Below are positions 1-64,000 of a stretch of DNA of 64,000 nucleotides, piece by piece (within the stretch, counting starts at the first letter, position 1; each line of letters begins with the position of its first letter). The translations under genes were made by a program, and so were the position numbers. Under the pieces are notes generated by a model, which saw only the letters and a list, made by a program, of their open reading frames with translations, did no database searches and had not been told where the DNA came from. The DNA is from Gammaproteobacteria bacterium. Lineage in GTDB: Bacteria > Pseudomonadota > Gammaproteobacteria > Eutrophobiales > Eutrophobiaceae. Location of the stretch: contig CBDEUC010000003.1 in the NCBI GenBank assembly GCA_965243105.1, positions 2,487,541 to 2,551,540 on the forward strand, in the 5' to 3' direction.

Positions 1-182
1 GCAAAACACGTATTTACGGACAATTAGGCTGGTCAATACAGGAATGTACTGTCCAGGCTTTCAGTCTAAACCACTTCCAGAGCCCCTGGACGCCAGGCAA
101 ACAATATATATGGAGTACGGTTTAGACTGGCTGCCCCGGTGAATACCGTTTAATACTCCGGGTAGCTTACCTTTTTCTTATC

Positions 183-686
183 TCATGGCATCTCGAATCG
201 GTGATCTTCGGGATGCACCGTTAAAACGGGGCATGGCGCCTTGCGAACTACATTTTCAGCAACACTGCCCATCAGGAGGTGCATCAGGCCGCTATAGCCA
301 TGGGTTCCCATTACGATCATCTTGATATCCTGCTCCCGCGCGTAGCGAATAATCTCTACAAATGCGGCACCCTCTATCACTTTTCTCACTATTCCACTTT
401 TTAAACCCTCGTCATTTTCCAGTACCTGCGACAGGTTACTTTCAGCGCTCTCCATAACATCCTGGTAATAACCTTCCGGTAAAAAGCCGGACATGGGCGG
501 GCTAACCGAGACCAGCGCTTCAGATATTACATATACAAGGTGTAATTCCGCTTCAAACGTCTGAGCCATGGTGTATGCATAGTTTAAAGCGTGTGCTGAA
601 TTTTGACTGAAGTCTGTCGGGTGGAGAATACGGTCGATGTTAATCATATGATTTCTCTCCTGCTCTTTTTCACGTTTTATTTTCAA
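183..686 (-). CDS. Universal stress protein (UspA family)
   Basis: Usp-like alpha/beta ATP-binding fold, 154-167 aa. A better start is probably M14 (MINIDRIL, about 647), which has an AGGAGA RBS about 8 nt upstream. Confidence 0.65.
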   Translation of the reverse strand: MKIKREKEQERNHMINIDRILHPTDFSQNSAHALNYAYTMAQTFEAELHLVYVISEALVSVSPPMSGFLPEGYYQDVMESAESNLSQVLENDEGLKSGIVRKVIEGAAFVEIIRYAREQDIKMIVMGTHGYSGLMHLLMGSVAENVVRKAPCPVLTVHPEDHRFEMP

Positions 687-817
687 ACTAATTCAACCTG
701 CCTCGTTGATCTGGATCAAGAAAGGTCTGTTGAGGCTGGCCTACTATCAGGATGAGGATTGTTGTGTGAACAGCTTTCCATGCAATTGATGCTCTTGGCC
801 AATGAGGAAGCACTGAA

Positions 818-1441
818 ATGAACAGAATCTCGATACTTACCCGGCTAATTTGCCTTGCTGCCATGGCAGTGCTCGTAGTTGCCTGTGCTAACAGGGTCTA
901 TAATCCCCTCGACGACTTTGAAGAAGTTGCGCCTGCAACGGCACTCGAGGTACCGCAGGTATCGCCGGAAAACGCGCCTACCGCAGAGCTCGCAATGATC
1001 AAGAGAGGTCAATATCTTGTTGAACTGCTGGGTTGCGCCAATTGTCACACTGACGGCGCGCTAATTGGCCAACCGAATTCGGATAAAGCACTCGCCGGTT
1101 CGAGCATCGGCATCGCATATTCAAATCCACTGCAATATGAATCGCCAGGAATTGTCTTCCCGTCGAATCTCACTCCGGATCGGGAGACGGGTATTGGTGA
1201 CTGGACAGATATCCAGTTAATGAAAATGATTCGCAGTGGTATTGATCGACATGGCCATCGAAAACTGTCCGTAATGCCCTGGCCTGCCTATTCCGTTATC
1301 TCCGACGACGATGCCCTTGCCATGACAGCCTACCTGCGAAACCTTGAGCCGGTAAAGAATCGCGTGCCTGCTAACGTTGCGCCCGGTCAGGTATCAACTG
1401 AGCGCTACGTGCATTTTGGCATGTACCAGAGCCGGGAGTAG
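818..1441 (+). CDS. c-type cytochrome, probable lipoprotein
   Basis: Single CxxCH haem-binding motif (GCANCHT). N-terminal signal with lipobox-like LVVAC. Confidence 0.6.
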   Translation: MNRISILTRLICLAAMAVLVVACANRVYNPLDDFEEVAPATALEVPQVSPENAPTAELAMIKRGQYLVELLGCANCHTDGALIGQPNSDKALAGSSIGIAYSNPLQYESPGIVFPSNLTPDRETGIGDWTDIQLMKMIRSGIDRHGHRKLSVMPWPAYSVISDDDALAMTAYLRNLEPVKNRVPANVAPGQVSTERYVHFGMYQSRE

Positions 1442-1449
1442 ATTTTCGA

Positions 1450-3333
1450 TTAGTAGCTGGCGTCTATCCAGGGCCCGTAAAAGACCCGTTCGCCTTCTAT
1501 GAATTCAATGCCAAGCTGGTATTGAAATGTATCACCACTTAATACCCACGAGGGGATGACAATGTTGGCACTCTCGCCAACCTGCAGGGTGACGTGATCA
1601 GAGTATGCGTGCGCCTGGAAAACCTGTGCATCCTGGCGTACTCGAACAGTCACCGTGTAGGAATTGCCGGATGTTATGCCTTCAAGCTCCAGGGTCACAT
1701 CCAGCTCATCGTCAATTCTCCTGATACCTCCGTGAACAGTGGGTATGGTTTCCACGTCTTCCGCGTATTCTGACAACAGCTGCAGAAAATCTGTATTCAC
1801 TGCCGAGTAATCACAGTTGGCCCTGTTCAAAACGGAAGCCCAGAATGCCTCGCCTGCCAGGTTTGTTGCACCCAGGTCTGCCATTGCGCGAACAACGTCT
1901 CCGGGAGCCTGTTGACCACATGCCCGGGCCAGGGAAGATACCCAGGCTTCACCAATCGCATAAATCACATTTTCATCATACTTTTCAGCAAATACTGCCG
2001 CAGACATGAGATCATCAAACTTCAGGTCGTGCCTGGTCCAGGCGGCTGATGCAAGGATTCTAAGTGCGTTTCGTGTTTCATCGAGTTCAAGGGTTTCGTA
2101 AGAAGCCCACTCGGCAATCCCTTCGCTAAAAAAGCGGGCATCATCGGCATGGTCACTCATGCGTCGGTCTGAACCAATACCCACGAGAACATGCACTGTT
2201 TCATGCACGAATACGTGGGCGCGTTCATCCGCATCTCGCAAAGCACTGCTGCGCATACGCAGTTTCTTCCAACCAGCAATGCCCAGGTGCTGATCGCTGG
2301 TATCGGTAAGATCAGCCACTACCTTGCCTGACAGGCTTATCCCGAGTAGTTGCTCAACGTTCCTGTAATGTTCGTCAGCTTCAAGCTGTAGAAGCTGAGC
2401 GAATTTCTCGTCCCTGGCATAATGTGAAAGTCGGTAGAACTCGGTTTCTACAACTCGTGGGCGATAGTTCCCTCCATCGCCTGCCAGTCCCCCTACCATG
2501 TCGGAGAACATGGTAATGCTAAGGTAGCTCAGAATTACCATGGCCGCGGCCAGGGTAGTTAAAATGCCTTTCACGCGAGGGCCCAGCCTGTTGGTAAACC
2601 TGACAGAGGTATCCTGGTCGCTGGATGTCCACAGGCGACCCGCCAGGAAAAAACACAGGCTGGCAAGAACCAGGTGATAACTCCATGCTTTTACAGAAAA
2701 AAGTATTTCCTCGCCGCGGTAATCGGGCACCAGCAGGGAAGACGGATTTAGAAATTTTAGTGCCGGAACACCTGCCTCAAGAACGCTTATACTGATCCAG
2801 TAAATAATTACGGCAAGCACTCCGAAGACACGGAACCAGGAGGCAAATAATCCGATGGCCAGCCCGACAAAACATACGCCAAAACCAAGAGCGAGCTCAA
2901 GCCACCACAGTTTCCATGAAAATTGAGTTTGGGTAACTGAATTCACATTAAAACTATGTACGAAGAAGGAGTTGAACTGGCTGATGATAAAGATTGCCAG
3001 GAGTATGAAGGAGGTAGCAAGTACCTTGGTAAAGTAAACTTGCCAGCGTGATACAGGCAGACTCCATAGAAGGTTTAGTGTTGAATGTTCCCGCTCATGG
3101 GGGAATATCCTGTAGGCGGCGACGAGGCCGATGACAAAATAGGTGCCGGCAGAGATCATTGCGTTCTCAGTCGTAAGTATTCCTGACAGGTAGGACCAGG
3201 TGATCGTATCGGGTGTTTGTTCGGAAAGAAGGAAATACCAGCCAAGTATTTCAATTGCGAAAAGGGCCAGGATAAGCGGAATCATGTGATGCAACTCTTT
3301 CCTGGCCAGGCTCAGAAAACAGGCAGCATTCAT
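1450..3333 (-). CDS. ABC-2-type membrane permease fused to an M1-like (gluzincin) zinc peptidase domain
   Basis: N-terminal about 250 aa is multi-TM. The C-terminal soluble domain has HETVH followed by E about 23 residues later (HExxH...E). 4-bp overlap with the upstream permease, so the two are translationally coupled. Confidence 0.5.
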   Translation of the reverse strand: MNAACFLSLARKELHHMIPLILALFAIEILGWYFLLSEQTPDTITWSYLSGILTTENAMISAGTYFVIGLVAAYRIFPHEREHSTLNLLWSLPVSRWQVYFTKVLATSFILLAIFIISQFNSFFVHSFNVNSVTQTQFSWKLWWLELALGFGVCFVGLAIGLFASWFRVFGVLAVIIYWISISVLEAGVPALKFLNPSSLLVPDYRGEEILFSVKAWSYHLVLASLCFFLAGRLWTSSDQDTSVRFTNRLGPRVKGILTTLAAAMVILSYLSITMFSDMVGGLAGDGGNYRPRVVETEFYRLSHYARDEKFAQLLQLEADEHYRNVEQLLGISLSGKVVADLTDTSDQHLGIAGWKKLRMRSSALRDADERAHVFVHETVHVLVGIGSDRRMSDHADDARFFSEGIAEWASYETLELDETRNALRILASAAWTRHDLKFDDLMSAAVFAEKYDENVIYAIGEAWVSSLARACGQQAPGDVVRAMADLGATNLAGEAFWASVLNRANCDYSAVNTDFLQLLSEYAEDVETIPTVHGGIRRIDDELDVTLELEGITSGNSYTVTVRVRQDAQVFQAHAYSDHVTLQVGESANIVIPSWVLSGDTFQYQLGIEFIEGERVFYGPWIDASY

Positions 3334-5258
3334 GGCATAACCAACTTGTCATAGCCGAACCTTACAATCATGTTATAGGGCATGAGCTGGCATTCAAGGG
3401 CGGTGTAAACACGATTTCCTTTACCATACCTGCCTGTTATAGATCGAATCACCTGCTTTTGCCCAACCGGCCATGTGAACTCGTCTTTTCGTAAAGTATT
3501 AGGCGCGACGGGAATGTTGTAACCGGGAAGCTTGCGATGAAGCGCGGTACAACTCATCTCTGAAGCAAGGGCTTTCTCAAGCTCAAGGTTAAATTTTAAA
3601 ACCCGCTGTCCGCTCTCGTTAACCTCGCCGGTAACGGAATACCTGGCTACTGGAATGGCTGCGATCCTGCTGGCGTACTCTTCTTGCCGTGCAAGTTGTT
3701 CTACCTGGTTTCTCCATTGCTCAACAAACCCAGGCCATGAAAGGCCGGTTGCTGACTCAAAACGTGCTGTGAAAGGCTTACGCCAGTCCGACCACCAGTC
3801 ACGTATATCTCCATGAACCTCGCGTCGAAATTCGGACTCTGCGAATTGCCTCACGGTGTCATGACCCACCAGGTCTTCCAGTACGCGCCAACCTGAGTAA
3901 GAAAGGGCAAGGCCGAGGGATTCGCCTATGCGATCGCTGGTCGTTTCCCACTGGGTAATTGTTTTTTCATCTATGTTGACTCGTTGCGAGACATACATGG
4001 CAAGAACGAGTAAATCATTTGCAGGGGTATCAAGCGACCCAGGGGGTTCTCCGTTATGCACGACTAACCAGCTTGAAAACCCATCCAGGAACCAGTGCGA
4101 AGGCTCGAGTATTACCCTGTTTAACGAAGCGGTGGATAACAACTGGTGAACAACAAAAATACCAAAATGCGGAAAATTCCAGCCGGGTGCGTCAATAAAG
4201 TTTGCATCAACCCTTATACCTTGCGTGGTGCTGGCCAGGCGTGTGGAGTACGCCTTGGATTTAGCAATGGGCGAAAGTGAAATACGGGTGATGTATTCAT
4301 CCTTGTTAAAGGGCAGGTATGACTCAACCTTGGATAGCGGTATTTTCAACTGGTCTGCGAGTGTAATTGCATCCTGTTCATATTTTGGATCCAGGTAAGC
4401 TATCTCAAGCTTTTCTCGAGCGATAACATGTTCCTGCGTAAAGGCAAAGTTTTGTTCATTGCCTGGAGGCTCGAGCATGCCAATCATGCCGAGTGATACA
4501 ACCACCAGCACAAATAGAAAGCTCTTGTCACGCGTTGACATGGGTACAGCAAGACTTTCTACGTAGGAACCATCGTCGACGTTCATCAGTAGAAAAGCCA
4601 GGGCTATAGCAATCACCCCTATAGCCAGGGATATTCCCAGCTCTGCAAGGGGGAAACTGTCCCGTTCAAAACTAAAAAGTTCCTGGTCGATGAGTGCAAC
4701 AGGACCAAAGCGGTTGAGCTCCAGTGATGTTTCTGTGCTGATAAAAAAAAGAGCGACTGCTGCAAGGCTGGCGAGTGGTATTCGCCAGCGTCCCAGTAGT
4801 GAAAAAACAAATACGCAACTCCACACGACAAAAACGTAAGCCCCAAGGCGGGTAGCCATGATCACGGAAAAGCGGAATTCGAGAGGTTCGTGAAAACTGG
4901 CGGTGTACATTGAATACCCCCAGACAGAAAACGCGAAAATACTGACCACCACGAGGCCTATAGCGTACTTTACAGATACCATGTAAGCAGGCCTGAAGGG
5001 GAGCGCCTCGATAAATCGTTGTGTCCTGCTGTAGTATTCCTGGGTAACCAGGAAGTAACCAACCCCGAGTGCGATAAAGACAAGTGCCGGCCAGGCAAAA
5101 ATGGGTACCAGCTGCAGGTCACTTAAGACTGCATCACTGAACAACATGAACCTGACGATGAGCCATGCAAATATTATTGAAACCAGCGACAACCAGGCAA
5201 AGCTAGCGCGATGTTGTCGTAGCTCCTTGCCAGCCAGGCCGCGCAGGATAGTGATCAT
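3330..5258 (-). CDS. ABC-2-type membrane permease with a large C-terminal soluble domain (paralog of 1450-3333, no HExxH)
   Basis: Six-TM-like N-terminal region followed by about 390 soluble residues. Overlaps the ATPase gene stop by 4 bp. Confidence 0.45.
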   Translation of the reverse strand: MITILRGLAGKELRQHRASFAWLSLVSIIFAWLIVRFMLFSDAVLSDLQLVPIFAWPALVFIALGVGYFLVTQEYYSRTQRFIEALPFRPAYMVSVKYAIGLVVVSIFAFSVWGYSMYTASFHEPLEFRFSVIMATRLGAYVFVVWSCVFVFSLLGRWRIPLASLAAVALFFISTETSLELNRFGPVALIDQELFSFERDSFPLAELGISLAIGVIAIALAFLLMNVDDGSYVESLAVPMSTRDKSFLFVLVVVSLGMIGMLEPPGNEQNFAFTQEHVIAREKLEIAYLDPKYEQDAITLADQLKIPLSKVESYLPFNKDEYITRISLSPIAKSKAYSTRLASTTQGIRVDANFIDAPGWNFPHFGIFVVHQLLSTASLNRVILEPSHWFLDGFSSWLVVHNGEPPGSLDTPANDLLVLAMYVSQRVNIDEKTITQWETTSDRIGESLGLALSYSGWRVLEDLVGHDTVRQFAESEFRREVHGDIRDWWSDWRKPFTARFESATGLSWPGFVEQWRNQVEQLARQEEYASRIAAIPVARYSVTGEVNESGQRVLKFNLELEKALASEMSCTALHRKLPGYNIPVAPNTLRKDEFTWPVGQKQVIRSITGRYGKGNRVYTALECQLMPYNMIVRFGYDKLVMP

Positions 5259-6154
5259 AACTTGACTGATTCGCTGACCATGTCGACAAAGATATCTTCC
5301 AGGGAAAGCTGTTCCACGGTCCAGGGTGCGCTGACCGTTGCTGGAATGTCCTGTTCATGAAATCGAAGGGTGACTGCCCGCCCGGCATCATTGCGTCGGT
5401 CCTGCAATACACTCGTCGAGCATGCGAGTAATTCATCCGGCAGGTCCATATCAAGATCTATGCCTTCACCTGCGCTTAACATATATCGTCGTATAGAAGC
5501 TCTCAGGTTTTCAAGTGAACCCTCGTAGAGCATTGTGCCGCGATTTATAATGCCAACAGTATCTGCTGCGCGCTCAATTTCATCGATGAGGTGAGTGGAA
5601 AATAGCGTGGTCCTGTGTGCCCTGACAGTATGGTCGCGCACAATATCGATAAATTCCCGGCGCGCCACCGGGTCCATACCCGTGGTGGGCTCATCCAGCA
5701 GCAACAATTTTGGATGATGTGCCAGCGCCAGTGACAGGGCCAGCTTGGCGCGCATGCCGCTGGAAAATGCCTGTATCTTGCGATCGGTAGGGACCTCGAA
5801 AATACGCAGGATACGCTGGTATTCTCCATCATCCCAGCCTGGATAAAAGGATGATACGAACCTGCCCAGCTCACCAGCGGTCATCCATTCATAAAAGTGG
5901 TGTTCCTGTGCGACATAGCCTATGGATGCCCGCGGCTTGAAATCATTCCTTCCAACGGTATTGCCAAGTATGGAAACTTTGCCCGAATTTGCATGGGTGA
6001 TCCCCATGATGATACGCAGGGCCGTCGATTTACCCGCGCCATTTCTTCCCAGGAAGCCATAGACTTGCCCTTCTTCAACGACCATGTTCAGTCCATTGAT
6101 CGCAACCAGCTGTCCATACTTCTTGTGTACATCGCTAAGCTCTAATGCACTCAT
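5255..6154 (-). CDS. ABC transporter ATP-binding protein
   Basis: Walker A GRNGAGKST, ABC signature SSGMRAK, Walker B LLLLDEP, and a C-terminal accessory domain. Confidence 0.85.
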   Translation of the reverse strand: MSALELSDVHKKYGQLVAINGLNMVVEEGQVYGFLGRNGAGKSTALRIIMGITHANSGKVSILGNTVGRNDFKPRASIGYVAQEHHFYEWMTAGELGRFVSSFYPGWDDGEYQRILRIFEVPTDRKIQAFSSGMRAKLALSLALAHHPKLLLLDEPTTGMDPVARREFIDIVRDHTVRAHRTTLFSTHLIDEIERAADTVGIINRGTMLYEGSLENLRASIRRYMLSAGEGIDLDMDLPDELLACSTSVLQDRRNDAGRAVTLRFHEQDIPATVSAPWTVEQLSLEDIFVDMVSESVKL

Positions 6155-6452
6155 ATCATCTACTCTACCATCAACATCCAGGTTTTAGTTGACAAATTCC
6201 TGCAAAATTCTCGCACTAAAACAGTTTAAAGCGGGCGAACTGGCTTCTTGACCCGGGAATAGACCGCCCTCAGTGTCATTGTAGTAACCCCGGGCAAAGT
6301 ACCCGAAACTACTGCTTTTCTGGGGAATATTCGTACTCACTTTCCTGCCAGTCATTGTTTTTCTTGGCCGTTTAACCCCTTCCGGTTTTTGCTGCGTTTC
6401 AATAAATACGGACACAGGACCGAATTCGATAATCCACAGCAGGAGAAATTCC

Positions 6453-8261
6453 ATGAAGATAATTAACAAGCAATGTGTGCTGATTGCCGCGACTGTATTT
6501 TTGGTCGCCTGTAGCCAGGATGAATCCACCAAGATATCAAAGTCATCCGGTAAGCCAGGGGACCTCAAGCCGGTTCCGATGCAGGTAGAAAGCGCAATAA
6601 CAAACCCTGTCGATATTTCCAGCGTCGAGCCAGTTGAAATTGATGAGGCCAAAATTGCGATGGAAGCTTCATTACCCCCGCTGGAGCGTGCCATGGAAGC
6701 ACCAGCGACGGTAGCGGGAAAACCGAAGAAAACCAGGGAAATCAGTATTGCCAGGATGGAATCTGCCGATTTTGCGGCACCTGCCTTTTTCCGGGAAATA
6801 CGCGCTGCGAGTGAGCCGCGAGACAGGGAAAATTACGCACATTTCGAAGACAACCAGACCAGGCGTGTCATGGAACATCCCGTTTCCACCTTCAGTATCG
6901 ACGTCGATACCGGCTCCTACGCAAATGTAAGGAGGATGCTGAATGCTGGCAGGTTGCCAGCACGCGACGCCGTCAGGACAGAGGAACTGGTGAATTACTT
7001 TTCCTACGATTACCCGGCGCACAACAACCGTGACGAACCGTTTGCCCTTTACAGGGAAATCGCACCGAGTCCGTGGAATGAAAATACCTACCTGTTACAC
7101 CTTGGTATCAGGGGTTATGACCTGGCAGAAACATCCTTGCCGGCCTCCAACCTGGTTTTCCTCGTGGACGTGTCAGGTTCCATGCAATCAGCCAACAAGC
7201 TGGAGTTACTGAAATCTTCCCTGAAACTGCTTACCAGGCAGCTCGATGCGGATGATCGGGTCTCGATCGTGGTATACGCCGGTGCTTCGGGTGTTGTCCT
7301 TGAACCGACTCCCGGGAATCAAAGGGCCAGGATCATTGCCTCGCTGGAAAGTCTTCAGGCAGGTGGTTCTACCAATGGTGCCGCGGGTATTCGCCTGGCC
7401 TATGCAATGGCGGAACAGGGATTCATCAAGGGAGGAATAAACCGGGTCCTGCTGGCAACCGATGGCGACTTCAATGTTGGCACAAGCAATATTGAGCAGC
7501 TAAAGGATCTTGTCGCTGAAAAGCGAAAAACAGGGATTTCGCTGAGTGCCCTGGGCTTTGGTACCGGGAATTATAACGATTACCTGATGGAGCAAATTGC
7601 AGATACCGGCAATGGTAACTACGCCTATATCGACACCCTGAACGAGGCACAGAAGGTACTGGTCGATGAAATGAACTCAACACTCTTTACGATTGCAAAG
7701 GACGTAAAAATCCAGCTGGAGTTTAACCCGGCACTTGTCTCGGAGTATCGACTCGTGGGCTATGAAAACCGCGTGCTGAACAGGGAGGACTTTAATAACG
7801 ACAAGGTTGATGCCGGAGAAATTGGCGCAGGACATACCGTAACTGCGCTTTACGAGATAAGCCTGGTTCCAGGAAAAGGCAAGTTGATTGACCCCCTGCG
7901 TTACCAGCAGGAAAAGCTGCCGGGTGCCACTACTGATGAACTGGCCTTCCTGAGGATCCGCTACAAGGAACCGGACTCTGAGACCAGCAAGCTTCTCGAG
8001 TGGGCGCTGGATAAAAAAGAGATCATCGCTGATATAGAAAAAACCAGCACAGACTTTCGCTTTGCATCAGCCGTGGCCTCCTTTGCCCAGGAGTTACGTG
8101 GTGGCAGGAATATCGGTGCTTTCTCCTACCCACAGGTTTACCAGCTGGCGAAAGGTGCACTGGGCGAGGATAGCTTTGGTTACCGTAGCGAGTTTATCCA
8201 GATGGTAAAACTTGCCGGGTCAATCAGTACGCCAGGCAGGCATGCACAGCTTATTCGTTAG
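6453..8261 (+). CDS. von Willebrand factor A domain lipoprotein (YfbK-like)
   Basis: Lipoprotein signal (LVACSQ). vWA MIDAS motif DVSGSM. Length and architecture match vWA+DUF3520 proteins. Confidence 0.7.
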   Translation: MKIINKQCVLIAATVFLVACSQDESTKISKSSGKPGDLKPVPMQVESAITNPVDISSVEPVEIDEAKIAMEASLPPLERAMEAPATVAGKPKKTREISIARMESADFAAPAFFREIRAASEPRDRENYAHFEDNQTRRVMEHPVSTFSIDVDTGSYANVRRMLNAGRLPARDAVRTEELVNYFSYDYPAHNNRDEPFALYREIAPSPWNENTYLLHLGIRGYDLAETSLPASNLVFLVDVSGSMQSANKLELLKSSLKLLTRQLDADDRVSIVVYAGASGVVLEPTPGNQRARIIASLESLQAGGSTNGAAGIRLAYAMAEQGFIKGGINRVLLATDGDFNVGTSNIEQLKDLVAEKRKTGISLSALGFGTGNYNDYLMEQIADTGNGNYAYIDTLNEAQKVLVDEMNSTLFTIAKDVKIQLEFNPALVSEYRLVGYENRVLNREDFNNDKVDAGEIGAGHTVTALYEISLVPGKGKLIDPLRYQQEKLPGATTDELAFLRIRYKEPDSETSKLLEWALDKKEIIADIEKTSTDFRFASAVASFAQELRGGRNIGAFSYPQVYQLAKGALGEDSFGYRSEFIQMVKLAGSISTPGRHAQLIR

Positions 8262-8274
8262 GAAATTGGGTGGT

Positions 8275-8298
8275 GAGCACCCGGTGGCGCGGGTGCTC
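8275..8298. terminator. Hairpin between convergent genes (9-bp perfect stem GAGCACCCG/CGGGTGCTC, 6-nt loop)
   Basis: Read directly from the sequence. No strong U-tract on either side. Confidence 0.3.
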
Positions 8299-8334
8299 CT
8301 CAATAAAGTTCACCTGGGATCCTCAGGGACAGGT

Positions 8335-9255
8335 TTATTCCATTCCGAGTAATTGGCGGGTCTCACGCATGACGATTTTCCAGGCCGTGGAAATCGGCGC
8401 AATGACATCAAAATGCCCGGCGCCGTCGACAACAGCGAGGCTGATATCATCACCTGCTGCGCGCGCCTTCGCCAGGAATGCGGTGCTCTGCCTGAGAGGT
8501 ACAAGCACATCTGCGGCGCCATGCACCATGCGCACGGGTACATTAAGCGGTAGTAACTGTACCGGGTTTACCTGTGCTACGCGTTCAGGCACGTCTTCCG
8601 GCTCGGCCATGAGCAAACCAGGGACACCGGTATTGCAATCCTGGGTGTCATACTCATGGCGATAGCTTGAAAGGTTACTGATAGCTGCCAGGGGTACCAC
8701 TCCCCTTATTTTTAGCGGGTTGGCGCTATAGAATTCGCTACTGGAGTCAAGGTTGTTTCTTGCCGCGTACCACAGCACCAGGTGCCCCCCGGCCGAGTGT
8801 CCCATCAACACCACGCGCGAGAGGTCAAGTCTGTGCCCGGGTGCAATTTCGCGAAGGTATTCAATACTGTTAGCCAGGTCATGCATGGTGCCCGGCCAGG
8901 CGCCTCCTTCATTACCAATACGACGATACTCCACGGTCCATGAGGCAATACGAGCCCGGGCCAGTTCTCCGCTCAAGTTTGCTGCCATGGTTAAATCAAA
9001 GTCGGAGAGCCAGCAACCACCGTGGACGAATACCACGACTGGATGCGGTCCTTTACCCGCAGGCAAACGTAATTCGCCAAACTGGTATTGGCCTGGCCCA
9101 TAATTGATTACATGGTCTGCTGGTGGCTTGGGTAGTGCACTGAGTTGCTCCCAGCTAATCGGCAAGCCTTTTTCACCGGCCTGGATACTGGCCACTGAAA
9201 GAGTGCCCAGCACTGCTATGAGTACAAGGAAATATTTTTTACAGTGTCTGCTCAT
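8335..9255 (-). CDS. Secreted alpha/beta-hydrolase (esterase/lipase family)
   Basis: Signal peptide. HGGCW oxyanion motif and GHSAGG nucleophile elbow. Confidence 0.7.
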   Translation of the reverse strand: MSRHCKKYFLVLIAVLGTLSVASIQAGEKGLPISWEQLSALPKPPADHVINYGPGQYQFGELRLPAGKGPHPVVVFVHGGCWLSDFDLTMAANLSGELARARIASWTVEYRRIGNEGGAWPGTMHDLANSIEYLREIAPGHRLDLSRVVLMGHSAGGHLVLWYAARNNLDSSSEFYSANPLKIRGVVPLAAISNLSSYRHEYDTQDCNTGVPGLLMAEPEDVPERVAQVNPVQLLPLNVPVRMVHGAADVLVPLRQSTAFLAKARAAGDDISLAVVDGAGHFDVIAPISTAWKIVMRETRQLLGME

Positions 9256-10658
9256 TTTGAAAACACCATTAAACGTAACAACGGGTAGAGGATAACAACA
9301 GTCAGGCAGGACGTGATGACTTCAATTGCAATAATATCTGCCATAACATAGTGTGCCATGATAACGCTGGAAAAAAGTGTAATCACGCCGGCCCAGTTAA
9401 CATTCTCGGGCTCGTCATCTGAAACTTCCAGTCCTGCCTGTATTCGAGGCTTCACTAAAAAGTAATCCACAAGGATTATCCCGGACAGGGTGCTCAGCAA
9501 TACACCGAGCAGGCTGATCCAGGCCTCTACCAGTTCAAGAATATGACCGTAAAGCATCAGCAGGCCGATAATGTTGGCAAAGACGATGAAAGTGAAGCGA
9601 CCCGGGCGCCATTTTATCAATGCGTCGAAAAAGTTTGTCAGGGAAAGCGACGCGGCATAACAATTAAGTACCTGCGCCTTTGCCTGCGCAATAAACATGA
9701 GTAGAAAACCAGTTACACCGCCATAAAGCATGAATGCTGCGGCAATACTATCAGGACTTTTTAACACCAGTTGCTGTGCTTCCTGCATGGAAAGACCCTG
9801 TGACTCGACATAGTAATTGGCGAGCCCAGCCGCTGCCGCGTACATCAGGATACCCCCTGTCAACATGACCAGTACTGACTGGAAAAAACCGCCAATGAGC
9901 ACCGCAGAGGTTGCATGCATGGTAGAGCGGGCATAGCGCCCATAGTCGACCGACACCAGTGGCAGGGCACAGGCCGGACCAATGAGAATATTCAAACTGA
10001 AAACAAACTTGTCCCAGTCAGACTGTATACCCATGGATCGAAGTGCCTCTGCCGGGAACTGGCTTTGAAACGTGAGGACACCTGTTAATGAACTATCAGC
10101 CTGCATGACGACCTTGACGAGCACCCATGCCATGACCAGCAAAAAAGCGATTAGCAGGAGCGACGAAAAGCGTGCAATGATGGCAAAACCAAACGTGGTC
10201 ACGAGGATCCAGAGAAGGGTCAGGCCGCCATATATAATGAGTTTCATGGCGAGCCCATCGGACAACTGGAAAAAATGCAGGATACCCCTGTAAAGCAGGG
10301 CATTTTCCAGGGCCAGCATTCCGATTATGAGGAAGCTGAAGATTACGGACGCCAGTACAGAGCCCTTGATGCCGAGCCCATATTGACGGGTTACAAGGGT
10401 ATTGGAGTACCCGGTATGGTAGGCAACGTGGGAAAGGCCCCAGCCGAGGAAACTGCCAAATATCAATGAAACAATACCGGCGATCAGGGCAATTTTCACG
10501 CCGGCAACAAAACAAACCAGCGCACCAAAAAAAAGGATCACCAGGGTAGTCACAATACCCGCTGTGTTCCAGGTCAGGCTCAACCAGCCAAGACGTTCCT
10601 GTTCAGGAACTGCCTCGAGGGAATGGTCATCTACAAGCGCTTTAAGGTTCTCTGCCAT
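9252..10658 (-). CDS. NCS1-like (purine-cytosine permease family) transporter
   Basis: About 12 predicted TM segments. N-terminal region resembles CodB/NCS1 permeases. Weak call. Confidence 0.4.
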   Translation of the reverse strand: MAENLKALVDDHSLEAVPEQERLGWLSLTWNTAGIVTTLVILFFGALVCFVAGVKIALIAGIVSLIFGSFLGWGLSHVAYHTGYSNTLVTRQYGLGIKGSVLASVIFSFLIIGMLALENALLYRGILHFFQLSDGLAMKLIIYGGLTLLWILVTTFGFAIIARFSSLLLIAFLLVMAWVLVKVVMQADSSLTGVLTFQSQFPAEALRSMGIQSDWDKFVFSLNILIGPACALPLVSVDYGRYARSTMHATSAVLIGGFFQSVLVMLTGGILMYAAAAGLANYYVESQGLSMQEAQQLVLKSPDSIAAAFMLYGGVTGFLLMFIAQAKAQVLNCYAASLSLTNFFDALIKWRPGRFTFIVFANIIGLLMLYGHILELVEAWISLLGVLLSTLSGIILVDYFLVKPRIQAGLEVSDDEPENVNWAGVITLFSSVIMAHYVMADIIAIEVITSCLTVVILYPLLRLMVFSK

Positions 10659-10744
10659 TGAAAAATAACAAGCGTCTTTACCAGGGAAGAATGATAAGCC
10701 TGAGAGCTTACATTTGACTGGTTTTACTGTCTATAGCACCATCA

Positions 10745-11890
10745 TTGGCACAGGTGTTTAAACAACCGACTCAAACCAACAAAGCTTCGCAAAATACCGG
10801 GAAAAAAATGGCAGGGCCTAAATTTAACAAGAACCTGGAGTTCTATCATCGGCTGGTTGATAGTATTGAAACCCGCCCGGAATTACTCACGGACTATCTC
10901 ACTCCAAATGACAGGTTTTTTGTCTGTAATGCGGTGGATGCACCGTTTGTTGATGTGAATGACTATCGCCTTAAGATACACGGTGACGGAGTCAGTAAGT
11001 CACTTGAGTTGAGTTATGAAGAAATAACAGCATTACCCCGGCATGATCTTGTCTGTTACCTGGAATGCGCAGGAAATCACCGTGAATTATTTGACCGAAT
11101 CAAGGGTCAGCCGATTCTTGCCGCCGAGGATGGATTTGGCATGACTGAGTGGACAACAGGTGGTGTCGGTAACGCAAAGTGGGGAGGTGTTTCCCTTCAC
11201 GTTTTACTGGAAATGGCTGGCCTCGATCCTGCTGCTGTCCAGGTCAATGGCAAGGGACTGGACGCAGAGGCTGCAGAAGGTGGGGTGAGTCGACCCATGC
11301 CACTCGATAAAGCACTGGACCCGGACACCCTGGTGGCCTGGTCAATGAATGATGAGCCCCTTCCGGTCGACAACGGATTTCCGCTTCGCCTCATCGTACC
11401 TGGTTGGGTCGGCACCAACAGTATCAAGTGGCTGGGTGAACTCCTTGTGTCAAAGTCCCCTGTGAGCGTAAGCCGCAATACTGAACATTATGTATTAATC
11501 GGTCCGGATTGGCCTGCTAATGGCGAGGTTCTCGGCGAGGTCATCAATGAACAAAACATAAAAAGCTCCCTGGCGCTTCAATGGAACGCTACCCTGCCTG
11601 CAGGGCTGAATATTATTCGTGGTAATGCACGTTCACCCCTGGCACCGATTGCAAGCGTGCAATGGAGTGTGGATGAGGGTGCCAGCTGGAGCGAAGCGAC
11701 CCTGGTGTCGGAAAATACCAGGTACAGCTGGTGTCTTTTTGAATTTGAATGGGAGGCGACGCAAGGGGAGCATGGCATCCTGACCCGCGCGACAGATGCG
11801 CAGGGTAACACCCAGCCAATGACGATTCCGTTTAACAAGGAAGGTTACCTGTTCAACCAGGTATTTTCGCATCCTGTTTCGGTGACCTAG
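10745..11890 (+). CDS. Sulfite-oxidase-family molybdopterin oxidoreductase
   Basis: Conserved Mo-ligand cysteine context (YLECAGNHR) with a C-terminal dimerisation-like domain. An alternative start at M22 is possible. Confidence 0.6.
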   Translation: MAQVFKQPTQTNKASQNTGKKMAGPKFNKNLEFYHRLVDSIETRPELLTDYLTPNDRFFVCNAVDAPFVDVNDYRLKIHGDGVSKSLELSYEEITALPRHDLVCYLECAGNHRELFDRIKGQPILAAEDGFGMTEWTTGGVGNAKWGGVSLHVLLEMAGLDPAAVQVNGKGLDAEAAEGGVSRPMPLDKALDPDTLVAWSMNDEPLPVDNGFPLRLIVPGWVGTNSIKWLGELLVSKSPVSVSRNTEHYVLIGPDWPANGEVLGEVINEQNIKSSLALQWNATLPAGLNIIRGNARSPLAPIASVQWSVDEGASWSEATLVSENTRYSWCLFEFEWEATQGEHGILTRATDAQGNTQPMTIPFNKEGYLFNQVFSHPVSVT

Positions 11891-12095
11891 CTTATACACC
11901 GACTCACAACTGGCGAGTCTATTATCACCGGTACAACTGCATTTTTTCACGTTTGAGTCCTGTCTTTTAATTGCAGCACCACCATTCGCTGTCATATGCG
12001 GCACCAGGTAAAGCGCGCAATTATTGACCTGGATCATGGTCGAATTCTGCTGTCGTTTTAAGCTATTGATACAGCTTTCAAAACGGAGGTAAACC

Positions 12096-12650
12096 ATGAC
12101 CGGGATAATCGATACTATCCACGCGGATCACCGTAATTATTCGGTGCTTTTATCGATGCTTAATGCTGACATTGATAACATGAAAAAAGGTGAGAAAGCT
12201 GACTTTATCAGGCTATATGACATCATGAATTACATGATTAATTATCCGGATGTAAAGCATCATCCTGCTGAAGAGATCATTTTCGAACGACTCGAACAAA
12301 AGCAGCCGGAAATAAAAGAAGAGGTCACGCAGCTCGTGGAAGAGCATCGGCAACTGGCTGAGACAGGGCGTGCTTTACAGGAAAAACTTCAGCAGGTCAT
12401 CGGTGGGGGCATAGTCTCAAGGGAGTCGATCAGTGACGCTGCCAGGGATTACTATGAACTGCTGTCAAATCACCTGAACTTTGAAGAAGGCAAGTTGCTG
12501 CCGCTGGTGAAGCAGTCTTTCTCTGACGATGACTGGCAGAATATACAAGTCAGGCTCTCTGAAGATGAAGATCCCTTGTTTGGAAACGCTATTGATGAGC
12601 AATTTACAAACCTGTTACAGCGAATTTCAGAGTACAGGAATCTAAACTAG
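12096..12650 (+). CDS. Hemerythrin-like domain protein
   Basis: His/Glu-rich helical protein (DHRNY..., KHHPAEE...). Family assignment is tentative. Confidence 0.4.
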   Translation: MTGIIDTIHADHRNYSVLLSMLNADIDNMKKGEKADFIRLYDIMNYMINYPDVKHHPAEEIIFERLEQKQPEIKEEVTQLVEEHRQLAETGRALQEKLQQVIGGGIVSRESISDAARDYYELLSNHLNFEEGKLLPLVKQSFSDDDWQNIQVRLSEDEDPLFGNAIDEQFTNLLQRISEYRNLN

Positions 12651-12680
12651 TTTCTTGTCCAGCAGGGGCAGGGTAGAGAG

Positions 12681-12715
12681 CAAATAAAAACCCCGCCCGG
12701 GAAACCGGGCAGGGG
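12681..12715. terminator. Rho-independent terminator serving a convergent gene pair
   Basis: GC stem ccccgcccgg/ccgggcagggg with a gaaa loop. A T-rich tract follows on the minus strand (caaataaaaa on plus). Confidence 0.5.
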
Positions 12716-12743
12716 CTTGTCAATCACTGTATTTAATCGTCTA

Positions 12744-13226
12744 TCAGGGCTGGTAGGGCAGGGAAGAATGATGCAGCACAATTCTCAGCGTTCCTTCTTC
12801 GTCTTTCTTATAGCCCCAGCTTTTATCAAGCTTGGTGACGTTGCCATCCTTGTCAGTGCAGATCACCCAGCCCATCCACATTGCCACGTCTCCCTGGATG
12901 AAAGTGGCTGAAGTCTCAGAAACCACGTTGCGCCACCCCTTGATCGCAAAACCACCATCCAGCGGATAGTCATCACTGTGACCGACGAAGTAGGATAGTG
13001 CACCTTCTCTCGTTGGTCGGAAAGTTTGTTCGCCGCTTGCGAGGGTCGGCTTGAACAGGACCGGACCCATGTTATAACCATAGGCAGCATCAAGCGCGCC
13101 GTTGGCCATTTCCGTCGCAGCATCGATACCGCCGTCTTCGAAAGCTTTTGAAATAGCAACCAGGGCATCGCCCCATATCTTGCGTGCTTCTGTCAGTTCC
13201 TGTTCCGTAATCGTAGTTGTCATCAT
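12744..13226 (-). CDS. Hypothetical protein, NTF2-like/SnoaL-like fold suspected
   Basis: 160 aa with no diagnostic motif. The size and sequence feel of NTF2-like proteins. Confidence 0.3.
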   Translation of the reverse strand: MMTTTITEQELTEARKIWGDALVAISKAFEDGGIDAATEMANGALDAAYGYNMGPVLFKPTLASGEQTFRPTREGALSYFVGHSDDYPLDGGFAIKGWRNVVSETSATFIQGDVAMWMGWVICTDKDGNVTKLDKSWGYKKDEEGTLRIVLHHSSLPYQP

Positions 13227-13474
13227 TACACTCCATAATAAGCACCATGAAGGTGCACCTGGTTTTAATTGTGAGCCAGCGAGTCAGGCCGTAGCTGTTT
13301 TAATACTGTAAAAGCTGCATTCGAGCCGACGAAGATGGGCACAGTAAGAGGCAGCCAGATAGAAGTCAATAGAGGAAAGTTCGAATAAAATTTAGTAAAA
13401 ACTCGAAAAAATCGAAGTTTCCACTGAGCAAAGAAGGCTCCTGTGCCGGTTGACATCCCAGCAACCGGGGAGTG

Positions 13475-14185
13475 TCAAAAAGAATGGTGCAGGCTGACCT
13501 GGATTTGCCCCTTGTCGACGTTGCTGGTTGCCTGGTGCATATAGCCGCCCTGTATTTTGAAGTTCTTTGTAAGGCTGTATCCAAGCGCGGCATAGAGACG
13601 ATTTCGATCAAAGGTTTTTACGCGCCGACCGTTGCCAATATTTTTTTCCAGGTTGAGAAAGATCTCGTTATAAATTGCAAGATACCAGGTGCCCGGGTCA
13701 ATGTGGGTGTTATTCAGTGGAATATCCATGAACAGTGCGTAGCGGAAACGAGTGCGAAAGTCCTGGTCCTCCACCCATCGCTGCTCTGTACGAAATCGGT
13801 GCCTGAACTTGAGGCGTTCGCCAAGCCCGTGCCGAACCAGGGCTTCCTGGTAAATACGGTGTTCATTGCTGGTGGCATCGCTGTCCCCAAAAGCACCGGA
13901 AGTAATATTGGCGTAACCCTGTGTCAGCGTCACAACCTTGTTCCTCGTGGTCCAGGTCAGCCCACCCCTGAGCAACAATTGCTCCAGGTCACCACCAAGA
14001 TCCCAGTTACGATATTGCACATCTCCCTGCAGACCCCATTGCGATCCTTCAAATTGTTTGGCGAAAAAGTACATGTACCATGCGCCAGTATCGTCCTCGT
14101 CGATAGCCTGCTGCGCAAAGGAAACGCCGGGCAGCATCTTCAACACCAGGATAAGGCACAGTAATTTCTTGATTGGCTTATTCAT
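13475..14185 (-). CDS. Outer-membrane beta-barrel protein (DUF2490-like)
   Basis: Signal peptide ending SFA after the internal start MNKPIKK. Aromatic-rich alternating beta strands and a C-terminal F. Confidence 0.5.
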   Translation of the reverse strand: MNKPIKKLLCLILVLKMLPGVSFAQQAIDEDDTGAWYMYFFAKQFEGSQWGLQGDVQYRNWDLGGDLEQLLLRGGLTWTTRNKVVTLTQGYANITSGAFGDSDATSNEHRIYQEALVRHGLGERLKFRHRFRTEQRWVEDQDFRTRFRYALFMDIPLNNTHIDPGTWYLAIYNEIFLNLEKNIGNGRRVKTFDRNRLYAALGYSLTKNFKIQGGYMHQATSNVDKGQIQVSLHHSF

Positions 14186-14654
14186 ACGGGGCGGGATTAT
14201 GCACAAATACATCGGTGTTCTTCAATTTTTATGCAGCGCTTGGCGAGGGGTAAACGCGCATTCGGGTAAGTTTTCGCGTCGAACATCAGCGCCAGGCTGC
14301 GTGGATATCTTGAAAGTCTTGCTTGTCATGGCAATGGATTATAACCGTATTTGTCACCCATTTGAGGTAGTCAGTGTCAGAATTCCGTAAGCGAAAAGCA
14401 GTAATATCTCCTGCGCTGACATAAATCTGTCCTTATTTGATGCATACCGGGCCAGTCCCTGCTGGCAGCCTGCCTTCACTTGCGGGTTCGCTCGATTAAC
14501 GATTATCATTTGTCGACTTTCCTTGTCTTATACATCTCGAATGTGTTTTCGAAACTGCTTTCGAACATCTTTTGAGTAGATTTGCTGAGTCCAATCTATA
14601 AATAAAAACAACAATTCAGGGGTCTGAATCGTCGCAGGGGGAACCGCGAGGGAA

Positions 14655-15467
14655 ATGGAGGAAAAGAGTCCGGAAGATGCAGGGTTGCCTTCGCCCGAGA
14701 GCCTGGTGCAGGACATTGGGCGGGGCAGGTTACAAGCTGAGGGCTTACTCGTCTCCCGTTACTGGCGCAGCCTGTATTTCATACTCCAGCGCCGAAGCAA
14801 TGATGTTGATCTCGCTGCTGACATTGCCCAGGACACCTTCATGGTGGTCATTCGCAAGGCCCGCAATGGTGAAATAACCAATCCTTCTGCTGTCGCCGCG
14901 TTTATTCGCCAGACCGGTATTAACCTGCTTATCGCGCATTACAGGAAGGAAAAAAGAAGAAATACAGAGGCTGACAGCGATATTATTCTTGACGCCGCCG
15001 ATAGCTCACCTGGCCTGTTACAGTCAGTAGAAGCAGAAAAGGTATTCGAACTCGTCATCCAGGTGCTGGAAGAGTTAAAGGTCGAAAGAGACCGCGAGAT
15101 TCTAAAGGCCTATTTTTTACATGAAGAAGAAAAAGCCGCGATATGCGACCGCCTGGGGCTGAGCCACGAACATTTTGACCGGGTACTTCACAGGGCCAGG
15201 GGCAGGTTAAAGCAATTACTTGAATTCAAGTACGGGGAAATCAAGCTAACTGGTGCAGAAGAGAGCATCGCCAGTACCCTGTTACTGATGCTTTTTCTCA
15301 TTGAAACAGCTCATATTCCTTATCATCCGCATAATTTCTCTAATTCTGCATTTACAGTGAGAGAACCGCACTCTTCCCATCACTATGAAGGCAGAAACGA
15401 GATTTACGGAAGAATCTTCAACTCGGGAGGGGAGGACAGCTATACCTGTCCCATGAAAACCAGTTGA
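14655..15467 (+). CDS. ECF-type RNA polymerase sigma factor with a roughly 80-aa C-terminal extension
   Basis: Sigma-70 region 2 (DIAQDTFMVV) and region 4 (REILKAYFLHEE...). The extra C-terminal segment includes a hydrophobic stretch. Confidence 0.75.
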   Translation: MEEKSPEDAGLPSPESLVQDIGRGRLQAEGLLVSRYWRSLYFILQRRSNDVDLAADIAQDTFMVVIRKARNGEITNPSAVAAFIRQTGINLLIAHYRKEKRRNTEADSDIILDAADSSPGLLQSVEAEKVFELVIQVLEELKVERDREILKAYFLHEEEKAAICDRLGLSHEHFDRVLHRARGRLKQLLEFKYGEIKLTGAEESIASTLLLMLFLIETAHIPYHPHNFSNSAFTVREPHSSHHYEGRNEIYGRIFNSGGEDSYTCPMKTS

Positions 15468-15478
15468 GAGTGAATTAA

Positions 15479-16117
15479 ATGGATAAAGACTACATAGAAG
15501 AGCAGGACATTTCGGGTAAATACCTGCGTGGCGAGTTAACTGCTGAAGAAATAGAGAGCTTTGAGCTTCTGTTCATGGATGACCCGGAACTGTTGGAGCG
15601 ACTTGAACTTGACGCAGCGTTTTTTCGACATGCAGGTGGTGCGCACGAAGAAATTGATAATGTTAATAAAAACAGCACTTGGTTATCGTTTATCCAGGTT
15701 GCCATGGGCATGGCAGCGGGTGTACTGATCATGACTTTTGTACCCCAGTTAACCAGGGATGATGAGGATTTACTGGACACCCTTGGTATTGCCCAGGTCG
15801 AATACATTGATGAACTCAGGGGTGTTGATCCGGGTAAGGTTCCAACACGCTCGATTGAGTTAAACAGTAGCGCAGAGAACCTGGTGATTGTCATTGATAC
15901 CGGTGACATATTAAACATGTCCTATGACATCGTTATTAACAGGAACTCAGGAAACAGGCAGGTGGTCTCCAGCGTTATTAATGTCGCTGATACAACGGGT
16001 GAACTTGTCATTTATATTCCCGTGAGACTTATTAGTGAAGATGTTTATGTCCTGACAATGTATGAGAGTGGCACTCGTGATGTGATGAAAACATTCTTTC
16101 TTGATGTAAGCCATTAG
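15479..16117 (+). CDS. Single-pass membrane protein in the anti-sigma position (putative anti-sigma factor)
   Basis: Lies 12 nt downstream of the ECF sigma gene. Cytoplasmic N-terminus, one TM (WLSFIQVAMGMAAGVLIMTFV), periplasmic C-terminus. No zinc-binding anti-sigma motif. Confidence 0.4.
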   Translation: MDKDYIEEQDISGKYLRGELTAEEIESFELLFMDDPELLERLELDAAFFRHAGGAHEEIDNVNKNSTWLSFIQVAMGMAAGVLIMTFVPQLTRDDEDLLDTLGIAQVEYIDELRGVDPGKVPTRSIELNSSAENLVIVIDTGDILNMSYDIVINRNSGNRQVVSSVINVADTTGELVIYIPVRLISEDVYVLTMYESGTRDVMKTFFLDVSH

Positions 16118-16145
16118 CACGGTTCTACATTGCCCTGTAGAAAAA

Positions 16146-17444
16146 ATGAAAAAAAAAGATATACGGGCACTTATTCCGGAGATAGCGACGAGCATGACGG
16201 GTGCCAGTTATGGCTCTTCTACATTGAGCGCCGGTATGACCTACCTGGGTCAGTTTATCTCTCACGAAATCGTTCCTAACACCATAAAGCTGACTACTTC
16301 ACGGGTAGTCACAAGAGAACTTAACCTTGACAGCGTCTATGGTGACAACAGTCTTTACACCAACCTGCTCGGGGATAAGGATAATATTTTCTTTCGCAAA
16401 AACGGGCGGTTTGTCCTGAATGAAAACAATCCGCATGACCTGAACAGGATTGAAAAGGGCCCCTTGAAGGGAACCGCCGTTATACCGGAGCAGCGTAATG
16501 ATGAAAACATGATCATTGCGCAACTGCACCTGCTGTGGCAAAAGTTACACAATGCCCTGATGGATAAAGGTATCGCAAGGAGTGCCCTGGATGCGCGAAA
16601 GATAGTCACGCTCATGATTCAGGTGGTTATTATCGAGGATTACCTGCACCAGGTGCTGGACGAGAATGTGTTTCACGCTTACTTCAGAAGCAGCAGGAAA
16701 TACCTGAAATTCGATTTCACCAGCATCCCGACTTTTTTTTCACACGCTGGTTTCCGCTTCGGGCATAGCATGGTCCGTGAAGTCTATGAAGTGAACAACG
16801 GCAGGAAGCTGCCCCTGTTAAGTCTCTTCGGCAGTGAAATGCCTATCCCGGGCGACAAGGCCATTTCATGGGACAAGTTTTTTAGAATCGACGGTAGTGA
16901 AAGTGCGCAGAAAGCGCTTGAAATAAATACTTTTATCAGCACACACATGAAAAGCATACCAGGCAGTGGTTTGCATAACATCACAACCCATATTATCGAG
17001 CGTAATCTTCTTGCCGGGTTGGAAGCCGGTTTGCCAGGTGGTAAGGAGTTTGTACAGTCAGTTATGGAACAATGCAATCGCTGCGACATCAAGAAAGACC
17101 TTGACCTCCACCTGCTGGAGGATATCTCGCAGGCTTCTTTCAGCGATGTCAAAGGCCTTTCCATTGATAACCTGCCATTGTGGCTCTATATCCTTTACGA
17201 GGCACAGGTGGAACATTCAGGTTTCAGGCTGGGCGTCCTCGGAAGCATGATCGCCGCGGAGGTATTAAGTGCCTCAATGTCCGGTGCTGCTATTTCCGTA
17301 TATAAGAATGACACTTACGAGGTAGATGAAGTTATGGAAATGCTTGACGAATTAGTTCCGGGATTCACGTCGGGATTTGATGTGAATTTCAAACAGGCCG
17401 ACATGTTCATGTCGAATTTGATCAAATTTGTGGAAAACAGCTAG
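16146..17444 (+). CDS. Short bacterial haem peroxidase of the peroxidase-cyclooxygenase (animal haem peroxidase) superfamily
   Basis: Distal-His region LGQFISHEI. REHNR-like helix RNDENMIIAQLHLLWQKLHN. Proximal FRFGH motif (AGFRFGHSMV). No signal peptide. Confidence 0.5.
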   Translation: MKKKDIRALIPEIATSMTGASYGSSTLSAGMTYLGQFISHEIVPNTIKLTTSRVVTRELNLDSVYGDNSLYTNLLGDKDNIFFRKNGRFVLNENNPHDLNRIEKGPLKGTAVIPEQRNDENMIIAQLHLLWQKLHNALMDKGIARSALDARKIVTLMIQVVIIEDYLHQVLDENVFHAYFRSSRKYLKFDFTSIPTFFSHAGFRFGHSMVREVYEVNNGRKLPLLSLFGSEMPIPGDKAISWDKFFRIDGSESAQKALEINTFISTHMKSIPGSGLHNITTHIIERNLLAGLEAGLPGGKEFVQSVMEQCNRCDIKKDLDLHLLEDISQASFSDVKGLSIDNLPLWLYILYEAQVEHSGFRLGVLGSMIAAEVLSASMSGAAISVYKNDTYEVDEVMEMLDELVPGFTSGFDVNFKQADMFMSNLIKFVENS

Positions 17445-17455
17445 GAGGAGGAAAG

Positions 17456-17950
17456 ATGGCTAAAGACTATAAGAAGGAAACGGACTGGGCGGCAGGGCCC
17501 CACAACGTATCGACAGCTATATTCGAGGTGGATAATTCCCAGGCAGAAAAACATACCGATCTACATCCGTATCTTCCCAGTGACAATGGCAAGTACAAGT
17601 TCAAATCGCTGGTGTATCCCGACGGAGCGGGTGGTCACTTTATTTTCCAGATACCCGATGATAACGGGCCATGGGATAAAAACATGGGCGTTATTATGCG
17701 TTCGCTGAAGTTAAAATTGCAGGATGATGAAAAAGGTAATCCTTACCTGCTGGACGCAAATGTCAGCTACGATCTGAAAGGGGGTAGCATTGGTAATGAT
17801 CCCGGTTGGGATGTCACCGAGTGGCGTGTCGATGTTGCGAATATTGGTAGGGAGGATGAAGAAATCCTGGACACGGTTACCTGGACCAAGGAAGGTGTAG
17901 GTACGATCCAGACCTTCGCCAAGTGGCGTCCTTACAAAGAGCTCGCATAA
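17456..17950 (+). CDS. Hypothetical 164-aa protein with no recognisable family
   Basis: Strong RBS (TAGGAGGAGG) 6 nt before the ATG. Sits between the peroxidase and CHAT genes with 11-nt and 22-nt gaps. Confidence 0.5.
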   Translation: MAKDYKKETDWAAGPHNVSTAIFEVDNSQAEKHTDLHPYLPSDNGKYKFKSLVYPDGAGGHFIFQIPDDNGPWDKNMGVIMRSLKLKLQDDEKGNPYLLDANVSYDLKGGSIGNDPGWDVTEWRVDVANIGREDEEILDTVTWTKEGVGTIQTFAKWRPYKELA

Positions 17951-17972
17951 ACACACAGGGCAGGTTGTCAGC

Positions 17973-20666
17973 ATGGGAGTGAGATTCCTGTTTTTAAGTT
18001 TGAGCCTTCTGGTTTGTCCAGGGGCTCTCGCCTGCGATGTTGAGTTGATTTTCTCAAGGTCATTGCCTTCCGCGCAGGGATCAAGGAGTGACCCTGTCGG
18101 AGCGCTGGCAATTCACGAGGAATATTTGCAGCAGGTGTCCTGCAGAAGCAGCCCCGCTACTCGAGCCGGTAGTTCTATCAAGCTTGTCGAGCTAATCCTT
18201 AACAAGGCGCAACATGGGTCGGCTAGCCGGGAAGCCTTGCATGAAAATGCGATTGCGCTGATCAGTGATGCAAAAAATGAAAGTAAGGCTAATGGTTTGT
18301 ATATCGAGTATGCACGCCTTCTTCAATTGCAGTGGGTCCTGCATCTCCAGATAAATGAATCCATAAAAGGCCTGGAGCTGCTACCCGAGGCTATTGATTA
18401 CTTAAAACGAGCTGAAGCTCCCACTGAATTGATCGCGGAGATTTATAAAGATCTTTCCTACACCTATATCCTGGCAGGAGAATTCTCCAGTGCGAAAACA
18501 TACCTGAGACGGGCTGTTGTTCTTACAGTAAATTCCAGCGATGACGATCTAAAAACAGAAATTATCCTGTCTATCGCTGATGCCTATAGAAAAACGGCCG
18601 AGCTCGAAATTGCAACAAGATACTATCGGCAGGCATATTCAATCAACGAGGCGAAAAACAATGAATTCAAGTACGACGCCCTGCTCAAGCTGGGTACCCT
18701 CGACAGGGAACAGGGCTACATTGACAGGGCTGTTAAGAAACATCTTAATTCCTACGAATTCTTTAAAAGTGGAAATTATTACAGGTCACTGGTAGCTGAA
18801 ATCGAACTTGCCCGTGATTTCCTGGCAAAGAGTGATCTTGAACAGTCAAGCAAGTACGCATTACTCGCCTTCAATGATAGTCGTGCGTTCACTGAGCAAA
18901 AACTCGATGCAGTGCTGGTATTGATGAAATCCGATCCGGGTAACTGGGAAAAATGGTCGAATGAAATCCAGGCTATCCTGGAGAGCGCTATAGCAAGATC
19001 AGGCACTGATGTTGCTCACCCGATACGCCAGCTGGAGCATGCTCGCCTGGAACTTGGGTATGTTTCAGAATCAGGAGATGAAGATGCTATCAGGCAAGTA
19101 GGTGAAAAAGGATTACGCGTATTCACAAGGTTACGCGATGACTTGAACCGCTCAGAGGAGGCTTACCACGGCTGGATGGCGTCCGCAAAACCCTTTATCA
19201 GCACCTATATCAAGACACTCTATCACACGGACAAGGAGCGCCTGTTTGATGTCCTTGAAAAAACCTACTCAATTAGTCCGAAACCGAACCAGTTACAAGG
19301 CGCTCCCCTGCTTAATCAGCAAAAGGAACCAGAAGAGATTGCCCTTTTTGAAGCCTATCTTGGCGCCGAGAAAATGGTGGTCGATGCCAGTTCGGACTGG
19401 GAAAAGGAACGTAATACTACTAACAGGGAAAAGCTGGAGCAGCTCAAAACAAGCAGGGACCTGGCAAGAGAAGCTTACCTTGAATCGAGGAAAAGCAAGC
19501 AAGAGAAAATTATTCCTCGGCCCGAAGTCGTCGAAATGACACCGAGTGAAATCGCTCCTGGAGACCTGTTTCTCAGGTATTACCTGCAAAAAGATATCAG
19601 CCTGTTGCTGGCAAGGCATGCGGGTGGTGAAGAGATTATCGAGTTGCCAGCTCGCTCAGAAATAAGAAAGCTGGTGAACGAACTGGACGAGCTTTTCCTG
19701 TCTGGTGGATCGAGCCGTGCAAAGCGACTGCAGTTACTGGGCCAGTTACGGGTGCTGTTGCCAGTACAATTATTGCAGGACAGGGATTTCCTCAGGCTGG
19801 TCATCCTGCCCGATGACGAGATCCACAGGGTACCCTTTTCCGCGATCAACCTGGAAAACCGGGATGGCTTCTATAAACCTGTTTCGAGCAAGTATCGAAT
19901 TACACGAACACATTCGGCATACCAGTACTATGCCGGGAATAGCCAGGGCAACATGAATGTTGAAAATACCGGTGCTGATATCCTGGTATTTGCCGATCCA
20001 CATTTTGACGAATATCGGCATGCTGGTAGTTCCTCAGACTCTTTCAGGAACTGGTCAAGGAACCTTGCTCGATTACCGCACACAGCGGATGAAGCCAGGC
20101 AAATCGTTACTCTTTTCCCCGATAAGAAAACCGCTGTTTTCCAGGGTAAAGAAGCTACGGACGCAATCCTGTTATCAGAGCAGGCAAGATTGGCAAATGT
20201 TCTGCATATTGCCACTCACGGTTACTACAACCAGAACACACCGGACATTGTTGGTGTCGCAACAGCGGTGGAAGACAAGGATGGTAATCCACAAAGGGGT
20301 TTCCTGAGCTTGTCAGCATTGCTGAGCATGCCCTATAACTCGGACTTAATTGTCATCAGCGGTTGTGAAACTATGCTTGGAAAAGAATATGACGGTTTTG
20401 GCGTGCAGGGCCTTGCCCAGGCCTTCATTGCACAAGGTGCTGGCTCCGTTGTCGGTACGCTATGGAAAGTTGCAGATAAACCCACCTCGATATTTATGAG
20501 GTACTTCTACGAGGCGCTGAAATCAAATGGCGGCAACAGTTCCCTGGCATTAAATACTGCCAGGAACAGGTTGGCATCAATGGGGAGATACAGGGATCCG
20601 ATTTACTGGGCTGCATTTGTCCTGACTTCGGCGAATACCTCGTTTGAGGAAAACATTCTTCATTGA
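17973..20666 (+). CDS. Secreted TPR-repeat protein with a C-terminal CHAT (caspase-like) peptidase domain
   Basis: Signal peptide (LLVCPGALA). TPR-like helical repeats. CHAT His/Cys dyad (HIATHGYY and ISGCETMLG). Confidence 0.75.
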   Translation: MGVRFLFLSLSLLVCPGALACDVELIFSRSLPSAQGSRSDPVGALAIHEEYLQQVSCRSSPATRAGSSIKLVELILNKAQHGSASREALHENAIALISDAKNESKANGLYIEYARLLQLQWVLHLQINESIKGLELLPEAIDYLKRAEAPTELIAEIYKDLSYTYILAGEFSSAKTYLRRAVVLTVNSSDDDLKTEIILSIADAYRKTAELEIATRYYRQAYSINEAKNNEFKYDALLKLGTLDREQGYIDRAVKKHLNSYEFFKSGNYYRSLVAEIELARDFLAKSDLEQSSKYALLAFNDSRAFTEQKLDAVLVLMKSDPGNWEKWSNEIQAILESAIARSGTDVAHPIRQLEHARLELGYVSESGDEDAIRQVGEKGLRVFTRLRDDLNRSEEAYHGWMASAKPFISTYIKTLYHTDKERLFDVLEKTYSISPKPNQLQGAPLLNQQKEPEEIALFEAYLGAEKMVVDASSDWEKERNTTNREKLEQLKTSRDLAREAYLESRKSKQEKIIPRPEVVEMTPSEIAPGDLFLRYYLQKDISLLLARHAGGEEIIELPARSEIRKLVNELDELFLSGGSSRAKRLQLLGQLRVLLPVQLLQDRDFLRLVILPDDEIHRVPFSAINLENRDGFYKPVSSKYRITRTHSAYQYYAGNSQGNMNVENTGADILVFADPHFDEYRHAGSSSDSFRNWSRNLARLPHTADEARQIVTLFPDKKTAVFQGKEATDAILLSEQARLANVLHIATHGYYNQNTPDIVGVATAVEDKDGNPQRGFLSLSALLSMPYNSDLIVISGCETMLGKEYDGFGVQGLAQAFIAQGAGSVVGTLWKVADKPTSIFMRYFYEALKSNGGNSSLALNTARNRLASMGRYRDPIYWAAFVLTSANTSFEENILH

Positions 20667-20732
20667 ATAGTGGCTGGGACTCAGGCGATCGTCACCATTA
20701 AATCTGCTTAACCAGGGCTCCAGGCAGGTCGA

Positions 20733-22223
20733 CTAGTCCCAGGAAAAATCACCATCCTGGTTCAAGGGCACCCCTTCCAGTTCAAATGCCCTGACCAGGG
20801 GCTCTAGTTCTGACTCGTAGTTTTTCCAACGGTACACGGACTTACTATAGATAGGTTGCCTGACCTGCCAGCTACTGGCTGTCCTGACGGACCTGCCGAA
20901 CTCCTGTGGTGAAAGACAATTCTCATCCCACTCTAGATCAAGGAAATCCAGGAGAGCTCTAATTTCCCTTTCACCATGACCAACCAGGTCCTGGTATCTC
21001 ATGGTATAAACGGGTATATCCAGGTTCTTTGTCCAGTGCTGCATTAATTTCAGGTACCCGGAGTAATAACAGGCGATATTACTCAAGGTGAAACTGAAAG
21101 ACTGTGAGTCTACAAAATTTTGAAAATAACAGGACAGGCAGGTATCAAGCGTGTTCCTGACACAATGAATAATGCGGGCCCTGGGGAAGATTAGCTTGAT
21201 CAAGGGCAAGTAGGTAAAGTTTGCAGGCATTTTATCAATAAAACGCACAGGACCAGCGCCTACCAGGTTTTCCGCTTTTTCCAGGTAAAGCTGTGCGAAA
21301 TCTTGCAACTTTTCCCTGGTTATATTTTCACGGTAGCCACTGAATGCATCTGATGTACCGGAAGTGATTACCCTACCAGACTTGTTTGTTGATAATTTAC
21401 CGCTAATAACCCTCTTATTTTTACACAATTCAAAATAAAAAAAGTTGTGAATATCTCTCAGCTCTCCCATACCAGCCACATCCCGGTGGGAAGCAAGAAT
21501 TTGCTCTGTTAATGTCGTGCCTGACCGGGGCATGCCGACTATAAAAACAGGCCTGTCATCACTTACCCCGCTTGATTGGACCGAGGCCATATATTCCACT
21601 GAAAAATTGGCAATCAGTTGATTAATATGCTGGTGAAAATCTGTTTGGCTGAATTGTAACTGGACCCGGGCATTGCCTTTACGATAATGACGAAATGCCT
21701 CCCGGTAATTTTTACAGTCATCGTAGATTTTCCCCAATGTAAAATGCAAAGTACATTGTGCGTCTTGCGATATGTCGGGTTGCCTTAAAAGCTCTTCTGC
21801 TTTACTAATTAGAGATTCTTCACCTGAATATTTCTTACAATGTGCCAGTTGATAATAACTGTTAGCAAATGACGGATTTAACTCGAGTGATTTTAAATAC
21901 AGGGTCTCCGCTTCCGAAAAAAGACCCATATCAAACTTGGCATTACCCATCCTGTATATGGGCAAATAGGATTCACCATGTAACTTGATGACCGTGGCAA
22001 GTATTGCTATTGCATCTTCAGCCTTATGTTGTTGTTGAAGTGCCAGGGCAAGCCCGAGCATGGCTGAAAAATTGTTTTCGGACTGTTCAAGTATTTGCCG
22101 GTAAATGATTTCTGCGTCTTCCGGCTTTTTCTCATTATGATACTGGCGCGCCTTCAGCAGTTGTTCGTCGAAGCGGGCTTTCCGTGGCCTTATTTGGCCT
22201 TTTATTTCATAGTTCTTGTTCAT
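20733..22223 (-). CDS. TPR-repeat protein fused to a sulfotransferase domain
   Basis: N-terminal TPRs. PAPS-binding 5'-PSB-like motif GMPRSGTT and a downstream sulfotransferase region. Confidence 0.7.
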   Translation of the reverse strand: MNKNYEIKGQIRPRKARFDEQLLKARQYHNEKKPEDAEIIYRQILEQSENNFSAMLGLALALQQQHKAEDAIAILATVIKLHGESYLPIYRMGNAKFDMGLFSEAETLYLKSLELNPSFANSYYQLAHCKKYSGEESLISKAEELLRQPDISQDAQCTLHFTLGKIYDDCKNYREAFRHYRKGNARVQLQFSQTDFHQHINQLIANFSVEYMASVQSSGVSDDRPVFIVGMPRSGTTLTEQILASHRDVAGMGELRDIHNFFYFELCKNKRVISGKLSTNKSGRVITSGTSDAFSGYRENITREKLQDFAQLYLEKAENLVGAGPVRFIDKMPANFTYLPLIKLIFPRARIIHCVRNTLDTCLSCYFQNFVDSQSFSFTLSNIACYYSGYLKLMQHWTKNLDIPVYTMRYQDLVGHGEREIRALLDFLDLEWDENCLSPQEFGRSVRTASSWQVRQPIYSKSVYRWKNYESELEPLVRAFELEGVPLNQDGDFSWD

Positions 22224-22277
22224 ACACTACTTCGCCATGGAGAAATGCCGTAAAATCGCTAATCATTTCCAAGGTTT

Positions 22278-24425
22278 CTAACTGAAAATATCTCCTGCCC
22301 GGATTTTCTCATCAACGATGGCGGGGCAGCGAAAACGCTCACCATATAAGCTGGTAAGTTCGTTACAGCGCTGACTAAAATTCTCCAGGCCATAGGTATT
22401 GACGAACTGTATAAAGCCCCCGGTCCAGACCGGTGCACCAATGCCCATGATGGAACCGATGTTTCCGTCGACGACTGACCTCAAAACACCGGTTTCAAGA
22501 CATTTGAGAGTTTCAATCACCTGCCTGAATAGCAGCCTGTCCTTCACATCCTGGTCATCAATGTCGAACACGGGGTTGTAATACTTGTCCAGCAGTGAAG
22601 GCCACACGGTCCTGTTACCATCCTCGGTATAGTCATAAAAACCGCCGTTGTGATGTTTACCTCCACGGTTATTTTGATTCACCAGGAAATCCAGTACTTC
22701 CCGTTGAATATCCAGCTCACCCCACTTGTCTTTTTCTCCCATTGCATCCCAGGTCTCAATGATCTTCAATGACAGCTGCTGGCTGACTTCATCATAGATA
22801 GTTATAGGGCCTACAGGCATACCGAGAGCTTTTCCAAGATTATCTATTTTTACCGGGTGAAGTCCTTCGTGCAGCAGGCGGACCCCTTCATTGAGATAGG
22901 TGCCAAAAGTACGCGAAGTGAAAAAGCCCAGTGAATCGTTTACCACGATGGGAGTCTTTCTAATCTGTTGCGTGTAATCAAAGGCACGTGCCAGTGTTTC
23001 ATCGCTGGTTAATTCGCCACAGATGATTTCTACCAGGGGCATCTTGTCTACGGGCGAGAAAAAATGGATGCCGATAAAATTTTCCGGGTGTGAACTTGCC
23101 TGAGCCAACCCGGTAATAGGCAGGGTGGAGGTATTTGAACCCCAGACCCCGTTAGCTACAAGGTATTTTTCCAAAGACTTGATAATTTCATTTTTTACAT
23201 CCTTATTTTCAAAGACGGCTTCGATGATGAGATCGCAGCCCTCAAGCTCATTATCATTCGCGGTTGCCTTGATGAGTCCAAGTACCTGCTCCTTGCCTGG
23301 TTCATCCATACGACCCTGCTGCACTCTCTTGTTCAACAATTTTTCTGAATAGGCTTTACCCCTGTCAGCAGATTCCTGGCTGACGTCTTTCAAGATCACT
23401 TCGATACCGGCCATTGCGGAGACATAGGCGATCCCCTGGCCCATCATTCCTGCACCCAGGACACCGACTTTATTCACCCGGCTTTTCTCCACGTCGACAG
23501 GACGACTGGCGCCGCTATTGACCTTGTTGAGCCCGAAAAAGAAGGTGGTGATCATATTCCTGGCCACATCGGTCTGCACCAGGCGGGTAAAAGCCCGTGA
23601 CTCGACACGCAGTGCCGTGTCAAAGTCCACGGTAGCAGCCTGTACCGCACAATCAAGCACCTCGGCAGGCGCCGGCAGCAGGCCACGGGTTTTCTGCGCC
23701 GTCATGGCAGGCGCGCCCATCAGGACCTGTGCCAGTCGCGGTGAATTTGCACCGCCACCGGGAATCTTGTGACCTTTACGGTCCCAGGGCTGGAAGGCGG
23801 CTTCTTCATTACCTTTTTGTGCAAGAAGCCAGTCTCTTGCCCGAGGTAGCAAATCATCCAGGCTTTGCACCGTCTCGTGGATGAGCCCGGCCTGCAGGGC
23901 CTGTTGAGCATCAAGCTTCCTGCCTTCAAGAAGATAGGGCGCTGATTGTTCCAGTCCAAGCAGGTTGACGGTCCGGACAATTCCACCGGCACCCGGGAGC
24001 AACCCAAGAGTCACTTCCGGCAAACCCAATTGAACCGATTTGTCATCAAGCGCAATGCGGTAGTTGCAGGCAAGGCAAATCTCAAACCCACCCCCGAGAG
24101 CTGCCCCGTTGATAGCCGCAACTACAGGCACCGGCAGCTTTTCAAGACGGCGAAACTGTAATTTTACTTTTTCAACCATGTCAAAGAATTCACTTTCAGA
24201 TCCGGGCTTCACTGCAAGAAGCTCATTCAGATCACCACCTGCAAAGAAAACTTTCTTTGCTGATGCGATAATGACGCCACCCAGTTCTTCTTCTTTCTCC
24301 AGCCTGTCCACGGTGCTGACCATGGCTTCGCGATACTCTGCGTTCATGCAGTTGACCGGGCCTGACTGGTCCATGGTAATCGTGACTATGCCGTCACTGT
24401 CTTTCTCGTATTTAAAAACACTCAT
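22278..24425 (-). CDS. Fatty-acid oxidation complex alpha subunit (enoyl-CoA hydratase/3-hydroxyacyl-CoA dehydrogenase, FadB/FadJ-like)
   Basis: Crotonase fold followed by an NAD-binding 3HCDH domain (GVLGAGMMGQGIA). Start placed at the internal MSVFKYEK so it does not overlap the thiolase. Confidence 0.85.
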   Translation of the reverse strand: MSVFKYEKDSDGIVTITMDQSGPVNCMNAEYREAMVSTVDRLEKEEELGGVIIASAKKVFFAGGDLNELLAVKPGSESEFFDMVEKVKLQFRRLEKLPVPVVAAINGAALGGGFEICLACNYRIALDDKSVQLGLPEVTLGLLPGAGGIVRTVNLLGLEQSAPYLLEGRKLDAQQALQAGLIHETVQSLDDLLPRARDWLLAQKGNEEAAFQPWDRKGHKIPGGGANSPRLAQVLMGAPAMTAQKTRGLLPAPAEVLDCAVQAATVDFDTALRVESRAFTRLVQTDVARNMITTFFFGLNKVNSGASRPVDVEKSRVNKVGVLGAGMMGQGIAYVSAMAGIEVILKDVSQESADRGKAYSEKLLNKRVQQGRMDEPGKEQVLGLIKATANDNELEGCDLIIEAVFENKDVKNEIIKSLEKYLVANGVWGSNTSTLPITGLAQASSHPENFIGIHFFSPVDKMPLVEIICGELTSDETLARAFDYTQQIRKTPIVVNDSLGFFTSRTFGTYLNEGVRLLHEGLHPVKIDNLGKALGMPVGPITIYDEVSQQLSLKIIETWDAMGEKDKWGELDIQREVLDFLVNQNNRGGKHHNGGFYDYTEDGNRTVWPSLLDKYYNPVFDIDDQDVKDRLLFRQVIETLKCLETGVLRSVVDGNIGSIMGIGAPVWTGGFIQFVNTYGLENFSQRCNELTSLYGERFRCPAIVDEKIRAGDIFS

Positions 24426-24438
24426 GCTCAAGATCCTG

Positions 24439-25647
24439 TTATACGCGTTCAATAATGGTCGATATACCCATGCCACCGCCGATGCAAAGAGACAGCATGG
24501 CACGTTTTAACGAACGTCTTTCCAGCTCATCCATCATGGTGCTGACAAGCATTGCACCCGTGGCTCCAAGGGGGTGGCCCATGGCTATGGCACCTCCGTT
24601 AACATTTGTGATTTCATGATCGATATCAAGATCGCGCATGTAACGCATTGCCACCGATGCGAAAGCTTCATTGATTTCCCAAAGGTCAATGTCCTTCTTT
24701 TCCAGGCCGGCCTTTTTAAGGCACTTTTCCGCTGCAGGTCCCGGACCAGTTAACATGATAATAGGATCAGTAGATAACACTGCTGTTGCCACGACACGTC
24801 CCCGGGGTGTCAGTCCGAGATCCTTTCCTGCCTTTTCGCTACCAACCAGGACTGCACTGGATCCGTCGACAATGCCGGAAGAGTTGCCCGGCGTGTGAAC
24901 GTGGTTCACTTTCTGGAGGGTGTTGTATTTCCTGATGATGATGTCATCAAAGCCATACTGGCCCATCGCCTCAAAAGACGGTTTAAGTGCGGCCAGGCCT
25001 GCCATGGACGTGTCGGGCTTGATGAAATCATCTTGGTCAAGGATGGTAATACCGTTTTTGTCTTTGACCGGTACGACGGAACGGTCGAAATAACCATTTT
25101 CCCTGGCATGGCTCGCGCGTTTCTGGGATTCGACGGCATAGGCATCCACGTCTTCACGGGACCATCCCTCGAGCGTGGCAATAGTGTCAGCACCGATACC
25201 CTGTGGCACAAAGCCCGTTTTCATTGCGAAGGCGGCATCCTGCACCATGGCCCCGCCATTACTGAACATGGGTACCCGTGACATTGATTCAATACCCCCG
25301 GCAACTACGAGATCTTCCCAGCCGGAAGCCACCTTCTGTGCGGCAATGTTCACAGCTTCCAGGCCTGAGGCACAAAACCGGTCCAGCTGCATCCCTGCCA
25401 CGGACTCGTCCCAATCGGCATTTTGCACGATCATTTTTGCGACATCGCTACCCTGTTCACCCACCGGCGTCACGCAGCCCATAACCACGTCATCTACGTA
25501 AGAAGTATCAAGGTCGTGCCGGCTTTGAAGTTCCCTCAACAGGCCTGCGCCCAGGTCGATAGGCTTTACCTCGTGCAGGCTGCCGTCCTTTTTACCCTTG
25601 CTGCGAGGGGTTCTCAGGGCATCATAAATATAGGCATTCTCGGGCAT
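24439..25647 (-). CDS. 3-ketoacyl-CoA thiolase (FadA/FadI-like)
   Basis: Thiolase N- and C-terminal signatures with active-site Cys contexts. Lies upstream of fadB/J on the same strand, which is the fadIJ-like order. Confidence 0.85.
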
Positions 25648-25848
25648 TACAGTACTCCAGTTTATAACTCGCCAGCTGGCATAAAATTAATTTCAAGCGG
25701 GCTTGGGAAGATAACCCTTCCTGCGTAACATTCCAAATAAAGAACATTCACTGGCCTGGCTATTATTCCTCGCCAATCAAGCAAAGCACTGTTAAGCTCG
25801 GTTGAAAAAGCTCAATGAGCAAATGGTTTACAAGGCTCAACTGTTGAT

Positions 25849-26748
25849 TTGTTCCACGCGCTCCAGGTTCAGGGCAAGACCCTGATGCTTCGACTTCGCT
25901 CACCCTGCGTCACCCCTTGTAATTTACACTGGATTATCTGCATCACTTTTATTGTGATCCTGGCCGCGAGCCCGGGTATAACTCTTGCAGCGATCATGGG
26001 ACCAACGGACGATCGCCGACAGCCCCGCCTGGAAAGAGATGAGCATGCTTTTGCTGCCACAGGCCAGGTCAAGTGTACGACGATATCGGGTAAACATTCT
26101 GCAACTGCTGCGCTCCTGCATACCCCGGGGCTGGGTAATCGTTATTTTCTAACTGTCGGTCACGCTTTTCTAAATCCAGGCACTGGTGAGAAATTTCGTG
26201 GATGCCGGTTTTCCCTTGCCGGGCGAAGCGGGGAATATCCTGTTCTTCAAAACAGGCACGGTGACGTGATGACCACGGGCTGGGATGGTGATTGGGCAAT
26301 CGGGCAGCTTGCTAATACAGCGGGACTGGAATCCATGAAGGGGTTCAATCTGCGTGCGACGAACCCCTATGACTTTATCAAGAGTCCAGTCCTGCAATTG
26401 CAATACGACACTGAATCGAAGCAGCTACTTGTTGCAGAGAAATGTAAACTGTATCGCATGCAGCTGTGGAACCTGCAACATGGAGAGCGTATTTTTATCC
26501 ATGATTGCGACATTCGCGCGGGTGGTTCCGGTGGCCCCATGGTGGTTAAAAACGATGGTGCTTATCAAATTATCGGGTTTTATTTGGGTACGGTTTCAAG
26601 GAACAGGTATTACGAGATGGAACCTAAAGCGGATTACTCCCTTTTTGATCCGGAGTCCTTTGTCAATGTTTCCCGGCGGGTTGATCCGGAAATATTGCAG
26701 GCTATCGAACAAATGGACAGTATTGGTACTAAGCCCAAACTTCCCTGA
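25849..26748 (+). CDS. Trypsin-like (S1/chymotrypsin-fold) serine protease, membrane-anchored or secreted
   Basis: Catalytic triad contexts TVGHAF (His), DWAIGQL (Asp), GGSGGP (Ser). N-terminal hydrophobic segment. Confidence 0.55.
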   Translation: MFHALQVQGKTLMLRLRSPCVTPCNLHWIICITFIVILAASPGITLAAIMGPTDDRRQPRLERDEHAFAATGQVKCTTISGKHSATAALLHTPGLGNRYFLTVGHAFLNPGTGEKFRGCRFSLAGRSGEYPVLQNRHGDVMTTGWDGDWAIGQLANTAGLESMKGFNLRATNPYDFIKSPVLQLQYDTESKQLLVAEKCKLYRMQLWNLQHGERIFIHDCDIRAGGSGGPMVVKNDGAYQIIGFYLGTVSRNRYYEMEPKADYSLFDPESFVNVSRRVDPEILQAIEQMDSIGTKPKLP

Positions 26749-27886
26749 ATAGTCTCAGGGAATTCAGGCCCAGGATCTTTTCAATACGCTGGGAAGTGTG
26801 TCCGCGAGAGTGAAGCATATCTGCCAGCTGCTGGAATTGACCGGGCCCCTGGATTTCCGGAATAAATGGAGTGACTCCCGGTTTTTCCCCCTTTGCTGCG
26901 ATACCGGCTTTTTTTCTCATTTCATGTTCTTTTCTGAGCGCAGCTCGATAGGCATCCATGTCGTCTACGGCTGTTGTGAGGCCGTCGGTACCAATGCCTA
27001 CGTGGTCTTCGCCACAGATTTTAATCGCATGCTCGATATGGCGGACGATATCCAGTGCTTCAGGAAAGCTGTCTTCTTTAAGAAAAGGCATAAAGTATAT
27101 GCCCACCATGCCACCTTTTTCTGCCAACAGGCGTAGCTCTGCATCGGTCTTGTTGCGCGGAGTATCGGCCAGTGCGCGGCAACCGGTGTGGGTGATGGCA
27201 ACGGGTTTACTCGACGCTCGAATAGCGTCAAGGCATGTTTGCTCACCGCTATGACTCAGGTCTACCAGGGTATTGCTTTCATTCAGCGCTTCTACAACTT
27301 CGTGCCCGAGCCTGGTCAGGCCCCTGTTTTCCTGCACCATGGAACCATCACCCACCTTGTTGCGCAGGTTGTAGGTGAGCTGTATTACCTTGACACCGAG
27401 ATTCGCGAAGGTAGAAACCCGCTCCGGCTTATCATCGAGCATCAGGGAATTTTGAAAACCCATGATGATTCCGACCCTGTTTTCCTCGTGGGCCTTCCTG
27501 ATATCTTCCGTCGACCAGGTTTTTAACAGGTGTTTTGAGTTTTCCCTGATTATTCGATTCCAGTTGGACACGCTTTGAACACTATATTCAAATGGCTCCA
27601 TGGGACCGGCGACGTAACCGATAGTGACATTGATTGCGGTGGTTCCGGATGCAAGTACGTCCTCGATGGTGCGCGGACCCAGGCTTGACGCCGGGGCGCT
27701 GATTTCATAGCCCGGCAGGTTTGGGTTTGCAAGAAAGCCAAGGTTATTGATAACAAGCGGATTGCTTAATCCCGGGAACGTAACGGTCTCTGGAATTGCC
27801 TGTTTTTCACCAGCCAGTAGTTTTTTTGAGGATAGTGAAAGGGCCAGTGAATAACCGAGGAGTTCCCTGCGCGTAATCCTGCTCAA
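26729..27886 (-). CDS. Membrane dipeptidase (peptidase M19 family) with Tat signal
   Basis: Twin-arginine motif RRELL. Renal-dipeptidase-like motifs (DLSHSG, HVGIGTDG). Confidence 0.65.
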   Translation of the reverse strand: MSRITRRELLGYSLALSLSSKKLLAGEKQAIPETVTFPGLSNPLVINNLGFLANPNLPGYEISAPASSLGPRTIEDVLASGTTAINVTIGYVAGPMEPFEYSVQSVSNWNRIIRENSKHLLKTWSTEDIRKAHEENRVGIIMGFQNSLMLDDKPERVSTFANLGVKVIQLTYNLRNKVGDGSMVQENRGLTRLGHEVVEALNESNTLVDLSHSGEQTCLDAIRASSKPVAITHTGCRALADTPRNKTDAELRLLAEKGGMVGIYFMPFLKEDSFPEALDIVRHIEHAIKICGEDHVGIGTDGLTTAVDDMDAYRAALRKEHEMRKKAGIAAKGEKPGVTPFIPEIQGPGQFQQLADMLHSRGHTSQRIEKILGLNSLRLFREVWA

Positions 27887-28069
27887 TTTTTTCTCTCGTC
27901 TCTTTTCCCGCTCATTATAAGACCGGGCCCGGCATGATGTGAAATCGAATATCGTGCGCGCCCAATTAGCAGAGTCAATTCTATTGATTATTCATGCCTG
28001 TGCTGAAGCAAGATCTAAGCAGTATGCTAGAATCGCCCTCTACAGTTCTCTTAAAGAAATAAATGCCAC

Positions 28070-29353
28070 ATGACTCCGCTTGATGTATTGAGTAAACATA
28101 CCAGCAGCGCCATTGAGTCCAGGCAGTTTGGCAAGACATTACATAATGCGCTTTGCGAATTGATTGATTGTCTCGGGCTTGCCATTACAGTCAGGGACGA
28201 CGGCGAAAGTTCCTACCTGGTATATTTTATTCACAGCAATGGAGAGGAAGTACTTCCATTAAAGGGGAAGCTTTCTGATTGCCTGAAAAGTGATACACAG
28301 GTTTCTAACATTGCCCTCAATTCCTGGACCGCCTTTGAACGATACGAGTTCCGGGCGAAAAACGATGTAACAGCAGAAATACAGGGTTACGAATCTGTCG
28401 CCAGGATTGCCTGGCAACTGGGCGGATACTCGACCTATGACATTCTTCTATTTTCCATTGGAGATTCCGGGTACAGCGGAGTCGTTTCTGAATACCTGCA
28501 AATGGCGGTCAACCTGCTGGCCACGGGTATATTGCGCCGCGTGGAAAACACCGAGCTTTCAAAGGCAGAAGGCTGGATAAACAAGGAGCTTGAGGAGATT
28601 GCGAAACTGCAGGAAACCCTGCGACCCGATATCCTTGACGATATAAGGGGTGCGGAGTTTGCAGTTCATGCCGAGGCATACCGATATGCAGGTGGAGATT
28701 ATTATGACGTGGCAAACCTGAATCACTTCAGTGAAGAGAGCCAGGCTTCGGATTCGGGTGATATGTTCAGTCTGGCAATAGCCGACGTGTCCGGACATGG
28801 TCCATCTGCGGTACTCGAACTTGCCATGCTGGACGCGATCTTGAGAACATACAGCACAAGCCAGGCTTTCCTGGGTGAATCCCGGGGTCCTGACACTGTC
28901 GCGACTTACGTGAATCGTAATATGTTTACCCGTCGCTCAAGGGCGACTTTCACTACGGCAATATTCAGCGTTTTTAATCCGGAAACCAGGATCCTCAGTC
29001 ATTCATGCGCGGGTCATCCAGCACCAATATGGAAAAAGGCCGATACCCGGCAGACCATTGAGTTACTGGTTACGGAAGACATCCCTATTTGTGTACTGCA
29101 GGACTACCAGTGGTCAAGAATGGAAACCAGCATCGCACCCGGGGACATCATGGTTTTTTATACCGATGGCATTACGGAAAGCCGCAGTGATGATGGCTCG
29201 TTGTTTGGCACTTGTCGCCTTGTTGAGGCCGTGGATAAAGCACCACCCGAGCCACAGGCTGTAATCGACTCCGTTCTCGAGTCTGTAAACCATTTTACTT
29301 CAAATGCGGAAAGCGAAGATGATGTGACCTTGCTGGCGGTAAAGTACAACTAG
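28070..29353 (+). CDS. PP2C-type serine phosphatase (SpoIIE/RsbU family) with an N-terminal uncharacterised sensor domain
   Basis: IADVSGHG metal-binding motif and C-terminal FYTDGITE...DDVTLL of the SpoIIE domain. Confidence 0.7.
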   Translation: MTPLDVLSKHTSSAIESRQFGKTLHNALCELIDCLGLAITVRDDGESSYLVYFIHSNGEEVLPLKGKLSDCLKSDTQVSNIALNSWTAFERYEFRAKNDVTAEIQGYESVARIAWQLGGYSTYDILLFSIGDSGYSGVVSEYLQMAVNLLATGILRRVENTELSKAEGWINKELEEIAKLQETLRPDILDDIRGAEFAVHAEAYRYAGGDYYDVANLNHFSEESQASDSGDMFSLAIADVSGHGPSAVLELAMLDAILRTYSTSQAFLGESRGPDTVATYVNRNMFTRRSRATFTTAIFSVFNPETRILSHSCAGHPAPIWKKADTRQTIELLVTEDIPICVLQDYQWSRMETSIAPGDIMVFYTDGITESRSDDGSLFGTCRLVEAVDKAPPEPQAVIDSVLESVNHFTSNAESEDDVTLLAVKYN

Positions 29354-29496
29354 CTCCCGGTACTTCGCCTCGCAGCTCTTCAGATGAAATGGAAAACAAT
29401 CACTACCTTTCTGAATTAGTTACTTCAAGTTTTGTGACATGGAAATAAGTGTTAGCATGATTTCTTCCTGAACGAGAAATAAAAGGAAAATAATTT

Positions 29497-29994
29497 ATGG
29501 CGACTATCACACTTCATGGGCACGCGACAAACACCAACGGTGACCTGCCCGTAGTCGACAGTATTGCACCGGACTTCACCCTGGTAGATGGCGACTTAAA
29601 CGACGTTTCGCTCGGTGATTTTCGAGGTAAAAGCAAGTTACTAAACATTGTGCCGAGCCTGGATACTCCTGTGTGTGCCGCATCGACCAGGAAATTTAAT
29701 GAAGTCAGTTCGGACTATCCGGATACTGTATTCCTGACTATTTCCGCTGATTTACCTTTTGCGATGAAACGCTTTTGTTCAGTTGAAGGTGTTGATAACG
29801 TCATTCCCCTGGCCATGATGAGGTCTAACAAGTTTGCCTCGGACTACGGGGTGCTCATTGTTGATGGGCCAATGTGTGGCATAACGGCGAGGGCAATTGT
29901 CGTACTGGACAATGAAAACCGGGTATTACACACGGAATTGGTGCGAGAGCTTGGTGACCAGCCGGATTACGACGCAGCACTGGCGAAACTTTAA
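29497..29994 (+). CDS. tpx: Thiol peroxidase (lipid hydroperoxide peroxidase)
   Basis: Tpx-type atypical 2-Cys peroxiredoxin with peroxidatic Cys in the PSLDTPVC context. Confidence 0.85.
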   Translation: MATITLHGHATNTNGDLPVVDSIAPDFTLVDGDLNDVSLGDFRGKSKLLNIVPSLDTPVCAASTRKFNEVSSDYPDTVFLTISADLPFAMKRFCSVEGVDNVIPLAMMRSNKFASDYGVLIVDGPMCGITARAIVVLDNENRVLHTELVRELGDQPDYDAALAKL

Positions 29995-30038
29995 CCTGCA
30001 GCAATTGATGTTGTAACTGGCTGAAGAAGGAGCATGGA

Positions 30039-30449
30039 ATGAAAAAAGTACCCGTAAATAATCAAAAGGCACCCGACCTCGGCAAGGTATTTAACTGGGG
30101 ATTAAAAGTCAGCGATTTCAGTGAACTGTTCTTTGTCTCCGGTCACGGTGCAATGAACCCGGATTTCAGCGTTGAATGTGCGGGTGATCCCGGGGGGCAG
30201 GCACGTTTCATCTTTGAACAGGTGAAAGAGTACCTCGCAGAGAATGACTATAGCCTTGACGAGGTTGTGCAAATAAAACTCACCATTACAAAAGATGTCA
30301 CGGAAGAGCAGTTTCATGATGTCGTGCAGGTTTACGAAGAGTACATGAAAGATATCCCGGTGCGTCCTACCGGCGGCACCATGCGCGTGGTGGACAGGCT
30401 GGCTTTTCCCGGCATGATGGTGGAATTTGAATTCCTGGCAGCAAAGTAA
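30039..30449 (+). CDS. RidA/YjgF-family (Rid) protein
   Basis: About 130 aa with the chorismate-mutase-like Rid fold and a conserved C-terminal region. Confidence 0.55.
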   Translation: MKKVPVNNQKAPDLGKVFNWGLKVSDFSELFFVSGHGAMNPDFSVECAGDPGGQARFIFEQVKEYLAENDYSLDEVVQIKLTITKDVTEEQFHDVVQVYEEYMKDIPVRPTGGTMRVVDRLAFPGMMVEFEFLAAK

Positions 30450-30464
30450 CAAAAAGGCAACAAA

Positions 30465-30911
30465 TTGATGAAACGGTTTATTCACTTTCGAGGCCTGGTA
30501 AGCAGGTGTGCCTTTATTTTTCTGTGCATGCAGGTCCAGGCAAGTGATGAAGTCGGCACCGCAAGTGTTCTTGAAACAATGGAAAACATTATTGTTCCAG
30601 CCTCTGATACGCTCTGGGGAGTTGATGATCCACAAACCGGGGAAGACTGGCAGCGTCTTGAGACGGCCGCTGGCGCCCTGGTAAATGCGGGACAGGCAAT
30701 AAAGCAGGGGGGTAGTGGGCCGAGTGATGCGGCCTGGGCATCAGAGGCCCAGTGGCAGGAACTGGTGTCATCAATGATACAGGCTGCTGCCAGTGCACAG
30801 ACTGCGGTGAAAGAGAAAAACCTGGATGCACTGCTTGACGCGGGAGATGAGCTCTATCCGCCCTGCGAAAGCTGTCACAAGCTGTTTAACCCCGCGGTAG
30901 TGAACCAGTAA
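30465..30911 (+). CDS. Cytochrome c' / class II four-helix-bundle c-type cytochrome
   Basis: Signal peptide. Single C-terminal CxxCH (CESCH) near the C-terminus. Confidence 0.55.
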   Translation: MMKRFIHFRGLVSRCAFIFLCMQVQASDEVGTASVLETMENIIVPASDTLWGVDDPQTGEDWQRLETAAGALVNAGQAIKQGGSGPSDAAWASEAQWQELVSSMIQAAASAQTAVKEKNLDALLDAGDELYPPCESCHKLFNPAVVNQ

Positions 30912-30921
30912 GCAACTGCTT

Positions 30922-32103
30922 TTAGTCGATTGTATTCCCGGGAACGCGTACCAGGCCTTCCATGAGCACACGGGCGCTCCGGCCCATGCTGACTTTCTCC
31001 ACCAGCCATTTTCCTGAATCATTCCTGCAGGTTGCGCCGACCTTGAGCGTTCCCGAGGGATGACCAAAGGTGACACTGCTTCGTTCACCTCCGCCAGCCG
31101 CGAGGTTAACCAGGGTACCGGGAATACTGGCTGCCGTGCCGATGGCCACTGCAGCGGTTCCCATCATGGCGTGGTGTAATTTGCCCATGGAAAGCGCGCG
31201 CACGTTCAGATCAATATCTGCTGAGGACACCTGCTTGCCACTGGACGCCCTGTAATCTGCCGGTGGTGCAACAAACGCAACCTTGGGCACGTGCTGGCTT
31301 TTCTCAGCACCAGCCAGGTCATTAAACAAACCCATCATCATTCCGCCGTGGGCGCGAATAGTTTCAAACCGTGCCAACGCTTCGGGATCGCCATTGATTG
31401 CGTCCTGTAACTCGGTTCCGCTGTAGCCAATGTCTGCTGCATTAAGAAAAATGCTCGGTATTCCGGAATTGATCAGGGTGGCATCAAGGGTCCCTATCCC
31501 TGGCACCTCAATTGAATCCACCAGGTTTCCAGTAGGGAACATCTCTTCCGAGGGGTCTACGGGTTCGAGAAAATCAATTCCAACCTCTGCTGCTGGAAAT
31601 GTCACCCCATCAAGTTCGAAGTCACCTGTCTCCTGTACCTCACCATTCGTAATTGGCACATGGGCGATAATGGTCTTTTGAATATTGACCTGGAAAATGC
31701 GTACCTCCGCAGTACCGTTTTCCGGGATTCGACCAGGCTCGACCAGCCCGTTGCTTATGGCAAAGGGGCCGACCGCGGCTGACAGGTTGCCACAATTTCC
31801 GCCCCAGTCGACGAAGGGTTCGTCTATGGATACCTGGCCAAACAGGTAATCCACATCATGATCGGGCTTGTCGCTTTTACACAGGATCACGGCCTTGCTG
31901 GTGCTCGACGTTGCGCCTCCCATACCGTCGGTGTGCTTGCCATAGGGATCAGGGCTTCCAATAACCCGCATCAGGAAGCTGTTCCTGGCTTCACCTGCTG
32001 CGCGTGCTGATTCGGGTAAGTCGTCGCGAAGGAAAAATACCCCCTTGCTTGTACCACCTCGCATGTAGGTGGCGGGAACGCGGACTTGGGCTGGATGGCT
32101 CAT
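30922..32103 (-). CDS. prpF: 2-methylaconitate cis-trans isomerase
   Basis: PrpF-family N-terminus (YMRGGTSKGVFF). Immediately downstream of acnD. Confidence 0.75.
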   Translation of the reverse strand: MSHPAQVRVPATYMRGGTSKGVFFLRDDLPESARAAGEARNSFLMRVIGSPDPYGKHTDGMGGATSSTSKAVILCKSDKPDHDVDYLFGQVSIDEPFVDWGGNCGNLSAAVGPFAISNGLVEPGRIPENGTAEVRIFQVNIQKTIIAHVPITNGEVQETGDFELDGVTFPAAEVGIDFLEPVDPSEEMFPTGNLVDSIEVPGIGTLDATLINSGIPSIFLNAADIGYSGTELQDAINGDPEALARFETIRAHGGMMMGLFNDLAGAEKSQHVPKVAFVAPPADYRASSGKQVSSADIDLNVRALSMGKLHHAMMGTAAVAIGTAASIPGTLVNLAAGGGERSSVTFGHPSGTLKVGATCRNDSGKWLVEKVSMGRSARVLMEGLVRVPGNTID

Positions 32104-32114
32104 GCAATATTGTC

Positions 32115-34727
32115 TCAGGCAGCGGTGGAATCAAGAAAATCCTGGGCGAAGCGTTGCAAAACACCACCGGCAGTATAAACGGTTAACTCTTCCTCGGTAT
32201 CAAGACGGCAGGTGACATTTATCATGACACTGGATCCGTCCCGTCTTGTCATTTCCACCACCAGCTTTGAAGCGGGTGCGATATTTCCCGTCACCGTAAA
32301 AGTTTCGCTGCCATCAATTTTATAGGTCTCACGTGTTTCACCACTTGTGAACTGCAGCGGTAACACGCCCATGCCGACAAGGTTGGTACGGTGAATACGT
32401 TCAAAACCTTCGGCGATAATGGCCTGCACACCCGCCAGGCGCACACCCTTGGCGGCCCAGTCGCGCGATGAACCCTGCCCATAGTCAGCACCAGCAATAA
32501 TACAAAGAGCCTGGTTCCTGTCCATGTAGGTTTCAATCGCTTCCCACATACGCATTTGTTTACCTTCGGGTTCGAGTCGTGCCAGTGAACCCTGCATCAC
32601 CTCGCCATCGTCATCCAGGCACATTTCGTTTAACAATTTTGGGTTGGCAAAAGTTGCGCGCTGCGCAGTCAGGTGGTCGCCACGATGGGTAGCATAGGAA
32701 TTAAAGTCTTCTTCCGGCAGACCCATGCTGGCGAGGTATTCACCGGCAGCGGAGCTTGCCAGGATAGCATTTGAGGGCGAGAGGTGGTCAGTGGTGATGT
32801 TATCACCCAGTACCGCCAGCGGGCGCATATCCTTGAGAGAGCGTTCTCCGGCCAGTGCTCCTTCCCAGTAGGGAGGCCGGCGTATGTAGGTGCTTTTGGG
32901 TCGCCAGTCATAAAGTGGGCTACTGGCAGGTTCAATCTTGCCGAGATCAAACATCGGGATATAGACGGAGCGGAATTGTTCGGGTTTTACAAATTCATTC
33001 ACAATGGCATCTATTTCTTCATCGGAAGGCCAGATATCCTTGAGCGTGATGGAATTTCCATTCGCGTCCTGTCCCAGCTCATCCTGCTCAATGTCAAATC
33101 GAACCGTGCCCGCTATGGCATAGGCAACAACCAGTGGTGGCGAGGCCAGGAATGCCTGCCTGGCATAGGGATGAATGCGACCGTCAAAATTTCGATTGCC
33201 CGAGAGCACCGCCGTGGCATAAACATCGCGATCAATAATTTCCTGCTGGATAACAGGGTCCAGGGCCCCGCTCATGCCATTACATGTGGTGCAGGCATAG
33301 GCCACGATTCCAAAGCCCAGTTTTTCCAGCTCATTTAGCAGGCCTGCTTCTTCAAGGTAGAGTTTTGCGACTTTTGAGCCCGGTGCAAAGGAAGATTTCA
33401 CCCATGGCTTGCGAACCAGTCCCAGTTCATTGGCCTTTTGTGCAAGTAAACCCGCTGCTACAACATTGCGAGGATTTGAAGTGTTTGTGCAACTGGTGAT
33501 GGCTGCAATGATCACCGCGCCGTCAGGCAATTTGCCTTCTTCTTCCTCTGCCCTGGTCCTGTCCAGGTTAACCGCTATACCTTTCTCCGCAAGAGCAGAA
33601 GTTGGCAGACGCCTGTGCGGGTTGGATGGTCCTGCCATGTTTCGCTCAACCGTGGACAGGTCAAACTGCAGGACCCGCTCATATTCTGCTGCGGAAAGTT
33701 CGCTTGCCCATAATCCTGCGGCCCTGGCATAGTTCTCTACCAGTTTTACCTGCTCGGCATCGCGCCCGGTCAGGTTGAGATAGTCAATGGTCTGCTCATC
33801 AATGTAGAACATTGCCGCTGATGCGCCATACTCAGGAGTCATGTTGGAAATTGTGGCTCGATCGCCAATGGTGAGTTTGCTGGCGCCATCACCATAAAAT
33901 TCAACGTAGGAAGACACGACACGTTCGCCACGCAGAAACTCCGTAATTGCAAGCACGATATCGGTGGCAGTTATGCCAGGCTTACGTTCGCCAATGAGTT
34001 CTACCCCCACGATTTCAGGCAGACGCATCATTGAGGGCCTCCCCAGCATGACGGTCTCTGCTTCAAGACCACCGACACCAATCGCAATTACGCCAAGCGC
34101 ATCCACGTGGGGTGTGTGGCTGTCGGTACCAACACAGGTGTCCGGAAAAGCAATTCCATCCCTTACCTGGATCACCGGGGACATTTTCTCAAGGTTGATT
34201 TGATGCATGATGCCATTACCGGCTGGAATAACATCCACGTTCCGGAATGCAGTCTTGGTCCATTCAATGAAATGAAAGCGATCTTCATTTCGGCGCTCTT
34301 CAATAGCGCGATTTTTTTCAAAAGCATCCGGGTCAAACCCGGCTGCTTCCACCGCGAGAGAGTGATCAACGATAAGCTGGGTGGGCACCACGGGATTCAC
34401 ATCGGCAGGGTCACCACCTTTATCGGCAATGGCATCACGCAAGCCGGCAAGATCGACCAGCGCCGTTTGACCGAGAATATCGTGGCAGACTACGCGTGCA
34501 GGATACCAGGGAAAGTCGATTTCCCTTTTGCGCTCGATGATTTGTTCCAGGTACGCGCCCAGTTGATCGGGATCGCAACGTCGCACCAGCTGTTCTGCCA
34601 GGATACGCGATGTGTAGGGTAAACTCCTGTAGGCCCCCGGCTTGATCTCATCCACAGCAGTCCGGGTGTCAAAATAATCCAGCTCGGTGCCGGGAAGGGA
34701 AATGCGGTACCTGGAATTGGTCTTCAT
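32115..34727 (-). CDS. acnD: Fe/S-dependent 2-methylcitrate dehydratase (aconitase family)
   Basis: 870-aa aconitase-A-like protein with Fe-S ligand cysteines. AcnD-type N-terminus. Confidence 0.8.
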   Translation of the reverse strand: MKTNSRYRISLPGTELDYFDTRTAVDEIKPGAYRSLPYTSRILAEQLVRRCDPDQLGAYLEQIIERKREIDFPWYPARVVCHDILGQTALVDLAGLRDAIADKGGDPADVNPVVPTQLIVDHSLAVEAAGFDPDAFEKNRAIEERRNEDRFHFIEWTKTAFRNVDVIPAGNGIMHQINLEKMSPVIQVRDGIAFPDTCVGTDSHTPHVDALGVIAIGVGGLEAETVMLGRPSMMRLPEIVGVELIGERKPGITATDIVLAITEFLRGERVVSSYVEFYGDGASKLTIGDRATISNMTPEYGASAAMFYIDEQTIDYLNLTGRDAEQVKLVENYARAAGLWASELSAAEYERVLQFDLSTVERNMAGPSNPHRRLPTSALAEKGIAVNLDRTRAEEEEGKLPDGAVIIAAITSCTNTSNPRNVVAAGLLAQKANELGLVRKPWVKSSFAPGSKVAKLYLEEAGLLNELEKLGFGIVAYACTTCNGMSGALDPVIQQEIIDRDVYATAVLSGNRNFDGRIHPYARQAFLASPPLVVAYAIAGTVRFDIEQDELGQDANGNSITLKDIWPSDEEIDAIVNEFVKPEQFRSVYIPMFDLGKIEPASSPLYDWRPKSTYIRRPPYWEGALAGERSLKDMRPLAVLGDNITTDHLSPSNAILASSAAGEYLASMGLPEEDFNSYATHRGDHLTAQRATFANPKLLNEMCLDDDGEVMQGSLARLEPEGKQMRMWEAIETYMDRNQALCIIAGADYGQGSSRDWAAKGVRLAGVQAIIAEGFERIHRTNLVGMGVLPLQFTSGETRETYKIDGSETFTVTGNIAPASKLVVEMTRRDGSSVMINVTCRLDTEEELTVYTAGGVLQRFAQDFLDSTAA

Positions 34728-34737
34728 AAAACTTCAA

Positions 34738-34811
34738 ATTGTCGACATTTAAAGGAAATATTAGAAAATAATTCGCGAATACTAACAATATTCCCAATAA
34801 TTGTCGACAAT
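34738..34811. promoter_or_regulatory. Two palindromic TGTCGACA-core sites (34740-34747 and 34800-34811) in the acnD/cheR divergent region
   Basis: Read directly. The 12-bp perfect palindrome ATTGTCGACAAT and a second TGTCGACA core lie about 60 bp apart. Confidence 0.3.
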
Positions 34812-35033
34812 GTTGGTATTTTTGATCTTTCTCCCGGTGTTCGTCCGCAGCGCTGCATAACATCGAAAGCAGCAGGATTTCCAGCCACGTCAGGCCAGGA
34901 AGATGCGCAGCGAAGGGTCGCCGCCAGGCCCTGTAGGCAAATACACGCTTCGCAGCGCTTTAGTTTTTACCGTCGCTACCGATATGCAGGTAAATAGAAT
35001 TTTTACAGGCATATCGTCCGTCATAGCTGGTCA

Positions 35034-35894
35034 TTGAACGTGGGCATACCATTGGAAAATCAACTCGAATTTACTGACCAGCAATTCAACAAGCTGAGAA
35101 GTCTTCTTCACCAGGAAGCAGGAATAGCCCTGGCAGACATCAAGAAAGAATTGATGTATGGAAGGCTATTCAGGCGAATCAGGAACCTGAACCTGTCCGG
35201 CTTTGATGATTATCTTTCATTACTTGAACACAAGCCGGAACAGGAGATGGGGGATTTTATCAATTCCATCACTACCAATCTCACCGGTTTTTTCCGCGAA
35301 GAACATCATTTTCATTACCTGCAAAATGAAGTATTGCCCTGGATATACCAACGTCACCGCATCGACAAGCGTATCAGGATATGGTCGGCGGGCTGCTCCA
35401 CGGGAGAAGAACCCTACAGCATTGCCATGGCGCTGCTTGAAAGCATTCCTGAACCACAAAAGTGGGACATACAGATCCTGGCCACAGACATAGACTCCCA
35501 GGTTATCTCGACAGCGTCTTTCGGTATCTACGGTGCCGGTGCCATCGCTAAAATTTCTCCCCGGCGAAAGCAGCGCTGGTTTGAGCAAGCGGGCCAGGAA
35601 GAGGGTGGGAAAATGATAATAAAAAAGGAAGTAAGGAACCTGGTTACATTCAAGCGCCTGAACCTGGTAGATGATTGGGCAATGAGAAACAAATTTGACG
35701 TTATCTTTTGCAGAAACGTGGTGATCTACTTTGACAGGAAAACGAAATGCAGGCTTTTTGCCCGCTTTGCAGAACATAGCTGCCCCGGTGGATTCCTGTT
35801 TATCGGGCATTCCGAGTCCCTGTTTGATCTCAATGATAGTTTTAAACTGATTGGTAACACGGTTTATCGAAAAACCGGCACGGACAATAAATAA
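35034..35894 (+). CDS. cheR: Chemotaxis protein methyltransferase
   Basis: CheR N-terminal helical domain plus SAM-dependent methyltransferase motifs (RIWSAGCSTGEEPYS). Confidence 0.8.
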   Translation: MNVGIPLENQLEFTDQQFNKLRSLLHQEAGIALADIKKELMYGRLFRRIRNLNLSGFDDYLSLLEHKPEQEMGDFINSITTNLTGFFREEHHFHYLQNEVLPWIYQRHRIDKRIRIWSAGCSTGEEPYSIAMALLESIPEPQKWDIQILATDIDSQVISTASFGIYGAGAIAKISPRRKQRWFEQAGQEEGGKMIIKKEVRNLVTFKRLNLVDDWAMRNKFDVIFCRNVVIYFDRKTKCRLFARFAEHSCPGGFLFIGHSESLFDLNDSFKLIGNTVYRKTGTDNK

Positions 35895-35932
35895 GATACT
35901 TATTGTTTAACAACTTGAACAAGAAAAAGAAA

Positions 35933-37033
35933 ATGGGAAAGAGCATAAAAGTATTGATAGTCGACGATTCTATCCTCGTCAGGAAACTGATGCAGCGCAT
36001 CCTGGAAAAGGACGGTGACCTGGAAGTCGTGGGAACTGCGGAAGACGCCTTTGTCGCCCTGGAAATGATTAACAGGCTAAAGCCCGATGTACTGACCCTT
36101 GATGTCGAAATGCCAGGGATGAATGGCATCACTTTCCTGTCCAGGTTGATGCAATCGAATCCCCTGCCTGTGGTAATGGTCTCCTCCCTGACTGAAAAGA
36201 ATGCGGATATCACACTGCAGGCGCTGGAACTTGGTGCAGTTGAATTTGTGACAAAACCAAGGGTTGATGTTGCTGCGACGCTTGATGGATATTCCAGTGA
36301 ATTGATTCGTAAAATCAAGATCGCCTCAAAAGCAAATATAGTGGCGAGACATACTCGGGCGAGGCAAGCACCGGCGAATGCCAGAATCAAGACAACCTCT
36401 TTTCGTCGATCTTTAACGTCGCAGGACAGGCTCGATGAAGCCGATTATCCTGCCCCCTATGAACTAATCGCTATCGGTGCTTCGACTGGTGGCACTGAGG
36501 CGATTCGTGAAATCCTTCACGTGATGCCACGGACGGCGCCAGCCATCGTTATCACTCAGCACATCCCGGAAGGTTTCAGCGGAGTGTTTGCCAGGCGTCT
36601 CGATTCAATCACCGAGATGAATGTGTGCCAGGTCGAAGGTGAAGAACAAATTTGCGAGGGTAACGTTTACATAGCACCCGGTAATCGACATCTCTCGATT
36701 GTTAAGCAGGGAAACAGGTTGTCCTGCAAGTTGACAGCGGGTAAACCGGTTAATTACCACATTCCATCTGTAGAGGTTCTGTTTCGTTCTGTTGCAAGGT
36801 ATGTCGGCAAGAATGCGATCGGCGTGATGCTCACCGGGATGGGCAGTGATGGTGCAGATGCACTCAGGGAAATGCGGCAGACCGGTGCCCTGACAATTGC
36901 CCAGGATGAGCAAAGCAGCGTGGTCTGGGGTATGCCGGGAGAAGCTGTTTCAAGGGGTGCGGTTGATATCGTCCTGCCCCTGAATGAAATTTCTACAAAG
37001 CTACTTCGTGCTTCACGAAGACTGGCGGCATAA
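35933..37033 (+). CDS. cheB: Protein-glutamate methylesterase/glutaminase with receiver domain
   Basis: REC domain (VLIVDDS...D) and CheB methylesterase catalytic domain (GASTGG...). Start at the internal MGKSIKV. Confidence 0.8.
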   Translation: MGKSIKVLIVDDSILVRKLMQRILEKDGDLEVVGTAEDAFVALEMINRLKPDVLTLDVEMPGMNGITFLSRLMQSNPLPVVMVSSLTEKNADITLQALELGAVEFVTKPRVDVAATLDGYSSELIRKIKIASKANIVARHTRARQAPANARIKTTSFRRSLTSQDRLDEADYPAPYELIAIGASTGGTEAIREILHVMPRTAPAIVITQHIPEGFSGVFARRLDSITEMNVCQVEGEEQICEGNVYIAPGNRHLSIVKQGNRLSCKLTAGKPVNYHIPSVEVLFRSVARYVGKNAIGVMLTGMGSDGADALREMRQTGALTIAQDEQSSVVWGMPGEAVSRGAVDIVLPLNEISTKLLRASRRLAA

Positions 37034-37074
37034 ATGCCCTGAAGGAAATCAGGGGCTTTACCAGTATAGCGTCG

Positions 37075-38676
37075 CTACTTTAACCGGAAGCCATCGTACC
37101 CGCTGTTTGCTACCTCGCGGCATTTTTCATAATAACCAGGACAGCCTATGTAGGGCATAAACACCCTTGGTTTCCCCGGGATGTTCGCCCCGAGATACCA
37201 GGAATTACAGCCCAGCAACAATGATGTTTCGGCAAGTTCATTCACGTGGCTTACCCAGGCCTGTTCAGCACTGACTTCAGCCTCCATCGAGCCAAGTTGT
37301 TGCTCGCGCAGGTAGACGATAGCGTCCCTAATATACTCAACGTGCTGCTCTATAGATGGCATCATGTTGCTTAACACCGAGGGAGAGCCAGGACCTGTAA
37401 TCATGAACATATTTGGGAAACCGGCAACTTGTAGTCCCAGGTAATTAAGTGGTCCGGCTTCCCACTTGTTCTTTAACGTTTGCCCATCACGACCACGTAT
37501 ATCTATTCGCAGCAGAGCACCTGTCATGGCGTCGTAGCCAGTAGCCAGTACGATAACGTCAAACTCGTACTCTTTATTTCCAACAAGGATACCCTTTTCT
37601 GTGTAGCCTTCGATGGGTGTTGAGCTGATGTCCACTAAATCAACATTTTCACGGTTAAAGGTTTCGTAGTAGCCAGTGTCCGTAACGACTCTTTTACAGC
37701 CGAATATGGTTTGTGGAAGCAGTTTTTCAGCAACAGCAGGATCTTTGACGGTCTGACGAATTTTTTCTCGTATAAAATTTGCGGCAATATCGTTGGCATT
37801 TTTGTCAACCAGCAGATCGGCGAAAACACCGTACCACTTCAAACCACCCAGCTCCCAGCGATGTTCCAGTTCCTTTCGAATCTCCTCTTGGCTCATTTCC
37901 CCGGCACAGCGTTCATTGGGTTCAAACTCCATGTTGCCAAACTGGCTTCGCGCAGAATCGCGCAAGTCGTCATAGTGGACCTTGATGTTTTCCTGCTCCC
38001 CCTCGTGAAAAGGGCGATTGTGAGAGGGTACGCTGAAGGCAGGTGTACGTTGAAAAACAGTCAGCTCTTTGGCCTGCTTCGCGATAGCGGTAATACTTTG
38101 CACGCCGGATGAACCGGTACCAATCACAGCGACTTTTAGCCCGGAAAAATCCACCTCTTCGTGGGGCCACTCCCCAGTATGATAGATCGTTCCCTTGTAG
38201 GCAGACTCGTTTTTAAACACCGGCCTGGAAGTGTTAGAGAGACAACCGGTTGCGAAGATGCAAAATTGTGCAGAGAAGTGTTCGCCTGTGGTTGAAACCA
38301 GCAGCCAGCGGCAATTTGCTTCATCATATGTTGCCGACTCAACGCGAGTGTTCAACCGGATACCATCGGCAAGTTTGAAGCGCTCTACCACGTGTTCCAT
38401 GTAGGAAAGGATCTCGGCCTGGCTTGAATATTTTTCTGACCAGGTCCAGTCCTGTTGTAACTGCTTGTCGAACTGGTAGGAATATTCCATGCTGGGCGCA
38501 TCGCAACGGGCACCCGGATAACGATTCCAGAACCAGGTACCACCGATGCCACTGCCAGCCTCGAGGACTTTTACAGAGAACCCGGCTTCCCGGGCACAGT
38601 GCAGCATGTACAGGCCAGAAAACCCTGCGCCTACAATAATGATATCCAGCTCTGAATTTTCCCCTGATCCTGTCAT
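37075..38676 (-). CDS. Baeyer-Villiger (type I flavin-dependent) monooxygenase
   Basis: FAD GxGxxG (VGAGFSG). BVMO fingerprint FxGxxxHxxxWP (FKGTIYHTGEWP). Second Rossmann motif GTGSSG. Confidence 0.75.
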   Translation of the reverse strand: MTGSGENSELDIIIVGAGFSGLYMLHCAREAGFSVKVLEAGSGIGGTWFWNRYPGARCDAPSMEYSYQFDKQLQQDWTWSEKYSSQAEILSYMEHVVERFKLADGIRLNTRVESATYDEANCRWLLVSTTGEHFSAQFCIFATGCLSNTSRPVFKNESAYKGTIYHTGEWPHEEVDFSGLKVAVIGTGSSGVQSITAIAKQAKELTVFQRTPAFSVPSHNRPFHEGEQENIKVHYDDLRDSARSQFGNMEFEPNERCAGEMSQEEIRKELEHRWELGGLKWYGVFADLLVDKNANDIAANFIREKIRQTVKDPAVAEKLLPQTIFGCKRVVTDTGYYETFNRENVDLVDISSTPIEGYTEKGILVGNKEYEFDVIVLATGYDAMTGALLRIDIRGRDGQTLKNKWEAGPLNYLGLQVAGFPNMFMITGPGSPSVLSNMMPSIEQHVEYIRDAIVYLREQQLGSMEAEVSAEQAWVSHVNELAETSLLLGCNSWYLGANIPGKPRVFMPYIGCPGYYEKCREVANSGYDGFRLK

Positions 38677-38760
38677 GCTATTGCTCCGCCGTGCATGGCA
38701 ACATTACCATCACACGCCGGGTTTTACGATAGACATCACGCAAGCAGGCGAAATGGGTAG

Positions 38761-40509
38761 CTAGGTAGCGGCTTTATTTGTCAACCACAGGGTTTGATAT
38801 GGCGCCAGGCTGATGGTTGCCTGCTGATCCTCGAAACTTGTTCCACTGACCAGGTCTGTCCATTCATCAGTCACTATCAGGTTTATGTCCATCAGCCTGA
38901 GAGACTGTTCCCGGTGCGTGATATTGTGAAGGCAGAAGATGCTCTGGTCTCGCTCGAGGCTTTGTCTCCAGAAAGCGAATATTGTATCCCCCATGTGCAT
39001 GGTGAACTGGGTAGCATTTGGGTGGAAAGCAGCCTGGTTACGGCGAACCTTTATGAGATGTTTCAAGCGACTGAAAACTTGTGCATGGTGAGTTGCTCCT
39101 GAAAGCTTACTTTCCAGATCTTCGAGGTCCCAAATATGGCGGTTTATTGCACGATTACTGCCGGTGTGCTCCCGACGATTGTGATCATTTTCTGTGGCCA
39201 CGAGGCTGTGCAGGTAGAACGCAGGAATACCCTCAAGCCCGAGCATGATGGCATGGGCGCAAACAAAACGTTCAAGTTGCCACTCATCGGGCTCGCCCTC
39301 AAGAGTACCTTTCAACGCGTCAAACAGCGCAATATTAATTTCATAGGGTTTCTTCTCGCTGTCATTGAGTGCACGCCATGACACGTGACCGCCGAAGTTT
39401 TGCATGGTGTTTATCAGGGCGTCGAGGTCATCATCATCCAGTATTCCCTCGACAGGTCTTAGACCTATGCCATCGTGTGAAGCGATAAAATTAAAATATG
39501 TTGTTCCCATCTGTGCCGGCGGCATGCTCATCATCCAGTTCTTAAGGTGGTGACAGTTACCGGACAGCAGCGTGTAAAGTAAAAGCGGGGGTAATGAAAA
39601 GTTGTAAATCATATGGGCTTCGTTGGCATTACCAAAGTAACTGAGGTTCTCACGGTTGGGAATGTTGGTTTCCGTGATAATGAGGCTACCCGGCGTATGT
39701 GCTTCAGTGATACTACGAAACAGGCGAACGATCTCATGGGTTTCCGGGAGGTTAAGACAATTAGTACCCGGTTCTTTCCAGAGGAAGGCAACGGCATCAA
39801 GCCGAAATATTTTTACTCCTTTTTCAAGATAAAATCTTACAATCTCGACAAATTCGATTAATACATCGGGGTTTGAAAAATCCAGGTCGACCTGGTCTGC
39901 GCTGAAGGTGCACCAAACGTAACGCTCCCCATTCGGGGTATCTATCGCCTTCAGGAGCTCATTGGTTCTCGGTCGGACTACCATGGACAGGTCTTTATCA
40001 GGAGTGGTCGTATAAAAGTAATCTTTCCCGGGAGATTCGCCGCGCCTGAATTGTTCAAACCAGCGGCTCCTGCCGGAGCAGTGATTTATCACGAGGTCAG
40101 ACATCAACTTGAAATGTTCGGCGAGTCTTTCTATGTCTTCCCAATCGCCCATCGAGTCATTGACCTGCAGGTATTCCATGACAGCAAAGCCGTCGTCGGA
40201 ACTGTAGGGAAAGAATGGCAGCAAATGAACTATGGAGATGCTGTCAGCGAGGTAGTGATCAAGAAAATGCTGCAAGGAGGCAAGGGGATGCCTGGTATCC
40301 TGTTCAAGGGTGTTGCCGTAGGTAATAACCGCGATGTCGGATTCATTCCAAAGCGACGTATTATCAACACTCGGTTCGCAACTACTGTCTAACCCGGCAG
40401 CCTCCAGGATACGTGTTGAGATATTTTCAACATCGTGCTCGGGATATATGCGGGTAACGTGATTAAGAACGCGAGCGAACAGCCCGTCAGCTTCAAATTC
40501 TGCTGGCAC
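38761..40509 (-). CDS. GH13 sucrose-phosphorylase-like sugar phosphorylase (candidate glucosylglycerate phosphorylase)
   Basis: GH13_18-like architecture. It sits immediately downstream of, and is co-oriented with, glycosyl-3-phosphoglycerate synthase and phosphatase genes. Confidence 0.6.
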
Positions 40510-40515
40510 GACTTA

Positions 40516-41742
40516 CTACTCCGACGCAAATTCTTTCATGTCTTCATCCACGGCCGAGAGAAACTCGGTAGTGACCGTTGGTATTGCACTGGTAATACGG
40601 GTCCAACTGGGGATAAAAGGTGTTTCCATGGGATGGTCAAGAAAGTGGAGTCCGGCTTTCATAATATTCTCTGCAAATAATTCCACGGCCTTCTCCTCGG
40701 CATGAATGTCCAGGCTGAGACCGTTTATTGCCGCATCATTGTTGTATGTTTCAATAAAGTCCAGTGCAATTCTAAAGTAGGTAGCCTTTATTGTGCGAAA
40801 GGTTTCAGTATTAAACACCACGCCTGTCGTCGCCAGTTTTCTAAAAATTGCCTTGCTGATATCAATTGACATCTTGGAAAGCCCCTTGGACTCATCATCA
40901 AAGGACAAGGTCTGGTGCTTATGATCATACTGATCTGCAATATCCACCTGGCATAATCGATTATTCGCGTAATTACGGTTCATTTCTGAAAGAACACCAA
41001 TTTCAAGACCCCAGTCACTCGGGATTCGAATATCATTTATAACGTCCGTTCGTAACGAAAACTCACCGGCAAGCGGGTATCGAAAACTATCAAGGAATTC
41101 AATGTAGCTATCCAGGCCAAAAATCTTCTTGAGAGAACGTAGCAGGGGGGTGACCAGCAGGCGGCATACGCGGCCATTGATAGAGCCCGCTGCCACACGC
41201 GGGTAGAACCCTTTACAAAACACATAGTTAAAGTTCGGGTTAGCTACAGGATAGATGAGGCGGGCCAGCATTTGCCTGTCATAGGTAACAATGTCGCAGT
41301 CATGTAGTGCGACGGATTCGGCAATGTTTGCGGCATTCACGTAGCCGAGGCAATACCAGACATTACGTCCCTTGCCTAGCTCACGAGGCTGCAGGTTATG
41401 TGCTTTCAGTTTCTCATCGATTGCCTGCAAACGAGGGCCATCATTCCAAAGCACCCTGTGGTTACCCGGTAACCTGGCAAAAAAACTTAGAGCATGGCGG
41501 TATTGTTTCTCGTCGGCCCGATCAAGACCGATAACAATTTGTGACAGGTAAGGTACCTTGCATAGTTCATTAACAATCGTCGTTAAGGCGGGGCCTTCCA
41601 GTTCGGAATAGAGACAGGGAAGCACGAGCGCCATGGGCCGGGACGCTGAAAAACTGACCAGTTCCTGCTCGATTTCTTCGAGTGGCCGATGAGTCAGGTT
41701 GTGTAAAGTCGTTACAATTCCGTTCTGTTGAAAATCACCCAT
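40516..41742 (-). CDS. Glycosyl-3-phosphoglycerate synthase (glucosyl- or mannosyl-3-PG synthase family glycosyltransferase)
   Basis: About 400-aa GT-A-like protein with a DxD-like HDCDIV. Syntenic with an MPGP-family phosphatase. Confidence 0.5.
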   Translation of the reverse strand: MGDFQQNGIVTTLHNLTHRPLEEIEQELVSFSASRPMALVLPCLYSELEGPALTTIVNELCKVPYLSQIVIGLDRADEKQYRHALSFFARLPGNHRVLWNDGPRLQAIDEKLKAHNLQPRELGKGRNVWYCLGYVNAANIAESVALHDCDIVTYDRQMLARLIYPVANPNFNYVFCKGFYPRVAAGSINGRVCRLLVTPLLRSLKKIFGLDSYIEFLDSFRYPLAGEFSLRTDVINDIRIPSDWGLEIGVLSEMNRNYANNRLCQVDIADQYDHKHQTLSFDDESKGLSKMSIDISKAIFRKLATTGVVFNTETFRTIKATYFRIALDFIETYNNDAAINGLSLDIHAEEKAVELFAENIMKAGLHFLDHPMETPFIPSWTRITSAIPTVTTEFLSAVDEDMKEFASE

Positions 41743-41746
41743 TAGA

Positions 41747-42544
41747 TTAATCCCCTTCGCTTTCGTGTTTTTGCAGCAGGCTTAAGATTGCGTCGTTCCA
41801 GCCCTTTGGCCCGACCTGATTTGTTATCGTGAGTCTATCATGGCTAAAAACTGGTAGATGATGAACCGGGGAACGAACCAGGACTGCTTCGTCAGCGGTC
41901 TCCAGCATGCGTTTATCATTCTCGCTATCTCCCAGTGCAACGACCCATGGCTTCGTTGACCATTTTTCATGATAGTAATTTCTAAGCCACGCCATGGCGT
42001 CAGACTTGTCATATTCACCCTGAACATGAACGAAGCGCCCACCACGTTGTGTATGTAAATTTTGCAATGACAGGCGGTCACAAAAATCATCAAGATGTGA
42101 ATCCGATTGCCGCCACAGCAGCGGTTCACTGAAATCGCGTTTCATGGCATTCATTGCAGCTTTTATTTCAAGGCCGGTGGATGACTGGATTTCCTCGATC
42201 GTCATATCGGCGAAACCGATAAAGTTGTACTGCTGCTGTGTCCTGAGCCGGTGAATAATCTCCAGTATTTCCTGGCGCTTTTGCGCAAACGTTATTTCCG
42301 GGGTGGGCGTGTCGGAAAGGTATACCGCAGCGCCGTTTTCAACAACGAATGGGTCTGTCACACCCAGTTGTTCCCGAAGAGCGAGTATTTCTGCGGCAGT
42401 TTTACTGCTGCTGAAGACCAGTGGGATCCGGTGTTTCTTCAGGGCATCAATACCGGGCAATGCCGCTTCGTAACTGTAGGTGTGATGGTCCAGCAGGGTA
42501 CCGTCAAGGTCAGTGATTACTACGATTGAAGATGTGCCTGTCAC
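41747..42544 (-). CDS. HAD-IIB mannosyl/glucosyl-3-phosphoglycerate phosphatase (YedP/MpgP family)
   Basis: HAD motif I (ITDLDGTLL) and Cof-type cap region. About 265 aa. Confidence 0.65.
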   Translation of the reverse strand: MTGTSSIVVITDLDGTLLDHHTYSYEAALPGIDALKKHRIPLVFSSSKTAAEILALREQLGVTDPFVVENGAAVYLSDTPTPEITFAQKRQEILEIIHRLRTQQQYNFIGFADMTIEEIQSSTGLEIKAAMNAMKRDFSEPLLWRQSDSHLDDFCDRLSLQNLHTQRGGRFVHVQGEYDKSDAMAWLRNYYHEKWSTKPWVVALGDSENDKRMLETADEAVLVRSPVHHLPVFSHDRLTITNQVGPKGWNDAILSLLQKHESEGD

Positions 42545-42782
42545 GGGTGAACCAGTTTTGAATCTACATGAGCGGTGAAGGCGAAATTATACCGTTTATT
42601 GGGTGTGAGGGCGGCATTTTGGTTTTCATGGAGTTCGCCCCAATCTGGGGAAATTGCATCCTTTTGGGGCATGTTCAAGGCTGTCATTGAGATTGTGCAG
42701 GAAACATAGATAATCCTGTTCTGGGTTATGAATGCTTCCCGGTAATGTATCTGTATCCTTAAAAGACGGAGAACACATCACT

Positions 42783-42998
42783 ATGAAATTGCCAGCGGTC
42801 AATCTCACCATCTTCCTCACTATTTTTTCTCAACAGCTAACAGCTCACCCGTTTCACGATAGCCTGTTCCATTCACATTATCTTTCGTGGGTCGCCAGCA
42901 GCGCGGTGTTTTGCGTCATCATCTACTTCGGTGCACGGCAAGTAAAAAATATGGGCCAGCAGAAAAAAGCCAGGCAAAGAAACCACGGGGATAAATAA
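42783..42998 (+). CDS. Small hydrophobic His-rich ORF upstream of ureD (speculative)
   Basis: MKLPAVNLTIFLTIF...HPFHDSLFHSHY, followed by one TM segment. No support from a recognised family. Confidence 0.2.
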   Translation: MKLPAVNLTIFLTIFSQQLTAHPFHDSLFHSHYLSWVASSAVFCVIIYFGARQVKNMGQQKKARQRNHGDK

Positions 42999-43002
42999 CA
43001 GG

Positions 43003-43878
43003 GTGAACTTTCCTGCTCTATCTTCGAGTGGTTTGAACGGAGATATTGATTCCCGCCAGGTCGCTCGACACTGGCCTGCGCAGCTCAGTCTTGCATATGT
43101 GCGGAACAGGGAAGGCACAAAGCTGGCCAGGCGTCGCCACTTTGGGCCCCTGTGCGTGCAGAAACCTTTTTACCCGGAAGGGCCTGGAGTCTGTCACACC
43201 TATATCCTGCATCCACCGGCTGGCATCGCCGGTGGTGATGCCCTTGATATTGATGTCGAACTGGACAGCGAAAGTGAAGTCCTAATAACAACGCCTGCGG
43301 CGACCAAGTTCTACCGCGCAAATCCCTACCCGGCAAAGCTGACACAACAAATCAGGGTTGCAGAGAGAGCCAGCATGGAATGGCTGCCCCAGGGGAATAT
43401 CTTTTTTGATGGCGCTGAAGTCCTGTTAAAGACGATCATGAAACTAAAGCAGGATTCGCGTTTAATTGCATGGGATAGCCAGTGTCTCGGACGACCAGCA
43501 TGCAAGGAAATCTATAGCAGCGGAGCTTACCAGCAAAGGTTTGAAGTGTGGGTAGATGAGCAACCGGTAATGATCGATAGCCTTGGCTTGTCGGCAGGCT
43601 CAAAGATGCAATCGGCTCAATGGGGTCTTTCTGCAAAGGCGGTAAATGCCATCCTTGTTGCCTACCCGGCTGACCAGGCCCTGCTCGAAACCATTAACAT
43701 TTTTATTGAGCAGAACATCCCTGGTTGCGCAGCCACGCTTGTCGATGGTCTATTGCTCGTTCGTTGTTTTGGGGATGAACTCGATAGTATGCATCACAGG
43801 CTGACCAGTCTCTGGCAGCTGCTTCGTCCTTCGATACTTGGGAAGGAACCCTGTATACCAAGAATCTGGAATACTTAA
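43003..43878 (+). CDS. ureD: Urease accessory protein UreD
   Basis: UreD/UreH family. First gene of the ure operon. Confidence 0.8.
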   Translation: MNFPALSSSGLNGDIDSRQVARHWPAQLSLAYVRNREGTKLARRRHFGPLCVQKPFYPEGPGVCHTYILHPPAGIAGGDALDIDVELDSESEVLITTPAATKFYRANPYPAKLTQQIRVAERASMEWLPQGNIFFDGAEVLLKTIMKLKQDSRLIAWDSQCLGRPACKEIYSSGAYQQRFEVWVDEQPVMIDSLGLSAGSKMQSAQWGLSAKAVNAILVAYPADQALLETINIFIEQNIPGCAATLVDGLLLVRCFGDELDSMHHRLTSLWQLLRPSILGKEPCIPRIWNT

Positions 43879-43893
43879 ATAGAGGTTTGCATT

Positions 43894-44196
43894 ATGGATC
43901 TGACTCCACGGGAAAAAGACAAGCTTTTGATTTTTTGTGCCGGCATGCTGGCGCAGCAGCGGCGGGAACGGGGCATCAAGCTGAACTACCCGGAATCCAT
44001 GGCACTGATATCTTCAGCTATTCTTGAAGGTGCCAGGGAAGGAAAAAGTGTGGCGGAACTCATGGATTACGGGCGCACGATACTGACCATCGACGATGTG
44101 CAGGAAGGTATTGCGGACATGATCCCGGAAGTGCAGGTTGAAGCGACATTTCCTGATGGCACCAAGCTGGTGACCGTTCACAATCCAATTATCTGA
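43894..44196 (+). CDS. ureA: Urease gamma subunit
   Basis: [14 protein letters not shown]..., 100 aa. Confidence 0.9.
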
Positions 44197-44209
44197 TGGC
44201 GAGAGAAAT

Positions 44210-44515
44210 ATGAAACCCGGAGAAATTCTGACGGACAGCGGTGATATAGAACTGAATGCGAAGCAGGAAGTGACCGAGATTAGCGTGTCAAATACGGGGG
44301 ATCGGCCGGTACAGGTGGGCTCCCACTATCATTTTTTTGAAACCAACTCTGCCCTTGAATTTGATCGAGACAAGACCAGGGGCAAGCGCCTGAATATACC
44401 GGCTGGCACCGCCGTTCGATTCGAGCCAGGTCAGTCGCGCACGGTGGAACTTGTCGAGTATGGAGGTGATCGCAATATCTATGGTTTCACCGGGCAGGTA
44501 ATGGGCGCACTTTGA
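44210..44515 (+). CDS. ureB: Urease beta subunit
   Basis: MKPGEI..., 101 aa, UreB family. Confidence 0.9.
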
Positions 44516-44525
44516 GGGAAAGTTA

Positions 44526-46229
<1,704 letters not shown>

Positions 46230-46248
46230 CTATGCAAATTATTGTGCA

Positions 46249-46683
46249 ATGCTAAAACTCGTAGAGAAAATCAATGACAGCCTGGAACACGAAGCCAGCC
46301 TGGAATTGCCCTTTGAGGATCGCCAGCGAGCGCGCCTGAAAACGGTTCTTGATGATGGCCGGGAGGTAGGGCTTTTTCTTCCCCGCGGTGACATTTTGCG
46401 CGGGGGAGATCTTCTAAAAAGCGAGGACGGCATCATTGTCAGGATTGCCGCGGCAGCGGAGAGCGTTTCCACCGCGAGCTGCACTGACCAGCACCAGCTT
46501 TCCAGGGCCTGCTATCACCTGGGTAACCGTCACGTGGCGCTGCAAATAGGTCATAACTGGCTGCGCTACCTGGAAGATCACGTGCTTGATGCGATGGTAA
46601 AGGGTCTCGGTCTCGAAGTCATTCATGAACAGGCACCTTTTGAACCGGAATCCGGCGCTTATTCCGCTCACCATCACCACTAG
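46249..46683 (+). CDS. ureE: Urease accessory protein UreE (Ni chaperone)
   Basis: Starts MLKLVEK. His-rich C-terminus (AHHHH). Confidence 0.8.
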   Translation: MLKLVEKINDSLEHEASLELPFEDRQRARLKTVLDDGREVGLFLPRGDILRGGDLLKSEDGIIVRIAAAAESVSTASCTDQHQLSRACYHLGNRHVALQIGHNWLRYLEDHVLDAMVKGLGLEVIHEQAPFEPESGAYSAHHHH

Positions 46684-46689
46684 CCCGGC

Positions 46690-47373
46690 ATGCAGCAATT
46701 AGTGAACAACCAGGCCCTTCTACAGCTGGTAAGACTCGCCAGTCCCAGCCTTCCAATCGGTTCTTATTCCTATTCCCAGGGACTTGAACATGCCTGCGAA
46801 GTTGGCTGGATAAAAAATTGTGACGAAGCTCAAGCCTGGCTCGAAGGCGTTATGCTAAACGGTCTTGCCAGGCTGGATATTCCGCTCTTGTCGCGCATGT
46901 GGCATGCCTGGGAGTCAGCCGACGCTATCGAGGCGCTCAAGTGGAGCCGCTACCTGCTGGCCTGCCGCGAGACAAGTGAATTACGCAAGGAAGATCGACA
47001 GACTGGCATCTCGCTTGCGCGCCTGCTGAGAGACCTGGGTAACGATGCCGCTGATGACTGCATGGAAAGTGAATCAGCTTCACTGGCCCTGAGTTTTACA
47101 CTGGCGGCCCATCACTGGAATATCCCCCTGGATGGGTGCAGCTATGCCTATTGCTGGTCGTGGCTGGAAAACCAGGTAGCGGCAGCCATCAAGCTGGTAC
47201 CCCTGGGACAGACAGACGGGCAGCGTATCCTTGGTGAACTGATACCAGTCATCGAGCAATGCGTGGACACCGGCCTCGAGCTCGAGGACGATCACATTGA
47301 AGGGAGCCTGCCGGGACTGGCGCTAGGCAGTGCCATGCATGAAAATCAATACAGCCGATTATTTCAATCATAG
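46690..47373 (+). CDS. ureF: Urease accessory protein UreF
   Basis: UreF helical family, placed between ureE and ureG. Confidence 0.8.
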   Translation: MQQLVNNQALLQLVRLASPSLPIGSYSYSQGLEHACEVGWIKNCDEAQAWLEGVMLNGLARLDIPLLSRMWHAWESADAIEALKWSRYLLACRETSELRKEDRQTGISLARLLRDLGNDAADDCMESESASLALSFTLAAHHWNIPLDGCSYAYCWSWLENQVAAAIKLVPLGQTDGQRILGELIPVIEQCVDTGLELEDDHIEGSLPGLALGSAMHENQYSRLFQS

Positions 47374-47385
47374 AGAGAAGACACG

Positions 47386-47994
47386 ATGACAAAGCAGGTA
47401 TTGCGTATCGGAGTAGGCGGGCCAGTGGGCTCGGGTAAAACGGCCCTGTTAAATGCTTTATGCAAATCCATGCGGGATGATTATGAAATCGCCGTGGTGA
47501 CCAATGATATCTACACTCGCGAAGACCAGGAGTTTCTTATTCGACACGAAGCGCTTGAGTCGGAGCGCATCATGGGTGTTGAAACCGGGGGCTGCCCCCA
47601 TACCGCGATTCGCGAGGATGCCTCGATGAACATCAATGCCGTGGAACAATTGATAGACAAGTTTCCGGGGCTTGATTTTGTCCTGATCGAAAGTGGAGGG
47701 GACAACCTGAGTGCGACCTTTAGCCCGGAGTTATCCGACCTGACTATTTATGTTATTGACGTTGCCGCGGGCGACAAGATCCCGCGAAAAGGTGGCCCCG
47801 GAATTACAAAATCTGACATCCTGATCATTAACAAGATTGACCTGGCTCCCATGGTTGGTGCTTCCCTTGAAGTCATGGAGCGTGACGCAAGAAAGATGCG
47901 TGGTGAAAGACCCTTTATTTTCACCAACCTCAAAGAAAAGGATGGGCTTGGCGAGGTTATTGATTTCATCTGTGACAGGGGAATGCTTCACTGA
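47386..47994 (+). CDS. ureG: Urease accessory GTPase UreG
   Basis: P-loop GPVGSGKT, about 200 aa. Confidence 0.9.
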
Positions 47995-48051
47995 GTCAAT
48001 ATCGCCTGTAACTACAGGCACTTCGGACTGGCATCAGTTACAATTTGCTGA

Positions 48052-49776
48052 ATGGTTGCCAGTAATCACACAGCTTCGCAGGAATATTCCGCCTGGAACC
48101 CGGGAATTCTCTCAACGATTCCCCCGGAATACCGGGAACTGGAAACCATCCATGATCCCGCCAACGTAAGCAGTCGTTACAGCGAAGTCACCGACCTTTC
48201 CAGCACGACCGGTTTGCCCGTGGAAGAACTGGTGAGTTTCAGGCCGTCGCGACTTGTCCTGCACGAGGTGATTGTTCGTGTTACTGCTGACATCGTTGTC
48301 ATGGAAGGTGAGAAGGAAGAAGATCTCGGTATCAATTTTCGCCGTATCGCTAACTGCATCCTTGACAAGTACCTGGCGCCACGGCGTGGAGACATCGACG
48401 CCCAGTTTCAACAACGAAAGCTCGAGGTCGAGCAACGTGTTCGGGAAGAAATTGATTTTCTTCTCAATATCGATGCAGTAGCGGCGAGTGAAAGACCTTC
48501 CCTGCTTGCACGATTGCTTGGAAGGAAAACAGCAAGGCCGGGACTGGCGCCGCTTGATCGTGAGGCCTCGGAAATTGGCAGCATAAATCGTTACAAGCAA
48601 CTCGGGCTTGAAGCAAGCGATGCGCTGGACGTAGCGGTATATCGAAGCCTGTACCGTGTGCTGGGATCCCTGCTTGCGAAAAGAGGTTACATCGGCCGCG
48701 ATCCCCGGCTGTTGCAAGAAGTGTGCAGTATTCACGCGCTCAACTACCTGGCCAGCCATGATATTCGCGGGATTGTAGGGCAGGTGATTGATCAAGCCAT
48801 TGCGAAAGAAGCCTACCAGGTCATTCCCGATGCTGAGAATCCCATCCTGTTCAGCCTGAAAGGGGCTTCGGCAGCGGGAAAAAGTTCACTGCGACCCCGC
48901 TTGCGCGAGCTGATGGTCGAGCTCGGGATCAGCACCAATGCTTATGGCACCATCAGCCCTGATATCTGGCGCAGGCTACTGATTGACTACGACGGGCTGG
49001 GAGAGGCCTACAAGTACGCCGGTCGACTCAGCAGCAAGGAGGTCAACGTGATTGACGACAAGCTGGATCGCTACATTCGTGACAAGGCCGAGCAAAGACA
49101 GGCGCTACCGCACCTCATGGTGGATCGCTTTCGCTTTGACAGCTTTGATAGTGAAAAAGTTGGTCGGGTTTTGCAGGACACCTATGTCAGGCATATCGAT
49201 ACCATGTACATGTACTTTATTATCACGCCGCCGGAAGCCACGGTTGAAAGAGGCTGGTTGAGAGGCCTTGAGCGGGGTCGCTACAAGGCAGTTGATGATT
49301 TCCTCGGGCACTGTGTCGAAGCCTATGTGGGTATGCCAAGGCTCCTGTTCAAGTACATCGGCAAGACGAGGCCGAAGTACATGTTTGAATTTCTGGATAA
49401 CAGCGTTCCCAAGGGGAAATTTCCCTCGCTCGTAGCGAGGGGTAGCCAGGACCTGATGCAGGTTTATCGAATCGAGCCCCTGGTCAACATCGAGCGATAC
49501 CAGCGAATCAATGAACTGGCTAATGCCCCGGACAAGGTGCATGCACCGGCAGATGAACTGGTTGTCGCGAGGAACCTGCAGTTCATCAGGCAATGTGTAA
49601 AAGCATTCAAGACGATCGAGTTTCTTGAACCGGAAACAGCACAGCTCTATCTCAGGGTGAGTAATGGAAAATATTCCGTCACTGACCAGGAAGTATTTAA
49701 CGCCGCGCTGGGTGATGAGGTCCTGCGCGAAACCCTTGCCTGTCTTGCACCTGAGTTACTTGCTGAATCGGGTTAA
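48052..49776 (+). CDS. Hypothetical protein with a C-terminal P-loop (zeta-toxin/AAA_33-like kinase fold) domain
   Basis: Walker A LKGASAAGKSS and Walker-B-like HLMVDRFRFD. The N-terminal 270 aa are unassigned. Confidence 0.45.
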   Translation: MVASNHTASQEYSAWNPGILSTIPPEYRELETIHDPANVSSRYSEVTDLSSTTGLPVEELVSFRPSRLVLHEVIVRVTADIVVMEGEKEEDLGINFRRIANCILDKYLAPRRGDIDAQFQQRKLEVEQRVREEIDFLLNIDAVAASERPSLLARLLGRKTARPGLAPLDREASEIGSINRYKQLGLEASDALDVAVYRSLYRVLGSLLAKRGYIGRDPRLLQEVCSIHALNYLASHDIRGIVGQVIDQAIAKEAYQVIPDAENPILFSLKGASAAGKSSLRPRLRELMVELGISTNAYGTISPDIWRRLLIDYDGLGEAYKYAGRLSSKEVNVIDDKLDRYIRDKAEQRQALPHLMVDRFRFDSFDSEKVGRVLQDTYVRHIDTMYMYFIITPPEATVERGWLRGLERGRYKAVDDFLGHCVEAYVGMPRLLFKYIGKTRPKYMFEFLDNSVPKGKFPSLVARGSQDLMQVYRIEPLVNIERYQRINELANAPDKVHAPADELVVARNLQFIRQCVKAFKTIEFLEPETAQLYLRVSNGKYSVTDQEVFNAALGDEVLRETLACLAPELLAESG

Positions 49777-49819
49777 AATCCAAGGCTTAAATTTAATATA
49801 ACAAGCGTGAATTTACACC

Positions 49820-50581
49820 ATGACTACTTCGCTATTTGATTTATCAGGCAGGTTGGCACTGGTTACCGGTGCCAGTCGCGGGATTGGAGAAGAAATTGCC
49901 AGGTTACTGGCGGAGCAGGGTGCGCATGTCATCGTCTCCAGCAGGAAAATTGATGCCTGTGAAAAAGTGGCTGATTCTATTCGGGAAAACGGTGGAAAAG
50001 CATCAGCGTTTGCCTGTCACATCGGCGAGTTGGAGCAGATCGAGAAAATCTACCAGTATATTAAAGATGAGCACGGGAAGCTGGATATCCTGGTCAATAA
50101 TGCTGCTGCCAATCCCTATTACGGACACATCGTTGACACCGAACCGTCGGCCTTTCAAAAAACGGTAGACGTGAATATTCGCGGATATTTTTACATGACC
50201 TCCAGTGCCTGCAGGATCATGGGTGAAAAGGGCGGCAGTATCATCAATGTTGCATCCGTCAATGGTGTCAGGCCGGGGGATAAGCAGGGTATTTACTCTA
50301 TTACCAAGAGCGCCATTATCGGCATGACCAGGGCCTTTGCGCTGGAGTGTGGCCCGGACAACATTCGTGTAAATGCGCTTCTGCCGGGCCTGACCGATAC
50401 AAAGTTCGCCAGTGCATTAACCAGTAATGAGCAGGTGCTCAAGACCTGGTTAAAGCAAATACCGCTCAGGCGTTATGCACAACCTTCAGAAATGGCAGGT
50501 GCGGTGCTCTACCTTGCCTCTGATGCTTCTGCGTTCGCCACTGGTACCTGTATTACTGTTGATGGTGGTTACCTCATCTAG
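49820..50581 (+). CDS. Short-chain dehydrogenase/reductase (SDR)
   Basis: TGASRGIG NAD(P)-binding motif and NNAA; catalytic Y..K inferred. Confidence 0.8.
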   Translation: MTTSLFDLSGRLALVTGASRGIGEEIARLLAEQGAHVIVSSRKIDACEKVADSIRENGGKASAFACHIGELEQIEKIYQYIKDEHGKLDILVNNAAANPYYGHIVDTEPSAFQKTVDVNIRGYFYMTSSACRIMGEKGGSIINVASVNGVRPGDKQGIYSITKSAIIGMTRAFALECGPDNIRVNALLPGLTDTKFASALTSNEQVLKTWLKQIPLRRYAQPSEMAGAVLYLASDASAFATGTCITVDGGYLI

Positions 50582-50602
50582 ATCATTTGCGGGTTCAGGA
50601 TA

Positions 50603-52063
50603 GTGGATACTTATCGTCAACAATTGGCCGAGCAATTTCGTGAATTTCTTGATGATGAAAGTGTCATCGACCAGCCGACGTCCCTGGCTGCCTATGAATG
50701 TGATGGCCTGAGCGCCTATCGCCAGCAACCCCTGCTGGTTCTCCTGCCTTCAACAACAGAACATGTTCAGGAGATCATGCGTATTTGCCATGAAAAGGAA
50801 ATCCCGGTTGTTGGTCGTGGCGCAGGCACAAGCCTGTCGGGTGGTGCCTTACCACACAGTGAAGGCGTCGTGCTCAGCCTGGCAAAGATGAACCGCATCC
50901 TGAAGATTGATCCTCTTGCGCGCAGTGCCGTGGTTGAAGCCGGGGTCCAAAACCTGTCCATTTCTGATGCTGTGCGCCAGCATGGACTGTACTACGCACC
51001 GGATCCTTCCTCGCAGATCGCCTGTTCCATCGGGGGCAACGTTGCTGAGAATGCCGGCGGCGTCCATTGCCTGAAGTACGGGCTCACCCTGCATAATGTA
51101 CTTGCACTGAAGTATGTTGCCAGCGACGGCGAGCTCATGGAGATCGATCAGTGTTCCATGCAACAGCATGGCTATGATCTTCTCCCTTTACTGGTTGGCT
51201 CAGAGGGAATGCTCGGTATCGTGGTGGAAGTTACGGTGAAGCTACTGCCAATACCCAGCAGCGCAAAAGTTGTCATGGGCGTGTTTGATTCTGTTGACCT
51301 CGCTGGCAACAGTGTCGCTGCAATCATTGCCGCGGGAATCATACCGGCTGGTATAGAGATGATGGATAACCCGGCGATTCGTGCTGCCGAGGATTTTGTT
51401 AATGCGGGTTACCCGGTTGATGCCGAGGCCATCCTGATTTGCGAACTGGACGGTACTGAAGAGGAAGTGCAGGTCCAGCTTGAACAGGTAAAGAAGGTGC
51501 TCGCCGATGGCGGTGCAGTTGAGACGCGCCTGGCCAGGAATGAGGCAGAACGCCTGCTTTTCTGGTCTGGTCGAAAGGCGGCTTTCCCTGCAGTGGGGCG
51601 ACTGTCGCCGGATTACTATTGTATCGATGGCACTATTCCGAGAAAGGAACTGGCAAAAGTGCTTTCCGGCATAAAGGAACTCTCCGAATCTTATGGTCTG
51701 CCCGTCGCAAACGTTTTTCACGCGGGTGATGGCAACCTGCACCCGCTGATTCTTTATGATGCAAACAGGGAAGGTGAGCTTGAAAAGACAGAGGAACTCG
51801 GCAGCAGGATACTGCAGCTTTGTATTCAACATGGTGGCACGATAACCGGTGAACATGGCGTTGGTGTGGAGAAGCTCGGTGAAATGTGCATACAGTTCAG
51901 CGACGCTGAACGGGAACGCTTTCATGAACTCAGGGAGTGCTTTGACGAAAAGGGGATCCTGAACCCGGGCAAGGCTATTCCCACCCTGGCACGTTGTGCC
52001 GAGTTCAACGGCATGCATGTACATGATGGCGACCTGCCTTTCCCGGAACTGGATCGTTTCTAG
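50603..52063 (+). CDS. glcD: Glycolate oxidase FAD-linked subunit
   Basis: FAD_binding_4 plus FAD-oxidase C-terminal domain. Followed by glcE and glcF. Confidence 0.75.
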   Translation: MDTYRQQLAEQFREFLDDESVIDQPTSLAAYECDGLSAYRQQPLLVLLPSTTEHVQEIMRICHEKEIPVVGRGAGTSLSGGALPHSEGVVLSLAKMNRILKIDPLARSAVVEAGVQNLSISDAVRQHGLYYAPDPSSQIACSIGGNVAENAGGVHCLKYGLTLHNVLALKYVASDGELMEIDQCSMQQHGYDLLPLLVGSEGMLGIVVEVTVKLLPIPSSAKVVMGVFDSVDLAGNSVAAIIAAGIIPAGIEMMDNPAIRAAEDFVNAGYPVDAEAILICELDGTEEEVQVQLEQVKKVLADGGAVETRLARNEAERLLFWSGRKAAFPAVGRLSPDYYCIDGTIPRKELAKVLSGIKELSESYGLPVANVFHAGDGNLHPLILYDANREGELEKTEELGSRILQLCIQHGGTITGEHGVGVEKLGEMCIQFSDAERERFHELRECFDEKGILNPGKAIPTLARCAEFNGMHVHDGDLPFPELDRF

Positions 52064-52068
52064 GCATC

Positions 52069-53130
52069 ATGCTCGAGGATTCAAATATCGAGGCTGACCT
52101 GCTGGCACAGGTAAAGGAAGCGCTGGAGAAAAAGCAAGCCCTGCGCATAGTCGGTGGTGACAGCAAGGCATTTTACGGAGAGCAGGTCGACGCGGAGAAT
52201 ATCTACATGTCCGGCCACTCCGGTGTTGTTGATTATGATCCTGCAGAACTTGTTATCACCCTGCGCGCCGGTAGTCGCCTCAGGGATGTCGAGGGCTTGC
52301 TTGCACAGCACCAGCAAATGCTGGCATTTGAACCGCCGTGCTACTCTGACAACAGTACTATCGGCGGTGTGGTAGCCAGCGGGCTGGCGGGTCCTCGACG
52401 GGCCTTTAGCGGGGGCGTGCGGGATTACCTGCTTGGCGTGAAGATGATTGATGGTCGGGGGCAGCTTCTTGGCTTCGGTGGCCGGGTCATCAAGAATGTT
52501 GCCGGCTTTGATATCTCCCGTTCCATGGTTGGTGCGATGGGTACGCTTGGATTGCTGCTGGAAGTATCCATTCGTGTTGTCCCCTTGCCTGCCACGGAAG
52601 TGACACTGTCCTTTGAACATGATGGTGCGGGAGATCACACGCACTGGATCAACAGCCTGGGTTCTAAACCATTACCGCTATCCGCTTCGCTCTGGCACAG
52701 GGGGCAAAGCCTTGTTCGACTCTCCGGAAGTGAAGTGGGTGTTGCCCAGGCCAGCAAGCAGCTGGGTGGTGAGGAAGTGCAATTTGACTGGCGCAACCTC
52801 GCCGTGCAAAAGCATGACTTTTTTGAACCCGGCCAGGCCATTACCCGTGTTGCTGTTCCACCCACCGCGCCCCTGCTTGATGTTGACGCGGCCTGCCTTG
52901 TCGAATGGCGAGGAGCCCAGCGCTGGTTTTCAGGTGAGCTTGGCATGTCACGCCTGCGCGCACAGGTCGACGCTCTCAATGGCAGCGTCTGTGCTTTCAG
53001 GGATCATCCACGCGGTGTACTTAAATTCCATACGCTACCCGAAGCCATGCTGGGACTGCAGCGCCAGGTGAAAGCCCGCTTTGACCCGCTTGGGATCTTT
53101 AACCCCGATCGAATGTACCCGGGGATCTAG
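52069..53130 (+). CDS. glcE: Glycolate oxidase FAD-binding subunit
   Basis: Shorter FAD_binding_4 paralog in the middle position of the cluster. Confidence 0.7.
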   Translation: MLEDSNIEADLLAQVKEALEKKQALRIVGGDSKAFYGEQVDAENIYMSGHSGVVDYDPAELVITLRAGSRLRDVEGLLAQHQQMLAFEPPCYSDNSTIGGVVASGLAGPRRAFSGGVRDYLLGVKMIDGRGQLLGFGGRVIKNVAGFDISRSMVGAMGTLGLLLEVSIRVVPLPATEVTLSFEHDGAGDHTHWINSLGSKPLPLSASLWHRGQSLVRLSGSEVGVAQASKQLGGEEVQFDWRNLAVQKHDFFEPGQAITRVAVPPTAPLLDVDAACLVEWRGAQRWFSGELGMSRLRAQVDALNGSVCAFRDHPRGVLKFHTLPEAMLGLQRQVKARFDPLGIFNPDRMYPGI

Positions 53131-53132
53131 CC

Positions 53133-54332
53133 ATGCAGACTCGACTCGAGCATGACTTCCTCGAAACCAAAAACGGCCAGGCAGTCAATGACATTCTTCG
53201 AAAATGCGTACACTGTGGTTTCTGTAACGCCACCTGCCCAACATACCAGTTGCTGGGCGATGAGCTGGACGGACCTCGCGGTCGTATCTACCAGGTAAAG
53301 CAGTATTTTGAAGGTGCGCCAGCCAACGGGGAAATTCTCAAGCACCTGGATCGCTGCCTGACTTGCAGGGCCTGTGAAACTACCTGTCCTTCCGGTGTCG
53401 ATTACAGCCAGCTCATGGAAATCGCCCGGCCTGCTATTGAAAAAGACCAGCAGCGCCATGTTGCTGACAGGATGACACGCCGTGCGATCCTGTATTTGAT
53501 AAATCGTACATGGCTCTTTTCAGCCTGTGTGTTTATTGCACGCTCACTGGGTAGCTTGTTACCGGCCCGTTTGCGCACGGCAGTTCCGCCGGCGCAAAAA
53601 TTGTTACAACGTAAAACGGGCAAGCATGACAGGAAAATGCTCTTACTCGCCGGCTGTGTGCAGCCGGTGTTTAGCCCGAATACCAACCACGGCGTTGCCA
53701 ATTTTCTCGATTCTATCGGTATCGAAGTCATTGAGCTTAATGAGAGTCTTTGCTGCGGTTCCGCAGCCATGCACACATCCGACATGGAGCGCGGCCTGCA
53801 GCAGGCGAGGGGGTTGATTGATCGCTGGTGGCCCCACGTGGAAAGTGGGGTGGAGGCGATAATTGTCAGCGCCAGCGGCTGTGGCGTCACGGTGAAAGAT
53901 TACGGCCGCCTGCTGGCTGGTGACAGGCAGTATGCTGAGAAAGCCGCGAAAGTTAGTGAGCTGTGCCGTGACCCCATTGAAGTGATAGAGCCGGTGGCCG
54001 ACAGGATAGTCAGCCGCGACAGGCGAGGTTCCCGAATCGCGGTGCACACACCCTGTACACTGCAACATGGTCTTGGTATCACGGGTCGCGTGGAGGCGCT
54101 GCTGGAAAAAGCCGGCTATGAAATCTGCAAGGTAGAAGAAGCGCAGCTGTGCTGTGGTTCCGCCGGGACTTATTCCCTGCTGCAAAGTGAAATATCAGCC
54201 ACGCTCAGGGAAAATAAACTACGGGCGCTGTCGGTGAATAAGCCGGACATGATTGCGACGGCGAACGTGGGTTGCCAGGCACACCTGTCCCACGGCGATA
54301 TTCCCGTGGTTCACTGGATAGAGTTGCTGTAG
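53133..54332 (+). CDS. glcF: Glycolate oxidase iron-sulfur subunit
   Basis: Two 4Fe-4S Cys clusters (CVHCGFCNATCP, CLTCRACETTCP) and C-terminal CCG domains. Confidence 0.75.
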   Translation: MQTRLEHDFLETKNGQAVNDILRKCVHCGFCNATCPTYQLLGDELDGPRGRIYQVKQYFEGAPANGEILKHLDRCLTCRACETTCPSGVDYSQLMEIARPAIEKDQQRHVADRMTRRAILYLINRTWLFSACVFIARSLGSLLPARLRTAVPPAQKLLQRKTGKHDRKMLLLAGCVQPVFSPNTNHGVANFLDSIGIEVIELNESLCCGSAAMHTSDMERGLQQARGLIDRWWPHVESGVEAIIVSASGCGVTVKDYGRLLAGDRQYAEKAAKVSELCRDPIEVIEPVADRIVSRDRRGSRIAVHTPCTLQHGLGITGRVEALLEKAGYEICKVEEAQLCCGSAGTYSLLQSEISATLRENKLRALSVNKPDMIATANVGCQAHLSHGDIPVVHWIELL

Positions 54333-54344
54333 CAGGCTGAGGTG

Positions 54345-55889
54345 TTAGTCCAGCAGTAACAGGATCACCAGTAACAGGAGTACACCGTGAATTGCGCTGA
54401 AGTAAAATTTACGAGGTGCTCTACCTTGCTGGCGCAATTGTTCCCTTTCTTCACTCAAACCGGCATATTTATCCGGCCAACTGGTTCCCATGTACTCGGC
54501 AAGGAAGTTGTTGGCTCGCTCCACCTGCAGGCCCATGTCACGCATCAGGTCATCTATGTAGTGAATATTCACCGGGCCAAGAAAATATCCTGCAGAGCGA
54601 TAGGTGTACTCCTGTATCCATTCCAGCACGCGATCGATTTCCTTTTCCATGAAATCCCTGGCGGGTAACCTGAGTTCACCCCTGAAAACCTGCGCCAACC
54701 AGTGTGCCGATACCTCGGCCGTCAGGGTGTTGTTAAAAGTTGATGCATAGCCAATGAAGCCGAGATGCTGTTCTGCAGGTGGCAGGATGTGACGGTAAAG
54801 TCGAAACTTGCCATCCTGCCTGGCGAGACCCTGTAGTTCCTCGCTGAGAAAATCAAAGCCCTGGTTCCAGCCGGTACCGAGAACCACGAGATCGGCTTCG
54901 AGCTCCTCGCCACATTCCAGCAGCAGGCCCTTTTCGGTAAATGACTTGATTGCTCCCTGCACCATGTCCACATTGCCGTCATTGGCCTGGGCAAAAAATT
55001 CGTCAGCCATACCAAGGCTTTCAAGACCGGTGGGCATGTCATGTTGTGGCACCATGATATCGGGCATGTTCAAACCACCACGCATCATGCGCATCTGGAA
55101 TTTCCAGAATAGTTTTGCCAGTGGCTTTCCAACGCCGTGCATGAACTTGTCCAGGGTATTCAGGGTGTGATACTTGAGGAATGATTCGGAGAAACGCGAC
55201 TGCAGCAGGTAATCCGTGGGTATACCGAAGTTATAACGGGGTAACATCCAGTGTGTTCGCCTGAACAGCAGGCTACAGTGACTCGCCGTTGTCGCGGCAA
55301 AGGCAGCGCAATCAAGCGCAGACTTGCCAGCACCCACGATGACAACACGTTTACCCCTTGAGATCTCCGCATCAACAAGATTGCTCGTATGCCTGATCTC
55401 TCCCCGAAACTTCTCCTGGCCCTCTATTTCCGGGATTCGCGGTGTTGAAAACACGCCATTACAAACCACCACGAAATTGAAACTTTCCGTGGATTCAGCT
55501 GTGTCTTCACCGGCACCTTTCACGCTTACCTCAAAATGCGTCTTACCGTCAGCGCTTATTCTTTCAATGTTTGTGATCTCACGGTTAAACTGGATACGTT
55601 CCGTAACGCCGAACTTGCCAGCATAGTCGGTAAGGTAGGCGTGTACATCGGTTGCACTGGGATAATCCTTAACATCATCTGGATAGGCGAGATCGGAGTA
55701 ACGATAAACTTTCTTTGCCGTGTTTGTTCGAAGCCCCGGGTAGGCCCGGGTACCTGTCCAGACTCCTCCAAGGTCAGGTTCCTTTTCGAATACGGTTACG
55801 TCAAAACCATCAGCAATAAACACCTTTGCAGTGGCGATGCCGGCCAGCCCGGCGCCAACGATGGCTACGCTACCCTGTGAAGTCGTCAT
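54345..55889 (-). CDS. Flavin-containing monooxygenase-like protein (FMO family) with C-terminal membrane anchor
   Basis: Two dinucleotide-binding motifs (VAIVGAGLAG, VVIVGAGKSALD). C-terminal TM (VLLLLVILLLL). Confidence 0.55.
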   Translation of the reverse strand: MTTSQGSVAIVGAGLAGIATAKVFIADGFDVTVFEKEPDLGGVWTGTRAYPGLRTNTAKKVYRYSDLAYPDDVKDYPSATDVHAYLTDYAGKFGVTERIQFNREITNIERISADGKTHFEVSVKGAGEDTAESTESFNFVVVCNGVFSTPRIPEIEGQEKFRGEIRHTSNLVDAEISRGKRVVIVGAGKSALDCAAFAATTASHCSLLFRRTHWMLPRYNFGIPTDYLLQSRFSESFLKYHTLNTLDKFMHGVGKPLAKLFWKFQMRMMRGGLNMPDIMVPQHDMPTGLESLGMADEFFAQANDGNVDMVQGAIKSFTEKGLLLECGEELEADLVVLGTGWNQGFDFLSEELQGLARQDGKFRLYRHILPPAEQHLGFIGYASTFNNTLTAEVSAHWLAQVFRGELRLPARDFMEKEIDRVLEWIQEYTYRSAGYFLGPVNIHYIDDLMRDMGLQVERANNFLAEYMGTSWPDKYAGLSEEREQLRQQGRAPRKFYFSAIHGVLLLLVILLLLD

Positions 55890-55993
55890 GAGGATCCCCT
55901 GCAGGCGGTGATTGTGCTGAAAATAGTAGCATGAACATTCTTAATTGCCATGCTATGGTGTTTTTATTTACCGAAATTGAGTGAATCCTGATC

Positions 55994-56749
55994 GTGACTT
56001 CAAGTTCAACCAGGCCCCTTGCACTTGTTACCGGTTCCGCCCGTAGAATTGGAGCCGATATTTCAAGATTGCTGCACGCCAATGGCTATGATCTCGCGCT
56101 TCACTATCGTGATTCTGAGAAAGAAGCCGAGCTACTCTGTGCCGAGCTGAATGAACTGCGCAATGAGTCTGCCTTTACGCTGCGTGCTGATCTTCGAAAT
56201 ATGGATGAGGTGGAAAAAATATTTGAAAAGCTTGCAGTTCGACATGATGGACTGCAGTTACTGGTGAATAATGCCTCGGCTTTTTACCCCACTGAACTTT
56301 CAAGCGCCACTGTTGAAGAATGGGATGATCTCTTTGACACTAACCTGAAAGCACCGTTTTTCCTGAGCCAGCACGCGGCAAAATATCTTCAGACCAATGG
56401 CGGTAGTATCGTTAATATTGTTGACATCATTGCGGATAAACCAAGAAAAGACTACACCCCTTACAGCGCGAGCAAGTCAGCGCTGGTTGCTATGACGCGT
56501 TCGCTGGCACGGGAACTGGCGCCGGACATTCGTGTCAATGGCGTTTCACCGGGCGCGATACTTTGGCCGGAGGACGCCGCCGAGCAGAGCGAAGAGGCGA
56601 AGCAAAAAATTCTTTCCGCGACACCGCTTGGCAGGATTGGGGAACCCGCGGATATTGCGCAGGCGGTGTTATTCCTGGCCCGCGACGCTGAATACGTGAC
56701 AGGCCAGGTATTATCGGTGGACGGAGGAAGCAGTCTTACTCGAAGTTAG
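55994..56749 (+). CDS. SDR-family reductase, pteridine-reductase/FolM-like
   Basis: VTGSARRIG cofactor motif. Overall resemblance to PTR1/FolM. Confidence 0.55.
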   Translation: MTSSSTRPLALVTGSARRIGADISRLLHANGYDLALHYRDSEKEAELLCAELNELRNESAFTLRADLRNMDEVEKIFEKLAVRHDGLQLLVNNASAFYPTELSSATVEEWDDLFDTNLKAPFFLSQHAAKYLQTNGGSIVNIVDIIADKPRKDYTPYSASKSALVAMTRSLARELAPDIRVNGVSPGAILWPEDAAEQSEEAKQKILSATPLGRIGEPADIAQAVLFLARDAEYVTGQVLSVDGGSSLTRS

Positions 56750-58275
56750 TTATTGCTTGGAAAAGAAAACTGCGCCTTTTCGCGCACACCACCTGAAGGC
56801 CATCGTTGCGTAATGGTCTTTCTTCGAGTGTAAAAACGCACGCTGTCCGGGCCGTAGGCATAGAGATCGCCAAACAGCGAACGCTTCCAGCCGCCGAAAC
56901 TGTGGCAGGCCACGGGTACCGGCAAGGGCACATTGATTCCCACCATGCCCACCTTGATCTTGTCACTGAAATATCTCGCAGCTTCACCATCCCGGGTGAA
57001 GATACAGGTACCGTTTCCAAATTCGTGATCGTCAATGAGCTGCATGGCCTGCTCTTCGGATTCGGCGCGTACCAGGCAAAGAACCGGTCCAAAAATCTCT
57101 TCCTGGTAAATACGCATGTTCGGGGTTACCCGGTCAAACAGGCAGGGACCAAGGAAAAAACCATTTTCATGTCCATCTACCACCAGTGAGCGTCCATCAA
57201 CGACGAGGTCAGCGCCTTCTTCAACACCGAGGTCCACGTAGCCACGTACTTTCTCAAAGTGGGGCCTTGTTACAAGGGGCCCCATGTCATTGTTGTTATC
57301 ATTGCCGTTACCCACGCGCAATGTTTCAAGTTGCTTACTGATGCCACTCGCTACGGCATCCGCGGTTTCATCGCCTATACATACCACTACCGAGATGGCC
57401 ATGCAGCGTTCTCCGCAGGATCCATAGGCTGCACCAATCAGCGCACTCACGGCATTATCAATGTCCGCATCGGGCATGACGATGGCGTGGTTTTTTGCAC
57501 CGCCAAGAGCCTGTACACGTTTGCCCTTCTCGGTGCCCTTTGTGTAAATATATTCGGCTATGGGCGTAGACCCGACAAAGCTGACCGCCTCAACGCGATC
57601 ATCTTCAAGCAGGGTATCCACGGCTTCCTTGTCGCCATTGACCACGTTAAAAACCCCGTCAGGAAGACCGGCTTCCTTTAATAACCGTGCAATCAGCATC
57701 GGTGCGCTGGGATCTTTCTCGGAAGGCTTGAGGATAAAGGTATTGCCACAGGCGATGGCCATGGGGAACATCCACATGGGTACCATGGCGGGAAAGTTAA
57801 ACGGGGTAATGCCTGCCACGACACCGAGAGGCTGTTGTTCTGACCAGCTATCAATAGCAGGCCCGACGTTCTTAGTATGCTCACCCTTTAACATCTGTGG
57901 AATACCGCAGGCATAGTCGACTACCTCGATGCCTCGACCCAGTTCACCCATGGCATCATCCAGCACCTTGCCATGTTCATTGGTGATCAGCGCGACAATT
58001 TCATGCGCATGTTCTTCCAATAATTGCTTGTAGCGGAACATGACCTGCGCCCGTTTTACCGGGGGCGTATCACGCCAGGCGGGGAAGGCGGCTTCGGCGG
58101 CAGCAATGGCCTGCCTCACCGTATCCGCAGAGGCCATGGCCACTTCGCGGCTCACCTCGCCGGTCGCCGGGTTGGTCACGGGTTGTGGACGGTTGCTGTC
58201 ATCAAGCACTTCACCGTTGATGAAGTGACCAAGCACAGTGCCTGTTTCAATGTTTACGTTTTCAGCAATATTCAT
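56746..58275 (-). CDS. mmsA: Methylmalonate/malonate-semialdehyde dehydrogenase (CoA-acylating)
   Basis: ALDH superfamily with the MMSDH-type N-terminus (GHFINGE) and catalytic Cys region. Confidence 0.8.
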   Translation of the reverse strand: MNIAENVNIETGTVLGHFINGEVLDDSNRPQPVTNPATGEVSREVAMASADTVRQAIAAAEAAFPAWRDTPPVKRAQVMFRYKQLLEEHAHEIVALITNEHGKVLDDAMGELGRGIEVVDYACGIPQMLKGEHTKNVGPAIDSWSEQQPLGVVAGITPFNFPAMVPMWMFPMAIACGNTFILKPSEKDPSAPMLIARLLKEAGLPDGVFNVVNGDKEAVDTLLEDDRVEAVSFVGSTPIAEYIYTKGTEKGKRVQALGGAKNHAIVMPDADIDNAVSALIGAAYGSCGERCMAISVVVCIGDETADAVASGISKQLETLRVGNGNDNNNDMGPLVTRPHFEKVRGYVDLGVEEGADLVVDGRSLVVDGHENGFFLGPCLFDRVTPNMRIYQEEIFGPVLCLVRAESEEQAMQLIDDHEFGNGTCIFTRDGEAARYFSDKIKVGMVGINVPLPVPVACHSFGGWKRSLFGDLYAYGPDSVRFYTRRKTITQRWPSGGVREKAQFSFPSNN

Positions 58276-58451
58276 AGTTGGACCTGCTGGTTATCAATTT
58301 GGGTCGGGTCTATCTCTCAATAGCCCACGGACGCGCTGTGAATACATCCATGTACGCTCAACGGTGGCATCCATGCCACCGAAGGTCCGTGTGTCTATTG
58401 AGAGACAGCCCAACAAGGGTTGTAAGGGAATTAAATTGTTGTTCCAGCTAA

Positions 58452-59774
58452 TCAGCTGGTGGCGTCTATCACTTTCCTGACGCTGGCAAAACCTTTTTCC
58501 AGTTCATCAACGCTGGAATCAAATATCGGGCAGAAAGCCACGATGTCACCGGTCGTCCTGACCAGCAGGTCTTCCTCCCAGAAACACTTCTTGTGGATCT
58601 CCATGCCGCGAATGCCGACTCCATCTGCAGAAGGCTTTACGTCTATGGCGCCCATTAAACCAATGTTTCTTACGTCGGTAACATCAGGATGGTCGTCAAA
58701 ACTGTGCAGCATGTCTCCAAAGGCCTGCTCCAGTGCACGGGCCTGTTCAAAAGGACCATCATTCTTATAGATGTCCATGGTGGCAATACCGGCTGCGGCA
58801 GCCACCGGGTGACCGGAATAGGTATAACCATGAAACATTTCTGCCATGTGCTCCGGTCCCTGCATGAAGGTTTCGTAGATTTCATCCCTTACCAGTACAG
58901 CACCCATGGGAATCACGCCATTTGTCAGGCCCTTTGCCAGGGTGATCATGTCAGGCATCACGCCGAAACGCTCCGTGGCAAAGGCATGCCCGAGACGACC
59001 AAACCCGGTAATGACTTCATCAAAGATCAGCAGGATGCCATGCTTGTCACAGATATCTCTCAGTCTCTGCAGGTAACCCACCGGGGGTGGCAACACGCCG
59101 GCGGAGCCGGCAACGGGTTCCACGATGACCGCAGCAATATTACTGCCGTCATGCAGGGCAATGACACGTTCCAGGTCGTCGGCAAAGTGCGCACCTGATT
59201 CTGGCTGTCCACGACTGTTTCGGCTGTTTTCAGGATCGTGGGTGTGCCGAATATGATCGACACCGGGGATAAGGCTCGCACTAAAGGCCTTTCGATTTGG
59301 CAACATGCCACCCACGGACATGCCACCGAAGTTCACACCATGGTAACCCTTCTCCCGGCCAATCAGGCGGGTGCGATTACCCTGGCCTCGAATGTTGTGA
59401 TATCCAAGTGCAATCTTCAGCGCTGTATCAACCGATTCGGAACCCGAGTTGGTAAAAAAGCAGCGAGTAAATGACGGTGGTGCCAGGTCAACCACCTTTT
59501 CTGCCAGTTCAAAGGACTTGCTGTTACCCAGGTTGAAGGTCATTGCATAATCCAGTTCAGCGACCTGCTTCTGAACAGCCTCAACAATTTTCGGGTGGCA
59601 ATGCCCAAGGCCACTTGTCCACAGGCCTGATGCCATATCAAATACATCGCGGCCATCGGTCGTGGTGTAGTAGCGACCACTTGCGGAGGCAATCACTCGC
59701 GGGTTTTTCTTGAAGTCCCTGTTCGGGGTAAAGGGCATCCAGAGTGCATCTGTTTTTTCTGCGGTGGTGTTCAT
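58452..59774 (-). CDS. Class III aminotransferase (beta-alanine/omega-amino acid:pyruvate transaminase-like)
   Basis: PLP-fold-I AT-III motifs. Co-oriented with mmsA. Confidence 0.8.
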   Translation of the reverse strand: MNTTAEKTDALWMPFTPNRDFKKNPRVIASASGRYYTTTDGRDVFDMASGLWTSGLGHCHPKIVEAVQKQVAELDYAMTFNLGNSKSFELAEKVVDLAPPSFTRCFFTNSGSESVDTALKIALGYHNIRGQGNRTRLIGREKGYHGVNFGGMSVGGMLPNRKAFSASLIPGVDHIRHTHDPENSRNSRGQPESGAHFADDLERVIALHDGSNIAAVIVEPVAGSAGVLPPPVGYLQRLRDICDKHGILLIFDEVITGFGRLGHAFATERFGVMPDMITLAKGLTNGVIPMGAVLVRDEIYETFMQGPEHMAEMFHGYTYSGHPVAAAAGIATMDIYKNDGPFEQARALEQAFGDMLHSFDDHPDVTDVRNIGLMGAIDVKPSADGVGIRGMEIHKKCFWEEDLLVRTTGDIVAFCPIFDSSVDELEKGFASVRKVIDATS

Positions 59775-59943
59775 GGCTTTGCTACCTGCGTTGTTTGGCT
59801 AGAGGGTCAAAAGTGAATCGAGAGTATAGAAGCTATTATCTATGTTAAACAAGCAGTTAGTCGGCTGATTCCAGGGTATTGAAACACATGGGTTTTTCCT
59901 TAAGAATGTTCAGTATAATAAACACTTTTGAAAGGCTGGAATA

Positions 59944-60492
59944 ATGGACAAAGAAGTAGGTCAGCGCTTACGCGCTATTCGCAGGCGCATGGGGATTTCC
60001 CAGCGCAAGCTCGGGCGCCAGGCCGGCGTTGCCAACGCCACCATTTCGCAAATCGAGTCCGGACAATTGAATCCAACCGTCAGCATGCTGAAAAAAATCC
60101 TCGACGGTATTCCCATCAGCCTGTCTGAATTTTTTTCCGATGACAGTGATATCCAGGAAAAGATTTTTTACCGTGACAGTGAACTCATCGAGATTGCCGA
60201 AGGAGGCGTGAGTTTTCGCCAGGTAGGTTCAAACCTGCGTAACAGTGCGATCCAGCTCCTGAAAGAATGCTACGAACCGGGAGCCACGACTGGCCGGCAT
60301 GCGCTAAGCCATGATGGTGAAGAATGCGGAATTATTCTAAGCGGCAGGCTGCAGGTTGAAGTGGGCGATCAAACCGGGGTACTGAATGCGGGGGACGCCT
60401 ACTACTTCAGGAGCGATCAGCCGCACCGTTTTCAAAACCCGGGAAACGAGAAATGTGAGCTCGTCTCTGCCTGTACACCACCCACTTTCTAA
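59944..60492 (+). CDS. XRE-family HTH transcriptional regulator with C-terminal cupin domain
   Basis: N-terminal HTH_3 (LRAIRRRMGISQRKL). C-terminal cupin. Divergent from the aminotransferase gene. Confidence 0.7.
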   Translation: MDKEVGQRLRAIRRRMGISQRKLGRQAGVANATISQIESGQLNPTVSMLKKILDGIPISLSEFFSDDSDIQEKIFYRDSELIEIAEGGVSFRQVGSNLRNSAIQLLKECYEPGATTGRHALSHDGEECGIILSGRLQVEVGDQTGVLNAGDAYYFRSDQPHRFQNPGNEKCELVSACTPPTF

Positions 60493-60513
60493 GCAGGAAT
60501 AAGCCCGGCCTGT

Positions 60514-62952
60514 TTAGAGACCAAGCTTGGCCAGGCTGATGTCTTCACACTGCTCCTTGATTTCCTGGTAGCTGTCATCGAGGCTGACCAGCTGGCTGGC
60601 AACCCTGGGTGACGCCAGGAAGCGATCAAACATGGGCGAGGTGCGGAAAAAACCAAAAGGCTGCCAGCCCCTGGCCACCATCTGTTGCAACATCTGCAGG
60701 GCGCGGTCGGTTTCCCCGGTCATGTGAAGTAAGGCAACATTAATACCCGCCAGGGTCGGCGTGTTCCAGCCCAGCTTGCGTAGTGACTCGAGTCTTTCAA
60801 AAGCCTGTTGAAAGAATTTGCCAGCCCGCGTGTTATCACCATCAAGTTGCAGCAGGCTATCGCCATGATAAATAAGCGCGGCAATCTCTATCTCCGGCTC
60901 AAGCTTGGCGCAATCGCCCCGGGCAACCTTGTTATGAAATTCCGAGAATCCTTCACCAACCTTTTCGAAATTACCATCAAGGTATGCAGACATTCCTCGC
61001 AGGTAGCTCACCAGCAGGCCCGCGCAGGCCGGCGGCATGTGCTTGCCCTTGTCAAATTCCTCTGAGTCCATGAACTCGGACAGTTCGAGTATTCCCTGGC
61101 CATCCCTTCGTGCCACGGCAATGCTGCCTTTGATCCAGGCTACCTGCCAGTCGTTCATCACGTTTCGGTTATCAAGAACGATGCGTTCCGCCTTGTCTTC
61201 ATCTCCGAGCTGGATCAGTGCTTCGACAACAATGCGATCTGTATAGGGCTTGTACTCGGTGCTGAAGGAATGCCCGGCTACCAGGTTCAGTACCTCGTCA
61301 AACTGGCCAAGCGCAAGACGTGCTTCGATCATCAGCTTGATGAAATTGTCGTTGGGATTCGTCCTGGAAAATTCTTCGAGAATATTAAGCGCTTCCTCGT
61401 AGCGGCCCTGCATCATCAGGGCGTGTGCGTAGTTGAACTGGACCTTGGGATGCAAGGGGTCAATACGCAATGCATCGCGGTAATGATCGTGTGCTTTTTC
61501 CACGTAGCGCGAATCAAGCCAGGAATTACCCAGCCACATGTGGGCCATGGAATACTGCGGTTTTAACTCCACTGCCTTGCGATAGGCAATGCGCGCCTGC
61601 TCCGGCTGACCGGATTTTTCAAAAAACATGCCCCTTGATGCATGTGCTTCAGCCAGGTCGGGTTCGAGCTCAAGTGCCCTGTCAATGGCTGCGACGGCCT
61701 GGTCTCGAACATCGTCCATGGACAGTGGGCCGTAGGTAGTCTGGAAGACCAGTGCATCGGCAAGCCCGGAGTAGGCGAGCGCGTACTCCGGATCCAGTTC
61801 CAGCGCCTGGTTGAAGTAGTCCACTGCCTGCTCAATGGAATCTGCAGTGCGCTTGTGCCAGTGGTGACGCCCGAGGTGATAGTAGTCATGGGCCTCTACG
61901 TTCTCGGTCGCGCCCCTGTATATTTCTTCCGTACCTGCCAGTGTCGCATCGATTTGCAATGTGGGTGCAAGCTGGCGTGCAATTTCACCGGCAATTTCCG
62001 TTTGCAGTGCCAGCTTGTCATCGGTGTCCCGCTCGTAGCTCGCGGCCCAGATGGAGTAACCATTGCGCGCATCGGTAAGCTGGGTAGTGATACGCAGGTG
62101 GTCCCCGTTGATCCTGACCGTACCTTCAAGCAGGGCATCCACATTCAATTGTTCACCTATGGTGCGGACATCCATTGGCTTGTTCTTGAATACAGATGAA
62201 GAAGTCCGCGCTGCCACACGCAGGCTCGTGGCAGACATCAGGGTGTTGCGAATATCTTCTGACAGCCCATCACTGAAATACTCGTGATCGGGATTTCCAC
62301 TTATGTTGAGAAAGGGTAGTACCGCGAGGGATCGAATTTCGTCCGACGCGACATCAGCGTTTCCGCTACCAGCCAGCAGGTCCCTGGTGGTAATGGGATC
62401 AGCGGGGGCGGCCTGTAGCGTGCTTGCTGTTTCAGGGACCGGTTGCTGCATCAGGGACTGTTCCCTCTCGTCGATAAGGTTGGCAACCAGCATGATCAAA
62501 AGCGGTCCAAGAATGACCATTGCGGCCCTGGTCAACAGGCTATTACCGGCCAGTGATTGCGCTGCGGATACCAGCCAGGGTTTTTCTTCGTCATCTTCGC
62601 CCGGGACTGCAGGGTAAAGGGGTTCAACCGGCGCAATCAGGCTATAGCCACGCCGGGGAATTGTTCGAATGTAGATTTTTTCCCGGTCAGTGTCGCCGAG
62701 GACAGTGCGAAGTTCGGAGATACAGCGGTTGATGGCGTCATCGCTGACAATGACTTTTCCCCAGACTTCTTCCAGCAGGGCGTCCCGTGTCACCACCTCG
62801 CCCCGGTGATGGGCCAGGCAAACCATGACGTCCATGACCCTGGGTTCGACGTGTACCTGGTAAGTGCCCTTGCGCAAACTGCCGGCAAGCGGCCTGACTT
62901 CCCATTCCCTGAGGTTAAAACCTCGAAGTAAAGCATCTTTCTCGATGTTCAT
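60514..62952 (-). CDS. Membrane-anchored winged-helix (CadC/ToxR-like) regulator with TolB-N-like and TPR domains
   Basis: N-terminal trans_reg_C-like winged helix. Single TM (AAMVILGPLLIMLVANLI). LAVLPF... TolB-N-like segment. Multiple TPRs. Confidence 0.6.
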   Translation of the reverse strand: MNIEKDALLRGFNLREWEVRPLAGSLRKGTYQVHVEPRVMDVMVCLAHHRGEVVTRDALLEEVWGKVIVSDDAINRCISELRTVLGDTDREKIYIRTIPRRGYSLIAPVEPLYPAVPGEDDEEKPWLVSAAQSLAGNSLLTRAAMVILGPLLIMLVANLIDEREQSLMQQPVPETASTLQAAPADPITTRDLLAGSGNADVASDEIRSLAVLPFLNISGNPDHEYFSDGLSEDIRNTLMSATSLRVAARTSSSVFKNKPMDVRTIGEQLNVDALLEGTVRINGDHLRITTQLTDARNGYSIWAASYERDTDDKLALQTEIAGEIARQLAPTLQIDATLAGTEEIYRGATENVEAHDYYHLGRHHWHKRTADSIEQAVDYFNQALELDPEYALAYSGLADALVFQTTYGPLSMDDVRDQAVAAIDRALELEPDLAEAHASRGMFFEKSGQPEQARIAYRKAVELKPQYSMAHMWLGNSWLDSRYVEKAHDHYRDALRIDPLHPKVQFNYAHALMMQGRYEEALNILEEFSRTNPNDNFIKLMIEARLALGQFDEVLNLVAGHSFSTEYKPYTDRIVVEALIQLGDEDKAERIVLDNRNVMNDWQVAWIKGSIAVARRDGQGILELSEFMDSEEFDKGKHMPPACAGLLVSYLRGMSAYLDGNFEKVGEGFSEFHNKVARGDCAKLEPEIEIAALIYHGDSLLQLDGDNTRAGKFFQQAFERLESLRKLGWNTPTLAGINVALLHMTGETDRALQMLQQMVARGWQPFGFFRTSPMFDRFLASPRVASQLVSLDDSYQEIKEQCEDISLAKLGL

Positions 62953-63201
62953 AAGTCCCCTGAATTGCCTTTAATTACTCGTTATTTTGCAACCCTTATG
63001 CTTCATGCAAGAGAGGAGAATAATCCCCTTAAGCTCTTGAGACAACTCCTGTTTTTAAAAGTTCATCAGCTTTCCATAAGGTTTGAATAGACAAAAAACA
63101 GGCTTTCAGAAGCATAACTCTGTTTTCCCTACAGGATTCGATCCCTGCGATGAATGCATTATTTGCCGCGACGAAACGCATGAACGACGGAGCGCCAGCA
63201 A

Positions 63202-63885
63202 ATGGCAAGACCCAGGATGAGACTGCTGTATTTATTGATTTTCTTTATACAACAGCAGGTTAGTGCAGAAATTGGACCGGGAACGGTGTTCCGGCCGAGT
63301 GCTGCGCGAGTTTCGCCGGCGCTCCCCAGCCTGCTGCTCTCACCATCGAAGCGCGGTATTGAATCTCCTGGCAGTGTCTCTATCACCTCGAGGGCCTACC
63401 AGGGTGAGCTCGAGGCGGTCATCGCGGCGAGCCAGCGCTTTAACCCTCGATCCATCGAGGAAGACAGGGAATACATGGGCGCCATCCTGCAAAAGGGCGG
63501 TGACTATCACTATACCGTCGCGCCGGGTGAGACGGGTGAAGACCGTATTACTGTCAGGGTACCGGTGCCAGTTGGCGCCACCATCGTGGCTTTCTGGCAC
63601 ACCCACGGTGCCGAGGCCCATGCGAGGGAATATTTTTCAGAGGTGGATACGAAGCTTGCAATGGACTGGAAGCTGCCTCTTTACCTGGCTGACTACACCG
63701 GGGTGTTAAAGGTTTTCAGGCCCGGTGACCAGGTCCTGCCTGTGAAAATGGCACAGGCCCATGGTCTACCACCGAAACGCGGTTTTGCCACGGGCAGGAT
63801 TGTCGCCGACGACGCTGGGGATACGGTGAAGATAGCCACGGGCCTGCCAGCGAACAACCTGCTTGGCAGGCTGGGAGTGGAATAA
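63202..63885 (+). CDS. Hypothetical secreted protein with an HxH...SxxD (JAB/MPN-like?) motif
   Basis: Signal peptide (QQVSA). FWHTHGAEAHAREYFSEVD motif. Confidence 0.4.
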   Translation: MARPRMRLLYLLIFFIQQQVSAEIGPGTVFRPSAARVSPALPSLLLSPSKRGIESPGSVSITSRAYQGELEAVIAASQRFNPRSIEEDREYMGAILQKGGDYHYTVAPGETGEDRITVRVPVPVGATIVAFWHTHGAEAHAREYFSEVDTKLAMDWKLPLYLADYTGVLKVFRPGDQVLPVKMAQAHGLPPKRGFATGRIVADDAGDTVKIATGLPANNLLGRLGVE

Positions 63886-64000
63886 GCAGAAGACGAGAAA
63901 AAATTTATTACCGGTTTACCCGCGCACGAATTAGCCCCGGCGGGGCGACAGAAAGGCGCACTGACCAGCTGAAGGGTAATAGCGGTGAGGGTCGAGGTCA

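Follow-up and report, generated by a model that had tools for sequence, protein, structure and literature searches.

An ABC-2 transporter operon with a predicted M1-like zinc-peptidase domain hints at periplasmic peptide cleavage coupled to ATP

As a rule, energy-dependent proteolysis takes place only at the cytoplasmic face (FtsH, Lon, and Clp) because the periplasm is without ATP. In PCATs, a cysteine peptidase at the cytoplasmic N-terminus of a type IV exporter, to which a nucleotide-binding domain is also fused, acts before the cargo is exported. Many ABC-2 systems (DrrAB, PmtABCD, and LanFEG) are true exporters or expellers; LanFEG expels membrane-active peptides. NosFY of the NosDFY(L) complex (PDB 7o0y, 7o12, and 7znq), the closest solved relative of the transmembrane (TM) domains described here, passes copper between periplasmic partners. 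A precedent for ABC machinery that feeds a periplasmic hydrolase is YbbAP-TesA (PMC12646458). An ABC transporter with a hard-wired periplasmic zinc peptidase would be a simple way round the lack of periplasmic ATP, and it would add proteolysis to the recent theme, seen in FtsEX and YbbAP-TesA, of ABC machinery at the service of periplasmic hydrolases. The operon described here hints at ATP-coupled peptide cutting of this kind.

Operon layout and extent of the family

The operon lies in a 64,000-nucleotide stretch of a gammaproteobacterial genome, which was analysed as a whole and is referred to as the window. The ORF map of the window shows three minus-strand genes encoding an ABC ATPase, permease A, and permease B (Table 1). 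The coordinates, gene order, and 4-bp overlaps given in the original prediction were recovered exactly, and at both gene junctions the stop and start codons overlap as ATGA. The divergent intergenic region is presumed to hold the operon promoter. A promoter scan found no sigma-70 consensus site above background in this region, and promoter and terminator scanning yielded nothing above shuffled background. The neighbours of the operon within the window are unrelated genes, and no M1 enzyme was found in the window; an 870-aa ORF encodes aconitase, not PepN.

Table 1. Positions of the operon features within the window, with predicted domains and motifs
Feature	Position	Strand	Basis
Divergent intergenic region, 298 bp, 5' of ATPase gene	6155..6452	.	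ORF map
ABC ATPase, 299 aa, DrrA/PmtA-like	5255..6154	-	Pfam ABC_tran E 2.2e-27
ATPase Walker A GRNGAGKS	6026-6049	-	motif mapping
ATPase Walker B LLLLDE	5690-5707	-	motif mapping
ATPase H-loop STH	5591-5599	-	motif mapping
Permease A, 642 aa: 7-TM ABC-2 core and predicted periplasmic pseudo-peptidase domain	3330..5258	-	hhalign, AF2
Permease A TM domain, residues 1-266	4461..5258	-	hydropathy/charge profile, AF2 model
Permease A cytoplasmic coupling-loop motif E74-x4-T-x6-LP-x9-K97	4968-5039	-	
Permease A additional TM7	4461-4535	-	
Permease A degenerate active-site region, residues 367-393, IFVVHQLL...EPSHWFLDG	4080..4160	-	hhalign column mapping
Permease B, 627 aa: 7-TM ABC-2 core, predicted periplasmic M1-like domain and beta-sandwich	1450..3333	-	
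Permease B TM domain, residues 1-280	2494..3333	-	family hydropathy and charge profile; profile match to NosY
Permease B coupling-loop motif E80...T85...LP93...K103	3025-3096	-	
Permease B additional TM7, ~residues 249-280	2494-2589	-	
Permease B predicted catalytic (thermolysin/M1-like) domain, residues 290-531	1741..2466	-	AF2 pLDDT 90.6; Foldseek
HLGIAGWKK loop or strand	2263..2289	-	G351 in 126/127, A353 in 116/127
HETVH (H377, E378, H381)	2191..2205	-	invariant 127/127 sequences
E404 within FFSEG	2122..2124	-	23 residues after H381; invariant 127/127
Y458 within Y-A-I-G	1960..1962	-	invariant 127/127
C472 (1918-1920) and C507 (1813-1815), putative disulfide	1813..1920	-	co-varying pair
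Permease B C-terminal 7-strand beta-sandwich, residues 532-627	1453..1740	-	DSSP on AF2 model

The Walker A, Walker B, and H-loop motifs of the ATPase are all intact, and its signature motif has the variant form FSSGMR. Its top NCBIfam matches were PmtA, DrrA, and lantibiotic-protection ATPases, all of them under the equivalog cut-offs.

An exhaustive HMM search for the family gave 468 representatives (~470 clusters at 50% identity). A word-index homologue search returned 18 and 9 matches and thus understated the family, and a rerun with a 127-sequence profile added nothing. Nearly all of the best 150 of the 468 matches have the soluble domain fused at the same position and share the same overall length; the shorter members among these 150 look like fragments. 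The order ATPase-A-B was found in every one of the 22 loci that extend far enough to cover the three genes, and A adjoins B in 24/24 loci. These loci span Gammaproteobacteria, Rhodospirillales, Burkholderiaceae, and Myxococcota, and the carriers of the module are uncultured Proteobacteria and Myxococcota. The source annotations of the family read "hypothetical" or "ABC transporter permease" only. An exact-sequence lookup of the window protein found no record, and literature searches for fusions of ABC-2 permeases with M1 or gluzincin domains returned nothing relevant. Together with the lack of a Pfam or NCBIfam model covering the soluble domain of either permease, these results agree with the earlier statement that the architecture is uncharacterised.

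What does the transporter act on? One possibility is that it exports a specific ribosomal peptide (a RiPP, a bacteriocin, or a signal peptide) whose leader is then removed in the periplasm. This was the idea of the original prediction, and such a system would be a counterpart of the C39-peptidase ABC transporters or of the M1 leader peptidases EryP and AplP. Its attraction is that the ATPase family matches include the peptide exporter PmtA and a lantibiotic-protection ATPase, and that the structural matches of permease B described below include EryP, which removes lanthipeptide leaders. The neighbourhood of the operon argues the other way. Across the 24 loci, no precursor, modification enzyme, or other gene is conserved beside the triad: after removal of shadow ORFs no neighbour gene was common to more than 3/24 loci, and no conserved small ORF was found within 1.5 kb. 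The neighbours in the window are likewise unrelated, although a cargo gene may lie elsewhere. On this evidence a maturation exporter is quite unlikely.

Membrane domains and predicted topology

Both permeases consist of a NosY-like ABC-2 core, an additional TM helix (the seventh), and a soluble domain at the C-terminus. Evidence for the ABC-2 assignment of permease B comes from its matches to the Pfam families ABC2_membrane_2 (PF12679; E 1e-9, 38.5 bits against a gathering cut-off of 27.2) and ABC2_membrane_4 (PF12730; E 1.1e-7, 32.4 bits against a gathering cut-off of 27). Among 65 diverse family members, ABC2_membrane_4 was matched by 62 and ABC2_membrane_2 by 61. Furthermore, a profile of the B family matched NosY among PDB sequences at E 6.3e-5, covering TM1-6. 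Permease A had no Pfam match, and its whole TM domain is homologous to that of B by hhalign. The AF2 model of A has an amphipathic N-terminal helix (H2-15) followed by seven TM helices, and in a fold search its TM domain superposed on NosY with a TMt of 0.62-0.64 (7o12_E: TMt 0.64 over 253 columns). Both permeases share with NosY the cytoplasmic E...T...LP...K loop and an N-terminal KEL helix. In other words, the features of an ABC-2 permease of the NosY type were found in a Pfam score above gathering (for B), a six-helix core fold, and an adjacent ATPase with intact motifs.

Family profiles showed seven hydrophobic segments in both permease families. In both families the mean number of Lys and Arg residues was 2.1, 2.4, and 2.8 in the odd loops versus 0.0, 0.7, and 1.9 in the even loops. 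The number of TM segments, this positive-inside charge bias, the homology to NosY, and a co-varying Cys pair in B together point strongly to a periplasmic location of both soluble domains. In the topology check proposed with the original prediction, the peptidase domain is therefore predicted to be periplasmic. Moreover, the HExxH motif does not lie in a TM helix; it falls in a soluble helix that is modelled with confidence and lies over 95 residues beyond the final TM segment. The C-terminal domains had been put at roughly 370-390 aa, which holds for A (~376 aa) and not for B, in which TM7 ends near residue 280 and ~347 aa follow.

A probable peptidase domain in permease B and a degenerate copy in permease A

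The soluble region of permease B that was modelled comprises 338 residues, that is, the catalytic domain and the beta-sandwich alone, and the AF2 model has a pLDDT of 90.6. Foldseek returned 41 PDB matches for it at E <= 1e-3, and ranks 1-38 were all members of the M1 family (E 1e-6 to 4e-4, probability 1.00). The top matches were IRAP, ERAP1/2, APN, LTA4H, and EryP (7v9n, an M1 lanthipeptide leader peptidase, at rank 27); the catalytically inactive M1 paralogue TAF2 (7edx_B) was also among the 38. Taken over the whole list, the matches are M1 and M60 gluzincins. The beta-sandwich matches Ig-like and beta-sandwich domains and forms part of ~350-column alignments with IRAP and ERAP. Within the model, H377, E378, and H381 fall on one helix (79-98) and E404 on the next (103-126), the arrangement of an HExxH helix followed by a Glu-bearing helix in a thermolysin-like fold that defines the gluzincins (clan MA(E)). 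The earlier description of the domain as M1- or gluzincin-like is thus upheld by the fold search.

As judged from the model, the likeness to M1 is at the level of the fold only. Two family profiles matched no peptidase or M1 chain among PDB sequences, and hhalign of one of them against E. coli PepN gave a probability of 0.1%. The window protein was not matched by Peptidase_M1 (PF01433), for which just 1/65 family members reached E 2.8e-4. Pfam matches to the soluble domains of the family were sporadic and weak, and almost all of them were to clan-MA zincin families.

Residue conservation speaks for catalysis. Among 127 B homologues that diverge to ~20% identity, the only invariant columns are H377, E378, H381, E404, and Y458. 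The HETVH motif at residues 377-381, with a Glu about 23 residues later, is present as originally reported; it occurs in 121/121 full-length representatives, 103 of which also keep the exact spacing from H381 to E404 (x22, with the Glu 23 residues on). The motif is not a chance HExxH, because it is invariant together with E404 and Y458 in all 127 sequences and lies in a confidently modelled soluble helix. By analogy of sequence, H377 and H381 would be zinc ligands, E378 the general base, and E404 the third zinc ligand. Y458 would be the Tyr that stabilises the transition state: in sequence spacing alone, its Y-x-x-G motif lies 54 residues past E404, and that of PepN (Y381-E-K-G) lies 61 past E320. 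The HLGIAGWKK stretch sits upstream of HExxH like GAMEN in M1 enzymes but without the Glu, and it is the sole part of the B model with a pLDDT below 50. Residues 472 and 507 are a Cys pair in 78/127 sequences and an aromatic pair in nearly all others; a lone Cys occurs in 3.

An alternative is that the soluble domain is no working peptidase at all, that is, a zincin-fold binding module, a hydrolase of non-peptide substrates, or a domain located in the cytoplasm. Inactive proteins with the M1 fold exist, as the match to TAF2 illustrates, the case of LTA4H demonstrates that substrates of an M1 site need not be peptides, and the GxMEN motif is absent from B. This alternative is hardly credible given that the full catalytic set is invariant in 127/127 sequences while the remainder drifts to ~20% identity, and the topology evidence, from the seven TM segments to the Cys-pair co-variation, points to the periplasm. 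From the fold model and the residue invariance, permease B is likely an active enzyme with an M1-type catalytic set.

Permease A is an ancient paralogue of B that has lost its zinc site. The two families aligned over their full length in hhalign (probability 98.4%, E 6e-15, 526 columns), and the AF2 model of A has its secondary-structure elements in the same order as B. In the hhalign columns, the positions of H377 and E378 of B are occupied by I and F in A, and that of E404 by D392. HExxH is found in 0/23 A-type copies. The original suspicion of a pseudo-peptidase paralogue is therefore upheld: in none of the lineages examined has A kept an intact zinc site. A fold search with the full-length model of A returned no significant match for the soluble domain and matched the TM domain to NosY only, so A is linked to M1 through its homology to B.

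The fusion of two domains may reflect no more than their co-localisation, and the peptidase domains might simply be anchored in the membrane on an ordinary ABC-2 exporter and be uncoupled from its ATPase cycle. We consider this very unlikely. Mere tethering would need only one TM anchor, the fused position and length are kept in nearly all of the best 150 of 468 matches, and in different phyla the live B is still accompanied by its dead A copy.

Proposed mechanism and comparison with known systems

The reading that we tentatively favour, at slightly short of an even chance, is that the operon encodes a NosY-type heterodimer in which the ATPase drives the extraction of a peptide and B cleaves it in the periplasm. 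The complex would consist of two ATPase subunits and a single copy of each permease. Both permeases would contribute a six-helix core with a cytoplasmic N-terminus, and the seventh helix would carry the C-terminal domain to the periplasm; we infer that A pairs with B and that the active site sits above the TM domains. ATP binding and hydrolysis would move the permease pair and thereby raise a peptide to the periplasmic side of the inner membrane; a hydrophobic or amphipathic peptide that resides in this membrane or spans it is the most likely substrate. The live/dead pair of domains may capture the peptide on that side, with the dead domain of A probably helping to bind or enclose the substrate, and B would cut it, probably as an endopeptidase. 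That the substrate is a peptide and that cleavage is coupled to ATPase activity are both suppositions of this scheme.

The term exporter is not established for this operon, because NosY is part of an assembly that transfers copper from one periplasmic partner to another. The structure paper on NosDFY (Nature, 2022) reportedly found that copper is handed on without any substrate moved across the membrane, and this favours a purely mechanical alternative. No cargo would cross; the ATPase cycle, passed on by the NosY-like permeases, would open, close, or activate the periplasmic peptidase pair on a periplasmic or envelope substrate, as in NosDFY or FtsEX-EnvC, and the result would be a protease gated by ATP where ATP itself is absent. 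Established examples of ABC machinery that powers hydrolases in the periplasm are FtsEX and YbbAP. Open and closed conformations are known for M1 enzymes, ERAP1 and IRAP among them, and the Foldseek matches included both; the permanent pairing of a dead and a live domain suggests a clamshell that could be mechanically driven. However, the type VII mechanotransmitters differ in having four TM helices, the first two of which flank the periplasmic domain, and the ATPase is most like those of DrrAB, PmtABCD, and LanFEG. Weighing these points, we regard pure mechanotransmission as rather unlikely. A proposal that spans extraction and gating, namely an ABC-powered periplasmic proteolytic machine in which ATP hydrolysis through a NosY-type heterodimer drives membrane extraction and/or gates the live/dead M1-like pair, is likewise put forward as doubtful.

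If true, this would mean energy-dependent proteolysis in the Gram-negative periplasm by a peptidase family outside current database models. The family would be an unrecognised metallopeptidase family of ~470 clusters with five invariant catalytic residues, and its universally retained dead paralogue would be a natural experiment on how pseudo-enzymes partner active enzymes. Should the substrate be a membrane-active peptide, the module could be a resistance device that expels and destroys; should it be leftover signal peptides or misinserted proteins, the module could be a new envelope quality-control system.

How does extraction coupled to cleavage compare with described systems? NosFY shares the cytoplasmic E...GT...LP...K loop and is likewise an ABC-2 permease system working with a periplasmic protein domain (NosD). 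It differs in that NosY is a six-TM homodimer and NosD is a separate beta-helix protein with no peptidase activity, whereas permeases A and B are distinct from each other, and each adds a seventh TM helix and an M1-like domain in covalent fusion.

With the M1 enzymes (PepN, APN, ERAP1/2, IRAP, LTA4H, and EryP), B has in common the catalytic fold and, as a sequence pattern, the HExxH...xEG...YxxG grammar seen in E. coli PepN, whose KEG motif corresponds to E404; its catalytic domain is also succeeded by a beta-sandwich, like those of ERAP and IRAP. The spacing is HExxH-x22-E in B and x18 in PepN, GIAGW replaces the GxMEN exopeptidase motif that binds the substrate N-terminus, and both the N-terminal beta domain I and the C-terminal helical (ARM/HEAT-like) domain are missing. 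B also has no sequence-level match to M1 and is fused to a membrane transporter. True M1 membership was rejected since, beyond the fold, the family-model score, x18 spacing, GxMEN, and flanking domains were tested for and not found.

The same reasoning excluded two transporter classes. YbbAP-TesA and FtsEX-EnvC resemble the operon in concept, with ATPase cycling in the cytoplasm at the service of a periplasmic hydrolase, but their permeases are of the 4-TM MacB/FtsX type with the periplasmic domain between TM1 and TM2, and the hydrolase is a separate protein with esterase or amidase-activator function, not a zinc peptidase. Seven TM helices and a C-terminal soluble domain led to rejection of the type VII (MacB/FtsX) class. 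PCATs (C39) also fuse a peptidase to an ABC transporter subunit; here it is a zinc peptidase, C-terminal, on the periplasmic side, and on an ABC-2 permease. The PCAT class was rejected because neither C39 nor ABC_membrane was matched in Pfam, the zincin is C-terminal, and the ATPase is a separate gene.

Finally, LptB2FG and LanFEG resemble the operon in combining one ATPase with a heterodimer of paralogous permeases, and LptFG in having a periplasmic domain on each permease. No sequence relationship to either system was detected. The periplasmic domain of LptF/G is a beta-jellyroll between TM3 and TM4, and LanE/G are without a soluble domain, whereas permeases A and B each carry theirs behind a seventh TM helix.

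Operon layout, membrane domains and topology

The triad consists of three minus-strand ORFs encoding an ABC ATPase and the permeases A and B. An ORF map placed them exactly where they had originally been predicted. The 4-bp stop/start overlaps proposed within the operon were read as ATGA at both gene junctions, and the three genes are translationally coupled. A cytochrome-c-like gene converges on permease B (stop at 1450), with 8 bp between the two ends. This gap (1441-1450) is too short for a conventional terminator, and a terminator scan detected none.

Coordinates of the triad and of other genes in the window
Gene	Position	Strand	Product
ATPase	5255-6154	-	299 aa
Permease A	3330-5258	-	642 aa
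Permease B	1450-3333	-	627 aa
Cytochrome-c-like gene	818-1441	+	
BD-FAE/alpha-beta hydrolase gene	8335-9255		
Multi-TM protein gene	9252-10658	-	468 aa
Four co-directional ORFs	14655-17950		270, 212, 432 and 164 aa
CHAT-protein gene	17973-20666	+	897 aa

The ATPase is a standard ABC ATPase (Pfam ABC_tran, E 2.2e-27) whose Walker A, Walker B and H-loop are all intact. Its closest curated families are DrrA, PmtA and the lantibiotic-protection ATPases, with every score below the equivalog cut-off. The TM part of the permeases belongs to the ABC-2/NosY type. The N-terminal 280 residues of B matched Pfam ABC2_membrane_2 and ABC2_membrane_4 above gathering; a Pfam search with permease A gave no match. 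A and B are homologous over their full length (hhalign probability 98.4%, E 6e-15, 526 aligned columns). A 127-member family profile matched NosY, the permease of the NosDFY complex, over TM1-6 (E 6.3e-5), and the TM domain of an AlphaFold model of full-length A (pLDDT 78) superposed on NosY with a TMt of 0.62-0.64. Furthermore, an N-terminal KEL amphipathic helix and a cytoplasmic E-x4-T-x6-LP-x9-K loop are kept in both A and B, and the loop also aligns with NosY.

On which side of the membrane do the soluble domains lie? Family-averaged hydropathy identified seven hydrophobic segments in both permeases. The mean K+R count was 2.1, 2.4 and 2.8 for the N-terminus and odd loops versus 0.0, 0.7 and 1.9 for the even loops, a bias that indicates a positive-inside pattern with a cytoplasmic N-terminus. 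The model of A has the amphipathic helix followed by seven TM helices. Because TM1-6 map onto the six-helix NosY, TM7 appears to be an addition that takes the C-terminal domain to the periplasmic side. Residues C472 and C507 of the B soluble domain co-vary: both are Cys in 78/127 members, aromatic pairs replace both in nearly all others, and a lone Cys occurs in only 3. This pattern agrees with a disulfide formed in an oxidising compartment. The soluble domains of A and B are thus placed, with high probability, in the periplasm. Two further cysteines, C570 and C623 in the beta-sandwich of A (window about 3390-3551), are conserved in 8/9 and 7/9 homologues, respectively, and may form a second periplasmic disulfide.

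Soluble domains of the two permeases

Both permeases carry the large C-terminal domain expected of them. Its size, proposed as roughly 370-390 aa, had to be corrected to ~347 aa in B and is ~376 aa in A. In B, the predicted HETVH motif occupies residues 377-381, and E404 follows 23 residues after H381. The motif lies >95 residues past TM7 and hence outside a TM helix.

The B soluble domain found no match in Pfam, NCBIfam or PDB sequences. From a 15-sequence alignment, AlphaFold gave a confident model of residues 290-627 (pLDDT 90.6, pTM 0.89). It runs from a mixed beta-sheet with a long helix through the HExxH helix, the Glu helix and a helical bundle to a seven-strand beta-sandwich. Foldseek of this model against PDB gave 41 matches at E <= 1e-3, and ranks 1-38 were all M1-family, in agreement with the gluzincin-like domain proposed for B. 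The M1-family matches were IRAP, ERAP1, ERAP2, APN, PepN, the lanthipeptide leader peptidase EryP and the inactive paralogue TAF2, with LTA4H, a cold-active aminopeptidase and M60 gluzincins slightly lower. Sporadic weak Pfam matches of the soluble domain were almost all to clan-MA zincins (Peptidase_MA_2, M1, M9, M48, SprT, M78, DUF6782 and BSP).

HExxH was present in 121/121 full-length representatives, and the [FW]FxEG glutamate stood at one fixed spacing in 103/121. In the 127-member alignment, where identity falls to about 20%, exactly five columns were invariant: H377, E378, H381, E404 and Y458. Given this conservation and the evidence on topology, a soluble domain that is non-catalytic or cytoplasmic is highly improbable.

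The sequences of B and E. coli PepN share an HExxH...xEG...YxxG grammar. However, the His-to-Glu spacing is x22 in B and x18 in PepN, and in place of the upstream GAMEN exopeptidase motif of PepN, B has GIAGW, without the Glu. Of six M1 features compared with the soluble part of B, four were missing: it does not match the sequence model, and it has neither the x18 spacing, nor the GxMEN motif, nor the flanking domains. The M1 catalytic-domain fold was recovered by Foldseek. The catalytic Tyr may have a counterpart in Y458, which lies in a YxxG motif like that of PepN, a comparison made by motif. The invariant catalytic residues and PepN-like grammar, but deviating spacing and GIAGW, lead to a reading of B, from its model and sequence, as a putative active gluzincin that resembles M1 in fold and chemistry yet falls outside that family. 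B is probably not an aminopeptidase, and its soluble part is best regarded as a clan-MA family of its own, one that no current family model covers.

The GIAG stretch (B residues 351-354, window 2272-2283) is almost invariant, with G351 in 126/127, and is the only part of the B model with a pLDDT below 50. A mobile loop of the active site, or an edge strand, may lie here and become ordered only upon substrate binding.

Permease A was predicted to lack HExxH and to be a pseudo-peptidase paralogue of B, and both proposals hold. In the hhalign columns, IFVVH of A lies over HETVH of B, with I367 and F368 in place of H377 and E378, and FLDG of A lies over FSEG of B, with D392 in place of E404. HExxH occurs in 24/24 B-type copies but in 0/23 A-type copies. 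The Myxococcota A-type copies have also lost the remaining His, and keep an E-P-x-x-W-x-[RL]-D-G motif. Judged by sequence, A is a dead paralogue of B, in other words one with a degenerate zinc site. The secondary-structure elements of the A model follow the same order as in B. For the soluble part of A, Foldseek with the full-length model found no significant match, so the M1-likeness of A rests on its homology to B. At one locus (L023, Sandaracinaceae MAG, 5091-7062), the A-type gene is present as two ORFs, 5091-6257 and 6271-7062, and its dead-site region aligned only partially. A frameshift, an assembly error or a pseudogene could each account for the split.

Distribution and gene context

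An exhaustive HMM search with the soluble-domain profile against 1.84 billion cluster representatives recovered 468 proteins at E <= 1e-3, of which 255 reached E <= 1e-30. Among the best 150 of the 468, nearly all were 605-660 aa long with the soluble domain at residues ~285-640, and this uniformity indicates that the fused architecture is the rule. A word-index homologue search had found 18 and 9 relatives only. Taken alone, it made the family look extremely rare, and an estimate of rarity from it would mislead.

A scan of species-representative genomes yielded 21 loci in uncultured Pseudomonadales, other Gammaproteobacteria, Rhodospirillales, Burkholderiaceae and many Myxococcota (mainly Sandaracinaceae), and exact look-ups added 3. 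The carriers found so far are all uncultured. A and B were adjacent in 24/24 loci, and the order ATPase-A-B was kept in 22/22 loci whose length covers the three genes. Both the B copy and the degenerate A copy are thus kept in more than one phylum. Across the 24 loci, no flanking gene was common to >3 once shadow ORFs were removed, and no conserved small ORF was found within 1.5 kb of the triad. The window holds one copy of the module, with genes for a universal stress protein, cytochrome c, a YfbK-like VWA protein and an esterase around it. Since no neighbour is conserved, the triad is a self-contained module whose gene context does not hint at a substrate. A dedicated exporter for RiPP or bacteriocin maturation, to which this context gives no support, is improbable.

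Some local neighbours were seen. A sensor histidine-kinase-like gene (e.g., 9570-10634 in L013) adjoins the triad within about 1.5 kb in several Sandaracinaceae loci (L011, L012, L013, L014, L016 and L019), either upstream or downstream depending on the locus. Outside Sandaracinaceae this gene is not conserved, so its position may reflect plain synteny. L001 comes from the gammaproteobacterial MAG GCA_028284825.1. There, genes for an ECF sigma factor and a TonB-dependent receptor (1661-4800) lie directly upstream of the triad, an arrangement found in no other locus. Elsewhere in the window, the 897-aa protein carries a C-terminal CHAT (caspase-like protease) domain (Pfam E 2e-50), and the four co-directional ORFs preceding its gene could form an operon with it. 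The 468-aa protein is clearly multi-TM and had no Pfam match at E <= 1e-3; the start of its gene overlaps the stop of the hydrolase gene by 4 bp.

Public sources name the family proteins only 'hypothetical protein' or 'ABC transporter permease (subunit)', and literature searches on an ABC permease with a peptidase domain found nothing, consistent with the view that the architecture is uncharacterised. In RefSeq, large Bacteroidota proteins go by the name 'ABC transporter permease/M1 family aminopeptidase'. If correct, this name is an annotation precedent for ABC-2/M1 fusions, and those proteins may be either homologues of the present family or a fusion that arose independently.

Possible mechanism and relation to known systems

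How might the triad work? We infer an ATPase2-A-B complex in which the soluble domains act as an asymmetric pair, with a peptide as substrate and ATP turnover coupled to cleavage. In an 'extract and cleave' reading, which we put forward tentatively, the permease pair would lift a peptide from the inner membrane or move it across, after which the live/dead domain pair would capture and cut it. Support for this reading comes from the resemblance of the ATPase to those of peptide and drug expellers. Systems with one ATPase and two permeases, such as LanFEG, expel membrane-active peptides. A further precedent is YbbAP-TesA, an ABC machine that presents membrane-extracted molecules to a periplasmic hydrolase (PMC12646458).

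The main rival is pure mechanotransmission, which is favoured by the nearest solved relative, NosDFY, and which we consider somewhat less likely. NosDFY relays copper between periplasmic partners. According to a 2022 structure paper, ATP reportedly drives partner switching in it without transmembrane transport. Tethering of the peptidase to the permeases without coupling is quite improbable. Overall, the original reading of an ABC system with peptidase-like domains is supported, while 'export coupled to processing' is still a hypothesis.

The architecture is well supported and broad across phyla. It has been neither annotated nor studied, and what it implies for mechanism is intriguing. The triad is neither a PCAT nor a type VII transporter. 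The known kinds nearest to it are an ABC machine with a periplasmic hydrolase and a peptidase-ABC fusion, and we rate it as a variation on known kinds rather than as categorically new.

What the first reader, a model, noticed from the sequence alone, without database searches (positions are those of the whole stretch)
14655..20666. ECF sigma / anti-sigma / haem peroxidase / unknown 164-aa protein / secreted TPR-CHAT protease: a candidate undescribed envelope-stress or defence module
Five co-oriented genes with gaps of 11-28 nt look like one operon. They are an ECF sigma factor with an unusual C-terminal extension, a single-pass membrane protein in the anti-sigma position, a cytoplasmic short peroxidase-cyclooxygenase-superfamily haem enzyme, a 164-aa protein with no recognisable family, and a signal-peptide-bearing TPR-CHAT caspase-like protease. 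CHAT-TPR proteases are so far known mainly as effectors in programmed-death and defence contexts, for example type III-E Craspase. A pairing with an animal-type haem peroxidase under an ECF sigma is not a described system as far as I know. A working model: sigma/anti-sigma regulated proteolysis in which the CHAT protease cleaves the 164-aa protein or the anti-sigma, with the peroxidase supplying an oxidative effector or signal function.
Basis: partly seen in the sequence, partly recalled or inferred. Interest (0 to 1): 0.85.

Follow-up and report, generated by a model that had tools for sequence, protein, structure and literature searches.

The report
Conserved sigma–peroxidase–barrel–CHAT protease cassette
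Five adjacent genes (an alternative sigma factor, its probable membrane inhibitor, a myeloperoxidase-like haem enzyme, a previously unrecognised small beta-barrel protein and an exported caspase-like protease) form a cassette that recurs in more than a dozen unrelated, mostly marine bacteria and has not been described before, so it is real and new, but what it does is still inferred.

Summary
Five co-oriented ORFs (14655-20666, gaps of 11, 28, 11 and 22 nt) encode an ECF sigma factor, a single-pass membrane protein, an MPO-type haem peroxidase, a 164-aa protein and a signal-peptide TPR-CHAT protease.

The decisive new evidence is synteny. Every close relative of the peroxidase, the 164-aa protein or the membrane protein that I could place on a contig lies in the same cassette. 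That covers about 14 independent loci in Alteromonadaceae, Kangiella, Marinicella, Alcanivoracaceae, Steroidobacteraceae, one Rhodospirillales and metagenomes. Two loci have a permuted gene order. No flanking genes are shared between loci.

The invariant core is peroxidase, barrel and exported CHAT. One organism lacks the sigma/anti-sigma pair near the core.

The 164-aa protein founds a small family with no Pfam match. It is Trp-rich and gives a confident model (pLDDT 94) of a loosely lipocalin-like barrel.

Catalytic residues of both the peroxidase and the CHAT domain are invariant.

My best model (about 0.4) is a split version of Myxococcus DdvS/DdvA. The periplasmic TPR-CHAT triggers proteolysis of the anti-sigma, and the released sigma induces a cytoplasmic peroxidase-barrel pair.

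Cleavage of the 164-aa protein by CHAT is topologically unlikely. A defence role has no contextual support. I rate it a new variant of a known kind, with interest about 0.62.

The parts
14213..14654 (+). Upstream intergenic region. It presumably holds the cassette promoter. It contains a 12-bp-stem inverted repeat at 14608-14635, 20-47 nt before the sigma start codon.
   Evidence: One search gives the ORF limits. One search found the inverted repeat. No ECF-type two-block motif is shared with the upstream regions of 10 other loci beyond the shuffle expectation.
14655..15467 (+). ECF (group IV) sigma factor, 270 aa. The sigma-2/sigma-4 core spans residues about 32-190.
   Evidence: Pfam Sigma70_r2 at 2e-07 and r4 at 6.7e-04. 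NCBIfam TIGR02937 at 2.4e-18. The best PDB relatives are AlgU, SigW and RpoE.
15225..15464 (+). C-terminal extension of the sigma factor (residues 191-270). It has a hydrophobic 17-mer at residues 205-221, followed by a His-rich tail with a 'VRE....HH' motif.
   Evidence: Present in 7 of 9 orthologues, absent in L017 and short in L006. KD hydropathy is 1.4-1.9 in five orthologues. Its function is unexplained.
15479..16117 (+). Probable single-pass anti-sigma factor, 212 aa. It has a cytoplasmic helical N-terminus (residues 1-67), a TM segment (about residues 68-89, nt 15680-15745) and a periplasmic all-beta domain (about residues 106-212). Arg114 (nt 15818-15820) is invariant.
   Evidence: It sits directly after the sigma gene in all loci, and the two genes often overlap by 4 nt. 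Y15, L20, E29 and R114 are invariant. The single-sequence AF2 model is low-confidence (pLDDT 52) but predicts helices, then a TM segment, then beta strands. It matches no Pfam family, so the anti-sigma role is inferred.
16146..17444 (+). Short cytoplasmic haem peroxidase of the peroxidase-cyclooxygenase superfamily, 432 aa. Key residues: distal Gln36/His40, Arg117, Glu120, proximal His207, Asn287.
   Evidence: Pfam An_peroxidase at 2e-13. The alignment to myeloperoxidase places Arg117/Glu120 and His207 on MPO's catalytic Arg/Glu and proximal His. These residues are invariant in 31 homologues. There is no N-terminal hydrophobic segment.
17456..17950 (+). 164-aa member of a new small family. The predicted fold is a calycin-like (lipocalin/FABP-like) beta-barrel. 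Conserved residues: W11, W73, W118, W123, W143, W157, Y160.
17973..20666 (+). Exported TPR-CHAT caspase-like protease, 897 aa. It has a signal peptide (residues 1-20, nt 17973-18032), a TPR region (about residues 126-350, nt 18348-19022) and a CHAT domain (residues 597-884, nt 19761-20624). The catalytic residues are His749 (20217-20219) and Cys798 (20364-20366).
   Evidence: Pfam CHAT at 2e-50. His749 and Cys798 are invariant in 8-9 orthologues. The TPR region is confirmed by the profile search. Signal-like N-termini occur in all orthologues. The domain is weakly related to Craspase Csx29 (E about 0.01), separase, and a 991-aa CHAT chain, 8rot_B (E 1.9), which I take to be DdvA from its length but did not verify.

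Best explanation
This is a self-contained, horizontally scattered cassette that couples an envelope sensor to a cytoplasmic oxidant-handling enzyme pair. The steps below are marked as shown or inferred.

(a) Shown: the five genes form one conserved unit.

(b) Shown from sequence: the TPR-CHAT protein is exported and keeps its His-Cys dyad. The 212-aa protein is a single-pass membrane protein with a cytoplasmic helical N-terminus and a periplasmic beta domain. The peroxidase keeps a complete MPO-type active site. The peroxidase and the barrel protein lack export signals, and their genes are translationally coupled.

(c) Inferred by analogy with DdvS/DdvA and Craspase/Csx30: the 212-aa protein sequesters the ECF sigma. 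A periplasmic signal, bound through the TPR array, activates the CHAT protease. The protease then clips the periplasmic domain of the anti-sigma (site-1 cleavage). Intramembrane and cytoplasmic proteases finish the job and release the sigma.

(d) Inferred: the released sigma raises transcription of its own operon. The output is the cytoplasmic haem peroxidase working with its ligand-binding barrel partner. The barrel could carry the substrate, product or haem, or act as a modulator. The pair would consume a peroxide or oxidise a small hydrophobic substrate. A plausible setting is the oxidative and halogenating environment of marine, alga-associated bacteria.

In lineages without the linked sigma/anti-sigma pair, the triad would be under other control.
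For: Synteny. All eight genome loci whose peroxidase belongs to the closest clade carry the cassette genes in the flanks available; the cut L007 contig ends inside the peroxidase. None of 72 more distant peroxidase loci has an adjacent CHAT, and only L047 has a weak CHAT-like hit about 3 kb upstream. Every relative of the barrel protein that could be placed lies directly after a peroxidase gene and, wherever the contig continues and the next ORF could be identified (L086, L090, L091/L092), before a TPR-CHAT gene. Both metagenome loci found with the anti-sigma as query carry the cassette genes as far as the contig reaches (full in L093, cut inside the peroxidase in L094). Two permuted orders (L006, L017) retain all five genes. 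The flanks are unrelated between loci.

Topology. Signal-like N-termini occur in all CHAT orthologues and in none of the peroxidases or barrels. The anti-sigma has a TM segment in all 9 loci.

Catalytic competence. CHAT His749/Cys798 are invariant. Peroxidase Q36, H40, R117, H207 and N287 are invariant, and position 120 is always E or D.

Coupling. The peroxidase stop codon and the barrel start codon overlap or abut in L017, L086 and L091. The sigma and anti-sigma genes overlap in L007, L014 and L044.

Precedent. DdvA is a transmembrane anti-sigma with a periplasmic TPR-CHAT proposed to act as its own site-1 protease (PMC11506125). The Csx29 TPR-CHAT cleaves Csx30 to relieve inhibition of an ECF-type sigma (PMC10028731).

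The one invariant periplasmic residue of the anti-sigma, Arg114 in the motif h-x-Y-h-x-x-h-R-[G/S], is a candidate recognition or cleavage site.
Against: No experiment supports any step. The anti-sigma assignment rests on position, topology and an N-terminal motif only, with no family match. L091/L092 keep the peroxidase-barrel-CHAT triad without a nearby sigma/anti-sigma. This shows that the link between CHAT and the peroxidase/barrel does not depend on this sigma pair, and the model does not explain that. No shared ECF-type promoter motif was found upstream of the cassettes. In the low-confidence model, Arg114 lies just after the first beta strand of the periplasmic domain rather than in the TM-proximal linker, so it may be structural. 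The role of the barrel and the substrate of the peroxidase are unknown. The sigma's hydrophobic, His-rich C-terminal extension is unexplained.
Confidence: 0.4

Rival explanations
1. The core triad is a metabolic, detoxification or small-molecule unit, and the sigma pair is only an optional transcriptional switch. The cytoplasmic peroxidase and its lipocalin-like partner would make or destroy a hydrophobic small molecule, such as a lipid hydroperoxide, an oxidised or halogenated metabolite, or a signal. The exported TPR-CHAT would have a separate but co-selected envelope role, for example processing or clearing an exported or oxidatively damaged protein. In this model the CHAT protease does not act on the anti-sigma.
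For: The triad persists without a sigma/anti-sigma in L091/L092. The barrel resembles ligand-binding calycins, including lipocalin-type prostaglandin D synthase, FABPs and haem-binding nitrobindin/nitrophorin. The peroxidase and barrel genes are translationally coupled. The physiological role of short bacterial members of this superfamily is stated to be unknown (PMC4420034).
Confidence: 0.25
2. It is an anti-phage or other conflict system. The exported TPR-CHAT and anti-sigma would sense an invader-derived periplasmic protein, as proposed for DdvA. The sigma would then switch on a cytoplasmic MPO-type peroxidase that makes hypohalous acid or radicals as a suicidal or antiviral effector. The barrel would act as its inhibitor or cofactor carrier.
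For: In both characterised cases where a TPR-CHAT is tied to an ECF-type sigma, the system is a defence system (PMC11506125, PMC10028731). The cassette has a patchy distribution and unrelated flanks, as mobile defence genes do. Its GC content (0.466-0.48) is lower than most of the window (0.50-0.56). The peroxidase has the full halide-oxidising type of distal site: His, Arg and Gln, plus Glu120.
Against: None of the five proteins matches a PADLOC model. There are no defence genes next to the cassette in the window or in five other loci, whose neighbours are PutA, a transporter, CcmB, YebC, GGDEF/HD-GYP proteins, Crp and a hybrid kinase. The window has no CRISPR array or tandem repeats. The distal Asp that forms the second haem ester link in halogenating MPO/LPO is Ser or Ala here.
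Confidence: 0.2
3. This is the first reader's specific version: the CHAT protease cleaves the 164-aa protein, which would serve as a Csx30-like substrate or adaptor.
For: The gene order places the 164-aa gene directly before the CHAT gene in every locus. This mirrors the adjacency of Csx29 and Csx30 in type III-E loci (PMC10028731).
Against: The two proteins are predicted to be in different compartments. The CHAT protein has a signal-peptide-like N-terminus in all 10 orthologues examined, including the re-called TTG start in L091. The 164-aa family has hydrophilic N-termini throughout. The 164-aa protein is a compact, confidently folded barrel with no long disordered segment.
Confidence: 0.05

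Closest known systems
DdvS/DdvA of Myxococcus xanthus (an ECF sigma plus a transmembrane anti-sigma carrying a periplasmic TPR-CHAT; PMC11506125, PMC6061681)
   Same: An ECF sigma gene is followed by a single-pass anti-sigma gene. A TPR-CHAT module with an intact His-Cys dyad is located in the periplasm. The distribution is narrow and patchy. The proposed logic is the same: a periplasmic CHAT acts as sensor and site-1 protease upstream of RseP-type cleavage.
   Different: Here the TPR-CHAT is a separate secreted protein rather than being fused to the anti-sigma. The anti-sigma has its own small all-beta periplasmic domain and lacks the Zn-binding HxxxCxxC motif. The linked output genes are a haem peroxidase and a barrel protein rather than CBASS/CRISPR-Cas. 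At sequence level the CHAT domain is no closer to 8rot_B (the 991-aa chain I take to be DdvA; E 1.9) than to Craspase (E 0.01).
Type III-E Craspase module (Cas7-11, Csx29 TPR-CHAT, Csx30, Csx31, CASP-sigma/RpoE; PMC10028731)
   Same: A TPR-CHAT protease is genetically linked to an ECF-type sigma and its inhibitor. Proteolysis relieves the inhibition of the sigma.
   Different: There is no Cas7-11, no CRISPR array and no RNA guide. The CHAT protein here is exported, whereas Csx29 is cytoplasmic. The inhibitor here is a membrane protein. None of the five proteins hits a PADLOC model.
RpoE/RseA/DegS/RseP regulated intramembrane proteolysis
   Same: The same general scheme is proposed: a periplasmic protease clips a single-pass anti-sigma, which is then cleaved within the membrane, releasing an ECF sigma.
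   Different: The candidate site-1 protease is a clan-CD caspase-like CHAT enzyme encoded in the same operon, not a PDZ serine protease. No RseB-like partner is present.
Short bacterial members ('short peroxicins', Family 5) of the peroxidase-cyclooxygenase superfamily (PMC4420034), and the characterised cyanobacterial LspPOX (Family 6)
   Same: A single-domain bacterial enzyme of about 430 aa with the distal Gln/His, the X-R-X-X-E motif and the proximal His-Asn pair.
   Different: Family placement was not tested by phylogeny. The Asp that gives the first haem ester bond is replaced by Ser or Ala. This clade is defined by its obligate linkage to a barrel gene and a CHAT gene, which has not been reported. 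[quoted passage not shown]
Calycin superfamily (lipocalins, FABPs, avidins, nitrobindin)
   Same: The predicted fold is a small antiparallel beta-barrel with one helix. The best structural neighbours are ligand-binding barrels.

Membership tests
ECF (group IV) sigma-70 factors | [quoted passage not shown] | tested here: met
   Pfam reports only Sigma70_r2 (residues 32-102) and r4 (144-187). TIGR02937 sigma70-ECF scores 66 bits against a cut-off of 42.9. The nearest solved relatives are AlgU, SigW and RpoE.
ECF (group IV) sigma-70 factors | Autoregulated promoter with an ECF-type -35/-10 | tested here: inconclusive
   No two-block motif is shared by the 11 upstream regions beyond what shuffles give. 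The taxa may be too divergent for this test.
Casas-Pastor group ECF220 (Proteobacteria, C-terminal extension, TM proteins at +1/-1) | Match to the group HMM | not testable with these tools
   The description in PMC7826278 fits: proteobacterial, with a C-terminal extension and a TM protein at +1. The group models and the paper's supplements are not available. This is a lead only.
Class I anti-sigma factors (ASD, single-pass) | N-terminal helical anti-sigma domain recognisable by sequence (zf-HC2/RskA-like) | tested here: not met
   No Pfam or NCBIfam hit for any of 9 orthologues, even at E<=1. Only a motif resemblance exists (YLxGxLxxEExxxFE....PEL), and it lacks the His/Cys zinc ligands.
Class I anti-sigma factors (ASD, single-pass) | Gene immediately downstream of, and coupled to, the sigma gene; one TM helix; an extracytoplasmic C-terminal domain | tested here: met
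   Adjacent in all loci and overlapping in several. One hydrophobic 19-mer in all 9 orthologues. Beta strands are predicted after the TM segment (low confidence).
Class I anti-sigma factors (ASD, single-pass) | Physical binding to, and inhibition of, the cognate sigma | not testable with these tools
   This needs a two-hybrid or pull-down assay, or a multimer structure prediction.
Peroxidase-cyclooxygenase superfamily (Pfam An_peroxidase PF03098) | Profile match above the gathering score | tested here: met
   50.2 bits against a cut-off of 25. All 120 listed homologues carry PF03098.
Peroxidase-cyclooxygenase superfamily (Pfam An_peroxidase PF03098) | Distal Gln-x-x-x-His, catalytic Arg in X-R-X-X-E, proximal His with an H-bonded Asn | tested here: met
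   Q36, H40, R117, H207 and N287 are invariant in 31 sequences. Position 120 is E in 21 and D in 10. The alignment to MPO is in register.
Peroxidase-cyclooxygenase superfamily (Pfam An_peroxidase PF03098) | Haem binding and peroxidase activity | not testable with these tools
   This requires purified protein.
Cyclooxygenase / fatty-acid dioxygenase branch (Family 4) | Catalytic Tyr three residues before the proximal His (Y-x-x-H), and no distal Arg | tested here: not met
   The residue at -3 is an invariant Arg204 (F-R-F-G-H-S), and the distal Arg117 is present. No COX or dioxygenase chain appears among the PDB sequence hits at E<=1e-3.
CHAT / clan CD caspase-like proteases (PF12770) | Profile match and a conserved His-Cys catalytic dyad | tested here: met
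   172 bits, E 2e-50. His749 (THG) and Cys798 (SGCET) are invariant in all orthologues. The Cys region aligns to the Craspase Csx29 catalytic region.
CHAT / clan CD caspase-like proteases (PF12770) | N-terminal TPR array (TPR-CHAT architecture) | tested here: met
   The single-sequence TPR hits are weak. The orthologue profile matches TPR proteins strongly over profile positions about 200-430.
DdvA-type TPR-CHAT anti-sigma | ZASD, TM helix and TPR-CHAT in a single polypeptide | tested here: not met
   The anti-sigma (212 aa) and the TPR-CHAT (897 aa) are separate genes in every locus, with two other genes between them in the window's order.
DdvA-type TPR-CHAT anti-sigma | Extracytoplasmic location of the TPR-CHAT | tested here: met
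   N-terminal signal-like hydrophobic segments occur in all 10 orthologues. This is a prediction only.
Type III-E CRISPR Craspase | Adjacent Cas7-11 (gRAMP) gene and a CRISPR array | tested here: not met
   The neighbours are DUF2490, hemerythrin, a sulfotransferase and a FadB-like gene. The window has no tandem repeats. There are no PADLOC hits.
Known anti-phage defence systems (PADLOC-DB v2) | Any component matching a defence-system model | tested here: not met
   All five proteins gave 0 families at E<=0.01.
Calycin (lipocalin/FABP-like) beta-barrels | A closed antiparallel beta-barrel enclosing a ligand pocket, with structural similarity to members | tested here: inconclusive

The most novel reading that the evidence does not exclude
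The cassette is a third, stand-alone architecture in which a caspase-like TPR-CHAT protease controls an ECF sigma factor. It would work from the periplasm, in trans, on a new type of anti-sigma. Its dedicated output would be a cytoplasmic myeloperoxidase-like enzyme held in check or supplied by a new Trp-rich barrel protein. In other words, bacteria would switch on an 'animal-type' oxidant-generating peroxidase in response to an envelope signal, either as a suicide or antiviral effector or to produce a signalling molecule. This would also give short bacterial peroxidases of this superfamily their first physiological role.
Probability: 0.15. Interest if true: 0.85.

Novelty: new variant of a known kind. 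Interest (0 to 1): 0.62.

Why it matters
Four reasons.

1. It extends the recently discovered link between caspase-like TPR-CHAT proteases and ECF sigma factors (Craspase/Csx30, DdvA) to a split, secreted-protease format outside CRISPR/CBASS contexts. That format is genetically easy to dissect, because the protease, the anti-sigma and the sigma are separate genes.

2. It gives a defined genomic and regulatory context to the short bacterial members of the peroxidase-cyclooxygenase superfamily. A field review states that their physiological role is completely unknown (PMC4420034).

3. It defines two unannotated protein families: the Trp-rich barrel and the anti-sigma-like membrane protein. Both appear to exist only in this cassette, so their function can be addressed directly.

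4. The strict linkage of an exported protease with two cytoplasmic proteins is itself a puzzle. Solving it should reveal either a trans-envelope signalling route or an unrecognised export route.

Tried and rejected
- **Shared ECF-type promoter.** I looked for a two-block motif (5-mer, 14-18 nt spacer, 4-mer) in 11 upstream regions. The best motif occurred in 4 of 11, and shuffles reach 3-4, so there was no signal.
- **Pfam, NCBIfam, PHROG and PADLOC on the anti-sigma and the 164-aa protein.** This included every orthologue at E<=1. Nothing was found.
- **Long proteins hit by the 164-aa query (P0126, P0136, P0142).** They are repetitive Ig/SdrD/cadherin-like surface proteins in unrelated contexts. 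I rejected them as compositional matches.
- **The UniRef name 'Virion structural protein' for the Paraglaciecola barrel homologue.** A fold search of viral structures gave nothing at E<=1e-3, so I rejected the label.
- **AFDB50 fold search.** The library was not available.
- **Single-sequence AF2 of the anti-sigma.** The result was low-confidence (pLDDT 52). It was usable only for coarse secondary structure and not for a fold search.
- **Conserved neighbours of the more distant peroxidase clades.** None were found: at most 7 of about 70 loci share a SARP-like regulator. These clades therefore give no functional hint.
- **Conserved flanking genes around the cassette.** None were found.
- **Source organism.** I could not identify it. 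The exact peroxidase sequence is on a 2.76-Mb NCBI/ENA contig with no name attached, and the genome scan found no closer relative than 45% identity.
- **ECF classification supplement.** It is not held as text.
- **Literature searches.** I searched for ECF with CHAT and peroxidase together, and for haem/heme peroxidase with CHAT. No paper was found.
- **COX-like dioxygenase reading of the enzyme.** Rejected on active-site residues.

Full report
**1. The observation**

- 14655-15467 (270 aa)
- 15479-16117 (212 aa)
- 16146-17444 (432 aa)
- 17456-17950 (164 aa)
- 17973-20666 (897 aa)

The gaps between them are 11, 28, 11 and 22 nt. The upstream neighbour (DUF2490, 13475-14212) and the downstream neighbour (a TPR-sulfotransferase, 20733-22223) are both on the other strand, so the five genes are bounded as a unit.

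No convincing + strand terminator or sigma-70-type promoter lies between the genes. Shine-Dalgarno-like sequences precede most of the starts. GC content over the cassette (0.466-0.48) is a little below most of the window.

**2. Identity of the parts**

*Family matches.* Pfam gives Sigma70_r2 and r4 for gene 1, An_peroxidase (2e-13) for gene 3, and CHAT (2e-50, residues 597-884) with weak TPR hits for gene 5. Genes 2 and 4 get nothing. NCBIfam confirms an ECF-type sigma (TIGR02937, 2.4e-18).

*Peroxidase.* It aligns to human myeloperoxidase in register. Arg117-x-x-Glu120 falls on MPO's catalytic Arg and haem-linking Glu. F-R-F-G-His207 falls on the proximal-His motif.

In an alignment of 31 homologues, Gln36, His40, Arg117, His207 and Asn287 are invariant, and position 120 is always Glu or Asp. 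The residue three positions before the proximal His is an invariant Arg, not the Tyr of cyclooxygenases and fatty-acid dioxygenases. The enzyme is therefore a true peroxidase and not a dioxygenase.

The Asp that makes the first haem ester bond in MPO and LPO is Ser or Ala here. Only about 40 residues precede the distal His, and they are not hydrophobic. This points to a short, cytoplasmic enzyme. It fits the 'short bacterial' members of the peroxidase-cyclooxygenase superfamily, whose physiological role the field's review calls completely unknown (PMC4420034). I did not test the exact family placement.

*CHAT protein.* It has a typical signal peptide (MGVRFLFLSLSLLVCPGALA/C). It also has a TPR region that a profile of nine orthologues matches strongly to solved TPR proteins. 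Its CHAT domain carries His749 (THG) and Cys798 (SGCET), both invariant in all orthologues. At sequence level the CHAT domain is only distantly related to solved CHAT proteases: Craspase Csx29 at E about 0.01, separase at about 0.5, and the 991-aa chain 8rot_B at 1.9, which I take to be DdvA from its length but did not verify.

*The 212-aa protein.* Three features stand out:
- a conserved N-terminal motif (Y15, L20, E29; 'YLxGxLxxEExxxFE....PEL');
- one transmembrane segment in all nine orthologues;
- a C-terminal region predicted, at low confidence, to be all-beta.

The N-terminal motif resembles zinc-binding anti-sigma domains without the zinc ligands. That comparison rests on my own knowledge of the ZAS motif.

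The only invariant periplasmic residue is Arg114, in the motif h-x-Y-h-x-x-h-R-[G/S]. No family model recognises the protein. 'Anti-sigma' is therefore an inference from position, coupling and topology.

*Sigma extension.* The roughly 80-aa C-terminal extension is present in 7 of 9 orthologues. In the Alteromonadales-like members it consists of a hydrophobic 17-mer followed by a His-rich tail with a 'VRE....HH' motif. I cannot explain it. One possibility is a membrane tether.

**3. The 164-aa protein**

The word-indexed search found only two close relatives, both in metagenomes. An exhaustive HMMER scan of 1.84 billion representatives found 22 hits. Three of them are long repetitive surface proteins, which I reject as compositional matches.

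The remaining roughly 19 small proteins (138-191 aa), together with the proteins that occupy the same slot in genome loci, align with conserved W11, P41, W73, W118, W123, W143, W157 and Y160.

With this alignment AlphaFold2 gives a very confident model (pLDDT 94.1, pTM 0.89). The model is a mostly-beta protein with short helices.

Foldseek agrees qualitatively, with lipocalin-type PGD synthase, odorant-binding protein and nitrophorin at the top. Its scores are not significant (E >= 0.02, TM <= 0.39).

No viral structure matches. The UniRef label 'Virion structural protein' on one homologue is therefore unsupported.

I conclude that this is a new family with a loosely lipocalin-like barrel, and that it probably binds a ligand or a partner protein.

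**4. Synteny: the decisive evidence**

I scanned one genome per GTDB species with peroxidase motifs and kept the 80 best loci. Searching their ORFs with the five window proteins gave a clear split.

The eight loci with the most similar peroxidases all carry the cassette genes as far as the contig reaches (L007 ends inside the peroxidase):
- Peristeroidobacter agariperforans
- a Kangiella MAG
- Aliiglaciecola
- Marinicella meishanensis
- Aestuariibacter
- an Alcanivoracaceae MAG
- a Rhodospirillales MAG
- Paraglaciecola aquimarina

None of the 72 loci with more distant peroxidases (31% identity or less) has an adjacent CHAT gene. The only near-miss is a weak CHAT-like hit about 3 kb upstream in L047. 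Those loci have no conserved neighbours at all.

In two loci the order is permuted to peroxidase, barrel, CHAT, sigma, anti-sigma, and all five genes are retained.

Each relative of the barrel protein that I located on a contig lies directly after a peroxidase gene. Where the contig continues and I could identify the next ORF (L086, L090, L091/L092), a TPR-CHAT gene follows (L001-L005, L086, L089-L092).

A metagenome scan using the anti-sigma as query found two loci. L093 has the full cassette, and L094 is cut inside the peroxidase.

Flanking genes are unrelated between loci. They are ordinary housekeeping or regulatory genes. The cassette therefore moves as a unit.

One organism (L091/L092) has the peroxidase-barrel-CHAT triad with no sigma or anti-sigma within 6.7 kb upstream or 5.3 kb downstream of the cassette. 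Its CHAT protein is the most similar of all to the window's. So the triad is the invariant core, and the sigma pair is a frequent but dispensable companion: it is present in 13 of the 14 loci where it could be scored.

**5. Topology**

A hydropathy scan shows a signal-like N-terminal segment in the CHAT orthologues. For L086, L090 and L091 the segment appeared only after I re-read the start regions. In L091 a TTG start five bases after the barrel's stop codon gives MPRVLLVVLLLGW....

No peroxidase orthologue and no barrel orthologue has such a segment.

The protease and the periplasmic domain of the anti-sigma are therefore predicted to be on one side of the membrane. The sigma, the peroxidase and the barrel are predicted to be on the other.

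**6. Mechanism**

Two precedents link a TPR-CHAT protease to an ECF-type sigma.
- In Myxococcus xanthus, the transmembrane anti-sigma DdvA carries a periplasmic TPR-CHAT. It is proposed to clip its own linker as a site-1 protease before RseP cleavage, releasing DdvS (PMC11506125).
- In type III-E systems, the Csx29 TPR-CHAT cleaves Csx30, an inhibitor of CASP-sigma (PMC10028731).

The cassette here looks like a split DdvA: an anti-sigma with a small periplasmic domain plus a separate secreted TPR-CHAT.

My best model (confidence about 0.4) has three steps. A signal activates the CHAT protease, which initiates proteolysis of the anti-sigma. The sigma is released. The operon is induced, and its cytoplasmic output is the peroxidase working with its barrel partner. 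The peroxidase and barrel genes overlap or abut in several loci, which suggests a physical pair.

All of these steps are inferred. What is shown is the conserved linkage, the predicted topology and the intact catalytic residues.

The weak point is the sigma-less triad. It shows that CHAT is tied to the peroxidase and barrel in some way that does not pass through this sigma pair.

**7. Rivals**

- *Metabolic or detoxification reading (0.25).* The peroxidase and barrel act on a small hydrophobic molecule, and the sigma pair is only a switch.
- *Defence or abortive-infection reading (0.2).* The peroxidase is the toxic effector. This is attractive by analogy. However, it has no PADLOC match, no defence-island context and no CRISPR array.
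- *CHAT cleaves the 164-aa protein (0.05).* This conflicts with the predicted topology and with the compact fold of the protein.
- *Chance adjacency.* The synteny excludes it.

**8. Novelty and score**

Full-text searches for ECF with CHAT and peroxidase together, and for haem/heme peroxidase with CHAT, found no description of this cassette.

The 2021 ECF reclassification lists a small proteobacterial group, ECF220, with a C-terminal extension and TM proteins at +1/-1. This may be the sigma's group, but I could not test it.

I rate the finding a new variant of a known kind, namely protease-gated ECF sigma signalling with a TPR-CHAT protease. It has an undescribed output pair and two unannotated protein families.

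My interest score is about 0.62. The cassette is real, conserved, undescribed and experimentally tractable, and it touches two open questions: what bacterial CHAT proteases do, and what short bacterial 'animal-type' peroxidases do. Against that, it is rare, and every functional statement remains inference.

Noticed in passing
window 44675-44961 (-): Rfam RF02514 (5' ureB sRNA) matches at 111.7 bits. The match is antisense inside a 567-aa + strand ORF (44526-46229) in what looks like a urease cluster. It probably reflects conserved urease coding sequence rather than a real sRNA.
   Followed up: no
window 14608-14635: A 12-bp-stem inverted repeat lies 20-47 nt upstream of the sigma start codon. 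The scan scored it as a minus-strand terminator-like site. It could be a 5'-UTR hairpin or an operator for the cassette.
   Followed up: no
window 15225-15464 (sigma residues 191-270): The sigma factor's C-terminal extension has a hydrophobic 17-mer (KD 1.9) followed by a His-rich tail. A 'VRE....HH' motif is shared with the Kangiella, Aliiglaciecola, Paraglaciecola and Aestuariibacter orthologues. The extension is absent in the Rhodospirillales locus. It might be a membrane tether or a metal/haem-binding tail. Unexplained.
   Followed up: partly
L044 9980-11334; L093 2121-3449: The peroxidase gene is split into two ORFs in Paraglaciecola aquimarina and in one metagenome contig. This suggests a frameshift or pseudogene, or else an assembly error. 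The rest of the cassette is intact in both.
   Followed up: no
L091 / L092 (same organism, two gut-metagenome samples): The peroxidase-barrel-CHAT triad has no ECF sigma or anti-sigma within 6.7 kb upstream or 5.3 kb downstream of the cassette. The called CHAT start misses a signal peptide, which a TTG start at L091 8548 restores.
   Followed up: yes
L014 11261-12070: The barrel homologue in the Alcanivoracaceae MAG is 269 aa because of an insertion of about 100 aa, rich in Lys and Glu, before the last conserved Trp.
   Followed up: no
P0144 (Paraglaciecola aquimarina WP_316024489.1): UniRef names this barrel homologue 'Virion structural protein'. A fold search against viral structures gave no match at E<=1e-3, and the gene sits in the cassette rather than in a prophage. 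The label looks wrong.
   Followed up: yes
window 12744-13226 (-): A 160-aa ORF between the hemerythrin gene and the DUF2490 gene has no Pfam family.
   Followed up: no
window 20733-22223 (-): The convergent neighbour encodes an N-terminal TPR array fused to a sulfotransferase domain (Sulfotransfer_3, 2e-42). It is not conserved next to the cassette in other loci.
   Followed up: partly

What the first reader, a model, noticed from the sequence alone, without database searches (positions are those of the whole stretch)
16146..17444. Compact (432 aa) bacterial member of the animal haem peroxidase / cyclooxygenase superfamily
It has the distal-His block GQFISHEI, an REHNR-like helix (RNDENMIIAQLHLLWQKLHN) and the proximal FRFGH motif. 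It is much shorter than typical bacterial An_peroxidase proteins (500-1400 aa) and has no signal peptide. The distal motif is SHE rather than the canonical DHD, which is closer to the cyclooxygenase and linoleate-diol-synthase branch. That raises the possibility of a fatty-acid dioxygenase (oxylipin-forming) activity, not a classical peroxidase.
Basis: partly seen in the sequence, partly recalled or inferred. Interest (0 to 1): 0.7.

Follow-up and report, generated by a model that had tools for sequence, protein, structure and literature searches.

The report
Sigma-factor-linked compact bacterial haem peroxidase
The 432-residue gene is a real, minimal bacterial relative of myeloperoxidase-type haem peroxidases, not a cyclooxygenase-like fatty-acid dioxygenase; it belongs to a common, already annotated family, but it sits in a conserved, apparently undescribed five-gene unit with a partner protein, a periplasmic caspase-like protease and its own sigma/anti-sigma pair.

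Summary

The active-site set is peroxidase-type: Gln36/His40, Arg117, Glu120, His207 and Asn287. The residue three before the proximal His is an invariant Arg, as in MPO. It is not the catalytic Tyr that all COX/DOX enzymes retain, so the oxylipin idea is not supported.

Compactness is not unusual. At least 546 species carry relatives (median length of the best 120 hits is 449 aa), which RefSeq annotates as "peroxidase family protein". "Short peroxicins" are already a named group with unknown role.

What is new is the context. In 14 loci this clade lies in a fixed module: peroxidase, a fast-evolving ~160-aa partner (naturally fused to the peroxidase in three relatives), a signal-peptide TPR-CHAT protease, an ECF sigma factor and a single-pass anti-sigma-like protein. 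This resembles a split version of Myxococcus DdvS/DdvA. The clade has also lost the Asp that forms one of the two haem ester bonds, as in DdPoxA. The physiological role remains unknown.

The parts
14655..15467 (+). ECF-type sigma factor (270 aa). About 190 aa form the sigma2-sigma4 core. A ~80-aa C-terminal extension follows, holding a hydrophobic stretch (res 205-219, nt 15267-15311) and a conserved VRExxxxxH motif (nt 15357-15383).
   Evidence: Pfam Sigma70_r2 (E 2e-7) and Sigma70_r4 (below its cut-off); TIGR02937 sigma70-ECF 66 bits (cut-off 42.9). Orthologs lie next to the peroxidase in 12 of the 13 related loci; L087, cut just upstream of the peroxidase, shows none. The extension is aligned.
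15479..16117 (+). Anti-sigma-like single-pass membrane protein (212 aa). It has a conserved N-terminal ~60 aa (YIE..DI..RYL.G.L..EE.E.FE), a TM segment at res 68-88 (nt 15680-15742), and a ~120-aa C-terminal domain that is probably periplasmic.
   Evidence: No Pfam/NCBIfam hit. It is always adjacent to the ECF gene. Alignment A5 of 11 orthologs has invariant Y15, L20, F28, E29 and R114. A single strong hydrophobic window at ~res 70-95 is seen in all orthologs.
16146..17444 (+). The finding: a 432-aa minimal haem peroxidase domain, predicted cytoplasmic. Distal Q36/H40 (nt 16248-16271 block), catalytic R117 and ester-forming E120 (nt 16494-16505), proximal H207 (nt 16752-16766 block), and N287 as partner of the proximal His (nt 17004-17006).
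17456..17950 (+). Partner protein (164 aa), fast-evolving, predicted all-beta, with invariant P41, W73, W143 and W157. It is probably a subunit or accessory domain of the peroxidase.
   Evidence: It always lies between the peroxidase and CHAT. A reciprocal search from this protein returns the same trio. Only 31 representatives exist in 1.8 billion proteins. It is naturally fused to the C-terminus of the peroxidase in P0045, P0038 and P0047, with contexts confirmed in L089 and L090.
17973..20666 (+). TPR-CHAT protease (897 aa). It has a signal-peptide-like N-terminus (MGVRFLFLSLSLLVCPGALA|CD), TPR repeats at ~res 130-350 and a CHAT domain at res 597-884. The catalytic residues are His749 (nt 20217-20219) and Cys798 (nt 20364-20366).
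   Evidence: Pfam CHAT E 2e-50. The dyad is invariant in 11 orthologs. A hydrophobic N-terminus is present in all orthologs once the starts of L083, L085 and L086 are corrected.

Best explanation
The gene encodes a cytoplasmic, minimal-domain haem peroxidase of the myeloperoxidase/lactoperoxidase-type branch. Its architecture fits the 'short peroxicin' group. By inference from conserved residues, H2O2 reacts at a haem ligated by His207 (supported by Asn287). Distal His40, Arg117 and Gln36 assist formation of compound I, which then oxidises a small donor. The Asp that makes one of the two haem ester bonds is replaced (Ser39) while Glu120 is kept. The haem is therefore expected to carry at most one ester link, as in Dictyostelium DdPoxA, which oxidises iodide and thiocyanate but not chloride. 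The enzyme works together with the 164-aa protein encoded 11 nt downstream; adjacency and natural fusions are shown here, the complex itself is inferred. Both are co-transcribed with an ECF sigma factor, a single-pass anti-sigma-like protein and an exported TPR-CHAT protease. By analogy with DdvS/DdvA, an envelope signal would activate the periplasmic CHAT protease. That would lead to removal of the anti-sigma, release of the sigma factor and induction of the operon, with the two-part peroxidase as its output. The physiological substrate and trigger are unknown.

For: Partner. The order peroxidase-small-CHAT is fixed with 11-22 nt gaps or overlaps. There are three independent natural fusions.

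Module. It is seen in 14 loci, from 45% down to ~31% peroxidase identity, in Gammaproteobacteria and a Rhodospirillales MAG. It is absent next to 63+ more distant relatives. Twelve of the 14 linked peroxidases form one NJ clade.

Topology and catalysis. The peroxidase and partner lack hydrophobic N-termini, the anti-sigma has one TM, CHAT has a signal peptide and its His/Cys dyad is invariant.

Precedent. In DdvA, a periplasmic TPR-CHAT is fused to a transmembrane anti-sigma that controls ECF DdvS (PMC11506125).
Against: No biochemical data exist for any member. Haem binding, covalent linkage and substrate are all inferred. E120 is not invariant in the clade (Asp in 3 and Ile in 1 of 10 linked loci). 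No shared ECF-type promoter could be found upstream of the operons, so autoregulation is not shown. The anti-sigma-like protein has no detectable homology to known anti-sigma domains. The CHAT domain is only remotely similar to that of the putative DdvA chain 8rot_B (E 0.23). The peroxidase is cytoplasmic and CHAT is periplasmic, so their tight genetic coupling is not explained by direct contact. The module encodes no H2O2 source.
Confidence: 0.6

Rival explanations
1. One reading: a COX/linoleate-diol-synthase-like fatty-acid dioxygenase that forms oxylipins through a tyrosyl radical.
Against: The catalytic Tyr three residues before the proximal His, retained in COX and all DOXs, is an invariant Arg here, as in MPO. 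The catalytic Arg, the ester Glu and the His-Asn pair typical of non-COX families are present. No COX/DOX chain reaches E<=0.01 with the family profile. The invariant Tyr214 aligns with a Tyr also present in MPO and EPO. The fad genes are not conserved in related loci.
Confidence: 0.04
2. The module is an inducible defence or suicide system. An envelope insult (phage, predator, competitor) is sensed by the periplasmic TPR-CHAT, the sigma factor is released, and the two-part peroxidase makes diffusible (pseudo)hypohalous oxidants that kill the invader or the infected cell.
For: The only characterised ECF/anti-sigma/TPR-CHAT switch controls phage defence. MPO-type peroxidases are oxidant-producing immune effectors. 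The partner protein evolves very fast. Most hosts are marine, where iodide and bromide are available.
Against: None of the five proteins hits PADLOC. The loci lie among housekeeping genes such as hslVU and putA, not in defence islands. There are no copies on phages, and plasmids carry only distant unlinked relatives. The module has no H2O2-generating enzyme.
Confidence: 0.15
3. Peroxidase, partner and CHAT act together on one substrate. One version: the Trp-rich small protein or an envelope protein is oxidatively cross-linked or processed, as in peroxidasin or RiPP-like maturation, with CHAT as the processing protease and the ECF pair only regulating. Another version: the peroxidase reaches the periplasm by a non-classical route.
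For: The order peroxidase-small-CHAT is fixed with overlapping stop and start codons, whereas the sigma/anti-sigma pair moves around. The partner has invariant Trp residues.
Against: The peroxidase and partner have no export signal in any ortholog, whereas CHAT always has one. Enzyme-substrate fusions are unusual, yet three fusions exist.
Confidence: 0.12
4. A plain H2O2-scavenging stress enzyme whose neighbours are irrelevant, or an inactive haem-binding pseudo-peroxidase or sensor.
For: [quoted passage not shown] A hemerythrin gene lies upstream in the window.
Against: The neighbourhood is conserved across 14 loci down to ~31% identity, and the partner is sometimes fused. All catalytic residues are conserved, which argues against a pseudo-enzyme. 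The hemerythrin is not conserved elsewhere.
Confidence: 0.08

Closest known systems
Short bacterial peroxicins (Family 5 of the peroxidase-cyclooxygenase superfamily, Zamocky et al. 2015, PMC4420034)
   Same: Single-domain, short bacterial PF03098 proteins from cyanobacteria, proteobacteria and actinobacteria. They are known only as putative sequences and their role is 'completely unknown'. The relatives found here have that same taxonomic spread and size.
   Different: Placement with the named Family 5 sequences (Gloeobacter, Rivularia, Gloeocapsa) was not tested. This clade has lost the first ester Asp. It carries a dedicated partner protein and an ECF/anti-sigma/TPR-CHAT context that the papers I could search do not mention.
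DdPoxA, Dictyostelium discoideum peroxidase A (PDB 6erc; Family 6)
   Different: DdPoxA is eukaryotic, secreted, glycosylated and 511 residues long, with only 17% identity. The window protein is cytoplasmic, 432 aa, and has a separate partner subunit.
Myeloperoxidase / lactoperoxidase / cyanobacterial peroxidase 8s6c (Families 1 and 6)
   Same: The fold and all catalytic residues apart from the ester Asp are shared. The FRFGH, RxxE and N..G.P motifs align collinearly.
   Different: Those enzymes have two (MPO three) haem-protein links and a full Ca2+ site. They are secreted and ~100-150 residues longer. Identity is 15-19%.
DdvS/DdvA of Myxococcus xanthus (ECF sigma plus transmembrane anti-sigma with a periplasmic TPR-CHAT; PMC11506125)
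   Same: An ECF sigma factor, a single-pass anti-sigma and a periplasmic TPR-CHAT with an intact His-Cys dyad are encoded together. The proposed logic is that CHAT acts as a site-1-like protease.
   Different: Here the anti-sigma and TPR-CHAT are separate polypeptides. The CHAT domains are barely similar (E 0.23 to 8rot_B, taken to be DdvA from its 991-residue length). The sigma is a generic ECF by sequence. The co-transcribed output is a peroxidase plus partner, not CBASS/CRISPR.
COX, alpha-dioxygenase and linoleate dioxygenases (Family 4)
   Different: The catalytic Tyr is absent (Arg204 instead). The peroxidase-type Arg/Glu/Asn residues are present. There is no significant profile match.

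Membership tests
Peroxidase-cyclooxygenase superfamily (Pfam PF03098) | Match to the family profile above the curated cut-off | tested here: met
   50.2 bits against a cut-off of 25, E 2e-13, residues 55-372.
Peroxidase-cyclooxygenase superfamily (Pfam PF03098) | Alpha-helical haem peroxidase fold | tested here: met
Peroxidase-cyclooxygenase superfamily (Pfam PF03098) | Distal and proximal histidines at the family positions | tested here: met
   H40 lies in GQFISHE, aligned to MPO GQLLDHD. H207 lies in FRFGH, aligned to MPO FRYGH. Both are invariant in 40 homologs.
Peroxidase-type families (all except 4 and 7) | G-Q-x-x-D-H-D distal signature (first Asp forms a haem ester, second Asp binds Ca2+) | tested here: inconclusive
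   Gly, Gln and His are present. The first Asp is Ser39 and the second is Glu41. More distant relatives have DHD in 68 of 72 loci, while 10 of 11 CHAT-linked loci lack the first Asp. DdPoxA also lacks it and is an active peroxidase.
Peroxidase-type families (all except 4 and 7) | R-x-x-E (catalytic Arg and ester-forming Glu) | tested here: met
   R117-N-D-E120 aligns with MPO R239-S-S-E242. R117 is invariant and E120 is Glu in most members.
Peroxidase-type families (all except 4 and 7) | Proximal His hydrogen-bonded to Asn | tested here: inconclusive
   N287 (>=90% conserved) aligns with the Asn of MPO 'LNMQRSRDHGLP'. The hydrogen-bond geometry could not be measured.
Peroxidase-type families (all except 4 and 7) | Bound, covalently modified haem and H2O2-dependent activity | not testable with these tools
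   This needs protein expression, spectroscopy and assays.
Short bacterial peroxicins (Family 5) | Short, single-domain bacterial protein | tested here: met
   432 aa with only PF03098. The 120 best homologs have a median length of 449 aa.
Short bacterial peroxicins (Family 5) | Phylogenetic grouping with the reference Family 5 sequences | not tested
No solved structure belongs to this family; the profile is about equidistant from Families 1 and 6.
COX / alpha-DOX / linoleate dioxygenases (Family 4) | Catalytic Tyr three residues before the proximal His (COX Tyr385/His388) | tested here: not met
   That position is Arg204, invariant in 40/40 homologs. The motif is [FY]-R-[FLY]-G-H in all 82 loci. 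The defining feature is taken from PMC13049297.
COX / alpha-DOX / linoleate dioxygenases (Family 4) | Closer sequence and structure similarity to Family 4 than to the peroxidases | tested here: not met
COX / alpha-DOX / linoleate dioxygenases (Family 4) | Second conserved Tyr (COX Tyr348) and a hydrophobic fatty-acid channel | not tested
   Model coordinates could not be inspected.
DdvS/DdvA-type ECF switch | ECF sigma factor encoded with a single-pass transmembrane anti-sigma | tested here: inconclusive
   The ECF is confirmed. The partner has one TM and a conserved N-terminal domain but no detectable homology to anti-sigma domains.
DdvS/DdvA-type ECF switch | Periplasmic TPR-CHAT fused to the anti-sigma | tested here: not met
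   TPR-CHAT is a separate protein with its own signal peptide in all loci.
DdvS/DdvA-type ECF switch | Intact CHAT His-Cys dyad | tested here: met
   H749 and C798 are invariant in 11 orthologs.
DdvS/DdvA-type ECF switch | Controls a CBASS/CRISPR defence island | tested here: not met
   No PADLOC hit for any module protein. The neighbours are housekeeping or variable genes.

The most novel reading that the evidence does not exclude
The five-gene unit is a previously undescribed envelope-signal-to-oxidant system. A split DdvA-like switch (exported TPR-CHAT protease, single-pass anti-sigma, ECF sigma) induces a cytoplasmic two-subunit, single-ester MPO-like peroxidase that makes reactive (pseudo)hypohalous species. 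It would be a bacterial counterpart of the peroxidase arm of innate immunity, used against phage, predators or competitors, or as a suicide effector.
Probability: 0.15. Interest if true: 0.8.

Novelty: new variant of a known kind. Interest (0 to 1): 0.45.

Why it matters
The enzyme itself is ordinary in kind. It belongs to a large, already annotated family of short bacterial haem peroxidases. The physiological role of that family is stated in the literature to be completely unknown. The conserved link found here gives the first concrete, testable handle on when such an enzyme is made and with what it works. That link comprises a dedicated partner protein (sometimes fused) and an ECF sigma / anti-sigma / periplasmic TPR-CHAT set. 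It also provides a second, naturally split architecture for the recently described DdvA type of CHAT-containing anti-sigma switch. That could help to test whether CHAT acts as the site-1 protease. Finally, it corrects the oxylipin hypothesis, which would otherwise misdirect experiments.

Tried and rejected
1. Shared ECF-type promoter. Bipartite-motif enumeration over 14 upstream regions, and within-locus comparison of the peroxidase and sigma upstream regions, found nothing above shuffled controls. The sigma-70 and terminator scan of the operon was at chance level.

2. Structure of the 164-aa partner. AF2 with 6 sequences gave pLDDT 42, which is unusable. There was no PDB profile hit and no Pfam or NCBIfam hit.

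3. Defence-system models. PADLOC gave no hit for any of the five proteins.

4. ECF classification literature. The 2021 reclassification paper's main text does not mention CHAT or peroxidase, and its supplements are not held. A review links CHAT plus subtilase contexts to group ECF54 only. Searches combining CHAT, ECF and peroxidase, or conflict systems, found no paper.

5. Organism identity. The proteins occur on an unnamed 2.76-Mb NCBI/ENA contig. No contig record was retrievable for the window protein and the window has no tRNA. This is unresolved. The closest module relatives are a Kangiella MAG (45%), Aliiglaciecola and Steroidobacteraceae.

6. Full-length CHAT profile against PDB. It was swamped by TPR repeats. 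Repeated with the CHAT domain alone it gave only weak hits.

7. The afdb50 fold library was unavailable.

8. Fatty-acid context. The FadB/FadA-like genes downstream are not conserved in related loci, so they were rejected as evidence.

9. MopA-like Mn(II) oxidase. I considered and rejected this on reasoning only. From general knowledge, those are very long, secreted, Ca-repeat 'long peroxicins' (paper found, not read).
Full report
OBSERVATION. The ORF at 16146-17444 (+) exists as described: ATG start, 432 aa. The three quoted motifs are at residues 35-42 (GQFISHEI), 117-136 (RNDEN...LHN) and 203-207 (FRFGH). Pfam PF03098 is matched at 50.2 bits (gathering score 25, E 2e-13). That match covers only residues 55-372, so the distal block lies outside the Pfam alignment. 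A direct search of PDB sequences finds myeloperoxidase (E 3.7e-5). Its alignment puts R117 on MPO Arg239, E120 on Glu242 and FRFGH on FRYGH, which holds the proximal His336.

FAMILY. A protein search returned 537 relatives, all with PF03098. Most are 415-530 aa and several are named 'peroxidase family protein' by NCBI. The best 120 have a median length of 449 aa. A scan of one genome per species found at least 546 loci across Proteobacteria, Cyanobacteria, Actinobacteria, Acidobacteria, Bacteroidota and others. Compactness is therefore the rule in this family. The literature already names 'short bacterial peroxicins' (Family 5). They are known only as putative sequences, and their physiological role is called 'completely unknown' (PMC4420034). 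Rhizobial megaplasmids carry distant copies annotated 'heme peroxidase family protein'. Phage genomes carry none.

ACTIVE SITE AND FOLD. In an alignment of 40 homologs, Q36, H40, R117, N118, H135, R204, G206, H207, S208 and Y214 are invariant. N287 is at least 90% conserved. An AlphaFold2 model built on that alignment is confident (pLDDT 92.2, pTM 0.93).

| Search | Peroxidase branch | Dioxygenase branch |
|---|---|---|
| Foldseek vs PDB | 8s6c 5e-13; LPO, MPO, DdPoxA 1e-12 to 1e-11; ~16% identity | COX and rice alpha-DOX ~2e-7; 11-13% identity |

- GQFisHD with GQLLDHD (MPO) and GQFLDHD (8s6c)
- RNDEN with TRSSEM
- FRFGHS with FRYGHT
- erNLeagekagLp with LNMQRSRDHGLP (the Asn partner of the proximal His)
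- LPLW..L.EA with IDLW..LAED

The review states that G-Q-x-x-D-H-D, R-x-x-E and a proximal His-Asn pair typify every family except COX (4) and DUOX (7). The protein therefore has a complete peroxidase-type set except for the first Asp (Ser39). The second Asp is conservatively Glu41.

THE DIOXYGENASE IDEA. COX and all fungal, plant and cyanobacterial fatty-acid dioxygenases retain the proximal His388, the catalytic Tyr385 three residues before it, and Tyr348 (PMC13049297). Here the residue three before His207 is Arg204. It is invariant in the 40-sequence alignment, and Arg holds that position in all 82 fetched loci, exactly as in MPO (FRYGH). The invariant Tyr214 aligns with a Tyr that is also present in MPO and EPO, so it is not a substitute radical site specific to this family. 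'SHE' is not a COX-like feature. It is a clade-specific loss: 68 of 72 more distant relatives have D-H-D, whereas 10 of 11 close relatives have Ala or Ser at that position. The precedent is DdPoxA, where the Asp is replaced by Ile. Its haem has a single Glu ester bond, and the enzyme oxidises iodide and thiocyanate fast, bromide poorly and chloride not at all (PMC5787809). By inference, this protein is a single-ester peroxidase with a similarly low-potential haem.

GENOMIC CONTEXT. The peroxidase is the third of five same-strand genes separated by 11, 28, 11 and 22 nt:

| Gene | Coordinates | Main evidence |
|---|---|---|
| ECF sigma factor | 14655-15467 | TIGR02937, 66 bits |
| 212-aa protein, one TM segment | 15479-16117 | Hydrophobicity and alignment |
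| Peroxidase | 16146-17444 | See above |
| 164-aa protein, no known domain | 17456-17950 | No Pfam or NCBIfam hit |
| 897-aa TPR-CHAT protein | 17973-20666 | CHAT E 2e-50 |

The same set recurs next to every close homolog whose flanks could be read. These are L001, L003, L004, L023/L088, L081/L082, L083, L084, L085, L086 and L090. L002, L087 and L089 carry it partially because they are cut by contig ends. That makes 14 loci with the window, down to ~31% peroxidase identity. The order peroxidase-small-CHAT is fixed, often with overlapping stop and start codons. The sigma/anti-sigma pair lies upstream, downstream or divergent. More distant relatives lack the set and show no other strongly conserved neighbour. 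In a rough neighbour-joining tree, 12 of the 14 linked peroxidases form one clade. The L023/L088 pair retains the Asp and branches next to that clade, near the root (no bootstrap). The window's other neighbours are not conserved elsewhere: hemerythrin, DUF2490, TPR-sulfotransferase, FadB/FadA-like genes and a Mo-oxidoreductase.

THE PARTNER PROTEIN. The small proteins at the same position are homologous but very divergent (14-27% identity between loci). They share invariant P41, W73, W143 and W157. An exhaustive HMMER search of 1.8 billion representatives finds only 31 relatives of 137-191 aa. Contexts retrieved starting from two of them are again peroxidase-small-CHAT. Three peroxidase homologs of 575-629 aa carry this domain fused to their C-terminus: P0045 (E 1.5e-18), P0038 (2.5e-10) and P0047 (8.8e-10). 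In L090 the fused gene is followed directly by CHAT, sigma and anti-sigma, with no separate small gene. In L089 it follows sigma and anti-sigma. This is Rosetta-stone evidence that the two proteins act as one unit. The structure of the partner could not be predicted (pLDDT 42).

TOPOLOGY AND THE REGULATORY PART. Neither the peroxidase nor the partner has a hydrophobic N-terminus in any of 11 orthologs. The 212-aa protein always has one strong TM segment at about residues 70-95, after a conserved N-terminal domain. All CHAT proteins have a signal-peptide-like N-terminus with positive charges before it and acidic residues after it, once three mis-called starts are corrected. The CHAT His and Cys (H749 and C798 in the window protein) are invariant. 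The characterised precedent is M. xanthus DdvA. It is a transmembrane anti-sigma whose large periplasmic part is a TPR-CHAT with an intact dyad. That part is proposed to self-cleave as a site-1-like step before RseP releases the ECF sigma DdvS (PMC11506125). Here the same parts are present but split into two polypeptides. Sequence similarity of the CHAT domains is marginal: craspase TPR-CHAT 7e-4, and 0.23 to 8rot_B, the 991-residue chain I take to be DdvA. The sigma factor is a generic ECF by sequence. This is therefore a resemblance of architecture and probable logic, not membership. I could not find a shared promoter motif, and none of the proteins matches PADLOC defence models.

MOST LIKELY MECHANISM.
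- Shown: a peroxidase-type catalytic set in a confident superfamily fold; a dedicated partner that is sometimes fused; and co-inheritance with an ECF sigma, a single-pass membrane protein and an exported, catalytically intact TPR-CHAT.
- Inferred: the enzyme uses H2O2 to form compound I on a haem with at most one ester bond, then oxidises a small donor, with iodide or thiocyanate-like substrates most plausible by analogy with DdPoxA. The partner modulates or targets this activity. An envelope signal acts through the periplasmic CHAT protease and the anti-sigma to release the sigma factor and induce the operon.
- Unknown: the trigger, the physiological substrate, the H2O2 source, and why a cytoplasmic enzyme is so tightly coupled genetically to a periplasmic protease.

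VERDICT. The superfamily assignment and the catalytic His assignments are right. The claims of unusual compactness and of COX/LDS-like dioxygenase chemistry are not supported. The enzyme is a member of a known, widespread and already annotated kind. The clade-specific features appear undescribed in the papers I could search. These features are loss of the ester Asp, a dedicated partner subunit, and a conserved ECF / anti-sigma / TPR-CHAT module. They make this a new variant of moderate interest.

Noticed in passing
window 15237-15467 (ECF residues ~195-270); also L002, L003, L004, L083, L085: The ECF sigma factor carries a ~60-80-aa C-terminal extension with a hydrophobic stretch (IASTLLLMLFLIETA) followed by a conserved VRExxxxxH motif. 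Among the aligned sigma orthologs, six of the seven whose sigma/anti-sigma pair lies upstream of the peroxidase have it (L089 does not). The three aligned orthologs with the pair downstream (L023, L081, L090) lack it. It could be a membrane tether or a regulatory extension.
   Followed up: partly
P0038, P0045, P0047; L089 7001-8728; L090 7001-8890: These are natural fusions of the peroxidase with the small partner domain (575-629 aa). In L090 the fusion replaces the two separate genes within an otherwise intact module.
   Followed up: yes
L023/L088 (upstream), L089 1809-4241, L090 15060-15890: A subtilase (Peptidase_S8) gene recurs near the module in several loci. L089 also has a second TPR-CHAT gene plus a 160-aa ORF just upstream. 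A review notes CHAT plus subtilase contexts for ECF group ECF54 (PMC8999054). Whether these sigma factors are related to that group was not tested.
   Followed up: no
window 12096-14212: A hemerythrin-domain protein (12096-12650, +), a 160-aa protein with no Pfam hit (12744-13226, -) and a DUF2490 protein (13475-14212, -) lie just upstream of the module. None is found in the related loci.
   Followed up: partly
window 20733-22223 (-): A TPR plus sulfotransferase protein (496 aa) converges on the end of the CHAT gene, with only 66 nt between the two stop codons.
   Followed up: no
window 22278-25647 (-): A FadB-like (enoyl-CoA hydratase / 3-hydroxyacyl-CoA dehydrogenase) and FadA-like (thiolase) pair. 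This is ordinary beta-oxidation, it is not conserved next to the peroxidase elsewhere, and it is not evidence for a fatty-acid substrate.
   Followed up: partly
L028, L058, L066: Three relatives with no CHAT gene detected within the fetched flanks also lack the distal ester Asp (AHE, SHD, AHD). The loss may therefore have happened more than once, or a divergent CHAT was missed.
   Followed up: no
window 28070-29353 (+) and 6453-8261 (+): A SpoIIE/PP2C-type phosphatase domain protein and a YfbK-like VWA protein. They are unrelated to the finding.
   Followed up: no

Follow-up and report, generated by a model that had tools for sequence, protein, structure and literature searches.

An unannotated small-protein family encoded between a myeloperoxidase-like haem peroxidase and a predicted secreted TPR-CHAT protease

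Genes at the locus

The window, that is, the whole 64 kb stretch of DNA that was analysed, contains a tight run of five + strand genes, extending from 14655 to 20666. The small open reading frame (ORF) studied here is one of these genes. The features of the run are as follows.

14655–15467, + strand: ECF-type sigma factor, 270 aa, matching TIGR02937 (sigma70-ECF) and Sigma70_r2/r4
15479–16117, + strand: putative single-pass transmembrane anti-sigma factor, 212 aa, with a transmembrane (TM) segment at aa ~74–93 (KD 2.22), assigned from position and hydropathy
16146–17444, + strand: short myeloperoxidase-like haem peroxidase, 432 aa, no signal peptide, matching PF03098 (An_peroxidase) with E 2e-13
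17442–17451, + strand: Shine-Dalgarno site TAGGAGGAGG, read directly from the sequence; its TAG is the stop codon of the peroxidase gene
17456–17950, + strand: small ORF, the subject of this work, ATG to TAA, 164 codons, encoding a 164-aa acidic, Trp-rich protein predicted to be mostly beta
17973–20666, + strand: predicted secreted TPR-CHAT protease, 897 aa, matching PF12770 (E 2e-50) and TPR families, with the signal peptide MGVRFLFLSLSLLVCPGALA followed by C

The sigma factor matches TIGR02937 with an E-value of 2.4e-18 and a score of 66.3 bits against a cut-off of 42.9, and its Sigma70_r2 match is likewise above cut-off. A C-terminal extension of ~80 aa has a hydrophobic segment at aa 205–220. 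The second gene starts 11 nt past the sigma gene, and its product has an N-terminal cytoplasmic helix motif, one TM segment and a periplasmic domain of ~120 aa. From its position, its topology and its conservation together with the sigma factor, and from a sub-threshold zf-HC2 match (E 0.14) seen in only two of seven members, we infer that the 212-aa protein is an anti-sigma factor. It has no match in the PDB.

The peroxidase aligns to the heavy chain of myeloperoxidase, with its R-N-D-E and FRFGH motifs opposite R-S-S-E and FRYGH. Nine lineages keep the distal Q-x-x-x-H-D/E motif, the LNLDSxYG calcium-site motif, RND(E/D)N, and the proximal FRFGHSM. The CHAT protein begins with a hydrophobic segment (KD 2.22), and a signal-peptide-like N-terminus is found in 9/9 lineages; signal peptides were judged by eye and from hydropathy. 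The His/Cys dyad of the CHAT domain is intact, with HIATHG and SGCET conserved. Given their intact catalytic residues, both the peroxidase and the CHAT protease look active.

The first-pass annotation had placed an ORF between the peroxidase and CHAT genes, and this placement is borne out: an ATG-to-TAA frame occupies exactly the interval listed above, between flanks that match PF03098 and PF12770. The gap from the peroxidase gene to the small ORF is 11 nt, and that from the small ORF to the CHAT gene is 22 nt. The ORF was also said to have a strong, consensus-like ribosome-binding site 6 nt before its ATG. The site is indeed strong, with two overlapping AGGAGG cores 7 and 4 nt before the ATG, but the distance was misjudged, as the end of the motif is 4 nt from the start codon. 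The sequence AGGAGGAGG is found once only in the window, both strands counted. Strong Shine-Dalgarno sites also precede the homologous ORF elsewhere, namely TAGGAGGAG in locus L006, TTAGGAGGA in L011, AAGGAG in L059 and GGAGGA in L013.

The same annotation called the protein acidic and Gly/Asp-rich, a fair description of a sequence with a pI of 4.86, 11.0 % Asp and 9.1 % Gly. More distinctive are its Trp content (3.7 %), the absence of Cys, and the lack of any hydrophobic segment (maximum KD 0.67). A signal peptide is absent, as judged by eye and from hydropathy. This exact protein is predicted in a public sequence record, where it is given no name.

The small-protein family and its predicted fold

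When 1.84 billion cluster representatives were searched exhaustively with HMMER (E ≤ 0.001), 24 proteins matched, 22 of them stand-alone proteins of 128–193 aa; the family is thus rare. P0013 (1510 aa) and P0017 (805 aa) were set aside as spurious, since these long, repeat-containing proteins align over short stretches. A word-indexed protein search gave two close relatives only and recovered 4 of the 24 family members. Genomic context was looked up for two of the distant representatives, P0019 and P0025 (24–25 % identity), and both genes again have an An_peroxidase gene on one side and a TPR-CHAT gene on the other. Once members recovered from loci are added, the family comprises 31 sequences.

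Alignment of the family reveals twelve near-invariant positions, W11, L36, Y39, P41, W73, L84, D100, W118, W123, W143, W157 and Y160. That is, six Trp and two Tyr (Tyr39 and Tyr160) are kept, and conserved His, Cys or Met residues are lacking. It had been noted earlier that the ORF has no recognisable family or motif. The first part of that statement stands. The second does not, since a clear set of family-specific motifs exists. Comparison of the window protein with Pfam and NCBIfam gave no match at E ≤ 0.1, and comparison with PADLOC gave none at E ≤ 0.01. None of the members matches Pfam, and no family is common to the 24 even at E ≤ 1; the family members of L013 and L016 have no curated-family match either. 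Likewise, phmmer and profile searches of all PDB chain sequences returned nothing below E 0.016 and no Csx30. The small protein founds an unannotated family without known relatives.

Two other origins were considered and rejected. A tblastn search of phage and plasmid collections gave no match to the small ORF, and this result, together with the lack of a PADLOC match, speaks against a phage, plasmid or defence origin. We also discarded a relation between the small domain and the anti-sigma’s periplasmic domain (hhalign against the 212-aa protein, E 0.52, probability 0.1 %). Among 80 loci, the small domain was never seen fused to a peroxidase or a CHAT protein.

The two close homologues, those of L001 and L006, have 91–93 % protein identity to the window protein, with dS of ~0.8 and dN of ~0.04. 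The resulting dN/dS of 0.047–0.051 is the lowest among the five operon genes; the peroxidase gene is at 0.078, and values of 0.125–0.13 were obtained for the sigma, anti-sigma and CHAT genes. Homologues at 24–37 % identity keep both the length and the genomic position of the small ORF. It is a genuine gene under strong purifying selection. The view that the frame arose by chance, or that the gene is decaying and functionless, has nothing in its favour except the absent annotation, and we consider it refuted because of these conservation data, namely a dN/dS of ~0.05 at a dS of ~0.8 and distant homologues that retain length and position, to which can be added the conserved ribosome-binding site and the high confidence of the structure prediction described below.

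AlphaFold2, when given an alignment of 24 sequences, predicts a compact, mostly beta protein with a pLDDT of 94.2, a pTM of 0.89, and no segment below pLDDT 50. This run replaced a model built from three close homologues, which had a pLDDT of 37. The predicted fold is built from eight strands, with short helices at the N-terminus and at the L-x-x-Y-L-P motif and a further helix at residues 75–83. Foldseek comparison of the model with the PDB found no match at E ≤ 0.001, and comparison with BFVD found no fold match. We also considered whether the small protein might be an extended, disordered pseudo-substrate in the manner of securin; with a compact prediction, eight strands and no low-confidence segment, this idea was dropped. 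What is new is an unannotated family with a confident predicted fold that has no PDB match by Foldseek. The family is tied to two types of enzyme whose bacterial roles are poorly understood, the short myeloperoxidase-like peroxidases and the secreted TPR-CHAT proteases.

Occurrence and limits of the gene module

The metagenome scan was anchored on the peroxidase to avoid circularity, and it yielded 61 loci, which were analysed with local HMMs. The peroxidases split into two types, a short type of 412–516 aa and a long type of 510–690 aa. Twelve lineages have a short-type peroxidase with flanking DNA, as follows: the window group, the P0002 group, L007, L008, L011, L013, L014, L015/L050, L016, L020, L021 and L059. 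Loci from beyond the peroxidase-anchored scan are also counted among these twelve. An adjacent ORF of 142–199 aa is present in 12/12. The first-pass annotation had named an ORF missing or broken where the flanking genes are shared as the finding that would tell against the gene; the short-type lineages were checked for it, and none shows it. The metagenome-assembled genome that contains L006 is labelled ‘Enterobacteriaceae’, a doubtful label, as blastn against E. coli genomes finds no match to its FadB-like gene.

In ten of the twelve lineages, the adjacent ORF is joined to the family by similarity that is independent of the lineage’s own sequence. The basis is HMMER similarity to the profile of close homologues, BLAST or tblastn identity of 75–93 %, or a match to the local A2 HMM at E ≤ 1e-4, the last being used for five lineages whose sequences were outside A2. 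The ORF of L015 was recognised by profile-profile comparison (E 3.5e-5), and for L059 recognition depended solely on position, size and motifs, F-R-P-Y-L-P being an example. The CHAT gene then follows in 10/10 lineages where the contig continues, so the small ORF is tied to the CHAT gene, a link that the first-pass annotation had suggested checking. The ~45 loci with a long-type peroxidase lack both the small ORF and a CHAT gene. Among these loci are four viral contigs, and the viral contigs carry long-type peroxidases only.

Homologues of the sigma factor are found upstream of the cassette in L006, L001, L011, L014, L015, L016, L021 and L059, and homologues of both the sigma and the anti-sigma precede the peroxidase in seven lineages. 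An all-against-all comparison showed that only the five module genes are common to the lineages. It follows that the module is self-contained and that its neighbourhoods vary. L007 and L008/L009 have the peroxidase, the small ORF and the CHAT gene without sigma or anti-sigma genes in 4–7 kb of upstream DNA. Therefore, the CHAT gene also travels with the peroxidase/small-ORF pair alone.

The spacing of the genes is informative. The peroxidase stop and the small-ORF start overlap by 4–8 nt in L008, L014, L021 and L059, and, of the other seven lineages, six have a gap of 11–18 nt between the two genes and L020 one of ~37 nt. Between the small ORF and the CHAT gene the gap ranges from +7 to +40 nt, and an overlap is never seen. 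Thus, the small ORF is coupled more tightly to the peroxidase gene than to the CHAT gene.

L013 has a different arrangement, in which the small gene precedes the peroxidase gene. Its GGAGGA site is followed by MNKDEPINLPRRRIATLSIGTGVALSLPMIAAARTAA, a twin-arginine-type leader, and about 30 of the 31 family members, L013 being the exception, are leader-free. The leader would place a folded small protein in the periplasm, the predicted compartment of the CHAT protease. The L013 protein might meet the CHAT protease there, or it might take the peroxidase with it as a hitch-hiker.

A search anchored on CHAT proteins found more distant TPR-CHATs whose genes adjoin ECF sigma genes, with neither a peroxidase gene nor the small ORF. 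Their arrangements are as follows.

L072: sigma gene, a 179-aa gene, then the CHAT gene
L073: sigma gene and zinc-type anti-sigma gene, divergent from a CHAT gene whose product has a signal peptide
L074/L075: CHAT gene, then the sigma gene

Proposed role of the small protein and likeness to known systems

We tentatively favour the proposal that the small protein is a dedicated, soluble, cytoplasmic partner of the adjacent haem peroxidase. In this partnership it might act as an accessory subunit, as a protein that presents a substrate or ligand, or as the peroxidase’s own protein substrate. The physical association of the two proteins is what the tight coupling of their genes suggests to us. 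The isoelectric point of the peroxidase tends to fall as that of the small protein rises (Spearman −0.67, p 0.05, n = 9, not corrected for phylogeny), and in L059 the charges of the two proteins are inverted; no such trend involves the CHAT protein. As a sign of partnership with the peroxidase, the anticorrelation is a weak one.

The peroxidase/small-protein pair would be the cargo of a five-gene module comprising the ECF sigma factor, the TM anti-sigma, the peroxidase, the small protein and the secreted TPR-CHAT protein. The operon is presumably controlled by its own sigma factor. A two-block k-mer search, together with inspection by eye, found no ECF-type promoter common to the lineages upstream of the sigma genes. 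In the proposed scheme, the CHAT protein would be a signal-sensing protease in the periplasm that clips the periplasmic domain of the anti-sigma, and the released sigma factor would switch on the operon. The scheme is modelled on the mechanism proposed for DdvA and on the demonstrated cleavage of Csx30 by Csx29. As target of the CHAT protease, this periplasmic domain is more probable than the small protein. Counting against the scheme are L007 and L008/L009, which have the trio without sigma and anti-sigma genes, and the leader of L013; the lack of any fusion between the small domain and a peroxidase counts against their partnership.

The principal alternative is that the small protein is a substrate, an inhibitor or a regulatory partner of the CHAT protease, comparable to Csx30 with Csx29 or to securin with separase. 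The first-pass annotation had leaned in this direction, with Csx30 as its model. Csx30 inhibits an ECF-type sigma factor and is cleaved by the TPR-CHAT protease Csx29 (PMC10028731). The invariable presence of the CHAT gene after the small gene where contigs continue, including the two lineages without sigma and anti-sigma genes, fits a partnership of this kind, as do the CHAT catalytic dyad, which is intact everywhere, and the Tat-type leader of L013, which would bring a folded small protein to the predicted CHAT compartment. Set against this is the topology. The CHAT protein has a signal peptide and the small protein has none; the two are therefore predicted to be on opposite sides of the inner membrane, a mismatch of compartments that applies to about 30 of the 31 family members. 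In addition, the model of the small protein is compact and confidently folded, with no disordered stretch, and the protein is unlike every PDB chain. Its gene overlaps that of the peroxidase in four lineages and that of the CHAT protease in none, and the distant TPR-CHATs adjoin ECF sigma/anti-sigma genes in the absence of both the peroxidase gene and the small ORF. Taken together, the different compartments, the compact fold and the coupling on the peroxidase side make a CHAT substrate or inhibitor unlikely. Since Csx30 is an inhibitor of an ECF-type sigma factor, its natural analogue here is more probably the putative TM anti-sigma at 15479–16117. The Csx30 role itself thus fits the module, but the small gene is probably the wrong gene for it.

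A narrower version of the partnership with the peroxidase, in which the small protein is specifically the enzyme’s protein substrate, strikes us as quite improbable when taken by itself. In such a case, Trp or Tyr residues would be oxidised or cross-linked to give a cofactor, a metal site or a signal. It is tempting to see candidates for modification in the six near-invariant Trp and two Tyr residues of a 164-aa protein with 3.7 % Trp and no conserved His, Cys or Met, whose gene is translationally coupled to that of a peroxidase with all its catalytic residues and has the lowest dN/dS in the operon. The conserved aromatics may, on the other hand, merely build the hydrophobic core of a beta-rich fold. 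There are precedents for oxidation of this type: MauG acts on the precursor of methylamine dehydrogenase, and MbnH converts a Trp of MbnP to kynurenine. As in the present module, the gene of a haem peroxidase is found beside that of a modest-sized protein with a critical Trp. MauG and MbnH, however, are periplasmic di-haem c-type peroxidases, whereas the enzyme encoded here is a myeloperoxidase-like PF03098 protein without a signal peptide. If the small protein does prove to be the substrate of the peroxidase, a protein-derived cofactor or cross-link would be made here by a route that is new. By extension, the trio could constitute a new system, with the peroxidase oxidising the invariant Trp or Tyr residues of a dedicated small protein whose fold had not been seen before. 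The product would be a cofactor, a cross-link or a signal, and the CHAT protease and ECF sigma factor would gate its production across the membrane; we would give this larger proposal little chance.

The predicted fold raises one further idea, as follows. The small protein might be a carrier with a calycin-like beta-barrel, supplying the peroxidase with haem or a hydrophobic substrate. The highest Foldseek probabilities (up to 0.97) went to lipocalins, among them lipocalin-type prostaglandin D synthase and the nitrophorins, which bind haem. In size and in its antiparallel, beta-rich architecture the small protein is like nitrophorin 4 and lipocalin-type prostaglandin D synthase, and the eight strands and short helices of the model, together with the conserved Tyr39 and Tyr160, could suit such a function. 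The matches themselves are not significant (E ≥ 0.017, TM ≤ 0.40, rmsd 6–8 Å), and there is no sequence similarity to lipocalins or other calycins. The main helix of the model is placed between strands 3 and 4, whereas that of lipocalins comes after strand 8, and conserved His, Cys and Met residues are absent. We consider a carrier of this kind very unlikely.

Regardless of the exact part played by the small protein, the module as a whole resembles the protease-gated ECF switches DdvS/DdvA and Csx29/Csx30/CASP-sigma. The type III-E ‘Craspase’ system, too, groups the gene of a TPR-CHAT protease with those of a partner protein and an ECF-type sigma factor, and the proposed switch is cleavage of a sigma inhibitor by the protease (PMC10028731). 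Csx29 is cytoplasmic and is activated by the RNA-guided Cas7-11. In contrast, the CHAT protein described here is predicted to be secreted, and the module has no CRISPR genes. Like the gene of Csx30, that of the small protein neighbours a TPR-CHAT gene, here one whose product has an intact dyad, but the small protein has no sequence or fold similarity to PDB chains.

The DdvS/DdvA system of Myxococcus xanthus combines the kinds of component predicted for the present module, namely an ECF sigma factor, an anti-sigma that spans the membrane once, and a periplasmic TPR-CHAT bearing a His/Cys dyad. In DdvA, the TPR-CHAT forms the periplasmic part of the anti-sigma itself, and self-cleavage has been proposed (PMC11506125); DdvA lacks three helices of the CHAT active site (PMC11506125). 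The TPR-CHAT and anti-sigma that are fused in DdvA are here the products of separate genes (897 aa and 212 aa), with two genes between them. Furthermore, the regulon of DdvS is a CBASS/CRISPR island, in contrast to the co-transcribed haem peroxidase and orphan protein of the present module. The module differs from both switches, then, by its free, secreted CHAT protease, by the co-transcription of the peroxidase and orphan protein, and by having no CRISPR or CBASS genes.

A CHAT-type protease gene beside an ECF sigma gene, as here, is also a feature of group ECF54, whose members have CHAT, carboxypeptidase or subtilase genes nearby (PMC8999054). ECF54 is described without an anti-sigma, and neither a peroxidase nor a small protein is mentioned (PMC8999054). 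The main text of the ECF classification paper (PMC7826278) mentions neither CHAT nor peroxidase, and no description of a peroxidase–CHAT association was found in the literature searched. The small family thus marks a compact bacterial signalling module that is absent from that literature. With its five genes, the module is small enough for a study of how a caspase-like protease might control transcription across a membrane, and it offers a route to the cellular role of a bacterial myeloperoxidase-like enzyme. More broadly, TPR-CHATs may turn up repeatedly in partnership with ECF sigma/anti-sigma pairs, being fused to the anti-sigma in DdvA, linked to CRISPR in Craspase, and free and secreted in the module described here.

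DNA upstream of the sigma factor gene

The first gene of the module encodes an ECF sigma factor, and the DNA directly 5′ of it was compared with that of L006 (CAZXDV010000076.1), the closest homologous locus.

14655–15467, +, ECF sigma factor, 270 aa

Over the 183 nt extending from 14472 to 14654, the two sequences are 93.4% identical; farther upstream, the identity is 61–75%, and at the third codon positions of the neighbouring genes it is about 71–73%. Within the segment, positions 14614–14629 form a hairpin, AUUCAG/CUGAAU, and the L006 counterpart reads GUUCAG/CUGAAC, a compensatory pair. The segment is possibly a regulatory leader.

The sigma factor itself has a C-terminal extension of about 80 residues, within which lies a hydrophobic segment, residues 205–220. 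The extension is kept in six of the seven lineages that have homologous sigma and anti-sigma genes upstream of the peroxidase gene, and the proteins there are 269–280 aa long. The homologue at the locus L059 is shorter, at 208 aa, with its C-terminus just past the hydrophobic segment. It is possible that the sigma factor is membrane-tethered or is unusual in another way.

Genes flanking the module and the L006 source label

The genes surrounding the module in the window are as follows.

12096–12650, +, hemerythrin-domain gene, upstream of the module
12744–13226, −, 160-aa gene without a family, upstream of the module
13475–14212, −, DUF2490 gene, upstream of the module
20733–22223, −, TPR plus sulfotransferase gene, flanked by the CHAT gene and a FadB-like gene

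The synteny of the 160-aa gene and the DUF2490 gene is kept in L006 and not in the other lineages. In L006, the CHAT gene is followed directly by the FadB-like gene. The L006 MAG is labelled "uncultured Enterobacteriaceae bacterium", a label that looks unreliable since the FadB-like gene of the window had no blastn match among 5,426 E. coli genomes.

Distant TPR-CHAT loci and variant cassettes

Distant TPR-CHAT genes, with 26–28% identity over the CHAT domain, adjoin ECF sigma genes at four loci (L072, L073, L074, and L075), at which the peroxidase gene and the small ORF are both absent. This arrangement suggests that the association of TPR-CHAT with ECF sigma genes is general.

At L013, the gene order is reversed, with the small-family gene (L013 2324–2923) located upstream of the peroxidase gene rather than downstream. 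Its ORF is preceded by a GGAGGA site and begins with a twin-arginine-type leader, PRRRIATLS...AAARTAA. The contig stops 43 nt past the peroxidase gene.

Irregular gene structures were seen in other cassette relatives: the peroxidase of L011 is split into two ORFs (2121–3449), the CHAT gene of L015 is broken directly ahead of the catalytic Cys (9310–9320), and in L016 the first start of the CHAT ORF comes after a 519-nt gap (8723–9242). Frameshifts, pseudogenes, or assembly errors are possible explanations.

Elsewhere in the window, an Rfam 5_ureB_sRNA match (44675–44961, −; 111.7 bits) runs antisense to the 5′ part of a urease alpha-subunit gene, 44526–46229. Rather than marking a real sRNA, the match may arise because the urease coding sequence is conserved.
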